Below are positions 1 to 43,237 of a stretch of DNA of 43,237 nucleotides, in pieces (within the stretch, counting starts at the first letter, position 1; each line of letters opens with the position of its first letter). A program made the translations under genes and the position numbers. The notes below the pieces were generated by a model. That model had not been told where the DNA came from. It saw only the letters and a list, made by a program, of their open reading frames with translations, and did no database searches. The stretch covers positions 1 through 43,237 of the forward strand of contig JAHWKJ010000001.1 of the NCBI GenBank assembly GCA_019347905.1, read 5' to 3'. This DNA is from Planctomycetota bacterium. GTDB taxonomy: Bacteria > Planctomycetota > Planctomycetia > Planctomycetales > Planctomycetaceae.

Positions 1-1495
1 CACCCTGCGTGAGCGTCTCGTAGGCGCTGTTGAGGCCCTGCGAAGTGCCCATCTCGTCGTTGTTGCCCTGCTGGAGCAGGTGATCGCCGAAGGCGTTCAC
101 CTGGTAGCCGCTCGAAAAGTCGAGCCGCGGCTGCGTGAGGCTGCGGGCCGCGCGAAGCTGCAGTTCCAGGCTCTTGAGCGTCCACTTCTGCCGCCGCAAT
201 TCGACGCGCCGCGTGAGCGCTTCCGCCAGCGAGATTTGCCAGTCGGGGATGAATTCCGCCGTCGCCGGCTCTGTAACGGGTCGCAGGATGGCGCCGTCAT
301 TCACGGGCAGTCCCAGGAGCCGTCGCAGCCGCGTCTCGATGGAATAGATGTCGGCCAGCGCGTTTTCGGCCCGGGCTCTGATATCGAAGTAGTTGTCGCG
401 GGCCTGGGCCTCATCGGCCGCCGAAACGCCACCCACGGCGAAGCGGGCCGCCAGATCCCGCCACGTCCGCAGAGCACTGTTCCGCGAGACGACTTCGCTG
501 TCGTACGTCCGGTAAGCAAGCGCCAGGTCCCAGTACAGGTCTTCGACGTCTTTCAGCAGGTTGCGGACGGCCAGCTCGAAGTCCGCAATCGTAATGTCGG
601 CGTTGATGCGGGCGATCACCACGCCCTGGCTGACGCCCGTGACGCCCGTAATCGTCTGGCCGATGGGGCCGTTGATCCGCGTAAACTCCGTGCCCGAGGC
701 CGCCCATAACGGCCGCGTGTATTCCGCCCGCAACAGGCCGGTGTACGCCGAGCCGAACAGGCGGCTGGGGACGTTGTTCAGCGTGTAATTCCAGTTGTGC
801 TCGACCGAGAACGTGCCGCCGTCGGCCATGGGCTTGGCGAGCTGCGAGGTAAATGCGGCCGCTTCTTCCGTCAGCGTGTCGCCCGGCTCCAGGCCGCCGG
901 ACAGGAAGCGGTTATTCTGCACCTGCTCGCTGCGGCTCCAGGTGATGCTGGAGGTCAACTGGGCGTCGAAGTCGGAGAGGGCCGCTTCAACGCCGCGGCG
1001 TCCGAACAGGACGCCCGAATCCTGAATCGCCGGATCGAACACCGACGAAACGGCTTCCGGGTTCCGCAGCAGCGTGTTGCCCGGCGAGAGAAACTCGCCC
1101 GAGCTGCGGATAATCTCGCTGTTGGCCAGCGACAGGTGGATCGCGTCGGCCAGCGTGAGGTCGATGATATCGGCGTCGGAGGGATGCCGGATGCGATGCG
1201 GCGCCTCGCTGGCGAGGACGGCGTCGGAATGCGCTTCCGGCTCGCCGACCGGCTCCGCGATCTGCGTCGCGATCTCCTTGTAGTAGGCGATCTCCGACTG
1301 CGGGAACGGCGTCGTTTGAAAAAAGTGCAATTGCGACCAGGGGCTTACGCAGCCGCTGCAGGCGACCAGCGCGGCGAGCAAGAGCCGCGGGAGCTTCCGC
1401 AGCCGCCCGGCGAAGCGGCGTCTTCCCCGCGGCCCCTCGAGGGAAGGGGCGGGCGAACGAACGTCGGCGGTGACTAGCCGCGGCCGGCCGTGCAT
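1..1495 (-). CDS. TolC/OprM-family outer membrane efflux lipoprotein (C-terminus runs off the window start)
   Basis: Absent from the supplied track because it is open at the window edge. My own minus-strand translation from the ATG (complement of 1493-1495) gives MHGRPRLV...RLLLAALVACSGC (lipobox LVAC). It continues DLTLADAIHLSLANSEIIRS..., ...DFELAVRNLLKDVEDLYWDLALAYRTYD... and ...AEALTRRVELRRQKWTLKSLELQLRAAR..., a two-repeat pattern typical of outer membrane efflux proteins. In-frame stop upstream at 1577-1579. Plus-strand ORFs 80-709 and 797-1477 are antisense artefacts. Confidence 0.75.
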   Translation of the reverse strand, partial: MHGRPRLVTADVRSPAPSLEGPRGRRRFAGRLRKLPRLLLAALVACSGCVSPWSQLHFFQTTPFPQSEIAYYKEIATQIAEPVGEPEAHSDAVLASEAPHRIRHPSDADIIDLTLADAIHLSLANSEIIRSSGEFLSPGNTLLRNPEAVSSVFDPAIQDSGVLFGRRGVEAALSDFDAQLTSSITWSRSEQVQNNRFLSGGLEPGDTLTEEAAAFTSQLAKPMADGGTFSVEHNWNYTLNNVPSRLFGSAYTGLLRAEYTRPLWAASGTEFTRINGPIGQTITGVTGVSQGVVIARINADITIADFELAVRNLLKDVEDLYWDLALAYRTYDSEVVSRNSALRTWRDLAARFAVGGVSAADEAQARDNYFDIRARAENALADIYSIETRLRRLLGLPVNDGAILRPVTEPATAEFIPDWQISLAEALTRRVELRRQKWTLKSLELQLRAARSLTQPRLDFSSGYQVNAFGDHLLQQGNNDEMGTSQGLNSAYETLTQG

Positions 1496-1631
1496 CGGCG
1501 CATGTCCCGGGCCCCCCCGAGGTTGCAGCCGAAACTCTGCGGCATAGGCGCAGACGGCCGCGCCGCAGAGTCGCTTTCACTGATATCGTCCGCATAACCG
1601 GCAAACTTGATGGGGATTTGTCCAAAACACC

Positions 1632-1783
1632 ATAGCCCGATGCGCAAAGCAAGGCGACATGGTAGCCCGACGCGCGAGCGCGGGAATCGTACATTAACCC
1701 GACGCGCCAGCGAGGGGACTTGGACGGTAGACCCACGCGCCAGCGAGGGAGGGATTCGTCTCCTCGGTTGCGCGTCGGGTTAG
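1632..1783. repeat. Array of four direct ~23-nt units (TAGCCCGACGCGC-NAGCGAGGG type) at ~30-34 bp spacing plus one inverted partial copy
   Basis: Units read directly: atagcccgatgcgcaaagcaagg (1632), gtagcccgacgcgcgagcgcggg (1662), ttaacccgacgcgccagcgagggg (1694), gtagacccacgcgccagcgaggga (1728). Inverted copy ggttgcgcgtcgggttag (1766-1783). Lies in the divergent intergenic region between the TolC-like gene and carB. Confidence 0.7.
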
Positions 1784-1996
1784 TGTGCCGGGCAAAGCGG
1801 CCCCGCTTGATATTCGGCGTCAGCTTGATACCGTTGGGAAGATTTGCGCCCGCGGTCTGGACGTTGCGAACCTTCCCGGTCTTTCGCACCGTTTCCTCTG
1901 CCGCGGGCGCTGCGGCCGTGCCCCGCGACCAGCTTCCGTACCCGCCGGCTCACGCCGGTCGGCTCGACTTGTCCTCTGTCTCCCGGTCCGCCTGCC

Positions 1997-5599
<3,603 letters not shown>

Positions 5600-5635
5600 C
5601 GCTCCGCCTGCCGCGGGAATGGTACTATCAGATGT

Positions 5636-6388
5636 ATGCCAGCACAGGTTGAATGCGCCGCGTGTGGGGAAAAGCTTCGTGAGCGCGTCGCGCAGTGCCC
5701 GATGTGCGGCAGCCCGTTGCCGCAACCTGCGGAGACTGAAACAGCAACGAACGTCGCCTGCTTCTGGTGCGACGCGCAATCGCCCCGGGAAGAAGTCAAT
5801 TGGATCTGGCTGGCCAGCGTAGCGTGTGATCTTTGCGGAGGAATGGGCCGTGCGTGTGCGTGCACGCGGAAGGCGGCGAAGTGCCGAGACTGCGCCTGGC
5901 GTCATGAGATCTGGCATGCCAAACTCACACGGGCCAGCACCATTCGTTTCTTTGCTGTGCTGCTGGCAGTTTCCATTCTGTCACTCGAGGTGGCAGCTCT
6001 GTGGGCGCAGCCGCTCTTGCACCTGATTGCCGCCTTGCTCGTCGTTTTTCTGCTGGCCGCAATTGAATGGGGACGCAGGCTTGATGTGGAGGCGCGGCGG
6101 AATCTCGGATGGTTCAGCGAACAACTTGCGGAGAAGGGATGGCGGGAGTGTGCTGTCGCCCAAACCATCGTGAAGTCTATGCGCTGCCGTTTCTGCGCGG
6201 GGACAGGTCGTGCCCCGAATCCGCCATCGGGCATTTGTCCCGTTTGCAAGGGAAATGGCTCTATTCGAACTGAACGGAGCGCAGGTCCTGCATGTCCCTA
6301 TTGTGGTGGAACAGGACGCAGGAGTGCGGCGCATGTGGAACAGGACCTTGTCTGCGAGAGATGTCAAGGCATCGGAGTTCTGCCGTGA
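5636..6388 (+). CDS. Membrane protein with N-terminal zinc-ribbon-like CxxC pairs, two predicted TM helices and a C-terminal DnaJ-type CXXCXGXG x4 zinc finger
   Basis: Track ORF. N-terminus CAACGEK...CPMCGS. Hydrophobic stretches IRFFAVLLAVSILSLEVAALWA and LIAALLVVFLLAAIEW. C-terminus CRFCAGTGR, CPVCKGNGS, CPYCGGTGR, CERCQGIG. High GC3 consistent with coding. Starts 36 nt after the carB stop. Confidence 0.6.
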   Translation: MPAQVECAACGEKLRERVAQCPMCGSPLPQPAETETATNVACFWCDAQSPREEVNWIWLASVACDLCGGMGRACACTRKAAKCRDCAWRHEIWHAKLTRASTIRFFAVLLAVSILSLEVAALWAQPLLHLIAALLVVFLLAAIEWGRRLDVEARRNLGWFSEQLAEKGWRECAVAQTIVKSMRCRFCAGTGRAPNPPSGICPVCKGNGSIRTERSAGPACPYCGGTGRRSAAHVEQDLVCERCQGIGVLP

Positions 6389-6573
6389 CGGCGGTGAGCA
6401 AGAGGCGGCGACCGTGCGCGACGACTGGATTAACTGAATTCGGGAATGCGGCCATGCGATCCACCTGGCTCGACACCGGCCTGACGGAAGACGACGACGC
6501 CCTGGATCGGCGATCGCTGGACTCCAGACACGCGTACCGGCCAAGGCCGGAGGCGAGATCGCCGCGTTCGGAG

Positions 6574-9423
6574 TTATCTCGCTGCGTCGAACAAGTCGTG
6601 CTGCGGCCAGTCGGTGACCGCGTCGGCGGCGCTGTGGACGAGCGGGTCGATGGCGCCGGCCAGGTGCATGATGTCGGCCGACTGCCGGGCGTTGAACAGC
6701 ACGACCCAGTTGCGGCCGTCGTGGCGGCGGACGAGGATCGTCGAGGTGCCCGGCAGCGAGCCGGTGTGCCACATGTTGCGCTTGCCAGCGCCCAACTCGC
6801 GCACCGACCAGCCGCACGCGTAATAGACAGGCGCAGCACTGCCGTCCGCACTCGGCGGTAACTGCGGGCGAGCCCACATCGTGCGGATCGACGCGGGCTT
6901 CAGCAACTGGCACTGCTTGAAATCGTCGAACGCCGCTGCGAACTTTGCCAAGTCGACGGCCGAGGCGATCCAGCCGCCGTGCGCATCCATCGCCTCCAGG
7001 TGCCATGCCCCATACGGCTGCGGCACCTCGCCGTTCAGGTCTTTGGCAAAGACTGAGCGGCCGCGGTTCGGGTCGTAGTAGCGCACCTCTTCGGCGTGGC
7101 GATCCTCCAGCCGCGTGCGGCCGATGCGTATCGTGCGGATGCCCAAGGGCGCCAGCACGCTCGCCTGCACGTGTTCTTCGTAGCTCTTGCCGGTGAGGCT
7201 CTCGATCGCGCGACCCAGCAGGCAGTACCCGTAGTTGGAATATGCGTACTTCTCGCCGGGGTTGCAGTCGAGCCGCCGGCCGTGCATGTAGCGGATGATG
7301 TGCTCGGGTCCCGCGGGCGGCGGCAGTTTGAAGGCCTCGGCGATGCGCACCGGCTGGAACATGGGGTCGAACGAGGCATTGCGGTCCCAGCCGCCCGTGT
7401 GCTCCAGAAGCTGGCGGATCGTCACCTCGCGCAGCCGCTCGTCGAAACTCGCGCCGTCCTCGAGGTGCGGCTCGACCTTCAGGATGTCGAACACGCGGTC
7501 GTCGAGCTTCAGCTTTCCCTGCTCGACGAGCTGCAGAATCGCCACCGCCGTGATCGGTTTTGAGATGCTGGCGATGCGGAACAGGCTCGTCGGCTCGACG
7601 GGTTTGCGGGCTTCGAGGTCGGCGTAGCCGTAGCCGCGGGCGTAGACGAGGCGGCCGCGATCGGTGACGGCGAGCGCTGCGCCCGGCACGCGATGCCGCT
7701 GCATGAAGTCCGTGATCAGCGTGTCGAAGCTTTCGAGCCGTCTGTCGAACGTGCCGGTCGAGATCTCGTGCGCCGCCCGCGCCGGATCGTAGCCGGGGCC
7801 GCGCAGCACGCGGCCCGGCCGTGCCCCGGTGAATTCGCCGTCGTCTAGGACTACGACGCCGTTGACCAGCACGTGCTTCACGCCCGTCGAAAGCTGCTGC
7901 GGCTCGGCGAACGTCGCGCGGTCGCCGATCTTTTCGTAGTCGAATACGACAATGTCGGCGGCCTGTCCGACGGCGATCCGGCCGCGGTCGAACGCCAGCA
8001 ATTCGTTGGCCGCGGCAGCGCTCATGCGCGAGACGGCCTCTTCCAGCGAGACCGCACCCAACTCGCGCACGTAACGTGCCAGCAACCGTGGAAAAGAACC
8101 GAAGGCCCGCGGATGCGACGCGATGCGGCTGCCGCCCGCCGGGCCCACGTCGGTGCAGAACGTGACGAATTCTTCCTTCACCAGCTTGAGCTTGTTGGCT
8201 TCGCTCATCGTTTGGGGGAGCGCGAAGGCGCCGACGCGGGCGATCTTGAAAAACACGTCCCACGGATCTTCACCGGTGACGCGGGCGATCTCGGCGACGC
8301 TGCGGCCGCTGTGCTGCGCGTACTCCTGCGCCCGAATGCTGCCGAGCACCACCTTGTCCCAGTCGCTGCCGGTGTGGCGAAACCAGTTCTCCCAGCCGCC
8401 TTCGGTCTCCATCTCGCGGCGGATCTGGGCGCGCAGGGACTCGTCGTCCAGCGACTTCTGTAGCGGTGCGATGCCGCGGGTGAAGTGTCGCGGATGGATG
8501 AACGCCGCGATGCCCAGGCCGTTGTTGATGTAAGGATAGATGTCGGCGGTGACCTGCTCTCCGGCGGCGCGGGCGGCCTTGATGCGGGCGATGGCGAGGT
8601 CCATCTTGCCCCAGTTCGCGCTGCCGGCGGCCTTCAGGTGGAAGATGTGCACCGGCGTGCCGGCCTGGCGGCCGACTTCCAGTGCCTCGTCGATGGCCTC
8701 GATCAGCCGGTCGCCCTCGTTCCGCATGTGGGTGAAGTAGCGGCCGCCGTATTCGCCGGCGACGCGGGCGAGGGCGGCGATTTCCTCGGTGGTGGCGTAG
8801 ACGGCCGGCGGATAGATGAGAGCCGTCGAGACGCCGATGGCGCCGTCTTCCATCGCCCGCCGCACCAGGGCCTGCATCTGCGCGAGTTCGTCTTCAGTGG
8901 GACGGCGGTCGACGTCGCCCAGCACGATCCTCCGCACCTGCGTGTGCCCCACTGTCTGGGCAACATTCACCGGCAGCCCGGCCTGCTCGAGCAACTGGAA
9001 GTATTCGGCGAACGTCTTCCAGCCCTGGCTGCGGGCGTCGTCGTCGCCGAGCGGAGCGGCCGAAGCGCCTTCGCCGGCGTTGATCGTGGTGATGCCCTGC
9101 GTGAGCAGGTTCTTCGCCGACGCCGGGTCTTCGAGAAACGGCGTGGCCGTCTGGCCCATCATGTCGACGAAGCCGGGCGCGACGACGAGACCGGCCGCAT
9201 CGATCGTTCGCCCCGTCTCGGCTCCGTCCAGGCGGCCGATCCGCACGATCAGCCCATCGCGGATGGCCACGTCGGCGACGTACCACGGCGCGCCGCCGCC
9301 ATCGACGATCCGCCCGCCGCGGATGATGACGTCGAACCGGCCGCCGTCATCGGCCGGCGCAGAGTGCGGGACAAGCAACGCAAGGATGGCGATGGCGGCG
9401 GTCATTTTCATAGGACCAGCCAT
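6574..9423 (-). CDS. Secreted fusion protein: N-acyl-D-amino-acid deacylase-family amidohydrolase plus beta-lactamase-fold serine hydrolase
   Basis: Track ORF of 949 aa with signal peptide MKMTAAIAILALLVPHSAPA. N-terminal half has D-aminoacylase-like blocks (FDVIIRGGRIVDG, YFTHMRNEG, VHIFHLKAAG, DIYPY, ASHPRAFGSFPRLLARYVRE). C-terminal half has the SxxK motif (ASISK) and YSN (YAYSNYGY) of class C / DD-peptidase-like hydrolases. Confidence 0.85.
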   Translation of the reverse strand: MAGPMKMTAAIAILALLVPHSAPADDGGRFDVIIRGGRIVDGGGAPWYVADVAIRDGLIVRIGRLDGAETGRTIDAAGLVVAPGFVDMMGQTATPFLEDPASAKNLLTQGITTINAGEGASAAPLGDDDARSQGWKTFAEYFQLLEQAGLPVNVAQTVGHTQVRRIVLGDVDRRPTEDELAQMQALVRRAMEDGAIGVSTALIYPPAVYATTEEIAALARVAGEYGGRYFTHMRNEGDRLIEAIDEALEVGRQAGTPVHIFHLKAAGSANWGKMDLAIARIKAARAAGEQVTADIYPYINNGLGIAAFIHPRHFTRGIAPLQKSLDDESLRAQIRREMETEGGWENWFRHTGSDWDKVVLGSIRAQEYAQHSGRSVAEIARVTGEDPWDVFFKIARVGAFALPQTMSEANKLKLVKEEFVTFCTDVGPAGGSRIASHPRAFGSFPRLLARYVRELGAVSLEEAVSRMSAAAANELLAFDRGRIAVGQAADIVVFDYEKIGDRATFAEPQQLSTGVKHVLVNGVVVLDDGEFTGARPGRVLRGPGYDPARAAHEISTGTFDRRLESFDTLITDFMQRHRVPGAALAVTDRGRLVYARGYGYADLEARKPVEPTSLFRIASISKPITAVAILQLVEQGKLKLDDRVFDILKVEPHLEDGASFDERLREVTIRQLLEHTGGWDRNASFDPMFQPVRIAEAFKLPPPAGPEHIIRYMHGRRLDCNPGEKYAYSNYGYCLLGRAIESLTGKSYEEHVQASVLAPLGIRTIRIGRTRLEDRHAEEVRYYDPNRGRSVFAKDLNGEVPQPYGAWHLEAMDAHGGWIASAVDLAKFAAAFDDFKQCQLLKPASIRTMWARPQLPPSADGSAAPVYYACGWSVRELGAGKRNMWHTGSLPGTSTILVRRHDGRNWVVLFNARQSADIMHLAGAIDPLVHSAADAVTDWPQHDLFDAAR

Positions 9424-9468
9424 TGTGCCAGTCCGCGCGCCGCACCGCCATTGTTCGCGGGCCGCGAC

Positions 9469-9534
9469 GTTTAGCCGCGTCCCAACGGGACGCGCGGGTG
9501 CAGTGCCACGCGTCCCGTTGGGACGCGGCTAAAC
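9469..9534. repeat. Perfect 26-nt inverted repeat with GTTTAGCCGCG...CGCGGCTAAAC termini (family B, copy 1)
   Basis: gtttagccgcgtcccaacgggacgcg (9469-9494), 14-nt loop, cgcgtcccgttgggacgcggctaaac (9509-9534). Each arm holds a nested mini-hairpin GCGTCCC-aac-GGGACGC. Lies in a divergent intergenic region. Confidence 0.9.
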
Positions 9535-9650
9535 GCAAGCGCGCCGCGGTGAAACGCCGTTTGGTCGCGGCCGCATGGGGTTTCGAGGTACGATAGGACC
9601 TCATTGATGGGTCAAAACTTTTTCAATCGATTTACGAGGGACGTACCGCG

Positions 9651-10715
9651 TTGCCTGTCATCACTGCGGACAAGCTGCTGGCGTTTGCGGCCAAGTTGCT
9701 CGAAGCCGGCGGGGCCGGTGCGGCTGAGGCGCGAGTGGTCGCCGAAAGCCTCGTGGGTGCGAATCTCCGCGGGCACGATTCCCACGGCGTGATGCGGATT
9801 CCGTTTTACGTCGCCGGCGTCAAGAGCGGCGTCCTGCAGCCTGACGCGCATCTAGTCGTCGAACGCGAAAGACCGGCGGCGCTCGTCTGCGACGGCGGCT
9901 GGGGCTTCGGGCAGGTCGTGTCGCGCGAACTAACCGAGCGGCTCATCGACAAGGCCGCCGAGGCGGGCGTCGCCTGCGGTACGCTCAAGCGTTCGGCCCA
10001 TATCGGCCGGCTCGGCGAGTACGCGGAACTGGCGGCCGAACGCGGGATGGCGGCTCTCGTGTGTGCGAACACCCACGGCGCAGCACAGCGGGTCGCGCCG
10101 GTCGGCGGAAAGCGGCCGCGGCTGGGGACCAACCCGCTGTGTCTCGGGATGCCCGGTGGGGCGGAGGGGCCGTTCGTGCTCGATTTCGGCACCAGCGCCA
10201 CGGCGGAAGGCAAAGTCCGCGTAAAGAAAATCGCCGGGCAGCCGGTGCCGGAGGGCTGGATCCTCGATCCCGAAGGCCGCCCGACGACCGACCCCAACCA
10301 GCTTTACGGCGATCCGCCCGGCACGATTCTGCCGATGGGCGGGCCGCAGGCGTACAAAGGCTTCGGGCTGGCGTTTCTGATCGAAATGTTGTGCGGCGGC
10401 CTTTCGGGCGGGCAGTGTGCGTACGAGAATCCGCCGCCGCCGCTCGGGAACTGCGCGCTGTTCGTCGTCTTTGCCCCGGAGCAACTCGGTGGAGCGGCGC
10501 ACCTGGCTGACGAAGTGGCGCGGCTGGAGAAGTACGTCCGTGGGGTGCCGCGGATCGACGGCGTGAAAGACATCACGCTGCCCGGCGATCCGGAACGCCG
10601 TGTACTGGTGGGACGTTCACGGGGCGGCATACCGCTCGACGAGGGAAACTGGCGGGCGCTCGTGGCGCTGGCCGGCGAACTCGATGTTTCGCCGCCCGAA
10701 ACGGAGACTGCATGA
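9651..10715 (+). CDS. Ldh_2 family (malate/L-lactate/ureidoglycolate-type) NAD(P)-dependent oxidoreductase
   Basis: Track ORF with a TTG start. Motifs LVGANLRGHDSHGVMRIPFYV, GTNPLCLGMPG, DFGTSATAEGKV and GYKGFGLAFLIEML are typical of the family. Confidence 0.85.
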   Translation: MPVITADKLLAFAAKLLEAGGAGAAEARVVAESLVGANLRGHDSHGVMRIPFYVAGVKSGVLQPDAHLVVERERPAALVCDGGWGFGQVVSRELTERLIDKAAEAGVACGTLKRSAHIGRLGEYAELAAERGMAALVCANTHGAAQRVAPVGGKRPRLGTNPLCLGMPGGAEGPFVLDFGTSATAEGKVRVKKIAGQPVPEGWILDPEGRPTTDPNQLYGDPPGTILPMGGPQAYKGFGLAFLIEMLCGGLSGGQCAYENPPPPLGNCALFVVFAPEQLGGAAHLADEVARLEKYVRGVPRIDGVKDITLPGDPERRVLVGRSRGGIPLDEGNWRALVALAGELDVSPPETETA

Positions 10716-11035
10716 TGAGCGATCGCGAACAACATCCGTCCGGAGCCGGCGGCTCAGAGGCTGGTGAAGATAGCGGCCGGGTTTCCGTCGGCGACGACTG
10801 CCGCCTCTACGTACCCGATCCCGAGGGCTTCGAGGCCCGCCTCAAACAGGGCTGGGAGAAGGAGTACTGCTACCTGCAGAACCCCGACGAAGACCACTTC
10901 CACCTGCTGATGAACGGCGAGATCTACCTGGAGCGCGGCGGCGAGAAGTACTGCCTGCGCTGCGCGCTGCGGCATGGCCTCGTAACGACCGAGCGCCTCA
11001 ACTGGCAGCGCGGCAGCGACCCGGCCATCGCGTGA
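10712..11035 (+). CDS. Hypothetical small protein, translationally coupled to the Ldh_2 gene
   Basis: Track ORF. ATGA start/stop overlap with the upstream gene (10712-10715). High GC3. C-terminal CLRC pair. No family recognised. Confidence 0.5.
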   Translation: MMSDREQHPSGAGGSEAGEDSGRVSVGDDCRLYVPDPEGFEARLKQGWEKEYCYLQNPDEDHFHLLMNGEIYLERGGEKYCLRCALRHGLVTTERLNWQRGSDPAIA

Positions 11036-11249
11036 CGTGCGGCTCCGGCGATCGAGGATCGCGTGGTGGCGTGCCGGGTGCGGGCGCTGGGAAACGCGCC
11101 GATTGACGCGGCTCGGCGCAGCCGTTTAGGATGGCACGGGGGCTCCGGCGGCGGGCTCGGGGCGGAGCCGGGACGAAGAAACCACACCTGCGGGCTGGGC
11201 GCCTACATGGGAAGCGCGGTCGGTCCGCCGCGGACGGAGGGCTTCAGCA

Positions 11250-11807
11250 ATGCAACCCGGACGAATGCTTCAAATCGCGGCCGCAGGCCTGTTCCTCGCG
11301 GTGCTGGCCGCCGCGCCGGCCGCCGCCGAGTCGCCGACGGTGCCCGTGCAGACGCTCACCTGGCGGACGAGCGACGCGGGCGGTTCTCCGTCTGTCGCCG
11401 TCGAGCCGGTCTATCACCGCTGGTACTACGGCCCGCGCTACGGCGGGTACTGGAACTATCATCCACGGAGCTCGTTCTCCTTCGGCATCGGCAGTGGCTT
11501 CGGGTACGGCTATCCGTACTATTCGTACTACCGCCCGCGGTACTACGGCTACAGCTTCTACCGTCCGCGGTATTACAGCTATTCCACGTTCTATCGGCCG
11601 TCGTACAGTTACAGCTACACTCCCCGCTTCTACGGCTACAGCGGGATGTACCACCGGCCGTATTCGCCGTCGTACCACGGCTATTACAGCCGCCCGTACT
11701 ACCGCAGCCACTACCACCATGGGGTATACGGCGGGTACGGACGCGGCGGGTACGGACGCGGCTGGTGCGGCGACGACTGGGACGACGACGACTGGTGGGA
11801 TGATTGA
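11250..11807 (+). CDS. Secreted Tyr/Arg/Gly/Pro/Ser-rich low-complexity protein with an acidic Trp/Asp C-terminal tail
   Basis: Track ORF. Signal peptide MQPGRMLQIAAAGLFLAVLAAAPAAA. 36 Tyr by my count in ~159 mature residues, with YRPRYYGYSF-like repeats. Tail CGDDWDDDDWWDD. GGAGGG about 12 nt upstream of the ATG. Confidence 0.65.
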   Translation: MQPGRMLQIAAAGLFLAVLAAAPAAAESPTVPVQTLTWRTSDAGGSPSVAVEPVYHRWYYGPRYGGYWNYHPRSSFSFGIGSGFGYGYPYYSYYRPRYYGYSFYRPRYYSYSTFYRPSYSYSYTPRFYGYSGMYHRPYSPSYHGYYSRPYYRSHYHHGVYGGYGRGGYGRGWCGDDWDDDDWWDD

Positions 11808-11822
11808 GCCGATTGCGGCGCA

Positions 11823-12692
11823 TCAAGGCAGAACGGTCGGCTCGGCTGAGAGCGCGCTGGCATCGTCAATCGCCACGCCGGCCTTCTCGCTGATGAGCAC
11901 CGAGTGCCGCCGGTTGCCGGCGATCTCGCAGCCTTGCACGAGCACCGCCGACGTTCCACCGGCGGCCAGCCCCGCGCGACCGTTCTCCAACAGCCGCACG
12001 TTCTCGAGCACCACATCGCGGCAGAGATCGTGCGCGTTTGCGCCGTCGCGCTGGAAATGCTGAAATGTGAGGTTGCGAATCGTCGCGTGTCGCACGTTGT
12101 ACAGCGACAGTCCGACCCCGCGCGCGGCCAGCGCCAGCGACCGGTCGCGCGGCTCGTCGAAGCCCTCCAGCCGCAGATAGATGGAGCCTTCCCACGCGCA
12201 CCAGTGGCCGGCCGGCAGATCGGTCGCGGGATGAGCCTCGCGCGGACATTCATGCTCGGCCAGCGGCCGTCCCGCATCGAGCAGCAGGTACCACCCCTTC
12301 TTCCAGGGCGTCAGCTTCCACAGGTCTTCGCCGGCCTTCCGCCATAAGTTCGGCGGCAGCGCGGCGGAACCATCGACGACCGCACCGTTACCTTCGATGG
12401 TGAAGTGGGCCAGTGGCGAGCCGCTGTTGACGCGGCCGTCCATCGCCAGCGACTCGTAGTAAGGCCGGCCGTTGTTCTTGATGACAATCGTGTCGCCGGT
12501 TCCGGCGAGCCGCAGAGCGCGTCCGATCGTGCGGACGGGACCCGTCAGCGGATCGACGGGCGTCGCGAATCGCCCATTCGCCGTGTCGCGTCCCAGCACG
12601 TCGTCCACGTACAGGTCCTCCGCCACGCTGGCTCCAGCGGCCGACAGGGCGGCGAAGAAGAAGGCGACGCAGCGGCGGGTAAGTCGTCTCAT
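11823..12692 (-). CDS. Secreted right-handed parallel beta-helix repeat protein
   Basis: Track ORF with signal peptide MRRLTRRCVAFFFAALSAAGASVA. N-terminal DLYVDDVLGRDTANG...IGRALRLAGTGDTIVIKNNGRPYYESL. PbH1-like repeats NVRHATIRNLTFQHF / DVVLENVRLLENG / VLVQGCEIAGN. Confidence 0.7.
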   Translation of the reverse strand: MRRLTRRCVAFFFAALSAAGASVAEDLYVDDVLGRDTANGRFATPVDPLTGPVRTIGRALRLAGTGDTIVIKNNGRPYYESLAMDGRVNSGSPLAHFTIEGNGAVVDGSAALPPNLWRKAGEDLWKLTPWKKGWYLLLDAGRPLAEHECPREAHPATDLPAGHWCAWEGSIYLRLEGFDEPRDRSLALAARGVGLSLYNVRHATIRNLTFQHFQRDGANAHDLCRDVVLENVRLLENGRAGLAAGGTSAVLVQGCEIAGNRRHSVLISEKAGVAIDDASALSAEPTVLP

Positions 12693-12796
12693 ACGTTTCC
12701 AGGCGCAGCTTGAGCTCTTGCACCCCTATTCTGTCTCAGGCATCGCCACCCGAAGCATGAAGATTGAACCGAATCGGCAAGCCTGCCGCTGAAAGC

Positions 12797-13474
12797 TCAC
12801 CACCCGCCTTGCGCCGCCGGCACGATCGGTTTCAATTGCTTCATCTCACCCAGCAGCACCGTCCACGGCAGCGGATTGCGCCGCACGAGCACCTGGAAGT
12901 GGCGTTCGCACAATCGTACGAGGCCGGTCGCGCTAAAGTGCTGCACGTGCCCCGGCGTATTGCCCAACCGTGCCAGATAGCGGCCGCGAAGCAGGTTCAG
13001 CATCCGCCACAGCGGTTCGCGGGGCGTGCTGACGAGCAGGTGCCGCTTTGCCACGCGGCACAATTCACCCAGAGCGCGCGGTGGATCGTCGAGATGTTCC
13101 AGGACTTCGCAGCAGACGACCAGATCAAACTCGGCGGCCGCATAGGGCAGTTCATAGACAGAGGCTTCGCGCACGCGGATCAGCGGGTCGAGGTCGCCGA
13201 CCACCTGCCGGATGGAGAGATCACAGGCCTCGAACCGCTCGGGCCGCGGCCCGCATTCGAGGAGCTTCTGCGCGAGATAGCCTTCGCCGCAGCCGACCTC
13301 CAGCACGCTATTGGGCGCCGCCTGCCGGTAAAGATCCGTCACCGCGGCGAGAAACCCTCGCATCAGCCAACGGGCGAGGGGGTTCCACGTCGTGTACTTC
13401 GGGTACACGTTTCCGACGATCGTGGTGTCGTGAGGAATCGAGCCGCTTTCCTCGCGCGCAGATTCAGTTGCCAT
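12797..13474 (-). CDS. Class I SAM-dependent methyltransferase
   Basis: Track ORF 12797-13540. Motif I VLEVGCGEGYLAQKL and post-I/II DLVVCCEVLEHLDDP. The more plausible start is the internal ATG at 13474 (MATESAR...). Confidence 0.85.
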   Translation of the reverse strand: MATESAREESGSIPHDTTIVGNVYPKYTTWNPLARWLMRGFLAAVTDLYRQAAPNSVLEVGCGEGYLAQKLLECGPRPERFEACDLSIRQVVGDLDPLIRVREASVYELPYAAAEFDLVVCCEVLEHLDDPPRALGELCRVAKRHLLVSTPREPLWRMLNLLRGRYLARLGNTPGHVQHFSATGLVRLCERHFQVLVRRNPLPWTVLLGEMKQLKPIVPAAQGGW

Positions 13475-13597
13475 CTGGGTGTTCCGCACGCGTGGCTGGG
13501 GCAGGGAAAGCCAGGACAAGCGTCGAGCGCACGGCGACAATGCGCACGTCGCACGCCTGTGAGTCGTAGATCGCGTGATGCCCCAGTCGGCGATGGG

Positions 13598-14737
13598 TCA
13601 ACCGCACGGACTGGGGCATCGCGGGAGACGAATCGACGATGCAGCCGTCTCGGAAATTGCCGCGGCATGGGATAGCCCCACTGGCTCACCCTGCCCCAGC
13701 CACGGTGCAGCTCCGGTGCGGTAGAGGCCGTCGATGCTCTCGGCCCGATCGTCCGCTTCGTCATGCGGAATCGCAAGTTCCAGCCGCCGCAGCCGCACGA
13801 GCGTCTCTTCGGCCAGCCGGCGGTTGGCCGCGAGCAGGTCGCCCAGCATCGCCATCAGCCCCACCACGAACGACAGGATGACGGCCCCCACGCCCACGAG
13901 CAGCGACTGCACGTGCCCGCTGTAGCCCGGATCGCCGAGGTAGAAGTACAGAAATCGCCCGATCAATACGAGCCCCATCGCCAGGAGCAGCAGCGCCGCG
14001 CCGCCGAACGTCTGCACCGGCCAATACATCAAAAACGACCGCAGGATGACCGGCACGCTCTTGCGCAGGTAATCGAACGTCGAGCCGAACAGCCGCGACG
14101 GGCGCGTGACGGGATTGGTGCGCACCGGCACGTTTTCCACGGCCAGCCCGGCCTGCCCCGCCTGAATCAGCGTCTCCAGCGTATAGCTGAAGCGATTGTG
14201 GACGAACAGCGTCAGCGCCGCCTTGCGGTTCATGGCCCGAAACCCGCTGGTGGCATCGCGGACCACAACGCCCGAAGCCCGCCGCACCACCCAAGTCCCC
14301 AGCCGCTGCAGCCAGCGCTTGGAGAGCGAGAAGTGACCGTTGGTGCCGTTCCGCCGGTCGCCGATCACCAGATCCGCCCGCTCAGCCAGGATCGGCTCGA
14401 CCAGCCGCGCGATGTCTTCACCACGGTACTGATTGTCGGCGTCGGTGTTGACGATGACATCCGCCCCCACCCGCAGGCTGGCGTCGACGCCGGCCTGAAA
14501 CGCCGCCGCCAGCCCCCGCCGCCGCGGAAACCGGAGCACATAATGCACGCCCAACTGCTCGGCAATCTCCGCCGTCCCGTCGGTGCTGCCGTCGTCAATG
14601 ACGAGCAGTTCGATCGCATCGACGCCCGCAGCCCGCCGCGGGAGATCAGCCAGGGTGGCGGGCAACTGCTCCCGCTCGTTGAAGCAGGGAATCTGGATCA
14701 GCAGTTTCAAGCGCGCAATGTCCTTATAAGCGTTCAC
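13598..14737 (-). CDS. GT2 family glycosyltransferase with C-terminal TM helices (polyprenol-phosphate sugar synthase / GtrB-ArnC-DPM1-like)
   Basis: Track ORF. Motifs IQIPCFNEREQL, LLVIDDGSTDGT and NTDADNQY (DxD). C-terminal hydrophobic segments WPVQTFGGAALLLLAMGLVLIG and LLVGVGAVILSFVVGLMAMLG. Confidence 0.9.
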   Translation of the reverse strand: MNAYKDIARLKLLIQIPCFNEREQLPATLADLPRRAAGVDAIELLVIDDGSTDGTAEIAEQLGVHYVLRFPRRRGLAAAFQAGVDASLRVGADVIVNTDADNQYRGEDIARLVEPILAERADLVIGDRRNGTNGHFSLSKRWLQRLGTWVVRRASGVVVRDATSGFRAMNRKAALTLFVHNRFSYTLETLIQAGQAGLAVENVPVRTNPVTRPSRLFGSTFDYLRKSVPVILRSFLMYWPVQTFGGAALLLLAMGLVLIGRFLYFYLGDPGYSGHVQSLLVGVGAVILSFVVGLMAMLGDLLAANRRLAEETLVRLRRLELAIPHDEADDRAESIDGLYRTGAAPWLGQGEPVGLSHAAAISETAASSIRLPRCPSPCG

Positions 14738-14749
14738 ACACCAGCAAAC

Positions 14750-15865
14750 TTACTGTGAAGCTGACGGCGCGGACTTGCGTCGTCGCCTCCTCCAGATGAG
14801 CAGCACGATGACCAGCCCCGCAATGAGCAGATTGAAGCCGAGGATCAGCCAGAACCGAAGCCCGCGTCCATCCTCAGCGGGATTGATCATTCTCGTCCCA
14901 GTCCTTGTCGTGGGCAATGACTCGAGCTGCTCGACCATGCTGTCCAGCTTCGCTTCGATCTCCTGGTTCTCGACGGGGACGTAATGAATCACCTTCTCCC
15001 GCGGCACCGCCGGCCGGTGATCGATCAGCCGCGATCCACCTGGCATTTCCAGCGCATTCATCGTGAACAATGCAGGATCGACCTCCGCGTTCACCTCGAA
15101 TTCGTCGTAACTGAGCTCCTGACGCCAGGAACGATTTCGGTGCTTGAGCGTGAACTCCTCGGTCAGTTTGCTGACGAACCAGATGCCCTTGTCCTGCTTC
15201 CATTCCGCCGTCGTGCTGCTGCCGGGGTTCCCATCATTATACACCTGCACGCTGGCGATGTTGTAACCGTACTCGCGTGCGAATTGCTTGACAATTCTGA
15301 CCCTTGCACTGTTTCGTGCAGCGGATTCAGTGATGTAATCGCCAGCCGCTGTCGTGGTGAGTGTGATGGACCCCGGTGTATATGCTTTGAGAATCGCGGG
15401 AATGTTCGCCAAAGGGCTGTACAGCTTGGTGACGTCCCAAGGAAAGTGAGCAAGTTCAGGCTTCGCGGGTCGACCCGGCGTCGTCGGGGCTGGAAAAGCC
15501 TGCGTTTCTGCACCGGTGACCGAGATCCCGTCGGAAAATCGCGTTGCGAAGATCGCCGTGCCGTCGTAGATGATAATCCTCTTGTTCTCCCCCTTTGGGC
15601 TTTTGGAATACTCAAACTGTAGATGATACTTGCCGTCGTCGAAGTAGACAACGACGCGCGAATCGACATCGATGCCCCAATCGCCATCCCCCTCGCGAAT
15701 GTACTGCCGGTAAGTGCCGCGACCCCTGCCGGAAACAAGCGCGCCGAAAGAGGCCTGCCAGGCTTCCTCAATGATGCTGAATTCCAATCCATGCTCGTGC
15801 TTCTGCGCCTGCGCGTTTGCGCAGAAGGCGATTGCCGCGAGGGCTGTCAAAACGGCGGTGCGCAT
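14750..15865 (-). CDS. Hypothetical exported protein with a LolA-like fold signature and a C-terminal TM anchor
   Basis: Track ORF 14750-15934. Likely start is ATG 15865 (MRTAVLTALAAIAFCANAQA signal peptide), preceded by GGAGTGGGA. VVVYFDDGKYHLQFEYSKSPKGENKRIIIYDGTAIF resembles LolA/LolB-type lipoprotein-carrier repeats; this assignment is weak. C-terminal RFWLILGFNLLIAGLVIVLLIWRRRRRK. Confidence 0.55.
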   Translation of the reverse strand: MRTAVLTALAAIAFCANAQAQKHEHGLEFSIIEEAWQASFGALVSGRGRGTYRQYIREGDGDWGIDVDSRVVVYFDDGKYHLQFEYSKSPKGENKRIIIYDGTAIFATRFSDGISVTGAETQAFPAPTTPGRPAKPELAHFPWDVTKLYSPLANIPAILKAYTPGSITLTTTAAGDYITESAARNSARVRIVKQFAREYGYNIASVQVYNDGNPGSSTTAEWKQDKGIWFVSKLTEEFTLKHRNRSWRQELSYDEFEVNAEVDPALFTMNALEMPGGSRLIDHRPAVPREKVIHYVPVENQEIEAKLDSMVEQLESLPTTRTGTRMINPAEDGRGLRFWLILGFNLLIAGLVIVLLIWRRRRRKSAPSASQ

Positions 15866-16000
15866 TCCCACTCCTTCAGTGCGAACGTCGGTGGCCCGGC
15901 GGGCCCGCGGCGCTGGGCCAATAAACAGCCACAATTAATCGGGCTCTGTATCAGGGGCAGGATGCAATCCCTGGCGCGGCAACGCGGAGTCCGGCGCGGG

Positions 16001-16501
16001 CTACGGAGGGGTCAATTGACAAACGTCGTAAATGCAGTAAATCTCCGTCTGCACAGTCTTGCAGATTTCTCCCGTTGGCACGAGCTTTGAGCATTGAAGC
16101 ACGCCGTCAGCATCGGCTTGGCACAAGCAGTCGAAGTCGTCGCGACAGTACACGGACACCGTCGGCGGGTTCGCCGAACAGGTCTCGTTTCCGATGTCGG
16201 GAGTACATTCTTCGGGGAAATACGGGAGCGACCGACTTGTACACAGGTCGTCCTCTGTCTTGCCATCGCAATAAACGGCGAGGTCGGGGCATGTGCCGTC
16301 TCCGTAGTCGCAGAACCGATGGGGCCAGCACCACTCTCCGTAGCTGCGGCCGCGCAGTACAACCAGGTCGGCGTCCGCCAGCGTGCGCTCGAAACAGGTA
16401 GCGGCCGCGGCGTTCGGCGCCGCCGATGCAGGCTGGATGATTGCGACGCCGGCGGCCAGGACGATGACCAGTGCTGCCAGGACGAGTTGCGATTTCATCA
16501 T
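16001..16501 (-). CDS. Small secreted cysteine-rich acidic protein (15 Cys by my count)
   Basis: Internal start MMKSQLVLAALVIVLAAGVAIIQPASA of track ORF 16001-16666. The ATG overlaps the TGA of the upstream DUF1573 gene (ATGA at 16498-16501). Mature part is rich in C, D, E, T and P. No family recognised. Confidence 0.6.
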   Translation of the reverse strand: MMKSQLVLAALVIVLAAGVAIIQPASAAPNAAAATCFERTLADADLVVLRGRSYGEWCWPHRFCDYGDGTCPDLAVYCDGKTEDDLCTSRSLPYFPEECTPDIGNETCSANPPTVSVYCRDDFDCLCQADADGVLQCSKLVPTGEICKTVQTEIYCIYDVCQLTPP

Positions 16502-17580
16502 ACTTCCTTTTCGCGATCCGGCTTCAGTTCTTCGATCAGAAAGCCGTGAACGGCGACGTCCACGGGAAATGTCTCGTTCGTCTCGCGGTGACGCAAGTGG
16601 AAGCGGATGGCCCCGGCCAGTGTGCCTCCGTCGAACGTATCGCTTGTACGGAAACGGAATGTCCATACGTCGCCGGCGGCGGAATCCGTCGGCACCAAGT
16701 CAAGATAGGGCGGCGTCGCCACGCTCTCCAGCATCACTTGGCGCAGCATGGGGCCTCTCAGTCGCACCGTCACGTCAGAGCGACGGCGCAGCTCCGCACG
16801 TCGCACGACGCCGAAATGGACCGTCCGTGGGAGCGCTTCGACGAACTCGACCGGCCGAATGACGACCGGCAATGTCAGAATTCCTTCACTTGGCAAGGAC
16901 GTGCCGACGGTCAGCTCGACCGATTGCGGTGAAACCGACGTGTTGCGGGCCCTGACGTGCAGCCGAACCGACCCTTGAGGCGGAATCTCTTGCGCAGCCC
17001 CTTCAGCCGTGACTGTGGGAGAAGCGAAGCGAGGCGCCTGGAGAGTGACCGGCTCGTCTGAATGATTCTCGATCACGAACTCGCCGTCAGCTTCTGAACC
17101 GCGGATGACGTCCGGGCGGACCACCAGCGTCTCAGGCCGCCAGCGAAGCATGCGCCTGACGTTCGCGCGCAGTGTGCCCGCCACAACACGCTCCCCGCCG
17201 GGCGTCTCCATGGTGATCGGCCTTTCCAGAATGCCGGGAGTCGCCGACGTGCGGAGCGTGCCGGATAGCGTCGCCGCAGCGCCCGATGCGAGGCGGCTGC
17301 AATCGATTTCGATCCGGCTGCAGCCGCAGCCGGCCGAGACGCTTTCGATTTGCACCTCCCGACCGCTCCGATTGATCACCCGTGCTTGGAAATCGACGGA
17401 GGCGTTGAGACGAATGTCGCCGAGGTCAACGAGGGACGGCTCAAGGACTACGTCGCCCTCTCGCATCTGCAAAGTGGACGGTGCCTTCGGCTGCGGCGAT
17501 CGTCTGGATGCGGGCTGGTCCAGGCAACCCGCCGAAAGAACGGCGTTCAAACCGAGAATCAGAAGATTAAGGTGTCGCAT
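16498..17580 (-). CDS. DUF1573-type lipoprotein (PapD/ASH-like Ig-fold repeats)
   Basis: Track ORF. Lipoprotein signal MRHLNLLILGLNAVLSAGC. VDLGDIRLNASVDFQARVINRSGREVQIESVSAGCGCSRIE matches the DUF1573 signature (beta-sandwich ending in xCGC). Further similar-looking segments follow downstream. Confidence 0.75.
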   Translation of the reverse strand: MRHLNLLILGLNAVLSAGCLDQPASRRSPQPKAPSTLQMREGDVVLEPSLVDLGDIRLNASVDFQARVINRSGREVQIESVSAGCGCSRIEIDCSRLASGAAATLSGTLRTSATPGILERPITMETPGGERVVAGTLRANVRRMLRWRPETLVVRPDVIRGSEADGEFVIENHSDEPVTLQAPRFASPTVTAEGAAQEIPPQGSVRLHVRARNTSVSPQSVELTVGTSLPSEGILTLPVVIRPVEFVEALPRTVHFGVVRRAELRRRSDVTVRLRGPMLRQVMLESVATPPYLDLVPTDSAAGDVWTFRFRTSDTFDGGTLAGAIRFHLRHRETNETFPVDVAVHGFLIEELKPDREKEV

Positions 17581-17688
17581 GAGAACGCGCCGTTAGGCGG
17601 CACCTCCCAAGACGAGGCGGGGGGAACACTAATGGCACCAAATTCACGCTGATTTCAACCGCGTACCTCCGCCGCCTGCCTTCGAGAT

Positions 17689-17715
17689 ATTAGTGGAGAT
17701 TAGTGGGAATTAGCG
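17689..17715. promoter_or_regulatory. Three tandem 10-bp direct repeats ATTAGYGGRR, AT-rich, overlapping the C39 stop codon and upstream of the DUF1573 gene
   Basis: attagtggag / attagtggga / attagcg read directly. The one-helical-turn phasing is the geometry used by winged-helix (OmpR/PhoB-like) regulators. Function is inferred only. Confidence 0.3.
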
Positions 17716-18276
17716 TTCCGTGACTGCCCCTGAGCGCACCGTCAACAATAAGGCATTTCCCTTCCAGCGATAGCGCGAGGATCTCAGCAGCCGCTCGTCA
17801 GCGTCGTCCATGCCGACGGCCGGATCGAGCACGCGAACCAGCTTTCCGGCCGCTCCGACAACTGGGACGAAATGCTCTGTCTCCGAGTGCAGGATCGCGT
17901 ATTGCCCAAGCTGTCCGACGTGCCGACGGAGTGCGTCAAACCCGAGCTCGACACCGTTGGCATTGAAGGAAAGCCTTTCGGCCGCGTGCTTCAAATCGAG
18001 CATGGTTGTGCCGTCTTCGGTCGTGTTCGTGAGCTCACGGAGCTTGTCGATGCCGTGCGGCTTGCCGGCGAGTTTGCAGAGGAGGTAGAGGCACTTGGCG
18101 CCGCAGTCCTGCCGCCGCCCAGCAAGTGTGATCCGCTCGACGTCCGGCGTCAGCGGTTGAGACGCGGCAGGGACGATCGCGTGCTGGGTGGTCCACAGAT
18201 CGCGGCCAAACCAATTGACGGCCGCCGCCATGACCAACAGCACCGCCAGAGTGAAATTGACCGTACGCGGTTCCAT
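17710..18276 (-). CDS. Stand-alone peptidase C39-like cysteine protease domain protein with an N-terminal TM/signal anchor
   Basis: Track ORF. N-terminus VNFTLAVLLVMAAAVNWF. QDCGAKCLYLLCKLAGKP matches the C39 Q-x-x-CG-x-x-C/A-L catalytic Cys block. Candidate His in EHFVPVV and Asp in VLDPAVG. Confidence 0.75.
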   Translation of the reverse strand: MEPRTVNFTLAVLLVMAAAVNWFGRDLWTTQHAIVPAASQPLTPDVERITLAGRRQDCGAKCLYLLCKLAGKPHGIDKLRELTNTTEDGTTMLDLKHAAERLSFNANGVELGFDALRRHVGQLGQYAILHSETEHFVPVVGAAGKLVRVLDPAVGMDDADERLLRSSRYRWKGNALLLTVRSGAVTER

Positions 18277-18318
18277 AGCCTGTGCCGCAACAGCGTTGAG
18301 AAGTCCCGACCACGATCT

Positions 18319-18374
18319 AAATGCATTTCAGCGATTCCAAATAGGTGCTGCCAGGGAAGATCGGGGAAGATCGG
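18319..18374. promoter_or_regulatory. AT-rich perfect palindrome AAATGCATTT plus tandem GGAAGATCGG x2, upstream of the C39 gene
   Basis: aaatgcattt at 18319-18328. ggaagatcgg ggaagatcgg at 18355-18374. Located in the 125-nt gap between the 18402-19040 gene and the C39 start at 18276. Confidence 0.3.
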
Positions 18375-18401
18375 ATTTCTTCACGTCGACAATCGGGGAT
18401 C

Positions 18402-19040
18402 TCATGGCCGTTGATGCCAAACGACGCCGCAGCTAGTGCCGTCGCCGAGAAAGTGCAGCAGCGGCTGAGTGAGTCGGCGATTGAGGTGCTTAATCGCGTC
18501 GTGCAATCGAGTCCGCGGATCGACGCCTTCGCGTGGCGGCAGCGGATCATCGATCCGGCGCGGCCAGCCCTCTTCCTCGAACGCGTCGAGGATCAGTGTC
18601 TGGTTCGGTGCCGGTCGCAAGAATTGCTTCACCACCGCCGATCCCAGCCGGAGCTCGCGCCGCTCCGAATCCCACTCCGGCACGACGCGAGTCGGTGTTT
18701 CGGGCTCAAGCAGTTGCGGGATCAATTCGGCCCCCATGGCCGTCAGCACAGCGGCGAGGCGGCGCGAGCGGCGGGCGTTGTCACAGTGCCGAAATCGCCG
18801 CTCGGGATCGCCGTGTCGGGTGTATTCCGTCGCGAGTTCGATCAGCCCGTCGTTCTCGAGCCGATTGAGAACCGCCTGGGTCAATCCGACGGCTTCGAGC
18901 GTTGACTGCAGGACGGCGAACTGCCAGGGATCTTTCCCCGCAGTACAGGCGTGACTCCAGGTTTGCGAAAGCAGGCGCAGTGCCCTTCGGCAGCAATCAT
19001 CAAGCAGCGCGATGACAGTTCCCGTTGGTGTCGTTGTCAT
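18402..19040 (-). CDS. Hypothetical protein, possibly DNA-binding, with a 4-nt overlap onto the upstream GT-C gene
   Basis: Track ORF of 212 aa. The start overlaps the GT-C stop (19037-19040). No confident family. Segments LNRLENDGLIEL and LILDAFEEEGWPRRIDDPLPP look like helix-turn-helix/winged-helix pieces, which is speculative. Confidence 0.55.
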   Translation of the reverse strand: MTTTPTGTVIALLDDCCRRALRLLSQTWSHACTAGKDPWQFAVLQSTLEAVGLTQAVLNRLENDGLIELATEYTRHGDPERRFRHCDNARRSRRLAAVLTAMGAELIPQLLEPETPTRVVPEWDSERRELRLGSAVVKQFLRPAPNQTLILDAFEEEGWPRRIDDPLPPREGVDPRTRLHDAIKHLNRRLTQPLLHFLGDGTSCGVVWHQRP

Positions 19041-21238
19041 GGCTGAATCTCCGATTGACGATCATTGCCGACGGTCCGGGAGCCATTGCCTTCGGCCTTG
19101 GTCAAGAGCTCCGGCAGTTCGAATTCACGCCGTACCCGATTGGCCTCGTCGAGCGTGATGTGGTAGATGAAGATCGAATAGCCGGCTCGGGCGACCGGCT
19201 CGAACTCCAGGAAGTAGCCGTAATCGGAGCGAGAGACGCCGACGCGTCGGCCCTGCCCGTCGGGGATGGGCCAGCCGTGTCCATGGATGGTATTGATACT
19301 GGCCGCATGCCACCCGGGATGGGGGCCGGCTGGCGGTTGGGGAGCGAGTAGCGAGGGGCGGGAATCGTGGGTCCCGCTCGATCCGTCGTCCGGTCGGGGC
19401 ATCCGCGGCGGGAGTGCGTGTTCGATTCCGGCCCACTTGGGATCGACGGGACCGTAATAGGCCAGATGAAGAGGTCTGGCTTCAGGATGCTCGTCGAGCC
19501 AATCCTTCAGGAACAGGAGGTCCTGCCCCCAGTCGATGTTCGTGTGGATGAGGTGCTCGTGCCCCCGCGCCGGTCCGCCGACGAGCTCGTTGAAGTACGA
19601 CAGGCTGTGCGGGTAGAACCATAGGCTGCTGGCGATCGACCACGCCAAGGCGCCGACGGCGAGTGCATGAAACGCTCGACGCCAGGCGCGGGGCGGCTGG
19701 CGTGCCGGGCCGGCACGTCCCGGCTCTTTTGTCTGGCTCTCAACCCTCGACTCTCGACCCTCGACCCGCTGGAAAACGCGGCTGATCCAGATGAAGGCGA
19801 ACGGCAGGCAGGGCAACACGTAGCGCAGATTCTTATTGAATCCCGTCTGTGAGCTGACGAGCGCGAGGACCGCGACCGCTGGCGCGAGAAGCACCAGTTC
19901 GTCGCGCCGGGATGATCGCGAACGGCCTCCACCGGGCTGGGCGTTCGGCGTTCGGCGTTCGATGCTCGATGTTCGATGTTCGCCGTCCTCCGTGCCTTCC
20001 GCCTCATCCTCCATCTTCAATCCTCTATCCTCACCCGCGGACCTCGCACCGCCCCGGATACGCCCCGACAGCCTCCACCCCAATGCCAGCGCGAATAAGA
20101 GCCAAGTCCCCAGTGGGATCTTGATTGCCAATCCGTACAGATAGTAATACCACCAGCCGCCGAGCTTCCACTCGCCGCGCAGGTAGGATGGCAGCTTACG
20201 CTCGAAGTACTTCCGCTGCGTGTCGATGCCCCGGACGTAGTTTTCCGGGAAAGGGAGGGGTACCCCACTCAGCCAGGTTCCGCGAAAGCGGTTGCCGCTG
20301 TGCCGGCCTTCGCCGATTGTGCCGGCAAGAGATGGGCTGACGAACTCGTATTCCCCGAGCCGTTTGAACGATCCTTCGAAGCCGTAGCCGAGATTGAGGA
20401 CATACAGGGCAACGCCCAGCGTCGCCGCAAGCTGAGCGGCCTCGCCACGCACTCCCCCGCGCGCACCGCGGTCGGCTGTCCAGCGCCAGAGCAGCCATAC
20501 GAGCGGCCACAGGCCGAACAGAACCAGGAAGGTGGCCTTGGTCAACTGCACGAGGCCCAGGGCCAGTCCGGCAAGTGCGGCCGCGCGCCAGCCGGCGAAT
20601 CGCAGCCAGCGCCACAACGCATATGCGGCCAAGACGCACAGCGCCGCCCCGGCCGCATCGGTCGTCATCAGCGAACCGTGCGCAAGGATGTTCGGCGAGA
20701 AGCACCACAAAGCCAAGGCCATGAGTCCCGGCGCGGGTCCATACAGTTCTCGTGCCCATCGGAAGCAGAGGTACCCGCCCACCAGACTGAACGGGATGCA
20801 GGCCCAGCGTGCCAGCGTGATCAGCCAGAAGATCCGCGGCGCGTTGGCCTCAATGAAGTGCTGACTGACTGCAGCCTCCGCGCGGGAGCCTGGCGAGTCG
20901 CGGTAGGCTCGCCAGTCGGTTTCCGGCTGAGCGAGCAGGACCGGCACTGCGGCTGTCAAGCGCACGATCGGCGCGGTGACACGATATAGCTCAAAGCGTC
21001 CCAATTGCCAGTGGCTGATGCCGGCGACGAGTTGAGCCGGTTCGTCGGTATTCGGCGAATGCACAGCGGCGCTCCAGGCAAGGAGGGCGGCGTGGATCAG
21101 CAAGAGTGCGGCGAGGGCGAATGGGAGGAGCAAAGTAGACGAGTCGCTCCGCGACCCGAGGTCCGGTCGCGGAGCGACCGCGCTACTTTGCTGCGCCGGC
21201 GAGGCGTCGTCAGAAGTCCCTGATGACTTGTCCGTCAC
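19037..21238 (-). CDS. GT-C fold glycosyltransferase (GT39/PMT_2/ArnT-like) with repeat-derived in-frame inserts
   Basis: Track ORF 19037-21643. The N-terminal 135 codons overlap the DUF1559 gene and are Arg/Ser/Pro junk. Plausible starts are GTG 21238 or TTG 21133. First loop carries HSPNTDEPAQLVAGISHW (a GT-C DE-type motif after TM1). Many TM helices. Conserved tail YFNELVGGPARGHEHLIHTNIDWGQDL. Confidence 0.8.
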   Translation of the reverse strand: MTDKSSGTSDDASPAQQSSAVAPRPDLGSRSDSSTLLLPFALAALLLIHAALLAWSAAVHSPNTDEPAQLVAGISHWQLGRFELYRVTAPIVRLTAAVPVLLAQPETDWRAYRDSPGSRAEAAVSQHFIEANAPRIFWLITLARWACIPFSLVGGYLCFRWARELYGPAPGLMALALWCFSPNILAHGSLMTTDAAGAALCVLAAYALWRWLRFAGWRAAALAGLALGLVQLTKATFLVLFGLWPLVWLLWRWTADRGARGGVRGEAAQLAATLGVALYVLNLGYGFEGSFKRLGEYEFVSPSLAGTIGEGRHSGNRFRGTWLSGVPLPFPENYVRGIDTQRKYFERKLPSYLRGEWKLGGWWYYYLYGLAIKIPLGTWLLFALALGWRLSGRIRGGARSAGEDRGLKMEDEAEGTEDGEHRTSSIERRTPNAQPGGGRSRSSRRDELVLLAPAVAVLALVSSQTGFNKNLRYVLPCLPFAFIWISRVFQRVEGRESRVESQTKEPGRAGPARQPPRAWRRAFHALAVGALAWSIASSLWFYPHSLSYFNELVGGPARGHEHLIHTNIDWGQDLLFLKDWLDEHPEARPLHLAYYGPVDPKWAGIEHALPPRMPRPDDGSSGTHDSRPSLLAPQPPAGPHPGWHAASINTIHGHGWPIPDGQGRRVGVSRSDYGYFLEFEPVARAGYSIFIYHITLDEANRVRREFELPELLTKAEGNGSRTVGNDRQSEIQP
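19735..19767. repeat. CTCGACY heptamer tandem repeat (family D, copy 1) inside the GT-C gene
   Basis: ggctctcaaccctcgactctcgaccctcgaccc. Translated on the minus strand as VEGRESRVESQ. A related copy lies at 28815-28845. Confidence 0.75.
19941..20034. repeat. Composite simple-sequence insert inside the GT-C gene: six heptamers (GCGTTCG x3, ATGCTCG, ATGTTCG x2) plus a solo degenerate CTCCATCC-type half arm
   Basis: Heptamers at 19941-19982. cctcatcctccatcttcaatcctctatcctcac at 20002-20034, with no opposing GGATGGAG arm found nearby. Minus-strand translation is GEDRGLKMEDEAEGTEDGEHRTSSIERRTPNAQP. Confidence 0.75.
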
Positions 21239-22232
21239 GCCGGTCTCCCAGCTTCTGGTAGACGTGGTAGCTGATGTTTTCGCTGATGAAACGCACCGCT
21301 CCGTCGCACAACAGGAAATGCGCGCCGCCTGCGTGGGCCGACTTGAAGCCTTGGGCGGCATCGAGCGCCTCCCACGAAAAGCAGCCGGCAGCGGCGGGCG
21401 GCTCCCGAGTGCACGAGGGGTAGTTGATGGGAATCGTCGTCGCGAAAAACATGGTCGCGGGTTCGTACCACCCGCCATTGTGGATCCGCTGGTTGCAGCC
21501 CGCGCGGACTTCACCGAAGGCGATTGTCTGCGATGCGCCGTCCCGGATCTGGTCGAAGCGGGCCGCCCACGAATGCCGGGCGAAGACGCCCGAGATTCTC
21601 CTCGGATCGGTGCTGCCGCCGAACGACGCCGGACCATTGCCAAATGGGTTGCCGAATGGCACCCACTGGTCGCAGTCGCCGTTGCGCGACCTCATCGCCT
21701 GGGCCCCGATGGACGGCGCGTAATTCGTCATCGCCCGGTCGGCGGGGACGCCACCGGCGTTCTGATCGCTCGGACAGAGGAAGACCGGGAACGCGGTGCG
21801 GCGCAGAGCCTCGTCGGCGATGATCTGCCCGACGACATCGCCGCCGAAATCAAGCCGGTCGTAGAACGGCTTTTGGTCGAGCAGCGGCAACAGGCCCACG
21901 AGCGGCGTGCCCTTGCGGTGATGGCCCGTCTGCCACGGCCGCTGGCCCGGCACGAGGCCGTTGCCGCTGTTGACCGGGAACTGCCTCGAGCGGTCGTGAT
22001 AAGCGTAGAGCGCCACCGCAATCTGCTTGAGATGGTTGCGGCACTGGGTGCGGCGAGCCGCTTCGCGGGCCTGCTGGACGGCCGGCAGGATCAGCGCCGT
22101 CAGCACCGCGATCACGGAGACGACAGCCAGAAGCTCGATCACGGTGAAGCCGCGACGCCAACCGCACCGCAGCCGGCGCAGTCCTCTCCCGCACTGCGAC
22201 ACGCTAACGCGGTCGAACGCAGAGATGGACAT
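21210..22232 (-). CDS. DUF1559 family protein with a prepilin-type N-terminal cleavage/methylation signal (H-X9-DG protein)
   Basis: Internal ATG 22232 of track ORF 21210-22379. RRGFTVIELLAVVSVIAVLTALILPAVQQAREAARRTQCRNHLKQI is the class III signal plus DUF1559 start. C-terminal HAGGAHFLLCDGAVRFISENI is the H-X9-DG motif. Confidence 0.9.
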   Translation of the reverse strand: MSISAFDRVSVSQCGRGLRRLRCGWRRGFTVIELLAVVSVIAVLTALILPAVQQAREAARRTQCRNHLKQIAVALYAYHDRSRQFPVNSGNGLVPGQRPWQTGHHRKGTPLVGLLPLLDQKPFYDRLDFGGDVVGQIIADEALRRTAFPVFLCPSDQNAGGVPADRAMTNYAPSIGAQAMRSRNGDCDQWVPFGNPFGNGPASFGGSTDPRRISGVFARHSWAARFDQIRDGASQTIAFGEVRAGCNQRIHNGGWYEPATMFFATTIPINYPSCTREPPAAAGCFSWEALDAAQGFKSAHAGGAHFLLCDGAVRFISENISYHVYQKLGDRRDGQVIRDF

Positions 22233-22699
22233 CGATCGGTCCTCGATTCCTGCGAGCAGAACGCTTTCCGAAGAAACGGAATTCCGCAGCGCGAGGTGAC
22301 GGAAGAGAAGAGGGGAAGAGTGGACCGATCTCTTGCGTCGCCGACCATCCTGCCAGAGCCGTGTGCAAGTGTCAAGCAAGAACCGTCAAGTTCTTGCAGG
22401 AGCCGCTCCAGGACTGAAGAAATGCGGCGGTCCCGCAGGGCTGCGATCGCTCGGGATTGCTCTTCCCGCAATCGCGCCTGCGAAACCGCCGCATAGTAGA
22501 CAATCGAAATCGGAGGCCAAAAGCGGACACGGCCTCGAAAAATTTTTCTGAAAAAAGTTTGCCCGGGCGATTCGTCCCCCCGGCGAGTGTGCGACGGCGA
22601 TGATCCCGTGGCGGACACGGACTGTTTGAACGACTCCGGCGCGGCCGCATACAATTCGGTTGAGTAACAGCCGCCGTTCCGCTCGTCACAACCCCCTCG

Positions 22700-24955
22700 A
22701 TGACCACAGCCGATTCCGCCATTCGCGACGCCGTCGCACCGGGCCTCGACGACACCATGCGGCAGGGGGCGGCGGAGATCGCCGCCGCGCTGGCCCGCAG
22801 CCGGCAGGTGGCCGAGCCGCCGGCGCAGGTCGAAGGTTACACGGTGCTGGAGTGTTTGGGCGAAGGGGCCTACGGCTCGGTGTGGCTGGCGCGCGAGGAT
22901 AATACGGGGCGGCGGGTCGCGATCAAGTTCTACACGCATCGCCGCGGTTTGGACTGGTCGCTGCTCAATCGCGAGGTCGAGAAGCTGGCGGTGCTCTCGA
23001 CGTCGCGGAACATCGTGCGGCTGGTCGATGTCGGCTGGGACAGCGATCCGCCGCACTACATCATGGAGTACCTGGAGAACGGCTCGCTCGCGGGGCTGTT
23101 GTCCGAAGGACCGCTGCCGGCGCACGAGGCGGTTCGCATCGCCCGCAGTGTGCTGGCCGCTCTCGTCCACGCGCACGGCAGCGGCATCCTGCACTGCGAC
23201 CTTAAGCCGGCCAACGTGCTGCTCGATGCGAACTACGAGCCGCGGCTGGGCGACTTCGGGCAGTCGCGGCTGTCTCACGAGCAGAACCCGGCGCTCGGCA
23301 CGCTGTTTTACATGGCGCCCGAGCAGGCCGACCTGCACGCGGTGCCGGACGCCCGCTGGGACGTCTACGCGCTGGGGGCGATCCTGTACCAAATGCTCAC
23401 GGGCGAAGCGCCCGGCCGCACTCCCGAGATCGAGCAGCAGATTCACGAGGCGTCGTCGCTGCCGGAGAAGCTGGCGACTTACCGGCGCGTGTTGCGCGAA
23501 TCGCCACGGCCGGCGGGGCACTGCCGCGTTTCCGGCGTGGACCGGCGGCTGGCCGAAATTGTGGATCGCTGTCTCGAAATCGAGCCGTCGCGGCGGTTTC
23601 CCAACGCCCAGGCGGTGCTCGACGCGCTGGAGCTGCGCGACCGGCACCGCGCGCGGCGGCCGATGATCCTCCTGGGCATCGTGGGCCCGGCGCTGCTGCT
23701 CCTGGCGATGACGCCCATTGTGGCTAACGCCCTGCGCGACGCCGTCGTCTCGGCGCGGCGGAACGTGACGGACCGGGCGCTGGAGAGTGCGGCGCTGTCG
23801 GCCCGCATCCTGGCCCGCAGTCTCGAGCGCGAGCTGGAAGATCGCACCGATGAGCTCATCCGCGTCTCCGAATTGGCCGGCGCGCGCGAGGCCGTGAGGA
23901 ACTCTCGCGGCGTTCCCTGGCCGGAGCGAAAGCCACTGTTTGCGCCGCTGGAAGAGCAGAAGCTCCTCGTCGGCGAGTCCGACACGAGCTGGTTCGTCAC
24001 CGATCGGCAGGGCGTGCAGCGCTGGCGCGAGCCATACAACGTCAACACCATGGACAAGAGCTACGCCCACCGCGATTACTTCCGTGGGCTGAACCTCGAA
24101 CCCTTGCCCGCCAACGGTCCGCCGGCACCCATCGGGAATGACGAGATCACCTCCGGCCAGACGCGGGCCGGTGACGCTACGCCATCTTCGGGCGTTCCCG
24201 CACTGGCGGACAAGCCACCAGTGCCACCCGCCGCAGGCGATACGCCTAACCCACTGGCGGACAAGCCGCCAGTGCCACCCCGTCAGGAGGTCGAACCGCT
24301 GCCGTCGCACATTTCAGAAGCCTTCCGCAGCGAAGCCACGCGGCAGTTCATGGTGGCCATCTCGGTGCCCATCCGCGATGAGACCCGCGACGGCGTGCTC
24401 GGCGTGCTGGCCCGCACCACGCACCTGGAGAAGTTGCTCGAGCGTTACGAGCAGCACATTAGCGGCCGCGACGGCGACCAGGTCAGCCGCGTCATTGCGC
24501 TCGTGGACAGCCGCAACTGGGAACTGCTCGACCATCCCTGGATGACCGAAGAGAACCTGCGGACGACCGACGTCCGCGAGCAGCTTCGACTCGAACCCGC
24601 CACGATCGCGCAGCTCAAGCGTCTGGGACAGCTTGCTTCTGCGAAACAGCCACTCAATGGCTACGAACGCGCCCGCGGGTACCGCGATCCGGCGGGTCGC
24701 GTCGCCGCCGCATACAATGACGAATGGCTGGCCGCCTTCAGTCCCGTCGGCGACACCGGCTGGTTCACGGTGGTGCAGGAGCGCACGAGCGAGGCGCAGC
24801 AGCCCGTGGAAGAGATGCGAGCCGACATGATCCGCTACGGTCTCCTGGCACTCCTGGTGAGCGCCGGCTTGGTGGGCCTGTTGTGGTTTTTCGTGTCGCG
24901 GGCGCTCTCCGACCGCGAGCTGACGCACGCTCTCGCCGGCAGGGGCGGATCGTGA
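22700..24955 (+). CDS. Transmembrane Hanks-type Ser/Thr protein kinase with a periplasmic Cache-like sensor domain
   Basis: Track ORF. Kinase motifs LGEGAYGSVWLA, VAIKF, HCDLKPANVLLD, DFGQS and YMAPEQ. TM helices ILLGIVGPALLLLAMTPIV and YGLLALLVSAGLVGLLWFFV bracket a region with Cache-like SYAHRDYF ... HISEAFRSEATRQFMVAISVPI. Confidence 0.9.
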   Translation: MTTADSAIRDAVAPGLDDTMRQGAAEIAAALARSRQVAEPPAQVEGYTVLECLGEGAYGSVWLAREDNTGRRVAIKFYTHRRGLDWSLLNREVEKLAVLSTSRNIVRLVDVGWDSDPPHYIMEYLENGSLAGLLSEGPLPAHEAVRIARSVLAALVHAHGSGILHCDLKPANVLLDANYEPRLGDFGQSRLSHEQNPALGTLFYMAPEQADLHAVPDARWDVYALGAILYQMLTGEAPGRTPEIEQQIHEASSLPEKLATYRRVLRESPRPAGHCRVSGVDRRLAEIVDRCLEIEPSRRFPNAQAVLDALELRDRHRARRPMILLGIVGPALLLLAMTPIVANALRDAVVSARRNVTDRALESAALSARILARSLERELEDRTDELIRVSELAGAREAVRNSRGVPWPERKPLFAPLEEQKLLVGESDTSWFVTDRQGVQRWREPYNVNTMDKSYAHRDYFRGLNLEPLPANGPPAPIGNDEITSGQTRAGDATPSSGVPALADKPPVPPAAGDTPNPLADKPPVPPRQEVEPLPSHISEAFRSEATRQFMVAISVPIRDETRDGVLGVLARTTHLEKLLERYEQHISGRDGDQVSRVIALVDSRNWELLDHPWMTEENLRTTDVREQLRLEPATIAQLKRLGQLASAKQPLNGYERARGYRDPAGRVAAAYNDEWLAAFSPVGDTGWFTVVQERTSEAQQPVEEMRADMIRYGLLALLVSAGLVGLLWFFVSRALSDRELTHALAGRGGS
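24201..24280. repeat. Two copies of a 29-nt self-complementary unit CACTGGCGGACAAGCCRCCAGTGCCACCC, 51 nt apart, in frame in the kinase sensor domain
   Basis: Copy 1 at 24201-24229 and copy 2 at 24252-24280, with one mismatch. Each has stem CACTGGCGG / CCRCCAGTG. Translated as LADKPPVPP twice. Confidence 0.85.
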
Positions 24956-26718
24956 TCGGCCTGAAGGCGGAAGCTCCCGGCGCCCCTGCGGACTGGTCCT
25001 TTCCGCTGGAGCCGGGCCGCGAATACGTGCTTGGCCGCGACCTTGATGCCGACCTGCCGACGCCGTGGGATGGTCGCATCTCGCGGCGGCATTTGCGGCT
25101 GGCAATCGACCACGGCGAGTTGATGGTCGAACGTTTGCCCGCGGCGCTCAATCCAGTGTGCGTTGGCGGGCGGGAAGTCGAGCGCTGCCGCATCGCGCCG
25201 GGCGGACTGTTCGTGGTTGGCGAAACGGTCTTTCACGTGGTGGACGAGCGGCCGGCCTCGTCGCCGCCGCGGCCGGTGGAAGAAGTCACCTTCGACCGCC
25301 AGCGGCTGCGGAAGCTCAGGTTTCGCGACGCCGACCGGCGGATCGACGTGCTCGCGCGGCTGCCGGAAGTCATCTGGGGCGCCGGCAGCGAGGCGGAACG
25401 CAATGTCCGGCTGGTGAACCTTGTGCTGGCCGGCGTGGCACGGGCCGACGCCGCCGCCATCGTTTCACTCGACGAGCGCGGGGCGGCGCGCCTCGTGCAC
25501 TGGGAGCGCCGCCGCGAGACCGCCGGTGCCTTCCGCCCGAGCGATCGGCTTGTGGCAGATGCGTTGCGCAGGCAGCGACGTTCCGTGCTGCACGTGTGGG
25601 AGGGCGGCGAGCGGCCCAGCGATTACACCGCCAGCGCGGAATTCGACTGGGCCTTCTGTACGCCGGTGGGGCAGGCGCCGGCCGACGAGTGGGGCCTGTA
25701 CGTCGCCGGGCGGCTGGAGGAAATCGAAACGCTCGAATCGACGGCCGGCCGGGAAGTCGCTCTCGAACCTGACGTGAAATTCACGGAACTCGTGGCCGAG
25801 ATTATCAGCGCGGTCGCCCGCGTCAACACGCTGGAGCGGCGGCAGTCGGCGTTCCGGCAGTTCTTCGCCCCGCCCGTGCTCGCCGCGCTGGGAGACGACA
25901 TCGACAGCGACCTGCTGGAGCCGCGCGAGTGTGACCTGACGGTGCTGTTCTGCGACCTGCGGGGCTTCAGCGCGCACGCGGAGGAATCGGCCGGCGATCT
26001 GATCGGCCTGCTGGAGCGCGTCAGCCGCGCGCTGGAAGTCATGACGGAAAACATCCGCCGGCACCGCGGCGTGACGGGCGATTTTCAGGGCGATGCGGCA
26101 CTGGGTTTCTGGGGCTGGCCATTCTCCTCAGAGGAGGCGCCGCTCGACGCCTGCCGGGCAGCACTGGGCATTCGCCGCGCCTTCGCCGAATTCGCACGCA
26201 TCCGCAACCATCCGCTGGCCGATTTCCGCGCCGGTATCGGCATTGCGCACGGCCGCAGCGTCGCCGGAAAGATTGGCACGCGCGACCAGGTGAAGGTGAC
26301 GGTATTTGGTCCCGTGGCGAACCTCGCCAGCCGGCTGGAAAGTGCGACGCGGCAGCTTGGCGTTTCGATCCTGCTCGACGAGGCGACGGCGAAGATCGCG
26401 CGGGAGCGGCTCGACAAATCGGAGGGCCGCGTCCGTCGGCTCGCCCGCGTCATTCCGTGGGGCCTGGAGACGCCGCTGACCGTGTGCGAGCTGTTGCCGC
26501 CGGAAGACGAGTTCCCCGAACTCTCCGACGAGCACCTCGCACTGTACGAGGAAGCCGTCGAGCACTTCATTGCCGGACGCTGGGACGAAGCCTACCGCCG
26601 CCTGCACGTCTTGCCGCCTTCGGATCACGCGCAGGACTTTCTCGGAATGCAGATTCTGCGGCATCAGCGGGTCGCGCCGCCGGACTGGACGGGCGCGGTG
26701 CGTCTGCCGGGCAAATGA
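24952..26718 (+). CDS. FHA domain-containing class III adenylate/guanylate cyclase
   Basis: Track ORF 24724-26718. The likely GTG start at 24952 overlaps the kinase TGA (GTGA). FHA block: YVLGRDLDADLPTPWDGRISRRHLRL...NPVCVGGREV. Cyclase block: LTVLFCDLRGFSAHAE, GDFQGDAALGFWGWP, IGIAHGRSVAGKIG, FGPVANLASRLES. Confidence 0.85.
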   Translation: MIGLKAEAPGAPADWSFPLEPGREYVLGRDLDADLPTPWDGRISRRHLRLAIDHGELMVERLPAALNPVCVGGREVERCRIAPGGLFVVGETVFHVVDERPASSPPRPVEEVTFDRQRLRKLRFRDADRRIDVLARLPEVIWGAGSEAERNVRLVNLVLAGVARADAAAIVSLDERGAARLVHWERRRETAGAFRPSDRLVADALRRQRRSVLHVWEGGERPSDYTASAEFDWAFCTPVGQAPADEWGLYVAGRLEEIETLESTAGREVALEPDVKFTELVAEIISAVARVNTLERRQSAFRQFFAPPVLAALGDDIDSDLLEPRECDLTVLFCDLRGFSAHAEESAGDLIGLLERVSRALEVMTENIRRHRGVTGDFQGDAALGFWGWPFSSEEAPLDACRAALGIRRAFAEFARIRNHPLADFRAGIGIAHGRSVAGKIGTRDQVKVTVFGPVANLASRLESATRQLGVSILLDEATAKIARERLDKSEGRVRRLARVIPWGLETPLTVCELLPPEDEFPELSDEHLALYEEAVEHFIAGRWDEAYRRLHVLPPSDHAQDFLGMQILRHQRVAPPDWTGAVRLPGK

Positions 26719-26777
26719 CGCCTTCGGCCGCCGCGCCGCTCGATGCCGTGACCTAGACTCCCTGCGAACTCCACGCT

Positions 26778-26875
26778 GTCAGCGGTCAGCGATCAACTCT
26801 CAGCTTTACCGGTCACCCACCGACCCTCTCAATCGCTGACCGCTGACCGCTGCACGCTGAACGCTGACCGCTGCC
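26778..26875. repeat. CGCTGAC heptamer element (family E): perfect 16-nt inverted repeat plus a trailing heptamer array
   Basis: gtcagcggtcagcgat (26778-26793) and atcgctgaccgctgac (26832-26847) are exact reverse complements. cgctgcacgctgaacgctgaccgctgcc follows, up to the ATG at 26876. Confidence 0.85.
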
Positions 26876-27076
26876 ATGACTTCGACCGCTCCTCTGCTCG
26901 ACCGCGGCATGTCGAACGATGTCGAGCCGGCGCCGCGCAAACCGGCCGAGCAGCCGGTGCGGCTGACGCCGCGCGGCCGCGAAGTGTTGGAGACGCTGAA
27001 TGACTTGTTCGACGCCCAGCAGCCGCTGCCGACCGAAGTGGACAGGTTTGAGAAGGAGTCTGCCAGCCATGGTTGA
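26876..27076 (+). CDS. Hypothetical 66-aa protein, translationally coupled to the response regulator
   Basis: Track ORF. High GC3 codon pattern. Its stop overlaps the receiver gene start (ATGGTTGA, 27069-27076). No family recognised. Confidence 0.4.
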   Translation: MTSTAPLLDRGMSNDVEPAPRKPAEQPVRLTPRGREVLETLNDLFDAQQPLPTEVDRFEKESASHG

Positions 27077-27596
27077 TGCTTCGCCCGGCGCCGCGGCGGC
27101 CGAACGTCCCCGCGTGCTGGTCATTGATGACGAGCCGCTGTTTCGCAGCCTGATCTCGGGACTGCTCAAGAACGACTTTGAAGTCGAGACGGCGGCCGAC
27201 GGGGCCGAAGGCTACTTCCGGGCGCTGAAGAGTCGGCCGCACGTCGCGATCATCGACATTCAGATGCCGGGCTGGGACGGCCTGACGACGCTGCACGCGT
27301 TCCATACCCATCCGGCGCTGCGCGACGTCCGCACCATCGTGCTTTCCAGCGACGCGACGCGGCCGACCGTCGTGGCCGCGATTCGCGCCGGGGCCAACGA
27401 ATACCTGATCAAGACCGGCTTCTCGCGCGAGGAACTCTTGCGGAAGCTGAGGAACCTGCTGCGGACACAGGCCGCGTCACAGCAGCCGCCGTCGCAACTG
27501 AGCGAGGCCGACGGCTCAGTCGCCTCGCCGCATGACAATGCGGCCGACGCAGCAAGCATACCCCCGGTTCAGCACGTGCTGGATGAGTGGGACTGA
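27069..27596 (+). CDS. Single-domain CheY-like response regulator receiver with a low-complexity tail
   Basis: Internal ATG of track ORF 27000-27596. RVLVIDDEPLFR, VAIIDIQMPGWDGL (phospho-acceptor Asp context), IVLSSDA, EYLIKTGF. Confidence 0.85.
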   Translation: MVDASPGAAAAERPRVLVIDDEPLFRSLISGLLKNDFEVETAADGAEGYFRALKSRPHVAIIDIQMPGWDGLTTLHAFHTHPALRDVRTIVLSSDATRPTVVAAIRAGANEYLIKTGFSREELLRKLRNLLRTQAASQQPPSQLSEADGSVASPHDNAADAASIPPVQHVLDEWD

Positions 27597-27608
27597 GCGG
27601 TGGAGGCA

Positions 27609-27685
27609 GAGAGGATGGAGGATGGAAGATAGAGGATGGCCGGCTGTGGTTCTGCGCCATCCTCCATTCTCTATCCTCCATCCTC
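27609..27685. terminator. (GGATGGAG)n hairpin copy A4 between convergent genes; possible bidirectional terminator-like structure that also supplies the nadC stop codon
   Basis: Left arm gagaggatggaggatggaagatagaggatgg (27609-27639). Right arm ccatcctccattctctatcctccatcctc (27657-27685). Begins 13 nt after the receiver stop. No U-tract, so a terminator role is inferred only. Confidence 0.45.
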
Positions 27686-28663
27686 ACTCGCCGACTCCCC
27701 GCGCCAGTCAAACGCCAGGTCGAGTGCGGGCGCGGAATGAGTGAGCGCACCCACGCTGATCCGCTCCACGCCGCATTCGGCGATATCCCGCACCGTTTCC
27801 AGCGTCACGCCGCCGGAAGCCTCCAGCAGGACGTGCGGGGCCTGGGCGTCGCGAAGCCGCGCCGCTTCGCGCAGCATGTCCGGCGGCATGTTGTCCAGGA
27901 GGACGATGTCCGGTTCGCCCTCCAGCGCGTCCCGAAGCTGCGCGAGCGAATCCACCTCGACTTCGACCGTCATGCCAACGGGGTCAGACCCCTTTGCGGG
28001 CGTGCGACGTAAACCTTGGGACAACCGCTCCTCCGCAAAGGGGTCTGACCCCTTCGCCAACGCGTCGCGCGCGCGGCGGACGGCCGCGGCAATGCTACGC
28101 TGCGCGTCGCCCTCCGCCCACGCCGACAGGTGGTTGTCTTTGATCAGGCAGCCGTCGAACAGCCCCAGGCGGTGATTGCATCCGCCGCCGCAGCGCACGG
28201 CGTACTTGGCCAGCGCCCGCCCACCCGGCAGCGTCTTGCGCGTATCGAGGATCGTGGCACTGGTGCCGTCAACGGCGTCGACAAACGCCCGGGTCAGTGT
28301 GGCGATGCCGCTGAGGTGCGTGAGAAAGTTGAGCGCCGTCCGCTCGCCCGCCAGCAGCGAGCGCAACGGCCCCGCCACCGACGCCACCACGTCGCCCGGC
28401 TTGAGTGTCGAGCCGTCAGGAAGCTTCGGCCGCCATTCGACGTGGGGATCGAGCCGTTCGAACACGAGTTCAGCGACCGGCCCGCCCGAGAGCACCCCTC
28501 GCGCACGCGCCACCACCAGTATCTCCGCGCGGCGGCCGGGTTCGATCAGCGCCTGCGACGTCAGATCGCCCGCTGCGCCGAGATCTTCCGCCAACGCCAG
28601 CTCGATCAGCCGCGCGGCCGATTCACGCTCCCACTCGCCGAAAGTCTCGGCCATATCACCCAT
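27671..28663 (-). CDS. nadC: Nicotinate-nucleotide pyrophosphorylase (carboxylating) with an in-frame palindromic insertion
   Basis: Track ORF. Motifs GERTALNFLTHLSGIAT, ILDTRKTLPGGRALAKYAVRCGGGCNHR, LIKDNH, VEVEVDSLAQL, LLDNM and SGGVTLETV are typical of QPRTase. Confidence 0.9.
   Translation of the reverse strand: MGDMAETFGEWERESAARLIELALAEDLGAAGDLTSQALIEPGRRAEILVVARARGVLSGGPVAELVFERLDPHVEWRPKLPDGSTLKPGDVVASVAGPLRSLLAGERTALNFLTHLSGIATLTRAFVDAVDGTSATILDTRKTLPGGRALAKYAVRCGGGCNHRLGLFDGCLIKDNHLSAWAEGDAQRSIAAAVRRARDALAKGSDPFAEERLSQGLRRTPAKGSDPVGMTVEVEVDSLAQLRDALEGEPDIVLLDNMPPDMLREAARLRDAQAPHVLLEASGGVTLETVRDIAECGVERISVGALTHSAPALDLAFDWRGESASEDGG
27980..28052. repeat. Perfect 20-nt inverted repeat GGGGTCAGACCCCTTTGCGG / CCGCAAAGGGGTCTGACCCC (family C) inside nadC
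   Basis: Arms at 27980-27999 and 28033-28052 with a 33-nt loop. Each arm has a nested GGGGTC-a-GACCCC mini-palindrome. Translated on the minus strand as AKGSDPFAEERLSQGLRRTPAKGSDPV. Confidence 0.9.
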
Positions 28664-28696
28664 GAGTCGCCATTTTCGTCATTCAGACTTCGAGAC

Positions 28697-28773
28697 GTTT
28701 AGCCGCGACTCGCCAGAGGAGCGCTTCGGGACGACTCGCTCCAGAGCGCTCCTCTGGCGAGTCGCGGCTAAAC
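28697..28773. repeat. Perfect 29-nt inverted repeat with GTTTAGCCGCG...CGCGGCTAAAC termini (family B, copy 2)
   Basis: gtttagccgcgactcgccagaggagcgct (28697-28725), 19-nt loop, agcgctcctctggcgagtcgcggctaaac (28745-28773). Lies in the divergent nadC/ald intergenic region. Confidence 0.9.
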
Positions 28774-28814
28774 GGCATAGATTGTCGAAAACGGCTCCGG
28801 GCGCTGGCGCCTCC

Positions 28815-28845
28815 GGCTCTCGACTCTCGACCCTCCGTCTCGACC
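28815..28845. repeat. CTCGACY heptamer repeat (family D, copy 2) just upstream of ald
   Basis: ggctctcgactctcgaccctccgtctcgacc. Shares ggctctc...ctcgactctcgaccctc with the copy at 19735-19767. Confidence 0.7.
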
Positions 28846-28858
28846 TAAGGAAGCCCCG

Positions 28859-29974
28859 ATGATCGTCGGCGTGCCCCGCGAGATCAAGCAGGACGAATAC
28901 CGCGTGGCGCTCATCCCCGTCGGCGCTGAAGAGCTGACGCAGGCCGGCCATCGCGTGCTGGTCGAGCGCGGCGCCGGCCTCGGCAGCGGCATCCCCGACG
29001 AGCTGTACGCACAAAACGGCGCCGAGATCGTCGATTCCGCACAGCAGATCTTTGCCGAGGCCGAACTCGTCATCAAGGTCAAGGAGCCGCTAGGTGCGGA
29101 GTGGCCGCTGCTCCGCGCCGGGCAGATGCTGTTCACGTATTTCCACTTCGCCGCCGACGAAGCATTGACCCGCCGCGTGCTGGAGACGGGCGTGACGGCG
29201 CTGGCCTACGAGACGCTGCGTGGGCCTCATGGGGACTTGCCGTGCCTGACGCCGATGAGCGAAGTCGCCGGCCGCATGAGCATCCAGGAAGGCGCGAAGT
29301 ACCTGGAGCGCCCGCAGGAGGGCCGCGGCATCCTCCTGGGCGGCGTCCCCGGCGTGGCGCCCGCGCACATTGTCATTCTGGGTGGGGGCGTCGTGGGCAA
29401 GAATGCGGCCCGCATCGCCGCCGGCTTCCAGGCCGACGTGGCCATCCTCGACATCAACGTCGACCGCCTGCGGTACCTCGAAGACATCATGCCGGCCAAC
29501 GTAAATACACTGTTCAGCGACCGGCACAACATCCGTGAGCAACTCGCACTGGCGGACCTGGTGATCGGCGCCGTACTCATCCCCGGAGCACTCGCGCCGC
29601 GGCTGGTGACGGCCGATGACCTGAAGATCATGAAGCCGGGGGCGGTGATCATCGACGTGGCGATCGACCAGGGCGGCTGCACCGAGACCAGCCGCCCGAC
29701 GACACACTCGGAGCCGACCTACATCATCGACGGCATCGTGCACTACTGCGTCACGAACATGCCGGGGGCCGTCGGCCGCACGAGCACCTACGCGCTCTGT
29801 AATGTGACGTTCCCCTACGCGCTGTCGCTCGCCGAGCGCGGCCTGACCGGTGCCTGCGCCGCCGATCCGGGTCTGGCGGCCGCCGTCAACATGCACGCCG
29901 GCCGCGTGCGGAACCGCGCCGTCGCCGAGACCTTCGGCATGCCGTTCGAAGAGTTCTCGCCCACCGCCCGGTAG
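28859..29974 (+). CDS. ald: Alanine dehydrogenase
   Basis: Track ORF. MIVGVPREIKQDEYRVALIPVG, FTYFHFAA, the Rossmann motif VVILGGGVVGKNAARIAAG, and GAVIIDVAIDQGGC. Confidence 0.95.
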   Translation: MIVGVPREIKQDEYRVALIPVGAEELTQAGHRVLVERGAGLGSGIPDELYAQNGAEIVDSAQQIFAEAELVIKVKEPLGAEWPLLRAGQMLFTYFHFAADEALTRRVLETGVTALAYETLRGPHGDLPCLTPMSEVAGRMSIQEGAKYLERPQEGRGILLGGVPGVAPAHIVILGGGVVGKNAARIAAGFQADVAILDINVDRLRYLEDIMPANVNTLFSDRHNIREQLALADLVIGAVLIPGALAPRLVTADDLKIMKPGAVIIDVAIDQGGCTETSRPTTHSEPTYIIDGIVHYCVTNMPGAVGRTSTYALCNVTFPYALSLAERGLTGACAADPGLAAAVNMHAGRVRNRAVAETFGMPFEEFSPTAR

Positions 29975-30112
29975 TGTGGACTTCAGCCCATCCGTGCGCA
30001 TCCGTGTGATCCGGGTTAAAACCTCTTGAGTGACGCGTCGTCGGGGCAGATGTCAACCACGTGCGCCCAAAGACCGTAGGACGGCTTCCCAAAGGCGTCC
30101 GCGCGCTCCAAT

Positions 30113-30931
30113 TCACGCTGCCGGCGGGACCGCACGGGCCTCTGCGGCGAGGATCGACCGCAGGTGTGCAGGACGGTCAGTGGTGATGCCATGCACCCCC
30201 AGATCCCGCAGCCGCAAAGCCTCATCCCCGCTGTTGCAGGTCCAGACGTAGACCTCCAGCCCCGCGGCGCGGGCCATCTCGACCACTTCGGCATCGAGCG
30301 TCTCGGGACCACCCAGATCGACGCCATCGAGGCCCGGCGTCTTCGCCGTCTGCACGATATCGGCCGCCTTCGGCAGCAGGCTTCCATGCTCGAAACGCCG
30401 CGCGACAACGTGGCAGACAGTATATGCGGGCAGGGCCTCTTTGACCGCCAGCATCGTCTCGAGCGAAAAGCCGATCGGCACGACCTGCTCCGCCATCCGC
30501 CGCTGCGCGAGGAGGGCGCAAAGCTCCGAGACGATCGACAGGCCGCACTTGATTTCGACGAACAGCCTTCGCCCCGGCGGCACCACATCGAGGACTTCTT
30601 CCAGCGTGGGGACGCGCTCTCCCGCGAACGCGGCGGCTTTCCAGCGGCCCACGTCCAGCCGCCTGAGTTCCGCAAGCGTCAGATCGGCGACGGCCACATC
30701 CGTTCCCGCCAGCCGCAACAGCCGCTCGTCGTGCACGGCGACGATCCGGCGATCGCGGGTGAGCATGACATCAATCTCGACGGCGTCCGCCTCCTGCCGC
30801 CACGCGAGATCGATCGCGGCCAGCGTGTTCTCCGGCGCGTCGTGCGAAGCGCCGCGGTGGGCGATGATCTCGACGCCGAGCGGGAACTTGACGGACCCTT
30901 TTACCCCTGTCACCACTTTCACCTCTGTCAC
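30113..30931 (-). CDS. Glycerophosphodiester phosphodiesterase family protein
   Basis: Track ORF. IIAHRGASHDAPENTLAAI and AVEIDVMLTRDRRIVAVHD are GDPD signatures. The start is uncertain: several in-frame GTG codons lie within a repeat-like GTGACAGAGGTGAAAGTGGTGACAGGG stretch. Confidence 0.85.
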   Translation of the reverse strand: MTEVKVVTGVKGSVKFPLGVEIIAHRGASHDAPENTLAAIDLAWRQEADAVEIDVMLTRDRRIVAVHDERLLRLAGTDVAVADLTLAELRRLDVGRWKAAAFAGERVPTLEEVLDVVPPGRRLFVEIKCGLSIVSELCALLAQRRMAEQVVPIGFSLETMLAVKEALPAYTVCHVVARRFEHGSLLPKAADIVQTAKTPGLDGVDLGGPETLDAEVVEMARAAGLEVYVWTCNSGDEALRLRDLGVHGITTDRPAHLRSILAAEARAVPPAA

Positions 30932-30950
30932 CGGCAGTCTGTACTACAAA

Positions 30951-31013
30951 CCGAGCCTTCGTTCTCCGTTGCGTTCTGTTCATTTGATTGCGGCCGAGCG
31001 TCGCGAGGCCGCC
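30951..31013. repeat. ~65-bp dispersed element (family I, copy 1): CCGAGCCTTCGTT..CTCCGTTG..CTGTTCA..GGCCGAGC..GCGAGGCCGC
   Basis: ccgagccttcgttctccgttgcgttctgttcatttgattgcggccgagcgtcgcgaggccgcc aligns by eye with 38135-38201. Lies between the J-protein stop and the GDPD start. Confidence 0.7.
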
Positions 31014-31064
31014 CTCGGCTCACTTCGGCCGCTCCAGGCGCTGACGCTTCCGACTCGTGCACTG

Positions 31065-32015
31065 TTACCACAAACCGGCCCGGGGATTCTCGGGCGAGCG
31101 GGCCGCAAGCTCCCGGTACAGACGCTGCGTCTCGTCGTCCGCCTGGGCCGGCACCACAATCTTGATAACGACGAATTGATCCCCCCGCTGGCCTGTCTTC
31201 GCATCGGTCACGCCCTTGCCGCGCAGCCGCAGCTTGCGGCCGCTGGAGGAGGCGGGCGGGACCGTGACTGTCACGTTGCCTTCGCCCAGCGTCGGCGCCT
31301 CGACCTTCGCGCCCAGCACCGCTTCGGACGGCGTAATCGGCACGTCGACGTACAGGTCGCTGCCCTCGCGGCGGAACCACGGGTGCGGCGCGACACGGAT
31401 GGTGAGCAGGAGATCGCCCGCCGGTCCCCCGCCCGGCCCCGGCTGCCCCTGGCCCGCGAGGCGGATCGTCTTGCCGTCGTCGATGCCTGCCGGAATCTTG
31501 ACGTTGATGCGTTCGGTGCGGCCCTCGCGCTCCAGGGCCAGCGAGTGGTTCCCGCCTTCGGCGGCGGTCTGAAAGGGCACTTGGATGTCGAGCGCGACGT
31601 CCTGCCCCCGCATCGGCCGCGGCCCGCCGCGTCCGCCCCCGAAACCGGCCTGCCCGCCCATCCCGCCGAACATGCCGCCGAGGATGTCGTTGAGGTCGAA
31701 CTCGGCCGACGTTCCGCCGGGCGCGCCGCGGGTCGACCACTTGGTCTTCCACTGGAACGGCCCCTGCCCCCATTGACCGCCACCCTTGAAGGCGGCCCCG
31801 TAGCGGTCGAATTGCTCGCGCTTCTCGGGATCGCTCAGGATCTCGTAGGCTTCCTGGATCTTCTTGAACCGCTCGGCCGCCGCGGTATCGCCAGGGTTCT
31901 TATCCGGGTGATACTGGCGCGACAGCTTGCGGTGGGCCTTGCGAATCTCATCGCTGGAGGCCCCGCGCGAAACGCCCAGGATCTTGTAGTAGTCGTCGTC
32001 GGCAGCGGCAGGCAT
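31065..32015 (-). CDS. DnaJ-class J-domain co-chaperone lacking the zinc-finger domain (CbpA-like)
   Basis: Track ORF. DYYKILGVSRGASSDEIRKAHRKLSRQYHPDKNPGD (HPD motif), a Gly/Phe-rich linker and DnaJ C-terminal beta domains. No CXXCXGXG repeats. Confidence 0.85.
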   Translation of the reverse strand: MPAAADDDYYKILGVSRGASSDEIRKAHRKLSRQYHPDKNPGDTAAAERFKKIQEAYEILSDPEKREQFDRYGAAFKGGGQWGQGPFQWKTKWSTRGAPGGTSAEFDLNDILGGMFGGMGGQAGFGGGRGGPRPMRGQDVALDIQVPFQTAAEGGNHSLALEREGRTERINVKIPAGIDDGKTIRLAGQGQPGPGGGPAGDLLLTIRVAPHPWFRREGSDLYVDVPITPSEAVLGAKVEAPTLGEGNVTVTVPPASSSGRKLRLRGKGVTDAKTGQRGDQFVVIKIVVPAQADDETQRLYRELAARSPENPRAGLW

Positions 32016-32093
32016 GGCGCACGAGAGGATGGGCGAGGGAAGCGCGGGAATGATACGAATTGCCCGCGGTGCGGAAAAGACCGGCGGTGGAGG

Positions 32094-32170
32094 GAGGAGG
32101 ATGGAGGATAGAGGATGGAGGATGGAGGATGGCGCCGAGGGGAATCCGCCATCTTCTATCCTCCACCCTC
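32094..32170. terminator. (GGATGGAG)n hairpin copy A5 between co-directional genes (terminator-like)
   Basis: Left arm gaggaggatggaggatagaggatggaggatggaggatgg (32094-32132). Right arm ccatcttctatcctccaccctc (32149-32170). On the minus strand it lies 16 nt downstream of the 32186 stop and 79 nt upstream of the J-protein start. Confidence 0.45.
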
Positions 32171-32185
32171 AACCGCGATGCGGCT

Positions 32186-34021
32186 TCATCGCTCGATCTT
32201 CACCAGCCCCGCCTCCCGCGCCGCCGGCTCCGGGTCCTCAAACGGCAGCGACTTGAGGAACTCGACGAGGTCGTCCAGCTCGGCGTCGCTCAGGTGGCTC
32301 GTCTTCCCGTGGCGGTCTCCCGCGTTGCACGTTGTCAGCACGTCGCGCAAGGTAACGGCGCGGCCGTGATGCAGATACGGGGCGGTGCGATAGACGCCCA
32401 ACAGCGTTGGCGTGTCGTACTTCGGCCCCATCTTCTCGGACGGATCATCGCCGCCGGTCCCCACGTCGTGCAGCACGAACTCGCCGCCGGCGTCCGGCCG
32501 CGAATCGGTATACAACGGCCCCGCGTGGCAGGTCGCGCAGCGGGTTTCTTTCGAGAAGAAGAGTTCGCGGCCGCGGTGGGCGGCGGCGCTCAGGCCCCCT
32601 TTCGCGTGCGGGCTGAGCGGGAACGCGTGCGAGTTGGCATACGCGGCCACGGCATCCAGCTCCGCCGACAGCTCGCGGTTCGGCTCTGCCAGCGAGTCAT
32701 TCAGCTTCCCGCGGATGAGTCCGCGGCCCTGCATCAGCGGCCCCCGGATCGTGTGCTCGAAGTCCTGCACTTCATCGCGGTCGGCCGACCAGTGGATCGG
32801 GTGTGTCCACGCCATGCCCGCCAGCGACTGCGTGTTCCTCAGGCCTTCGGGATTGTGCCACGTGCGGCCGTCGGCGTCGCCGTCGGGGTGGCAGCTCGAG
32901 CACGAGATCCAGCGGCGGCTGACCATCGGCTGCAGCGCCGAGTAAAACAGCCGCTTGCCCGCCAGCACGTCCTCGTCGAGCGGGCAGTCGCACACCGAAA
33001 CGCTCGCCACCGGCCGCAACTGCTTCGCGTCGTAGGCGACGACGTTGAAGTCGAGCGCGTTATAGACATAGAAGGTGTTGCCGTCGGGCGCGACGCGGAC
33101 GGCCCGCGGGTTATTGCCCAGTTGCAGGTACCCCGCCTCGGCGACCTCGCGGTAGTCGTCGTCAACGATGTCGCAGGCGAACATGTCGTTCGTGCCGGCG
33201 AACACGATGTACAGCCGCCGCCCGTCCGGCGAGACGGCCACCTCCCACGGATTGGCCGTCACCAGGTTCCCGCGAAAGGCGTCCATGGGAATCCGCGTGC
33301 GGCGGCGGTCTTCGCCCGGCCGCGTGTCGACGATCGCAAGGTACGGAAAGATCGAGCCGGCCCCGTGGACGGCGGTGATTTTCGAGCGGATGTGCGACAG
33401 GTAAACCTTCGGCCGCCGCGGATGCACGACGAGCTGCCGCGCGAGGTTATCGGTCGCAGGGCCGGTCCATTCGTCGACCGTCTGCCCGTCCTTCAGGTCG
33501 ATCACCCGCACAACCGCCGTGAAGTACTCGCAGTAGTACAGCCGCGACTCATCGGGCGCGAGCGCAATGCCGCGGGGGAATCGCCCGGCATCGAACGTGC
33601 GGACGACGTGGCCTTCGACGGGATCGATCTCCACGATCTGTCCCGGATACTCCAGCGTGACATAGATCCGCCCGCCATCGGCGGTACTGACAACGGCATA
33701 GGGTTCATCGAAGACGTCGATCGACCGCTCGCGCGTCCCGGCATCCGCATTGAGAATGTGCACCACATCATCGCCATACACCGCCACCGCCAGCCGGTGC
33801 GTGTCCCCCAGAAACGACAGCCCCTCCGGCTTCTTCCCGACCTGGATTTCCCGCAGCTTGGTATGCGTGGCGAGATCGACGACCGTCACGCTGCCACTAT
33901 CGCGGTTCGCGCAGGCCAGCAGCTTTCCGTCCGCGGAGATATCCATCAGGCTGTTCGCCTGCCCACCCAACGCGTTTCCCGTGACCGCCGCTCCCAGCAG
34001 CGCAGCCAGGACGAACTGCAT
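32186..34021 (-). CDS. Secreted beta-propeller (YVTN/YncE-like) plus di-haem cytochrome c peroxidase-family protein
   Basis: Track ORF 32186-34147. Likely start ATG 34021 (MQFVLAALLGAAVTGNALG). Repeated propeller-like blocks. Two haem motifs, CSSCH and CATCH, with the GLRNTQSL and TPTLLGVYRTAPYLHHG contexts typical of CCP/MauG-like proteins. Confidence 0.8.
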   Translation of the reverse strand: MQFVLAALLGAAVTGNALGGQANSLMDISADGKLLACANRDSGSVTVVDLATHTKLREIQVGKKPEGLSFLGDTHRLAVAVYGDDVVHILNADAGTRERSIDVFDEPYAVVSTADGGRIYVTLEYPGQIVEIDPVEGHVVRTFDAGRFPRGIALAPDESRLYYCEYFTAVVRVIDLKDGQTVDEWTGPATDNLARQLVVHPRRPKVYLSHIRSKITAVHGAGSIFPYLAIVDTRPGEDRRRTRIPMDAFRGNLVTANPWEVAVSPDGRRLYIVFAGTNDMFACDIVDDDYREVAEAGYLQLGNNPRAVRVAPDGNTFYVYNALDFNVVAYDAKQLRPVASVSVCDCPLDEDVLAGKRLFYSALQPMVSRRWISCSSCHPDGDADGRTWHNPEGLRNTQSLAGMAWTHPIHWSADRDEVQDFEHTIRGPLMQGRGLIRGKLNDSLAEPNRELSAELDAVAAYANSHAFPLSPHAKGGLSAAAHRGRELFFSKETRCATCHAGPLYTDSRPDAGGEFVLHDVGTGGDDPSEKMGPKYDTPTLLGVYRTAPYLHHGRAVTLRDVLTTCNAGDRHGKTSHLSDAELDDLVEFLKSLPFEDPEPAAREAGLVKIER

Positions 34022-34245
34022 CCGCCAGGCGCAACCGCGACGCGGACTGCAGCGGCCCGCCTTGCTTGTCGGATTCGCGAACCATCCATCGCTCAAAATC
34101 ATGCGTGTCTCTCCACCGTCGAGGGACAGACTCCTCTCCCGCCGCACGCCGGGAGCATGCCCACAGCTTGGCAGATTGCGACCGCCAGTGCCATCTTGCG
34201 CGGTGACGCGAGCGGCTCGCCGTGGGACGTCGCCCTGCCACGGCG

Positions 34246-34512
34246 TTACGGGAAGAATCGATAGAGATCGCGGCGAGGAAGGCAGCGAACGAACTCGACG
34301 AGATCGCCTTCCACCACAACGCCAAGGCGGTAGTCGCCGATGCGAATGCGGTAGCAGTCGATCGAACCGGCGAGCTTCGTAAGATCGGCGAGTTCTGCAA
34401 GCGTCGCGGCGGACTCGACTTCTTCGATCGCCTGCCGTACCCGCTTGAGGATCGCCCGGCTCTTCACCTTCTTGAGATCCCGGAGAAAGCTCTTCCGGAA
34501 GCTAGTCCTCAT
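34246..34512 (-). CDS. Type II toxin-antitoxin system RelE/ParE family toxin
   Basis: Track ORF of 88 aa. FRKSFLRDLKKV...CYRIRIGDYRLGVVVEGDLVEFVRCLPRRDLY matches the RelE/ParE consensus (YRIRVGDYRIIY...HRKDVY). Confidence 0.8.
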   Translation of the reverse strand: MRTSFRKSFLRDLKKVKSRAILKRVRQAIEEVESAATLAELADLTKLAGSIDCYRIRIGDYRLGVVVEGDLVEFVRCLPRRDLYRFFP

Positions 34513-34730
34513 GGCTTCCCTTCGAGGACGCCGAAGACTTCCTTCCGTGTCGCTGCCTTCGTCTTTCGGCCTTCACGAATCGCTTCACCGAGGGCGAGAT
34601 CTTCGATCGCCTCCGCAAACAGATCGCGCAAGAGCTCCCGCTGTTCCAGAAACGCTTCGTTCAGCGCCTCTTTCACCGCTTGCTTCAACGCCCCGCCGTT
34701 CGCTTCGCCGCGTGCCATATGCTTTGCCAT
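34509..34730 (-). CDS. Putative cognate antitoxin
   Basis: Track ORF 34509-34802. ATGA overlap with the toxin start. The likely start is the internal ATG at 34730 (MAKHMARGEANGG...). Assigned by position and size only. Confidence 0.55.
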   Translation of the reverse strand: MAKHMARGEANGGALKQAVKEALNEAFLEQRELLRDLFAEAIEDLALGEAIREGRKTKAATRKEVFGVLEGKP

Positions 34731-34826
34731 GCATTCGTCGAAAATGTGGGAGACGATATACGCGAGGATGCACAGGCGATTCGCGCCTGTCAATGGATTC
34801 ACGGGTCCCGCTTCTTCGCCACGGCA

Positions 34827-35252
34827 TCACGCGCGTCCCACGGCGACGGCTTCGGGCAGATCAATCGCCGATAGCGAGCCGGTGAGTTCCAACGTGGCCG
34901 TATCAAGCTGGTCGAGGAACTCGGCGAACGTTTCGCACGAGCGCACTGGGAACTCGATCAGCGTCTCCTGCCCCTCCGCGGTGGTACGGAGAACGGCGGT
35001 CTCAATCATCCAGCCGTCGTCCCGGCGGCCCGCTTCCAGCCACCAGGACACCGCATGACCGGAAACGAGTTCCGCATCGACGTAGCCCTCAACCACCGTT
35101 CGCTGTTCGTAGCGCCGGCAGTCGATGCGGCGCGACACTTCGGCCACATCGCTCCGCCGCCGCAACTCGCCGGCCAATTCGATCAGCCGGCCATTGGCGG
35201 CGGCGAGCGCATGGAGCATCTGCTCGGCGTGACGGCTGGCGGCATCGTTCAT
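34827..35252 (-). CDS. Hypothetical protein
   Basis: Track ORF of 141 aa with balanced composition, unlike the Arg/Pro-rich artefact ORFs. No family recognised. Confidence 0.45.
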   Translation of the reverse strand: MNDAASRHAEQMLHALAAANGRLIELAGELRRRSDVAEVSRRIDCRRYEQRTVVEGYVDAELVSGHAVSWWLEAGRRDDGWMIETAVLRTTAEGQETLIEFPVRSCETFAEFLDQLDTATLELTGSLSAIDLPEAVAVGRA

Positions 35253-35544
35253 TCAATTCACCGTGGAAATCGGCCGCGCTCCGTTACGGCGTCCCGCAAT
35301 TCCTCGGGCGAAACGCCGACGACAGAGACATGTCCTTCAGGTTCATTGTCGCGGATGACCGCCCAATGTTGCGAGCTTCCAACACGCGGTCAACCCGCCG
35401 CCGAAAGTGAGTCTGAGCAGCCGCGCATCGTACGCGATCTCGGATGGAAATGGTGTCGGAGCCGCAAAGGCGCTATCGACAGAGCCGCCATCGGGTGCTT
35501 CAATTCGCCGCACCTTTTTTGGCAATCGCACGGAGGGCCGTTCA

Positions 35545-36546
35545 ATGCATGTGATGACTCTGTATGCCATGACGGTCGCGGCCGTCCTCGCAGCCACGCC
35601 TCGCGGCACGACGCATACGGCCAACCAGATGGAGCGCGTCGTCAGCATTTTCCGGCTGAAACATATCGAGGTAACGTCGGCCGCAGTGAAGCTTCGGGAG
35701 CAATTTGGTCATGTTGACGGCAGTTCCTATTCACCCGACGCAAGTTCCGAGGCACCGGCGATTGTGGTTGCCGATGTGGCGACAAACACGCTCATCGTCT
35801 GCGCCGTCCCGAAGTTTGCGGAGATGGTGAGCCTGCAAGTCAGCGCCGTCGACATGGACGAGTTCTGGAAGCGCCATCCGCCGTGCCCATTTGGGTGCTG
35901 CCTAGATCCCGAAATATTTCCCGACAGATTGAACCTCACCGGGTCGATCAATGCGTGGTTGTCGACGAGAGCGGACGCGCGACAGCAAGACGAGAACCAC
36001 CGCATCTTTGAAGCGTTAGAGCAGCCAGTCTCGTTCGAGGCCTCGCGACAGCCATTCCGGCAGATCGTGAGCGGTCTTGTCGAAATGGTCGACATCAACT
36101 GTGTCATCGATGACCGTGCCTTGAACGACGCCGGTCTGACTCCTGATACGCCGATGAGCTTCAAGGTCAATGGTCTGAGATTCGGCAAAGCCCTTGATCA
36201 GTTGCTTGCCCCACTGAACCTCACTTACGACGTGGAGCACGAGGTGCTGAAGATCACCAGCGATGGGGAGCTCGCGGATGCCATGATGACAAGAACCTAT
36301 CCAGTTGCCGATCTCGTCGCATCGGTCAAGGACGGCAATCCCGTCGTAGAATTCGAGACGATCACTCGGCAAATCAAGTCCGTCGTGCTGCCGGGGTCAT
36401 GGAGTCCGGGCGGCAGTGCGAGCATCACGCCCGTCGCTGGCCGCCTATCGTTGGCCATCCGGCAGACCCGCAAAGGGCACGAATTGATCAAGCAGTTCCT
36501 GAAACGCATCAGAGCGGATCGGTTCCAGGACGAAACCCTGAGGTGA
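35545..36546 (+). CDS. Exported protein with secretin N-domain-like and STN/N0-like modules but no secretin pore domain
   Basis: Internal ATG 35545 of track ORF 35407-36546, preceded by GGAGGG. Signal-like MHVMTLYAMTVAAVLAA. VSIFRLKHIEVTSAAVKLREQFG...IVVADVATNTLIV resembles Secretin_N. FEASRQPFRQIVSGLVEMVDINCVIDDRAL...FKVNGLRFGKALDQLLAPLNLTYDVEHEVLKIT resembles STN/N0. Confidence 0.55.
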   Translation: MHVMTLYAMTVAAVLAATPRGTTHTANQMERVVSIFRLKHIEVTSAAVKLREQFGHVDGSSYSPDASSEAPAIVVADVATNTLIVCAVPKFAEMVSLQVSAVDMDEFWKRHPPCPFGCCLDPEIFPDRLNLTGSINAWLSTRADARQQDENHRIFEALEQPVSFEASRQPFRQIVSGLVEMVDINCVIDDRALNDAGLTPDTPMSFKVNGLRFGKALDQLLAPLNLTYDVEHEVLKITSDGELADAMMTRTYPVADLVASVKDGNPVVEFETITRQIKSVVLPGSWSPGGSASITPVAGRLSLAIRQTRKGHELIKQFLKRIRADRFQDETLR

Positions 36547-36642
36547 ATGAGTCGGCACGGCGAGGAGGCCAATCAGTACAATTCTCCACGTCCGCCGGAA
36601 CTGCTCCGTTAACAAAGAAGTGGCTGTCTAGGTCAATCGCCG

Positions 36643-38055
36643 TTACGGCGTGAGTCCGGCGGCTCGCTTTCGCCGCAGCAGCCAGTCGCCCGCGATCACC
36701 ACGAGGCCGATTGCGAATAGTGCCGCCGCCGTCACCCAAGCGCCCCGTTTGACGAAGGCCATCAGGCCCAGGCAGGCGGCGATGCCGGCGATGGGGACGG
36801 GGAGCGGGACGCTGAAGCCTTCCGGGGGGCGGCCTTCGCGCAGGCGCAGGGTGAGCAGGGCGGCGTTGACTGTGGTGAAGACTGTCAGCAGCAAGAGGCT
36901 GGTGGTTTGGGCGAGGGCAGCCAGTGTGCCGGAGAAGGCGAGGGCGCAGGCGACCGCGAGCACGGCCAGCACGGCGCGGTGCGGTGTGCGGCGAATCGGG
37001 TGGACGGCGCCCAGCCATGCCGGCAGGAGGTGCTGGCGCGACATGCCGTACAGAAGTCGCGACGCCATCACCGCGTTCAGCAGGCCCGTGTTGGCGACGG
37101 CGAACAGCGCCACCAGCGCGAACAGCCGTGAGGGAACCTGCGGTGCGGCGCGGCGGACGACCTCCACCAGCGGCGCTCCCGTCGCGGCCAGCTCCGCCGG
37201 AGGCACGACCGCTGTGGCGACGAGCGTCACCGCGACGTAGAGGCCTGCCGCAATGACGAGCGCCGTCAGGATGGCTTTAGGGTAGTTCTTTTCGGGGTCG
37301 CGGACCTCTTCGGCGACGTTCACCATGTCTTCGAAGCCGATGAAGGCAAAGAAGGCCAGCGCGGCGCCATTTAGCACGGCCAGCGCACCGAAGCCCGCGG
37401 CGGCGTTCCCCGGGGCCGCCGCGGCTCCCGCAACTTGCGCGGCTGGAGCGGCGGCGGGGTCGTTTCCGGCGAGAAAGATCGTCCCGGCGACGATCACGAG
37501 CAACAGGCCGCTGGCCTCGATCGACGTGCAGACGATGTTCGCCAGCGAAGACTGCTGGATGCCCCAGAACGAGAACGCAGTCGCGATCAGCAGGAAGACG
37601 GCGACGGCGGCCTGGTGAGGAACCAGCGGCAGCAGCTCCGCCACGTGGCGGGCGAAGGCGTGCGAGACCGCCGACATCGAGACCACGCCCGAGCAGAACA
37701 CGAGCCAGCCGACGAGGAGCGGCAGCCAGCGGCGGCGGAACGCCACGTGGCAGAACAGTGCGGCACCGGCACTGCGCGGGTACCGCCGGGCGAACTCCGC
37801 GTATGTGAGGCCGCTCAGCGCCGCCACGCACATCGCGACCAGAAACGATAGCCAACTCCACGTCCCGGCCGCCCCGGCGACTTCGCCCACGAGCGCATAG
37901 ATCCCCGCGCCGAGAATGTCCCCCACGCCGTAGAAGGTGAGTGCAATAAAGCCCAGGTGCCGGTGGAGCGCAGGCCCCTCGTTACCCGCCCGAGCGCGTT
38001 CCGCCTCGGAGGACGGCGCAGGAATCTCTTCGTCGGGTGACTTCGGCAGGCACAT
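36643..38055 (-). CDS. APC superfamily amino acid/polyamine permease
   Basis: Track ORF 36643-38094 with a TTG start. About 12 hydrophobic segments. LGFIALTFYGVGDILGAGIYALVGEVAG and FFAFIGFEDMVNVAEEVRDP are typical APC blocks. I prefer ATG 38055 because the first 13 codons are repeat-derived (LLFKSDSPS). Confidence 0.9.
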   Translation of the reverse strand: MCLPKSPDEEIPAPSSEAERARAGNEGPALHRHLGFIALTFYGVGDILGAGIYALVGEVAGAAGTWSWLSFLVAMCVAALSGLTYAEFARRYPRSAGAALFCHVAFRRRWLPLLVGWLVFCSGVVSMSAVSHAFARHVAELLPLVPHQAAVAVFLLIATAFSFWGIQQSSLANIVCTSIEASGLLLVIVAGTIFLAGNDPAAAPAAQVAGAAAAPGNAAAGFGALAVLNGAALAFFAFIGFEDMVNVAEEVRDPEKNYPKAILTALVIAAGLYVAVTLVATAVVPPAELAATGAPLVEVVRRAAPQVPSRLFALVALFAVANTGLLNAVMASRLLYGMSRQHLLPAWLGAVHPIRRTPHRAVLAVLAVACALAFSGTLAALAQTTSLLLLTVFTTVNAALLTLRLREGRPPEGFSVPLPVPIAGIAACLGLMAFVKRGAWVTAAALFAIGLVVIAGDWLLRRKRAAGLTP

Positions 38056-38077
38056 GCGAACTGCGGAGGGCGAGTCG

Positions 38078-38201
38078 GATTTGAACAGGAGCAAACGAAG
38101 GAAACGGAGCAGGATGGATCTGAATGATTCGATGCCGAGCCTTCGTTATCTCCGTTGTCTCCTGTTCAATCTGGTTGGGGCCGAGCTTTAGCGAGGCCGC
38201 G
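38078..38201. repeat. Family I, copy 2: the ~65-bp element (38135-38201) plus an upstream imperfect inverted arm of NAAACGRAG nonamers (38078-38113)
   Basis: ttgaacaggagcaaacgaaggaaacggag versus the reverse complement of cttcgttatctccgttgtctcctgttcaa matches 23 of 29 by my count. The downstream part aligns with 30951-31013. Confidence 0.7.
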
Positions 38202-38282
38202 CTGGGACCTCTGTCCCTCTGTGTTTCAAATCTGTGGAGCAGCCGAGGGATTCTGCGGACGCCCGATTTTTTCAGCGGGCTC

Positions 38283-39851
38283 TCAGCCCACCCACACGGG
38301 GCTGGACCAGGCCATATGGCCGTTGTGCAGGCGGACGCGGACATAATACCAGTCCGGCACGCTGCCGCGGTCGTGCCAGCGCAGCCGGGCTTCGCATTCG
38401 GCCGGGCCGACCAAACGGCCGACGATCAGGCTCTCGCTGGTGAACGGGCCGGTGAATTCGACGACATTGCCCTCCAGCAGTTCGGCCAGCGGCGCGCGGA
38501 TCGTGCGGTTCACCGGCGAAACCAGCTCGACCTCGAGCTGTGCGTCCGCCGCGGCGTCGAACTCGAACGTCACCGACTTCGTGGGATCTTCGCCGAACGC
38601 GCCGACCCGCGTCGTTGAAGACTGCAGCGACGCCTCGCGCTCGGAAACGAGCCGCAACCTGTCGCGGCGGTCCTCGTCGAACGGAGCCGCCTGGAAGCAG
38701 GGCCACGCGCGCTCGATGCGGCCGCCGGCGATCCGCACCGTCAGGTTCCAGTCGCAGATCCGCCCCAGCGCGAGATCCGCCCACGGACCCCAGCCAAATT
38801 GCAGCCGGCAGCGGACGCGGCCCGGCAGCCGCGGCGGCTCCGCATCGTCTTCGGGGAAATGGCGTTCGATCACGCGGCCGCTCCGCACAAGCTCCACCGT
38901 CTCGATCGAATCCGGCGCTTCGACTCGGACATCAATCTCCCGGTCGTCGGAAAGCGGCAGCTCCGCTCCCATGGGCCGCCCGTTGACGGCGACTTCCAGC
39001 ACGATCCGTTCGCCGGTGGCCGCGTACGTGCGCCGCTCGCGGATCGCCGCGAGGATCGCTTCGCGCGAAAGTTCCTCCGCCCACACGCCAAGCACGCCTT
39101 CCCCGTAGGCGCCCGGATACCCGAGATGATCGTCGCTGGAGGCCACAAAGCCGAACCGCAGCCCGCGCTGAAGTTGCCGCGAGATCGTGTTGGCGGTCCA
39201 GCGTCCGCCGTTGCTGTGGCGGATCATCGGGAAGGGCGCCCGGTCGCTCTCGGTGCAGCCGTGCTCGGAGAAGATCTCCACCACCGGCGACACCGCGGAC
39301 CGGTAGTGCTGCCAGTTGGCCCCGCGCCAGCCCTGCCGATAGGCGACGTGGTGCGGAATGGCCAGAGCCCCGCGCACGGCGGCGAATTCGAGCAGCTTGT
39401 CGGCGTGGTCCGGCAGAAACAGCGGGTTGTCGTCGCCGGGAAAGATCACGCAGTAATCGCCGAACTCGCTGGAATGCCATTCGTAGCCGGCAAACGCCAC
39501 GAACGATTCATCGTTCGCCTCGCGAATCAGCCGGCGGGTCTTCGGCCAGTGCTCTGTATGGACCTCGAAGCCGCGGACCCACTTCAGATGCCGCTCGCCC
39601 GGCATCACCGGCAGGTCGTGCCACGAGGCGTGACCGGTGAAGGCGAAGAAATCGAGGTGCTCGCGGGCGAGGTCGATCGAACGCTCCAGCGAGCCCTTCG
39701 CGTAGCCGACGGCGTTGTGGTTGTGCAGATCGCCCCAGAACAGCCGCAGGGGGCCTTCGCCGTCGTGGAACGGCAGATGCGACTCGGCTCGGGCGCCGGG
39801 ACGGGCGTCGCCGGGACGCGATGTGTGGGGTGACACTGGCTGGGACGTCAT
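38283..39851 (-). CDS. PHP-like / CehA-McbA-like metal-dependent hydrolase (hypothetical)
   Basis: Track ORF 38283-40094. Internal ATG 39851 (MTSQPVSPH...) overlaps the GNAT stop (ATGA). His-rich metal-site-like blocks GDLHNHN, FTGHASWHD, IPHHVAY, FSEHG and SSDDHLGYPG. Confidence 0.6.
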   Translation of the reverse strand: MTSQPVSPHTSRPGDARPGARAESHLPFHDGEGPLRLFWGDLHNHNAVGYAKGSLERSIDLAREHLDFFAFTGHASWHDLPVMPGERHLKWVRGFEVHTEHWPKTRRLIREANDESFVAFAGYEWHSSEFGDYCVIFPGDDNPLFLPDHADKLLEFAAVRGALAIPHHVAYRQGWRGANWQHYRSAVSPVVEIFSEHGCTESDRAPFPMIRHSNGGRWTANTISRQLQRGLRFGFVASSDDHLGYPGAYGEGVLGVWAEELSREAILAAIRERRTYAATGERIVLEVAVNGRPMGAELPLSDDREIDVRVEAPDSIETVELVRSGRVIERHFPEDDAEPPRLPGRVRCRLQFGWGPWADLALGRICDWNLTVRIAGGRIERAWPCFQAAPFDEDRRDRLRLVSEREASLQSSTTRVGAFGEDPTKSVTFEFDAAADAQLEVELVSPVNRTIRAPLAELLEGNVVEFTGPFTSESLIVGRLVGPAECEARLRWHDRGSVPDWYYVRVRLHNGHMAWSSPVWVG

Positions 39852-40309
39852 CGGTTGAAAAACTGCTCCATCACGTCGTAGCCGGCCTCGCGCATGCCGA
39901 GCGAGGCGTAGGTCTCGCGGGCGTGACGGTTGTGCGTTTCGACGTACAGCCGCAGCCCCACCACCGTGGGATCGCGGCGCGCTTCGCCGTACAGGTGCTC
40001 GAACAGCTTGCGGAACACGCCGCGGCGACGGTAGTCGGCGTCCACGTACACGCTCTGCAGCCACCAGATGTCGCCGTTGCGCCAGTCGCTCCATTCGCGG
40101 GTGTGCATGAGCTGCCCGACCACGCGCCCGTTCGAGCAGGCCACGAAGTACCGGCCCTTCCCGCCATCGGCGAGCAGCGCGGCCACGCCCGCCGCGAGCG
40201 TTGCGGTCTGGAGCGCGATCGATTCCGACTCCAGCGCGAGCCGCCGGTTGAACTCGACGATCGTCGGGGCGTCGTCCGGCTGCGCGGCGCGTACGTGGAT
40301 GTCGTTCAT
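39848..40309 (-). CDS. GNAT family N-acetyltransferase
   Basis: Track ORF 39848-40339. Likely start MNDIHVRAAQPDD at 40309. Acetyl-CoA motif A: LQSVYVDADYRRRGVFRKLFEHL. Confidence 0.85.
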   Translation of the reverse strand: MNDIHVRAAQPDDAPTIVEFNRRLALESESIALQTATLAAGVAALLADGGKGRYFVACSNGRVVGQLMHTREWSDWRNGDIWWLQSVYVDADYRRRGVFRKLFEHLYGEARRDPTVVGLRLYVETHNRHARETYASLGMREAGYDVMEQFFNR

Positions 40310-40578
40310 GCGGGCCATTCTAAGGGCATGGCGACCCAACCGGAACGCAGCGGAGTCGCACAGCCGGAAGCGTCAGCGGCCGGCTTGGCGCTTGACCGCA
40401 GCCCGCAATGAGTGCTAACGTATCAGCGCTAGTGGATGCGTGCGTGCCGCTCGCGGAAGGGACCGCGTCGCGGTATGCGTATGGTCCGCCCACCGATGTC
40501 ACACCGGCCACACCCCGGCCGGAAAGAGCGCATCCGGAAAACCCGCCACCGCAAGCCACAGAACCAGGAGGCGGCACG

Positions 40579-43237
40579 ATGTCGCACCGGTTTCCCGCCC
40601 AGACCGCCAACGCATTTTCGCCACGTTGCCGGCACGTCGCGTTGCTGGCGGTGGGGCTGCTTGTCTGCCATGGGATGGGTGGGACGAGCCGTGCTGCGGA
40701 TGACGAACCGCTGCACGTGCGCATCGATCGGCTGATGGAAGCGGCTCGTCTCGGGCCTGTCGCGGAGCCGTGTACCGACGCCGCGTTTCTTCGCCGCAGT
40801 TCTCTGAATCTCGTCGGCACGATTCCGTCAGCCGACGAGGCCCGGGCTTTTCTCGATGATCCTTCACCCGGGAAGCGGACCGCGCTCGTCGACCGGCTAC
40901 TTGGCGATCCTCGGCATGCGATTCACATGGCCGACGTATTCGACGTCATGCTGATGGAACGCCGCGGCGGCAACGAGGTCAAGCAGGAGGACTGGTGGAA
41001 CTACCTGCACCAGTCGTTCGCCCAGGACAAGCCGTGGAACGTGCTCGCCCGCGAGATCCTCTCGGCCGACGGCGTCGATCCCGCACAGCGCGCGGCGGCG
41101 AAGTTCTACCTGGAGCGCGGCGAGCCGAACCTGCTGACGCGCGACGTCGGCCGCATCTTCTTCGGCAAGGACGTGCAGTGCGCGCAGTGCCACGATCATC
41201 CGCTGATCGACAACTACCGGCAGCGCGACTACTACGGGCTGTTCGCGTTCGTCAACCGCGTGTCGCTGTTCAAGGATGCGAAGCTGAAGGCCAACGTCGT
41301 CGCGGAGAAGGCGGAGGGCGACGCCAGCTTCAAGTCGGTCTTTACGGGCGAAGCGGGCGACACACGTCCGCGGCTGCCGGGGGGACTGGAGCTCGACGAG
41401 CCGAGCTTTCCGCCCGGCGAGGAGTACACGGTGAAGCCCGCGAAGGACGTGCGGCCGGTGCCGAAGTACAGCCGGCTTGCTCGCCTGGCGGAAGAAGCGT
41501 CGCAGGGGACGAATGCGGCCTTCAATCGCAACATCGCCAACCGGCTGTGGGCGCTGATGATGGGCCGCGGTCTGGTCGAGCCGGTCGATCTGTTGCACCC
41601 CGAGAACCCACCGTCGCACCCTGAGGTGCTGGAACTGGTCGCGAGCGAATTCGCCACGGGCGGCTTCCAGATCAAGCCGCTATTGCGCGAGCTGGCGCTG
41701 ACGCAGGTGTACCAGCGATCGGTCGAGCTGCCGGCAACGATGGCAGGCGCTGCCGCCGACCTGGCGGCGCGATTGCCGGAGCTTCAGGCCGAAGAGGAGC
41801 GGCTGGAAGCGGAACTGGAGCAGGCGGCGGCCCAGGTGGAACAGGCGTCGGAACCGCTGGCGGCCGCCCGCAAGACGCTGTCCGAAGTGACGGCGGAACT
41901 GGCGAAGTCGACGGCGGCGCTGGCCGAGGCGAAGAAGGCCGCCGAGCCGCTGCAGAAGGCGTTCGCCGAGATTCAGCAGCAGCTCGCGCCGCGGCGGGAA
42001 CTGGCGGGGCTGGTGTCGGCGTCTTCGAGCAAGGCCGCCGAGGCGCTGGCCAAACTGCCGGACGATGCCGAGTTGGCCGCGGCCGTGAAGCTGATCGAGA
42101 GCCGCTCGTCGAAACTGGCGGCGGAAGTGGCGGCACTGGAAAAGACGGCTGGCGAGCGCGAAACGGCCGCCGCCGGCGCGGTCGCGAAGGTCGGCGCGGT
42201 TGAGAAGACGATTGCGGAGTCGAACGCGAAGCTGCCGCCCGCACAGGCCGCCGTCGCCGAGGCCGACCGGCAGTTCGTGGCGGTGGAGACGGAGCGCAAG
42301 CGGCGCGAGACCTTGGCAAACCTGGCGGAATTGCGCGTTGACGCCGCCGCTGCACTTGTCGAGTATGGGGAGCTTGCCGCCGCCGAGAGTGCTGCCGCTG
42401 TCGAGCTGGCGGCGCTGACGAAGCAGCTCGAACCGCAGGCCGCACAACTGGCCGCGCTATCCACAGAACGCGCGCAGCGCGAGCAGGCGCTGACCGAAGC
42501 GAAGCAGCGACTGGAGGCATCGACGACGGCCGTTCAGCAAACGACGGCGAAGCTGGCGGCGGAACGTGAGGCGGCCGGTGCCTTGGCGGCCGCCTCTTCC
42601 GCGACCGCCTCCGCACTCGAAAAGCTGTCTGGCGAGGCCGAGCTCAAGCAGGCTGCAACGATCCTCGAAGCCCGTGCCGCCAGTGTCGGCGCGAGTGCGG
42701 CCGAACTGGAAAAGGCGCTCGCCACTCACCAGGCGCAGGTCCGCGAGGCCCAGACGCAGCGTGATGCGGTGCAGGCCGCATTTGAGAAGCTCACGGCGCA
42801 GGTCGAACCGCTCAAGGCCCAGGTCGAACGGGCGCGGGCTCAGCATGCCTCGCTTCAACAGCGCACCGGCGACGCCCGAGCCGCCGCCGACAAAGCGTGG
42901 GAAGAGCTCGCTGAACATTGGACTGGCCGGGCCGCCGTTGCTCCCCTGCGGGCGCTGACACCCGAGCAGCTTGCCTGGAGCACTCTGCAGGCGACGGGGC
43001 TGGTCGAGCGTCAGCGGGCGGCGTCGACGGCGGAACTGGACAAGAAGGATCCCAAGGCGAAAGAAGCTGCCGAAAGCGATCCCGCCGTCCGTGCCGCCCG
43101 CGACGCCGTCATCGAGCGAGCCGTCTACGATAAGTTGAAGGCTAACGTCGCGCTGTTCACGAGCTTGTTCGGCGGGGCTGCGGGCGAACCGCAGAACCAG
43201 TTCTATGCGACCGTCGATCAGGCCCTGTTCTTCGCCA
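40579..43237 (+). CDS. DUF1549/DUF1553 (PSD1-type) protein with a long Ala/Glu/Leu-rich coiled-coil region; runs off the window end
   Basis: Absent from the track because it is open at the window end. My own translation from ATG 40579, with AGGAGG 7-8 nt upstream, gives a signal-like HVALLAVGLLVCHG. DUF1549-like: FLRRSSLNLVGTIPSADEARAFLDDPSPGKRTALVDRLLGDPRH. Also CAQCHDHPLIDNYRQRDYYGLFAF. DUF1553-like: NRNIANRLWALMMGRGLVEPVDLLHPENPPSHPEVLELVASEF...LLRELALTQVYQRS. Confidence 0.85.
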   Translation, partial: MSHRFPAQTANAFSPRCRHVALLAVGLLVCHGMGGTSRAADDEPLHVRIDRLMEAARLGPVAEPCTDAAFLRRSSLNLVGTIPSADEARAFLDDPSPGKRTALVDRLLGDPRHAIHMADVFDVMLMERRGGNEVKQEDWWNYLHQSFAQDKPWNVLAREILSADGVDPAQRAAAKFYLERGEPNLLTRDVGRIFFGKDVQCAQCHDHPLIDNYRQRDYYGLFAFVNRVSLFKDAKLKANVVAEKAEGDASFKSVFTGEAGDTRPRLPGGLELDEPSFPPGEEYTVKPAKDVRPVPKYSRLARLAEEASQGTNAAFNRNIANRLWALMMGRGLVEPVDLLHPENPPSHPEVLELVASEFATGGFQIKPLLRELALTQVYQRSVELPATMAGAAADLAARLPELQAEEERLEAELEQAAAQVEQASEPLAAARKTLSEVTAELAKSTAALAEAKKAAEPLQKAFAEIQQQLAPRRELAGLVSASSSKAAEALAKLPDDAELAAAVKLIESRSSKLAAEVAALEKTAGERETAAAGAVAKVGAVEKTIAESNAKLPPAQAAVAEADRQFVAVETERKRRETLANLAELRVDAAAALVEYGELAAAESAAAVELAALTKQLEPQAAQLAALSTERAQREQALTEAKQRLEASTTAVQQTTAKLAAEREAAGALAAASSATASALEKLSGEAELKQAATILEARAASVGASAAELEKALATHQAQVREAQTQRDAVQAAFEKLTAQVEPLKAQVERARAQHASLQQRTGDARAAADKAWEELAEHWTGRAAVAPLRALTPEQLAWSTLQATGLVERQRAASTAELDKKDPKAKEAAESDPAVRAARDAVIERAVYDKLKANVALFTSLFGGAAGEPQNQFYATVDQALFFA

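What the first reader, a model, noticed from the sequence alone, without database searches (positions are those of the whole stretch)
14750..18276. Lower-GC cassette: C39-like peptidase, DUF1573 lipoprotein, 15-Cys secreted protein, LolA-like anchored protein
Four co-directional genes with no recognisable pathway annotation sit between the GT-C and GT2 glycosyltransferase genes. The first is a TM-anchored stand-alone C39 domain with the catalytic Cys block QDCGAKCL and candidate His and Asp. The second is a multi-repeat DUF1573 lipoprotein. The third is a 166-aa secreted acidic protein with 15 Cys whose ATG overlaps the DUF1573 stop. The fourth is an exported LolA-like protein with a C-terminal anchor. 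My hand counts of single 60-nt lines give about 52-58% GC at 15241, 15541, 16081 and 17941. That compares with about 65% in carB (2041) and about 80% in the permease (37381), suggesting a compositionally distinct insert. C39 domains normally mature double-glycine leader peptides. Here the only small secreted candidate has an ordinary Sec signal, so the peptidase substrate is unknown. The cassette may be a maturation, folding or export system for a disulfide-rich exoprotein.
Basis: partly seen in the sequence, partly recalled or inferred. Interest (0 to 1): 0.7.

Follow-up and report, generated by a model that had tools for sequence, protein, structure and literature searches.

The report
Periplasmic double-glycine protein maturation cassette

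Summary
Four co-directional minus-strand genes encode a TM-anchored stand-alone C39 peptidase, a DUF1573 lipoprotein, a 166-aa protein with 15 Cys, and a signal-peptide protein with a C-terminal anchor. Their GC is lower than the rest of the window (61.1% vs 66.7%).

New findings:
- The order C39 > DUF1573 > Cys-rich > anchored protein recurs in all 13 independent lineages recovered, with different flanks each time.
- The Cys-rich family is tiny: 24 other representatives among 1.84 billion proteins.
- Every full-length member has a Sec-like N-terminus followed by L-[ST]-D-x-E-L-x-x-L-x-G-[G/S/A]. This matches the double-glycine leader rule. It sits 3-8 residues before the first invariant Cys.
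- The window's own copy is degenerate (LADADLVVLRGR).
- Flanking charges put the C39 domain in the periplasm in 9 of 9 homologues. Cys58, His135 and Asp151 are invariant.
- Three related lineages carry a MauE-thioredoxin fusion (a DsbB-like oxidase) overlapping the C39 start codon.
- DUF1573 carries a CXC motif that is UGC in selenoprotein forms.

Not supported: "LolA-like" (no profile or fold evidence) and "multi-repeat DUF1573" (one significant domain only).

Verdict: a new variant of double-glycine processing that is Sec-dependent, periplasmic and lacks an ABC transporter. The periplasmic C39 peptidase FapD is the nearest precedent. The function of the mature protein is unknown.

The parts
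17710..18276 (-). Stand-alone C39 cysteine peptidase (188 aa). One N-terminal TM helix (aa 6-24, nt 18205-18261), a ~30-aa linker, then the C39 domain. Predicted N-in / C-out, so the domain faces the periplasm.
   Evidence: PF03412 68.2 bits. Aligned with PCAT1, ComA and LahT structures. Flank charges give N-in in 9/9 homologues.
18103..18105 (-). Catalytic Cys58 codon, within QDCGAKCL (nt 18088-18111).
   Evidence: Aligns with the PCAT1 active-site Cys. Invariant in 9 homologues. Coordinates verified.
17872..17874 (-). Catalytic His135 codon (EHF motif).
   Evidence: Aligns with the PCAT1 'AHFVV' His. Invariant.
17824..17826 (-). Catalytic Asp151 codon (VLDP motif).
   Evidence: Aligns with PCAT1 'VADP'. 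Invariant.
16498..17580 (-). DUF1573 lipoprotein (360 aa). Lipobox LSAGC (Cys19, nt 17524-17526), one bona fide DUF1573 Ig-like domain (aa 49-140), then two divergent beta-rich domains.
   Evidence: PF07610 38.9 bits. Second domain only E=0.11 for DUF1573 and E=0.019 for Cep192_D6. Lipobox verified.
17320..17328 (-). CGC (CXC) motif of the DUF1573 domain (aa 85-87), a candidate redox-active site.
   Evidence: CXC is kept in 8 of 9 homologues. Selenoprotein DUF1573 forms have UGC at this motif (PMC9312934, PMC13188914). NCBIfam OS_HP2 (seleno)protein hit over aa 62-112.
16001..16501 (-). Cys-rich precursor (166 aa, 15 Cys, pI 4.2). Its start codon overlaps the DUF1573 stop (ATGA).
   Evidence: The family has only 24 other representatives in 1.84e9 proteins, with 12 invariant Cys.
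16418..16501 (-). Sec-type signal or anchor segment of the precursor (aa 1-28, MMKSQLVLAALVIVLAAGVAIIQPASAA).
   Evidence: Every full-length family member has a basic n-region and a hydrophobic window with KD > 2.
16346..16381 (-). Double-glycine-type leader motif, degenerate in this copy: L(-12)ADAD(-8)L(-7)VVL(-4)RG(-2)R(-1). Predicted C39 cleavage gives the mature N-terminus SYGEWCW.
   Evidence: Homologous columns in 28 members: L 25/28, E/D 21/28, L 20/28, L 19/27, G 27/27; position -1 is G 15, S 7, A 1, R 2. Leader rule taken from PMC6363468.
16004..16345 (-). Predicted mature Cys-rich domain (114 aa, 14 Cys, pI 4.05). Conserved WCW, PExC..GN..C and CxC motifs.
   Evidence: No Pfam, NCBIfam or PDB relative.
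14750..15865 (-). 'P4' (371 aa): signal peptide, ~270-aa beta-rich domain, conserved helix IHYVPVENQEIEAKLDSMVEQLESLPTT (nt 14906-14989), C-terminal TM (nt 14792-14854) and an RRRRRK tail. It always follows the Cys-rich gene and is duplicated in some relatives.
   Evidence: No family hit. AF2 pLDDT 39.
18402..19040 (-). 212-aa ORF between GT-C and C39. Soluble, no family hit, absent from all related loci. Shares the low GC3 of the block. Membership in the system is uncertain.
19037..21130 (-). GT-C (PMT_2-type) membrane glycosyltransferase. Probable first gene of the operon and a possible accessory of the cassette.
   Evidence: PF13231. An orthologue (40-52% id) lies directly downstream of P4 in L007. 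GC3 of 0.73 matches the cassette.
21142..21179 (-). Strong terminator-like hairpin (15-bp stem) after the upstream DUF1559 gene. It marks the likely 5' limit of the transcription unit.
   Evidence: I1.
13598..14737 (-). GT2 polyprenyl-phosphate-sugar-synthase-like gene, 12 nt downstream of P4. It has host-typical GC3 (0.83) and is not conserved beside the cassette elsewhere, so it is probably context rather than core.

Best explanation
The cassette is a Sec-dependent, periplasmic maturation system for a disulfide-rich protein.

Proposed sequence of events:
1. The 166-aa precursor is inserted or exported through Sec by its N-terminal hydrophobic segment (inferred).
2. This exposes a double-glycine-type leader helix (family consensus R-x-L-[ST]-D-x-E-L-x-x-L-x-G-G) on the periplasmic face (inferred).
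3. The stand-alone C39 peptidase is tethered to the same membrane by one N-in TM helix, with its Cys58/His135/Asp151 domain outside (inferred from charges).
4. The peptidase binds the leader through the Leu-12, Leu-7 and Leu-4 positions and cuts after the G-[G/S/A] pair, G-R in this window (inferred).
5. This releases a ~114-aa acidic domain with 14 Cys, beginning SYGEWCW (inferred).
6. Oxidative folding (12 invariant Cys, so at least 6 disulfides) is supplied in many relatives by a MauE-thioredoxin fusion encoded at the head of the operon (inferred). In this window it must come from elsewhere in the genome.
7. The DUF1573 lipoprotein, with its CXC motif, is proposed as a redox or chaperone partner (inferred, lower confidence).
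8. P4, the C-terminally anchored beta-rich protein, is proposed as the membrane-bound partner of the mature protein: receptor, carrier or immunity (speculative).

Shown here: the gene content, the synteny, the motif, the invariance of the catalytic residues and the charge asymmetry. Cleavage, topology, disulfides and the roles of DUF1573 and P4 are inferred.
For: Synteny.
- C39 > DUF1573 > Cys-rich > P4 is kept in all 13 independent lineages wherever the contig reaches (the count includes contigs cut after one to three of these genes). The lineages are the window, L001, L002/3/6, L004, L005, L007, L008, L011, L012, L013-17, L018, L019 and L020/21.
- Flanks are unrelated and there is no counter-example.

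Leader motif.
- Exhaustive phmmer found only 24 other representatives.
- In the 28-sequence alignment the columns before the first invariant W-C read L(-12) 25/28, S/T(-11) 16/28, E/D(-8) 21/28, L(-7) 20/28, L(-4) 19/27 and G(-2) 27/27. Position -1 is G 15, S 7, A 1.
- This is the published recognition rule Leu-12..Glu-8-Leu-7 with hydrophobic -4 and GG/GA/GS (PMC6363468).
- Members with a full a-priori 7/7 match beat 99.9% of their own shuffles.
- A canonical-GG member (P0028) sits in the same cassette.
- No other 7/7 motif exists in any frame of the window.

Peptidase.
- Pfam 68 bits.
- Cys, His and Asp align with PCAT1 and ComA and are invariant.

Topology.
- The N-flank is more positive than the C-flank in 9/9 C39 proteins.
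- All precursors have a basic n-region plus an h-region.
- DUF1573 has a lipobox and P4 has a signal peptide.

Redox link.
- The MauE-Trx fusions carry CRC or CGC plus CPHC or CPEC motifs (sequences read; MauE family hit).
- In L003/L002 and L004 the fusion gene overlaps the C39 start by 4 nt; in L012 it lies 25 nt upstream.
- MauE replaces DsbB, with a periplasmic CXC active site (bioRxiv 10.64898/2026.03.05.709764).
- DUF1573 selenoproteins carry UGC.

Precedent. FapD is an active periplasmic stand-alone C39 (PMC5557850).
Against: - The window's own leader scores only 5/7 and has Arg at -1. Known C39 S1 pockets take Gly, Ala or Ser.
- The canonical oxyanion Gln six residues before the catalytic Cys is absent in the whole subfamily. 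Its role is questioned for LahT150, however.
- Topology rests on charge bias only.
- A normal signal-peptidase site (ASA|A) also exists, so the C39 cut is not strictly needed for release.
- The window has no MauE.
- One relative (L004) has lost the DUF1573 CXC, and another (L011) lacks that domain.
- No structural model could be obtained for the Cys-rich protein or P4.
- There are no experimental data at all.
Confidence: 0.6

Rival explanations
1. The leader-like segment is simply the first helix of the mature protein, and signal peptidase I does all the processing. The C39 protein then acts on something else: P4, DUF1573 or an unlinked protein.
For: - Several members have a good AxA signal-peptidase site upstream of the motif.
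- The window copy has G-R, a poor C39 site.
- FapD's substrate is also not the obvious one.
Against: - The motif matches the C39 recognition rule at six positions across 27-28 sequences, and G(-2) is invariant.
- It is the only such motif in the cassette or the window.
- The C39 gene and the Cys-rich gene never separate.
Confidence: 0.15
2. The C39 peptidase sheds P4. It cuts at the conserved ALExPGG[SA]RLIDHR segment (window nt 15011-15055), ~50 residues before the C-terminal anchor, and releases the beta-rich ectodomain.
For: P-G-G-[SA]-R is conserved in the window and its closer relatives. Release of an anchored ectodomain would make biological sense.
Against: - The GG is not kept in distant cassettes: CAGSR, CGSSR, PGRAR, CEGGR, PSGSR.
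- The upstream residues do not fit Leu-12/Glu-8/Leu-7.
- Only G-x-R-I-x-D-x-R is conserved there.
Confidence: 0.08
3. The C39 domain is cytoplasmic or non-catalytic. It would be a C39-like chaperone domain, as in HlyB-type transporters, or a C39-fold enzyme with another chemistry. It would hold or modify the precursor rather than cleave it in the periplasm.
For: - The canonical oxyanion Gln is missing.
- A C39-fold glycosidase has been reported (PMC13642728, abstract).
- Topology has not been measured.
Against: - Cys, His and Asp are invariant. C39-like chaperone domains lack the Cys.
- Charge bias is N-in in 9/9.
- Every partner is extracytoplasmic.
- Cytoplasmic cleavage would remove the export signal.
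- No ABC transporter is nearby.
Confidence: 0.07
4. The cassette is one half of a periplasmic glycoprotein pathway. GT2 would make a polyprenyl-phosphate sugar and GT-C would glycosylate the Cys-rich protein or the Ser/Thr/Pro-rich stalk of P4, in the manner of a glycocin. This adds to the best explanation rather than excluding it.
For: - A GT-C orthologue is adjacent in two divergent loci, in different positions (window upstream, L007 downstream).
- GT-C shares the cassette's low GC3.
- GT2 best matches PpgS, AglJ and dolichyl-phosphate hexose transferases.
- Glycocin clusters combine a GG leader, C39, disulfide enzymes and a glycosyltransferase (abstracts).
Against: - GT-C is absent beside the cassette in L001, L002, L004 and L013.
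- The 414-430-aa membrane protein downstream in L002 and L004 is unrelated to GT-C.
- GT2 is not conserved nearby and has host-like GC3.
- PMT_2 genes are numerous in planctomycetes (own knowledge).
Confidence: 0.2

Closest known systems
Double-glycine leader processing by C39 domains of peptidase-containing ABC transporters (PCAT1, ComA, LahT; class II bacteriocins, lanthipeptides)
   Same: - Same peptidase family, with an aligned Cys/His/Asp.
- The substrate family carries the same leader grammar: Leu-12, Glu-8, Leu-7, hydrophobic -4 and G-[G/A/S].
- The precursor gene is in the same operon.
   Different: - The peptidase is a 188-aa stand-alone protein with one TM helix. It has no ABC transporter domains and none is nearby.
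- The domain is predicted to be periplasmic, not cytoplasmic.
- The leader follows a Sec-type hydrophobic segment instead of starting the protein.
- The cargo is ~114 aa with 12-16 Cys.
- The canonical oxyanion Gln is absent.
FapD, the periplasmic stand-alone C39 peptidase of the Pseudomonas Fap amyloid system (PMC5557850)
   Same: A Sec-dependent, periplasm-active, stand-alone C39 whose catalytic Cys is required. It is encoded in an operon with its secreted clients.
   Different: - FapD is soluble with a cleavable signal. This protein keeps a TM anchor.
- The Fap partners (amyloid subunits, the FapF barrel) are absent here.
- FapD's substrate lacks a canonical leader and was unresolved in that paper. 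Here the candidate substrate has a canonical leader.
- Sequence relatedness to FapD could not be tested.
Sublancin/glycocin-type clusters (GG-leader precursor, C39 transporter, dedicated thiol-disulfide oxidoreductases, glycosyltransferase, immunity protein)
   Same: The parts list is similar: GG-leader Cys-containing precursor, C39, dedicated disulfide-forming proteins (MauE-Trx in relatives), a membrane-anchored downstream protein, and glycosyltransferases nearby.
   Different: - Gram-positive cytoplasmic logic with an ABC exporter.
- Precursors are small (<60 aa, 2-3 disulfides).
- The glycosyltransferase there is a soluble SunS-type GT2. Here it is a polyprenyl-phosphate-sugar synthase-like GT2 plus a GT-C, and neither is consistently linked.
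MauE/MauD oxidative maturation of the disulfide-rich methylamine dehydrogenase small subunit; MauE as a DsbB substitute (bioRxiv 10.64898/2026.03.05.709764)
   Same: A MauE membrane oxidase with a CXC site, coupled to a thioredoxin-fold CXXC partner and dedicated to a Cys-rich periplasmic client. Relatives of this cassette encode exactly such a fusion.
   Different: - There are no other mau genes.
- The client is a different family.
- The MauE-Trx gene is missing from this window and from L001, L007 and L013.

Membership tests
Peptidase C39 (PF03412) | Profile match above the curated threshold | tested here: met
   68.2 bits against a cut-off of 22, profile positions 5-129 of 133.
Peptidase C39 (PF03412) | Catalytic Cys, His and Asp at the aligned positions | tested here: met
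   Cys58, His135 and Asp151 align with the PCAT1 and ComA residues. They are invariant in 9 homologues.
Peptidase C39 (PF03412) | Oxyanion-hole Gln about 6 residues before the catalytic Cys | tested here: not met
   Position Cys-6 is Ala or Pro in this subfamily. A Gln at Cys-2 is not conserved either. The importance of this Gln is questioned for LahT150.
Peptidase-containing ABC transporter (PCAT/AMS) | C39 domain fused to ABC transmembrane and ATPase domains | tested here: not met
   The protein is 188 aa. NCBIfam PCAT models score 33-36 bits against cut-offs of 524-853. No ABC gene lies in the cassette in any locus.
Double-glycine (GG) leader precursors | Leu-12, Glu-8, Leu-7, hydrophobic -4 and G-[G/A/S] at -2/-1, immediately before the mature part | tested here: met
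   Met at family level. In the window copy it is only partly met: 5 of 7 positions, with G-R at -2/-1.
Double-glycine (GG) leader precursors | Leader at the extreme N-terminus with no Sec signal; export by the cognate ABC transporter | tested here: not met
   Every full-length member has a basic n-region and a hydrophobic h-region 16-34 residues upstream of the motif.
Double-glycine (GG) leader precursors | Actual cleavage after the GG pair by the C39 peptidase | not testable with these tools
   Needs N-terminal mass spectrometry or an in vitro assay.
DUF1573 (PF07610) | Profile match above threshold, with the CXC motif | tested here: met
   38.9 bits against 26.1. CGC at aa 85-87. CXC is kept in 8 of 9 homologues.
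LolA/LolB-like lipoprotein carrier fold (for P4) | Profile or structural similarity to LolA-like families | tested here: not met
   - No Pfam or NCBIfam hit, even at E<=10, for 6 members.
- No PDB profile hit.
- The AF2 model has pLDDT 39 and Foldseek gives nothing below E=0.78.
- Only a helix followed by beta-hairpins and an 'IIIYDGxAxF' pattern recall LolA (own knowledge).
MauE-thioredoxin oxidative folding module | MauE membrane domain with CXC, plus a thioredoxin-fold CXXC, encoded with the client | tested here: not met
   Absent from the window (tblastn). Present in L002/3, L004 and L012. The gene overlaps the C39 start in L002/3 and L004, and lies 25 nt upstream in L012.
Glycocin-type cluster | SunS-like GT2 acting on the precursor, conserved in the cluster | tested here: not met
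   GT2 best matches polyprenyl-phosphate sugar synthases. It is not found beside the cassette in other loci.
Anti-phage defence systems (PADLOC) | Any component matching a defence model | tested here: not met
   No hit for the five proteins.

The most novel reading that the evidence does not exclude
Planctomycetes possess a self-contained route, with no ABC transporter, in which a classical double-glycine leader has been moved behind a Sec signal. A membrane-tethered periplasmic C39 peptidase removes it. The product is a new class of large (~115 aa), multiply disulfide-bonded and possibly glycosylated secreted effector (bacteriocin-like or signalling). Its folding is served by a MauE-Trx oxidase and a CXC-bearing DUF1573 lipoprotein. 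Its tail-anchored partner P4 acts as immunity or receptor protein. The cassette moves horizontally, since it has lower GC than its flanks in every genome examined.
Probability: 0.3. Interest if true: 0.8.

Novelty: new variant of a known kind. Interest (0 to 1): 0.62.

Why it matters
Double-glycine leaders and C39 peptidases are textbook partners of cytoplasmic ABC exporters.
- A system that places the same recognition code behind a Sec signal and cuts it in the periplasm would show that the leader/peptidase pair is portable between export routes.
- It would also give the poorly understood class of periplasmic C39 peptidases a member with an obvious, testable substrate. FapD, the only studied example found here, had no defined substrate in the 2017 study.
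- It assigns a concrete context to three orphan families: DUF1573 with its CXC (or UGC) motif, the Cys-rich family and P4.
- It links the newly recognised MauE disulfide pathway to a dedicated client.
- It points to an unexplored class of disulfide-rich secreted proteins in Planctomycetes.

Tried and rejected
Structure and family searches that gave nothing:
- AF2 of P4 (two-sequence alignment) gave pLDDT 39, and Foldseek against the PDB gave nothing meaningful.
- AF2 of the Cys-rich protein alone gave pLDDT 37.
- Pfam, NCBIfam and PDB profile searches of P4 and the Cys-rich family found nothing.
- PADLOC found nothing and Rfam found nothing in the window.

Searches of sequence collections:
- The first metagenome scan, with the P4 alignment, found nothing. 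The second, with the C39 alignment, found only 3 loci.
- The genome scan found only 2 of 185,579 species genomes, so Bacteroidota co-occurrence could not be examined further.

Ideas tested and dropped:
- MauE in the window: absent.
- The 414-430-aa membrane protein downstream in L002 and L004 as a GT-C relative: hhalign probability 0.1%.
- Mobile-element hallmarks around the low-GC block: no tRNA and no flanking repeats.
- P4's PGG as a double-glycine site: not conserved.
- A P4 paralogue in the second low-GC region (35407-36546): unrelated, with only a weak Secretin_N hit.
- orf212 as a known regulator: no hit.

Literature: no description of this cassette was found.

Full report
**1. Observation**

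The region holds four co-directional minus-strand genes.
- C39 peptidase: 17710-18276, 188 aa.
- DUF1573 protein: 16498-17580, 360 aa.
- Cys-rich protein: 16001-16501, 166 aa.
- A fourth protein, 'P4': 14750-15865, 371 aa. Its ATG follows a GGAG.

*C39.* It scores 68.2 bits on PF03412. QDCGAKCL contains Cys58, which aligns with the active-site Cys of PCAT1. His135 (EHF) and Asp151 (LDP) align with the PCAT1 and ComA His and Asp. All three are invariant in nine homologues. A single TM helix occupies residues 6-24.

*DUF1573.* It passes Pfam (38.9 against 26.1) for one domain only, aa 49-140. The next domain is only faintly similar (E=0.11). It has the lipobox LSAGC and a CGC motif.

*Cys-rich protein.* It has 15 Cys and pI 4.2. 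Its ATG overlaps the DUF1573 stop as ATGA, behind AAGGAAG.

*P4.* It has a signal peptide, a C-terminal TM helix and an RRRRRK tail.

*Composition.*
- The cassette averages 61.1% against 66.7% elsewhere (p=2e-8).
- At gene level, GC3 is 0.71-0.76 against a mean of 0.795 (sd 0.056).
It ends at GT2, which has GC3 0.83.
- A 15-bp-stem hairpin at 21142-21179 follows the upstream DUF1559 gene. It probably marks the start of the transcription unit.

**2. The four genes are one conserved unit**

Word-indexed homologue searches found very few relatives. P4 had one, the Cys-rich protein had none, and C39 had six. Their contigs, two species genomes (both Planctomycetia MAGs, out of 185,579 species genomes) and a few metagenome contigs all show the order C39 > DUF1573 > Cys-rich > P4.

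After removing duplicates there are 13 independent lineages. The count includes contigs cut after one to three of these genes. None breaks the order wherever the contig extends (table).

- Flanking genes differ from locus to locus.
- P4 is tandemly duplicated in L013, and probably in L005.
- The cassette is lower in GC than its flanks in every longer locus checked: L002/L006 0.618 vs 0.652-0.655, L007 0.554 vs 0.655, L013 0.515 vs 0.561.
- So the composition break is a property of the cassette wherever it sits. That fits horizontal movement, although no mobile-element marks were found.

**3. The substrate**

An exhaustive phmmer search of the Cys-rich protein against 1.84 billion representatives returned only 24 others, nearly all 154-166 aa. 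A MAFFT alignment of 28 members shows three things.

*a. A Sec-like N-terminus.* Every full-length member has a basic n-region and a hydrophobic segment.

*b. A conserved leader block 16-34 residues further on.*
| Position | Residues |
|---|---|
| -14 | R 15/28 |
| -12 | L 25/28 |
| -11 | S or T 16/28 |
| -10 | D 22/28 |
| -8 | E or D 21/28 |
| -7 | L 20/28 |
| -4 | L 19/27 |
| -2 | G 27/27 |
| -1 | G 15, S 7, A 1, R 2, T 1, N 1 |

*c. The mature part.* The first invariant W-C follows 3-8 residues later, then 12 invariant Cys and a PExC..GN..C signature.

The block is the published C39 recognition code. That code is a double-Gly end (GG, GA or GS), Leu-12-x3-Glu-8-Leu-7, and residues -4, -7 and -12 packed into the protease groove (PMC6363468).

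- Members with a perfect a-priori 7/7 match beat more than 99.9% of their own shuffles.
- The window copy, LADADLVVLRGR|SYGEWCW, scores only 5/7 (p about 0.28 on its own).
- A canonical-GG member (P0028...LKDQELSGIVGG|QT...) lies in a typical cassette (L013).
- No other full match exists in any frame of the 43-kb window.
- P4's PGG[SA]R was considered as an alternative site. Its GG is lost in distant cassettes.

**4. Where it happens**

In all nine C39 proteins examined, the short N-terminal flank is more positive than the flank after the TM helix. The net charge difference is +1 to +7. This predicts N-in, with the protease domain outside.

- The precursor, the DUF1573 lipoprotein and P4 are all exported.
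- No ABC transporter is present in any locus.
- Cutting the leader in the cytoplasm would also remove the export signal.
- A periplasmic, stand-alone, catalytically required C39 has a precedent in FapD of the Pseudomonas Fap system. Its substrate was unresolved in that study (PMC5557850).

**5. Folding helpers**

*MauE-thioredoxin fusion.*
- In L002/3 and L004 the gene before C39 overlaps its start codon by 4 nt. In L012 it lies 25 nt upstream.
- The gene encodes a MauE membrane domain with a CRC or CGC motif, fused to a domain with CPHC or CPEC (sequences; MauE family hit).
- MauE has recently been shown to replace DsbB, with a periplasm-facing CXC active site. About 8% of MauE proteins are thioredoxin fusions (bioRxiv 10.64898/2026.03.05.709764).
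- The window itself has no MauE.

*DUF1573.*
- It keeps a CXC in 8 of 9 homologues.
- Selenoprotein DUF1573 forms carry UGC there (PMC9312934, PMC13188914).
- The window protein also hits the OS_HP2 (seleno)protein model.
- A redox or isomerase-like role is therefore plausible but unproven. L004 has lost the motif and L011 lacks the domain.

**6. What remains unknown**

- P4 and the mature Cys-rich domain have no detectable relatives in Pfam, NCBIfam or the PDB.
- AF2 models were unusable, with pLDDT 39 and 37, and Foldseek gave nothing.
- 'LolA-like' thus rests only on a helix-plus-beta-hairpin pattern.
- P4's constant position after the precursor, its duplication and its membrane anchor suggest a partner role: immunity, receptor or carrier. 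This is speculation.
- GT-C may be an accessory. An orthologue (40-52% id) is adjacent in L007, on the other side of the cassette, and it shares the low GC3. It is absent in four other loci.
- GT2 looks like ordinary context.

**7. Comparison and verdict**

The system works like double-glycine leader processing but fails the membership tests for a PCAT system. It has no transporter fusion, a predicted periplasmic location and a leader behind a Sec signal. It resembles FapD in location, glycocin/sublancin clusters in parts list, and the MauE/MauD pathway in its oxidase.

No paper describing the cassette was found.

I rate it a new variant of a known kind. It is real, rare and coherent. It has a specific, cheaply testable prediction: Cys58-dependent cleavage after Gly51-Arg52, giving the N-terminus SYGEWCW.

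Confidence in the core mechanism is about 0.6. Confidence in the roles of DUF1573 and P4 is lower.

Noticed in passing
window 18402-19040 (-): A 212-aa soluble ORF sits between GT-C and C39, and its start overlaps the GT-C stop. It has no Pfam, NCBIfam, PDB or PADLOC hit and no counterpart in any related locus. Its GC3 (0.71) is the same as the cassette's.
   Followed up: partly
window 21210-22379 (-); L002 8105-9034; L004 2-274; L013 5235-6185: A DUF1559 (SBP_bac_10 / N-methyl pilin-like) gene lies next to the cassette in 4 of the 6 lineages with enough flank. The family is very abundant in planctomycetes, so this may be chance, but it recurs on either side of the cassette.
   Followed up: partly
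window 21124-21197: A 36-nt-arm inverted repeat (81% complementary, 2-nt gap) that includes a 15-bp GC-rich stem with a T-rich tail, directly after the DUF1559 gene. It is the strongest terminator-like element in the 9-kb region scanned (13400-22600).
   Followed up: partly
window 34000-36600, gene 35407-36546 (+): A second low-GC dip (0.58-0.62). It contains a 379-aa ORF with GC3 0.70 and only a weak Secretin_N hit. It is unrelated to P4 despite similar size and composition.
   Followed up: partly
L013 2913-3959 and 3995-5227; L005 3473-3706: P4 is tandemly duplicated in some cassettes. A further 395-aa protein with a C-terminal anchor follows in L013 (6571-7758). This is reminiscent of multi-copy immunity genes.
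   Followed up: partly
L002 13473-14717; L004 4818-6110: A conserved 414-430-aa polytopic membrane protein lies directly downstream of P4 in two lineages. It has no family hit and is not related to the window's GT-C (hhalign probability 0.1%).
   Followed up: partly
L004 1918-2967; L011 987-1601: Exceptions to the DUF1573 CXC motif. L004 reads PNRRCAK, with the first Cys lost. The L011 gene appears to lack the whole N-terminal DUF1573 domain.
   Followed up: no
L007 11046-12933: The GT-C orthologue is split over two reading frames around 12420-12493. This is probably a frameshift error in the long-read MAG assembly.
   Followed up: no
L013 3-782: A LuxR-type response-regulator-like protein is encoded immediately upstream of C39 in the cassette that carries the canonical GG precursor. 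It is a possible regulator of the system.
   Followed up: no
window 13598-14737 (-) and 19037-21130 (-): A polyprenyl-phosphate-sugar-synthase-like GT2 (best matches PpgS, AglJ and dolichyl-phosphate hexose transferase) and a PMT_2-type GT-C bracket the cassette. Together they are the two halves of a lipid-linked periplasmic glycosylation route.
   Followed up: partly
window 16394-16396 (-), Cys36 of the precursor: The window's precursor has an extra Cys (ATCFER) inside the predicted propeptide, between the signal segment and the leader motif. It is not conserved in the family.
   Followed up: no

Follow-up and report, generated by a model that had tools for sequence, protein, structure and literature searches.

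An inverted repeat of 73 bp, read in frame within the gene for quinolinate phosphoribosyltransferase (nadC) of a Planctomycetota bacterium, is probably a REPIN-like doublet of the widespread GGGGWSAS family of repeats, probably moved by a Y1 transposase and tolerated by the gene in which it came to lie. The DNA analysed, referred to here as the window, is a stretch of 43,237 nucleotides in which this doublet occurs once. In-frame palindromic repeats in permissive loops are already known from Rickettsia, Opitutus and other bacteria, and as far as nadC is concerned the finding is an ordinary one, which adds the housekeeping genes of Planctomycetota to the hosts of such inserts. Less well documented is the family itself: the sequences compared here point to a core of 13 nt common to doublets in at least five phyla and adjoining genes for RAYT-like Y1 transposases.

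The inverted repeat and its host gene

The 20-mer GGGGTCAGACCCCTTTGCGG is found on the forward strand at 27980-27999 and its exact reverse complement at 28033-28052, with 33 nt separating the two arms. The 13-nt core, GGGGTCWGACCCC, occurs twice in the 43-kb window, once in each arm, while dinucleotide-preserving shuffles of the window give an expectation of 0 matches for the 20-mer and of 0.09 for the core. Both arms contain the nested palindrome GGGGTC-W-GACCCC and, because the core is itself palindromic, they also match each other as direct repeats, at 86% and with an offset of 60 nt; AAGGGGTCWGACCCC is present in two direct copies within the doublet, also spaced 60 nt. The start of the arm, GGGGTCAG, fits the published motif, given as GGGGWSAS or as GGGG[AT][CG]A[CG], exactly. 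The predicted RNA fold of the 116-nt region around the repeat is a single long hairpin with an energy of -65.3 kcal/mol (z = -5.3 versus shuffles). The features are the following:

27671..28663, minus strand: intact nadC gene of 330 codons for quinolinate phosphoribosyltransferase, in which the insert lies; assigned by Pfam, PDB match, AlphaFold2 model and GC3
27980..28054, minus strand: inserted DNA, 75 nt or 25 codons, K204-P228 (KGSDPFAEERLSQGLRRTPAKGSDP), delimited by homolog alignment with boundaries ambiguous by 1-3 nt
27980..27999, plus strand: left arm, GGGGTCAGACCCCTTTGCGG, with the core palindrome at 27980-27992; the arm starts with the GGGGWSAS motif (PMC3733652, PMC6006769)
28000..28032, no strand: spacer of 33 nt, the hairpin loop, unlike the spacers of 118 other doublets
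28033..28052, minus strand: right arm, reading as the left arm's exact reverse complement, with the core palindrome at 28040-28052 (GGGGTCTGACCCC on the plus strand)
27973..28059, no strand: extended imperfect inverted repeat with 34-nt arms, 82% complementary, taking in the flanking GCCAAC hexamers

The hexamer GCCAAC flanks the doublet at 27974-27979 and 28056-28061, a pairing that is probably a coincidence. It was considered as a target-site duplication and rejected, since a 6-bp duplication would imply an insert of 82 nt and therefore the loss of the reading frame, and since related doublets are without duplications. The immediate flanks of the element, CCAAC and TTCGC, differ, and no target-site duplication was found there. 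The GT[AG]G foot is not present at either end of this spacer, and for the absence of this foot membership of the canonical GTAG REPs was rejected. An Rfam scan of 27800-28250 gave no known RNA family, the best match being a sub-threshold generic hairpin (mir-967, 25 bits versus a gathering threshold of 70), and plasmid BLAST together with a viral-contig scan returned short chance-level matches only, leaving a plasmid or phage vector unsupported.

The repeat is in frame on the minus-strand ORF at 27671-28663, where the encoded peptide contains ARDALAKGSDPFAEERLSQGLRRTPAKGSDPVGMTVEVEVD. Both domains of the family are recognised by Pfam in the product (QRPTase_N, 1.5e-19; QRPTase_C, 5.4e-53), the best PDB match is 1x1o (E=1e-67), all 60 of the 60 invariant family positions are kept, and the GC3 of the frame, 0.81, is of the coding type. 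The AlphaFold2 model of the protein, built on a 120-sequence alignment, has a mean pLDDT of 87.6 and a pTM of 0.85, and keeps the QPRTase fold, with target-normalised TM scores of 0.84-0.93 against solved QPRTases.

Of the 8000 homologs that were scored, the nearest share 60-66% identity with the window protein; they belong to Planctomycetota assemblies and fall about 30 residues short of its length. No NadC relative above about 66% identity was found in the databases searched. When the 120 best were aligned, the columns of residues 204-227 proved to be empty in 119 of the 119 closest homologs, which have 6 residues at the insert site versus 31 in the window protein. The solved NadC structures are all without the insert and align as two blocks, skipping roughly residues 192-228. 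Deletion of the 25 codons from AAG to CCC (27980-28054) joins ARDALA to VGMTVEVEVD and gives a protein of the length of its homologs. Other NadC proteins, e.g. P0031 and P0039, have lineage-specific inserts of their own in a nearby loop.

The insert is probably a disordered surface loop of 25 residues. In the model it runs, with a pLDDT of 44-68, between the helix at 191-203 and the strand at 233-237 (VEVEVD), and the site is an alpha-to-beta connection leading into the N-terminal end of that strand. From general knowledge of alpha/beta barrels, we take this face to be the one opposite the catalytic face. The insert is presumably translated and NadC activity presumably retained; the predicted tryptic peptides covering it are GSDPFAEER, LSQGLR and GSDPVGMTVEVEVDSLAQLR. 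The GC3 of the insert is 0.68 versus 0.83 for the rest of nadC (p = 0.10), a difference that is no more than suggestive, and its rare codons include TTA, CAA, TCA and TCT. The perfect 20/20 arms, the lower GC3 and the rare codons would weakly suggest that the insertion is recent. The inserted DNA is open in 4 of 6 frames, the frame with GTC-TGA being closed on each strand.

Several of these features had been proposed in a sequence-only reading of the same DNA. It claimed a perfect 20-bp inverted repeat with arms 33 nt apart in frame in nadC, which the coordinates and the ORF confirm, and a GGGGTC-a-GACCCC mini-palindrome nested in each arm, which is present in both. It also placed an insert between AAVRRARDAL and VEVEVDSLAQL, where other NadC proteins were thought to have only a few residues, and the alignment puts that number at six in 119 homologs. 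Conservation of the insert at the protein level and decay of nadC to a pseudogene had been named as grounds against it; the insert is conserved in no relative and, with an open ORF, both Pfam domains, the 60 invariant residues and a confident model, nadC is not a pseudogene.

A second family of repeats, the tandem-heptamer hairpins (GAGGATG)n...(CATCCTC)n, has four sites in the window and is unrelated to the GGGGTC repeat. Two of these hairpins lie in frame inside carB and coincide there with two inserts, about 56 and 48 residues long when E. coli CarB is taken as the reference. These inserts are missing in 11 of 12 Planctomycetota relatives, while the second site of P0133 is occupied by a related one. 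A third hairpin lies between a convergent response-regulator gene and nadC, providing the last codons and the stop of nadC. Two unrelated hairpin families are read in frame, then, at three places in one 43-kb window, and annotators should not take the repeat-derived segments of NadC and CarB for functional domains. The earlier reading had set the nadC repeat apart from an 'octamer element', which probably corresponds to the heptamer hairpins, and the two are indeed unrelated in sequence. Its broader statement, that the phenomenon is general in this genome, is borne out within the window for in-frame palindromic repeats, which are recurrent there because two heptamer copies lie in carB and one at the nadC stop, but not for the GGGGTC family, which is single-copy there and for which coding insertion is the exception.

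Distribution of the repeat family and its link to Y1 transposases

The core GGGGTCWGACCCC is not private to the window genome, since it forms the tip of hairpin repeats, mostly arranged as inverted doublets, in Firmicutes, Actinomycetota, Acidobacteriota and Proteobacteria and in many contigs from soil metagenomes. This distribution rests on scans that demanded the exact core, so that part of the invariance seen in it is a product of the search itself, and all counts given here are among the matches listed. A scan for the 20-mer, with one genome per species, gave at least 29 loci. Among the matches listed, 18 loci are in Faecalicatena or Muricomes (Firmicutes), where the copies have a conserved tail after the motif and are usually found directly after a stop codon; the others belong to Solirubrobacteraceae, other Actinomycetota, Acidobacteriota, Hyphomicrobiaceae, Duganella and Ferrovum. 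At nearly all the listed loci additional cores are found no more than 8 kb away. At one Hyphomicrobiaceae locus, conserved arms are combined with unrelated spacers, each about 27 nt long, in three doublets, none of which falls within the Pfam-matched portions of the neighbouring genes.

In metagenomes, a strict doublet pattern with perfect 18-nt arms had zero matches in 241 million records; the window contig is therefore absent from that collection, and no exact-arm sister copy is present in it. A relaxed pattern with 15-nt arms matched at least 120 stretches, from which 119 unique doublets were obtained. The listed doublets come from contigs with a GC of 0.39-0.75; the core lies at the hairpin tip and the stem extensions vary by lineage. 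Clusters of the repeat were found at three loci (L029, L022 and L037).

The 118 doublets with sufficient flank share an architecture into which the window element fits. Their lengths span 58-87 nt, most often 66-68, and the relative orientation of the arms is A...T in 91 versus T...A in 13, the window doublet being of the A...T arrangement. The stem is often prolonged by the outer flanks. Spacers are similar in only 26 of 6903 pairs, and that of the window is similar to none of them (best normalised alignment score against the other 118 spacers, 0.07). Target-site duplications were found in none of the 118, direct-repeat flanks being at chance level for k = 2-8, and the GT[AG]G foot is not enriched in them (10 and 7 versus 7 and 9 in a wrong-orientation control).

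Coding status was judged for the 90 listed doublets flanked on either side by 300 nt or more. Coding-like ORFs contain four of them, about 96% being extragenic. One of the four lies in an ABC-transporter ATPase that has three cores in frame (L078) and another in a membrane protein (L071) whose insert reads KGSDP...KGSDP; of the remaining two, one belongs to a protein of low complexity and the other is probably non-coding. At the acidobacterial locus L022, three cores are in frame in the linker of MetH between the homocysteine and pterin domains, a linker about 19 residues longer than that of the solved enzyme. The family is overwhelmingly extragenic, and in-frame coding copies are a recurring minority outcome.

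With regard to the enzyme that might move these repeats, a Pfam scan of the 150 coding-like ORFs nearest to cores revealed Y1_Tnp in three, and phmmer over all ORFs of 149 element-selected loci (924 kb) revealed five Y1_Tnp ORFs. Each of the five is 0-254 nt from a core, and the gene of locus L021 has cores on either side. Since RAYT-like genes have a published mean well below one per genome (PMC6006769, Table 1), five Y1 genes in less than 1 Mb selected solely for the repeat would amount to a strong enrichment. The best NCBIfam match for all five proteins is NF047646, the REP-associated tyrosine transposase, with 63.6-84.7 bits; two of the five pass its cutoff of 80, and the IS200 model scores far lower for all of them. 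The PDB structure closest to the L021 protein is E. coli TnpA-REP (4er8). The putative Y1 link comes from these other genomes, the window holding a single doublet and, by phmmer over all ORFs of its 43 kb, no Y1 transposase ORF.

The signatures of TnpAY1 subclass 2.1 are NHVH or NH[YF]H, YIELNP or Y[IV]HLNP, an SS tail, a length of about 238 aa and a C-terminal HTH (PMC6006769). One of the Y1 proteins, encoded at 506-1237 of L052, has the exact motifs (NHVH, YIELNP, SS) and that encoded at 508-1704 of L139 near-exact ones (NHLH, YIHLNP, SS); the L001 protein is a partial match (FQ, SS, YIHNNP), and those of L021 and L103 are divergent, the former with a weak C-terminal HTH_23 match. Most of the tyrosine transposases known as TIRYTs, whose flanking inverted repeats share the GGGGWSAS motif (Di Nocera et al. 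2013, PMC3733652), fall in this subclass, which equals RAYT Group 1 of Bertels (Quentin et al. 2018, PMC6006769). Some of the TIRYT-flanking repeats form moderately abundant families, self-complementary and arranged in dimers or clusters (PMC3733652). For subclass 2.1, whose taxonomic range is exceptionally broad, the repeat consensus is given as GGGG[AT][CG]A[CG], and the subclass was scored as having no REP (PMC6006769). Group 1 covers 21 bacterial classes, the widest distribution of the RAYT groups, and its flanking 16-mers reach a modest copy number (Bertels et al. 2017, PMC5581495).

The main phylogenomic survey reports 'no REP-like sequences' for Group 1/subclass 2.1, and we tentatively suggest that the doublets with core GGGGTCWGACCCC could be the missing REPIN-like partner of this clade, the most widespread among RAYTs, though we would not yet call this likely. 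A literature search with the 13-mer and an 11-mer found no relevant paper, and the core is neither in the text or supplements of the REP catalogue nor in the HuH survey. If the proposal is true, one repeat-transposase system with a nearly fixed core would span Firmicutes, Actinomycetota, Acidobacteriota, Proteobacteria and Planctomycetota; it would be abundant in soil metagenomes and would repeatedly write loops of 20-30 residues into NadC, MetH and ABC ATPases. Furthermore, if the link holds, the repeats would offer a simple substrate with which to test what Group 1 RAYTs do.

The events at nadC most likely took place in three steps. The doublet would have been copied into the gene by a Y1 (HUH) transposase that acts on hairpins of single-stranded DNA (of the GGGGTCAGACCCC type). 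The copy would have fallen in the permissive loop between the helix and the VEVEVD strand, preserving the frame, and its toleration would be due to its length of 75 nt and to its being open in 4 of 6 frames. NadC would thereby have gained a loop of 25 residues, the gene presumably staying functional and under selection.

Alternative explanations

The alternative that survives best, and one compatible with a mobile origin, is co-option, in which the hairpin regulates nadC (by pausing, mRNA stability or as a replication/recombination hotspot) or the loop gives the protein a new interaction. The very stable hairpin (-65 kcal/mol, z = -5.3) and arms that are still perfect though within coding sequence would agree with such a role, as would the persistence of carB heptamer-hairpin inserts between lineages of about 78% identity (P0133). 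Recent insertion, however, explains the perfect arms equally well, the hairpin matches no Rfam family (25 bits versus 70), and the insert is conserved in no relative and is predicted to be disordered, all of which makes co-option improbable.

A local origin, by duplication or template switching within nadC, or an old lineage-specific loop whose palindromy and resemblance to the family are incidental, would account for the presence of one copy only in the window and for the failure to find a sister copy with the same spacer among the metagenome records and the 118 doublets searched. The lineage-specific inserts in a nearby loop of P0031 and P0039 would also suit it. The exact 20-mer arm, however, is multi-copy in several unrelated phyla, and the odds of matching such a family over 20 nt by chance are negligible. 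No protein function calls for a perfect 20/20 palindrome, and synonymous drift would erode an old one, while all 119 of 119 homologs are without the insert and the insert has rare codons. We consider a local origin very unlikely.

An assembly or chimeric artefact in this metagenome-assembled contig is equally hard to sustain. The contig is the sole record of the window NadC protein and palindromes can trouble assemblers, but the insert amounts to exactly 25 codons, has no stop and falls in a permissive loop of an otherwise perfect gene. A fold-back error would not yield the unique 33-nt spacer, and comparable in-frame doublets are found in independent assemblies of other organisms.

Descent from a DDE transposon as a classical MITE, such as a miniature of the Tn3 family, whose inverted repeats also begin GGGGTCTGAC, is likewise very unlikely: it would fit a small element whose terminal inverted repeats open with GGGG and close with CCCC and which has a GCCAAC hexamer on either side, but target-site duplications are absent in the window and in the 118 related doublets, the interiors are unrelated between copies, unlike those of MITE families, and the neighbouring transposases are Y1/HUH and not DDE. 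A Tn3-family origin in particular was rejected for want of a 5-bp duplication and in view of the Y1 type of the adjoining transposases.

Comparison with known systems

The preferred reading, that of a mobile REPIN-like doublet, has parallels in several groups of elements. Ogata et al. are said to have described in 2000 Rickettsia palindromic elements (RPEs) inserted in frame in conserved genes. As with RPEs and intragenic REPs, the nadC insert is palindromic and in frame, of 20-30 residues, in a permissive surface position, and the gene is not destroyed; unlike RPEs, which are of about 100-150 bp and confined to Rickettsia, it belongs to an unrelated sequence family and an unrelated host in Planctomycetota, and the likeness is one of behaviour alone. 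It shares with DDE-derived MITEs (Correia elements, Tn3-derived TIMEs) the small size, the non-autonomous character, the terminal inverted repeats and the occasional in-frame location, but differs from them in having no target-site duplications and no conserved interiors.

REP dimers have spacers of 20-100 bp, often of differing sequence (Di Nocera et al. 2013, PMC3733652), and intragenic ones code for 20-30 aa (PMC3733652). Like REPINs and REP dimers (BIMEs), which RAYTs mobilise (Bertels and Rainey 2011, PMC3116915), the window element consists of two inverted palindromic repeats with a less conserved short spacer, forming one long hairpin, and its family is without target-site duplication, has one prevailing orientation and is mostly extragenic. 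In contrast to canonical GTAG REPs and REPINs, the doublet is without a GT[AG]G foot and the window copy is intragenic. A further difference is that the classic REPIN-RAYT systems (Groups 2 and 3) belong to Gammaproteobacteria and are passed on by vertical inheritance.

The closest likeness in sequence is to the repeats of TIRYTs and of Group 1/subclass 2.1, with which the family shares the GGGGWSAS motif, self-complementarity, the arrangement in dimers or clusters, a broad taxonomic spread and the want of a GT[AG]G foot; in other genomes, moreover, RAYT-like Y1 genes with subclass 2.1 motifs adjoin the same core. What has been published covers repeats at the flanks of transposase genes, together with moderately abundant families in a few genomes, whereas the window copy is an intragenic 73-bp doublet with no transposase nearby, and the full 13-nt core is absent from the text and supplements of those papers. 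The element has therefore been filed as a GGGGWSAS-type repeat doublet, presumably REPIN-like in its working.

Palindromic families in the window

A second repeat family is found in the window, consisting of long hairpins. Their arms are built from heptamers in tandem, (GAGGATG)3-4 ... (CATCCTC)3-4, and the repeat unit is free of stop codons in all six frames; the family is probably the one that the sequence-only reading had called the octamer element. A third palindromic family is defined by common ends, CGTTTAGCCGCG...CGCGGCTAAACG, with arms of 30 and 39 nt and a complementarity of 90-97%. The features involved are:

1829-5599, +, carB, inserts at approximately nt 3665-3848 and 4679-4829
3720-3801, heptamer hairpin
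4669-4783, heptamer hairpin
27608-27688, heptamer hairpin
32097-32170, heptamer hairpin
31065-32168, -, DnaJ-like stop-to-stop ORF, containing hairpin 32097-32170
9468-9535, third-family palindrome
28696-28774, third-family palindrome

Compared with E. coli CarB, the carB product contains two in-frame inserts of approximately 56 and 48 residues, whose positions match two of the heptamer hairpins, and which are absent from 11 of 12 Planctomycetota relatives. One relative, P0133 (78% identity over the alignment), carries a related insert at the second site, RVEDGGNP...PSSI, and such inserts can therefore persist through divergence.

Situated between nadC and the response-regulator gene that converges on it (27000-27596, +), the hairpin at 27608-27688 extends into the 3' end of nadC (27671), whose final residues (...SEDGG) and TAG stop are encoded by the right arm of the hairpin. 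It has the appearance of a bidirectional, terminator-like repeat and seems to have given NadC an altered C-terminus. As regards the DnaJ-like ORF, the hairpin falls within the first 25 codons or so, while the J domain begins only at residue 59. A position upstream of the true start is more likely for this hairpin than a role as an N-terminal extension of the protein.

One third-family copy is situated in the divergent nadC-ald intergenic region, and the other at the 5' end of an amidohydrolase/beta-lactamase-domain gene. More hairpins occur at 1691-1786 and 21124-21197.

In-frame cores in other genomes

The core, the 13-nt palindrome at the hairpin tip, is also translated in genes outside the window, among them:

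L022:3895-7746, +, MetH (cobalamin-dependent methionine synthase), Acidobacteriota MAG CAWAEG010000001.1
L078:847-1563, -, ABC-transporter ATPase, metagenome contig Ga0070699_100000554

In MetH, three in-frame GGGGTCAGACCC(C) cores (4987, 5002 and 5075), read as GVRP..GVRP..GQTPLR, fall in the homocysteine-pterin interdomain linker, which exceeds that of the solved MetH 9ssp by approximately 19 residues. The ATPase, with its Walker A (GPNGAGKST) and signature (LSYGHQ) motifs, likewise contains three in-frame translated cores, ...RNGVRPLASEDGVRPLARSASAKVAPTEARGLTPSSELD...

Orientation, transposase genes and known repeats

A strong orientation rule holds among the 118 metagenome doublets (two inverted cores around a spacer) with enough flank among the matches listed (L030-L149): GGGGTCAGACCCC...GGGGTCTGACCCC occurs in 91 and the reverse in 13. 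Otherwise a palindrome, the core thus takes its polarity from the central W base, and the system respects this polarity.

Five RAYT-like Y1 (HUH) transposase genes, from Actinomycetota, Firmicutes and three unclassified metagenome contigs, directly adjoin GGGGTCWGACCCC repeats:

L021:1949-2767, +
L001:5193-5966, -
L052:506-1237, -
L139:508-1704, -
L103:152-898, +

Subclass 2.1, whose signatures two of the five carry and a third partly, has no REP-like repeats according to a published survey (PMC6006769). At L021, repeats are present on both flanks of the gene, in a REPtron-like arrangement. Finally, in the Lachnospiraceae Faecalicatena and Muricomes (L001-L027, among the matches listed), the nadC-arm 20-mer lies within a longer conserved unit, GGGGTCWGACCCCTTTGCGGTCCGTTTTCAGAATATTC, which usually begins no more than a few bases from a stop codon, in the manner of a terminator-associated repeat.
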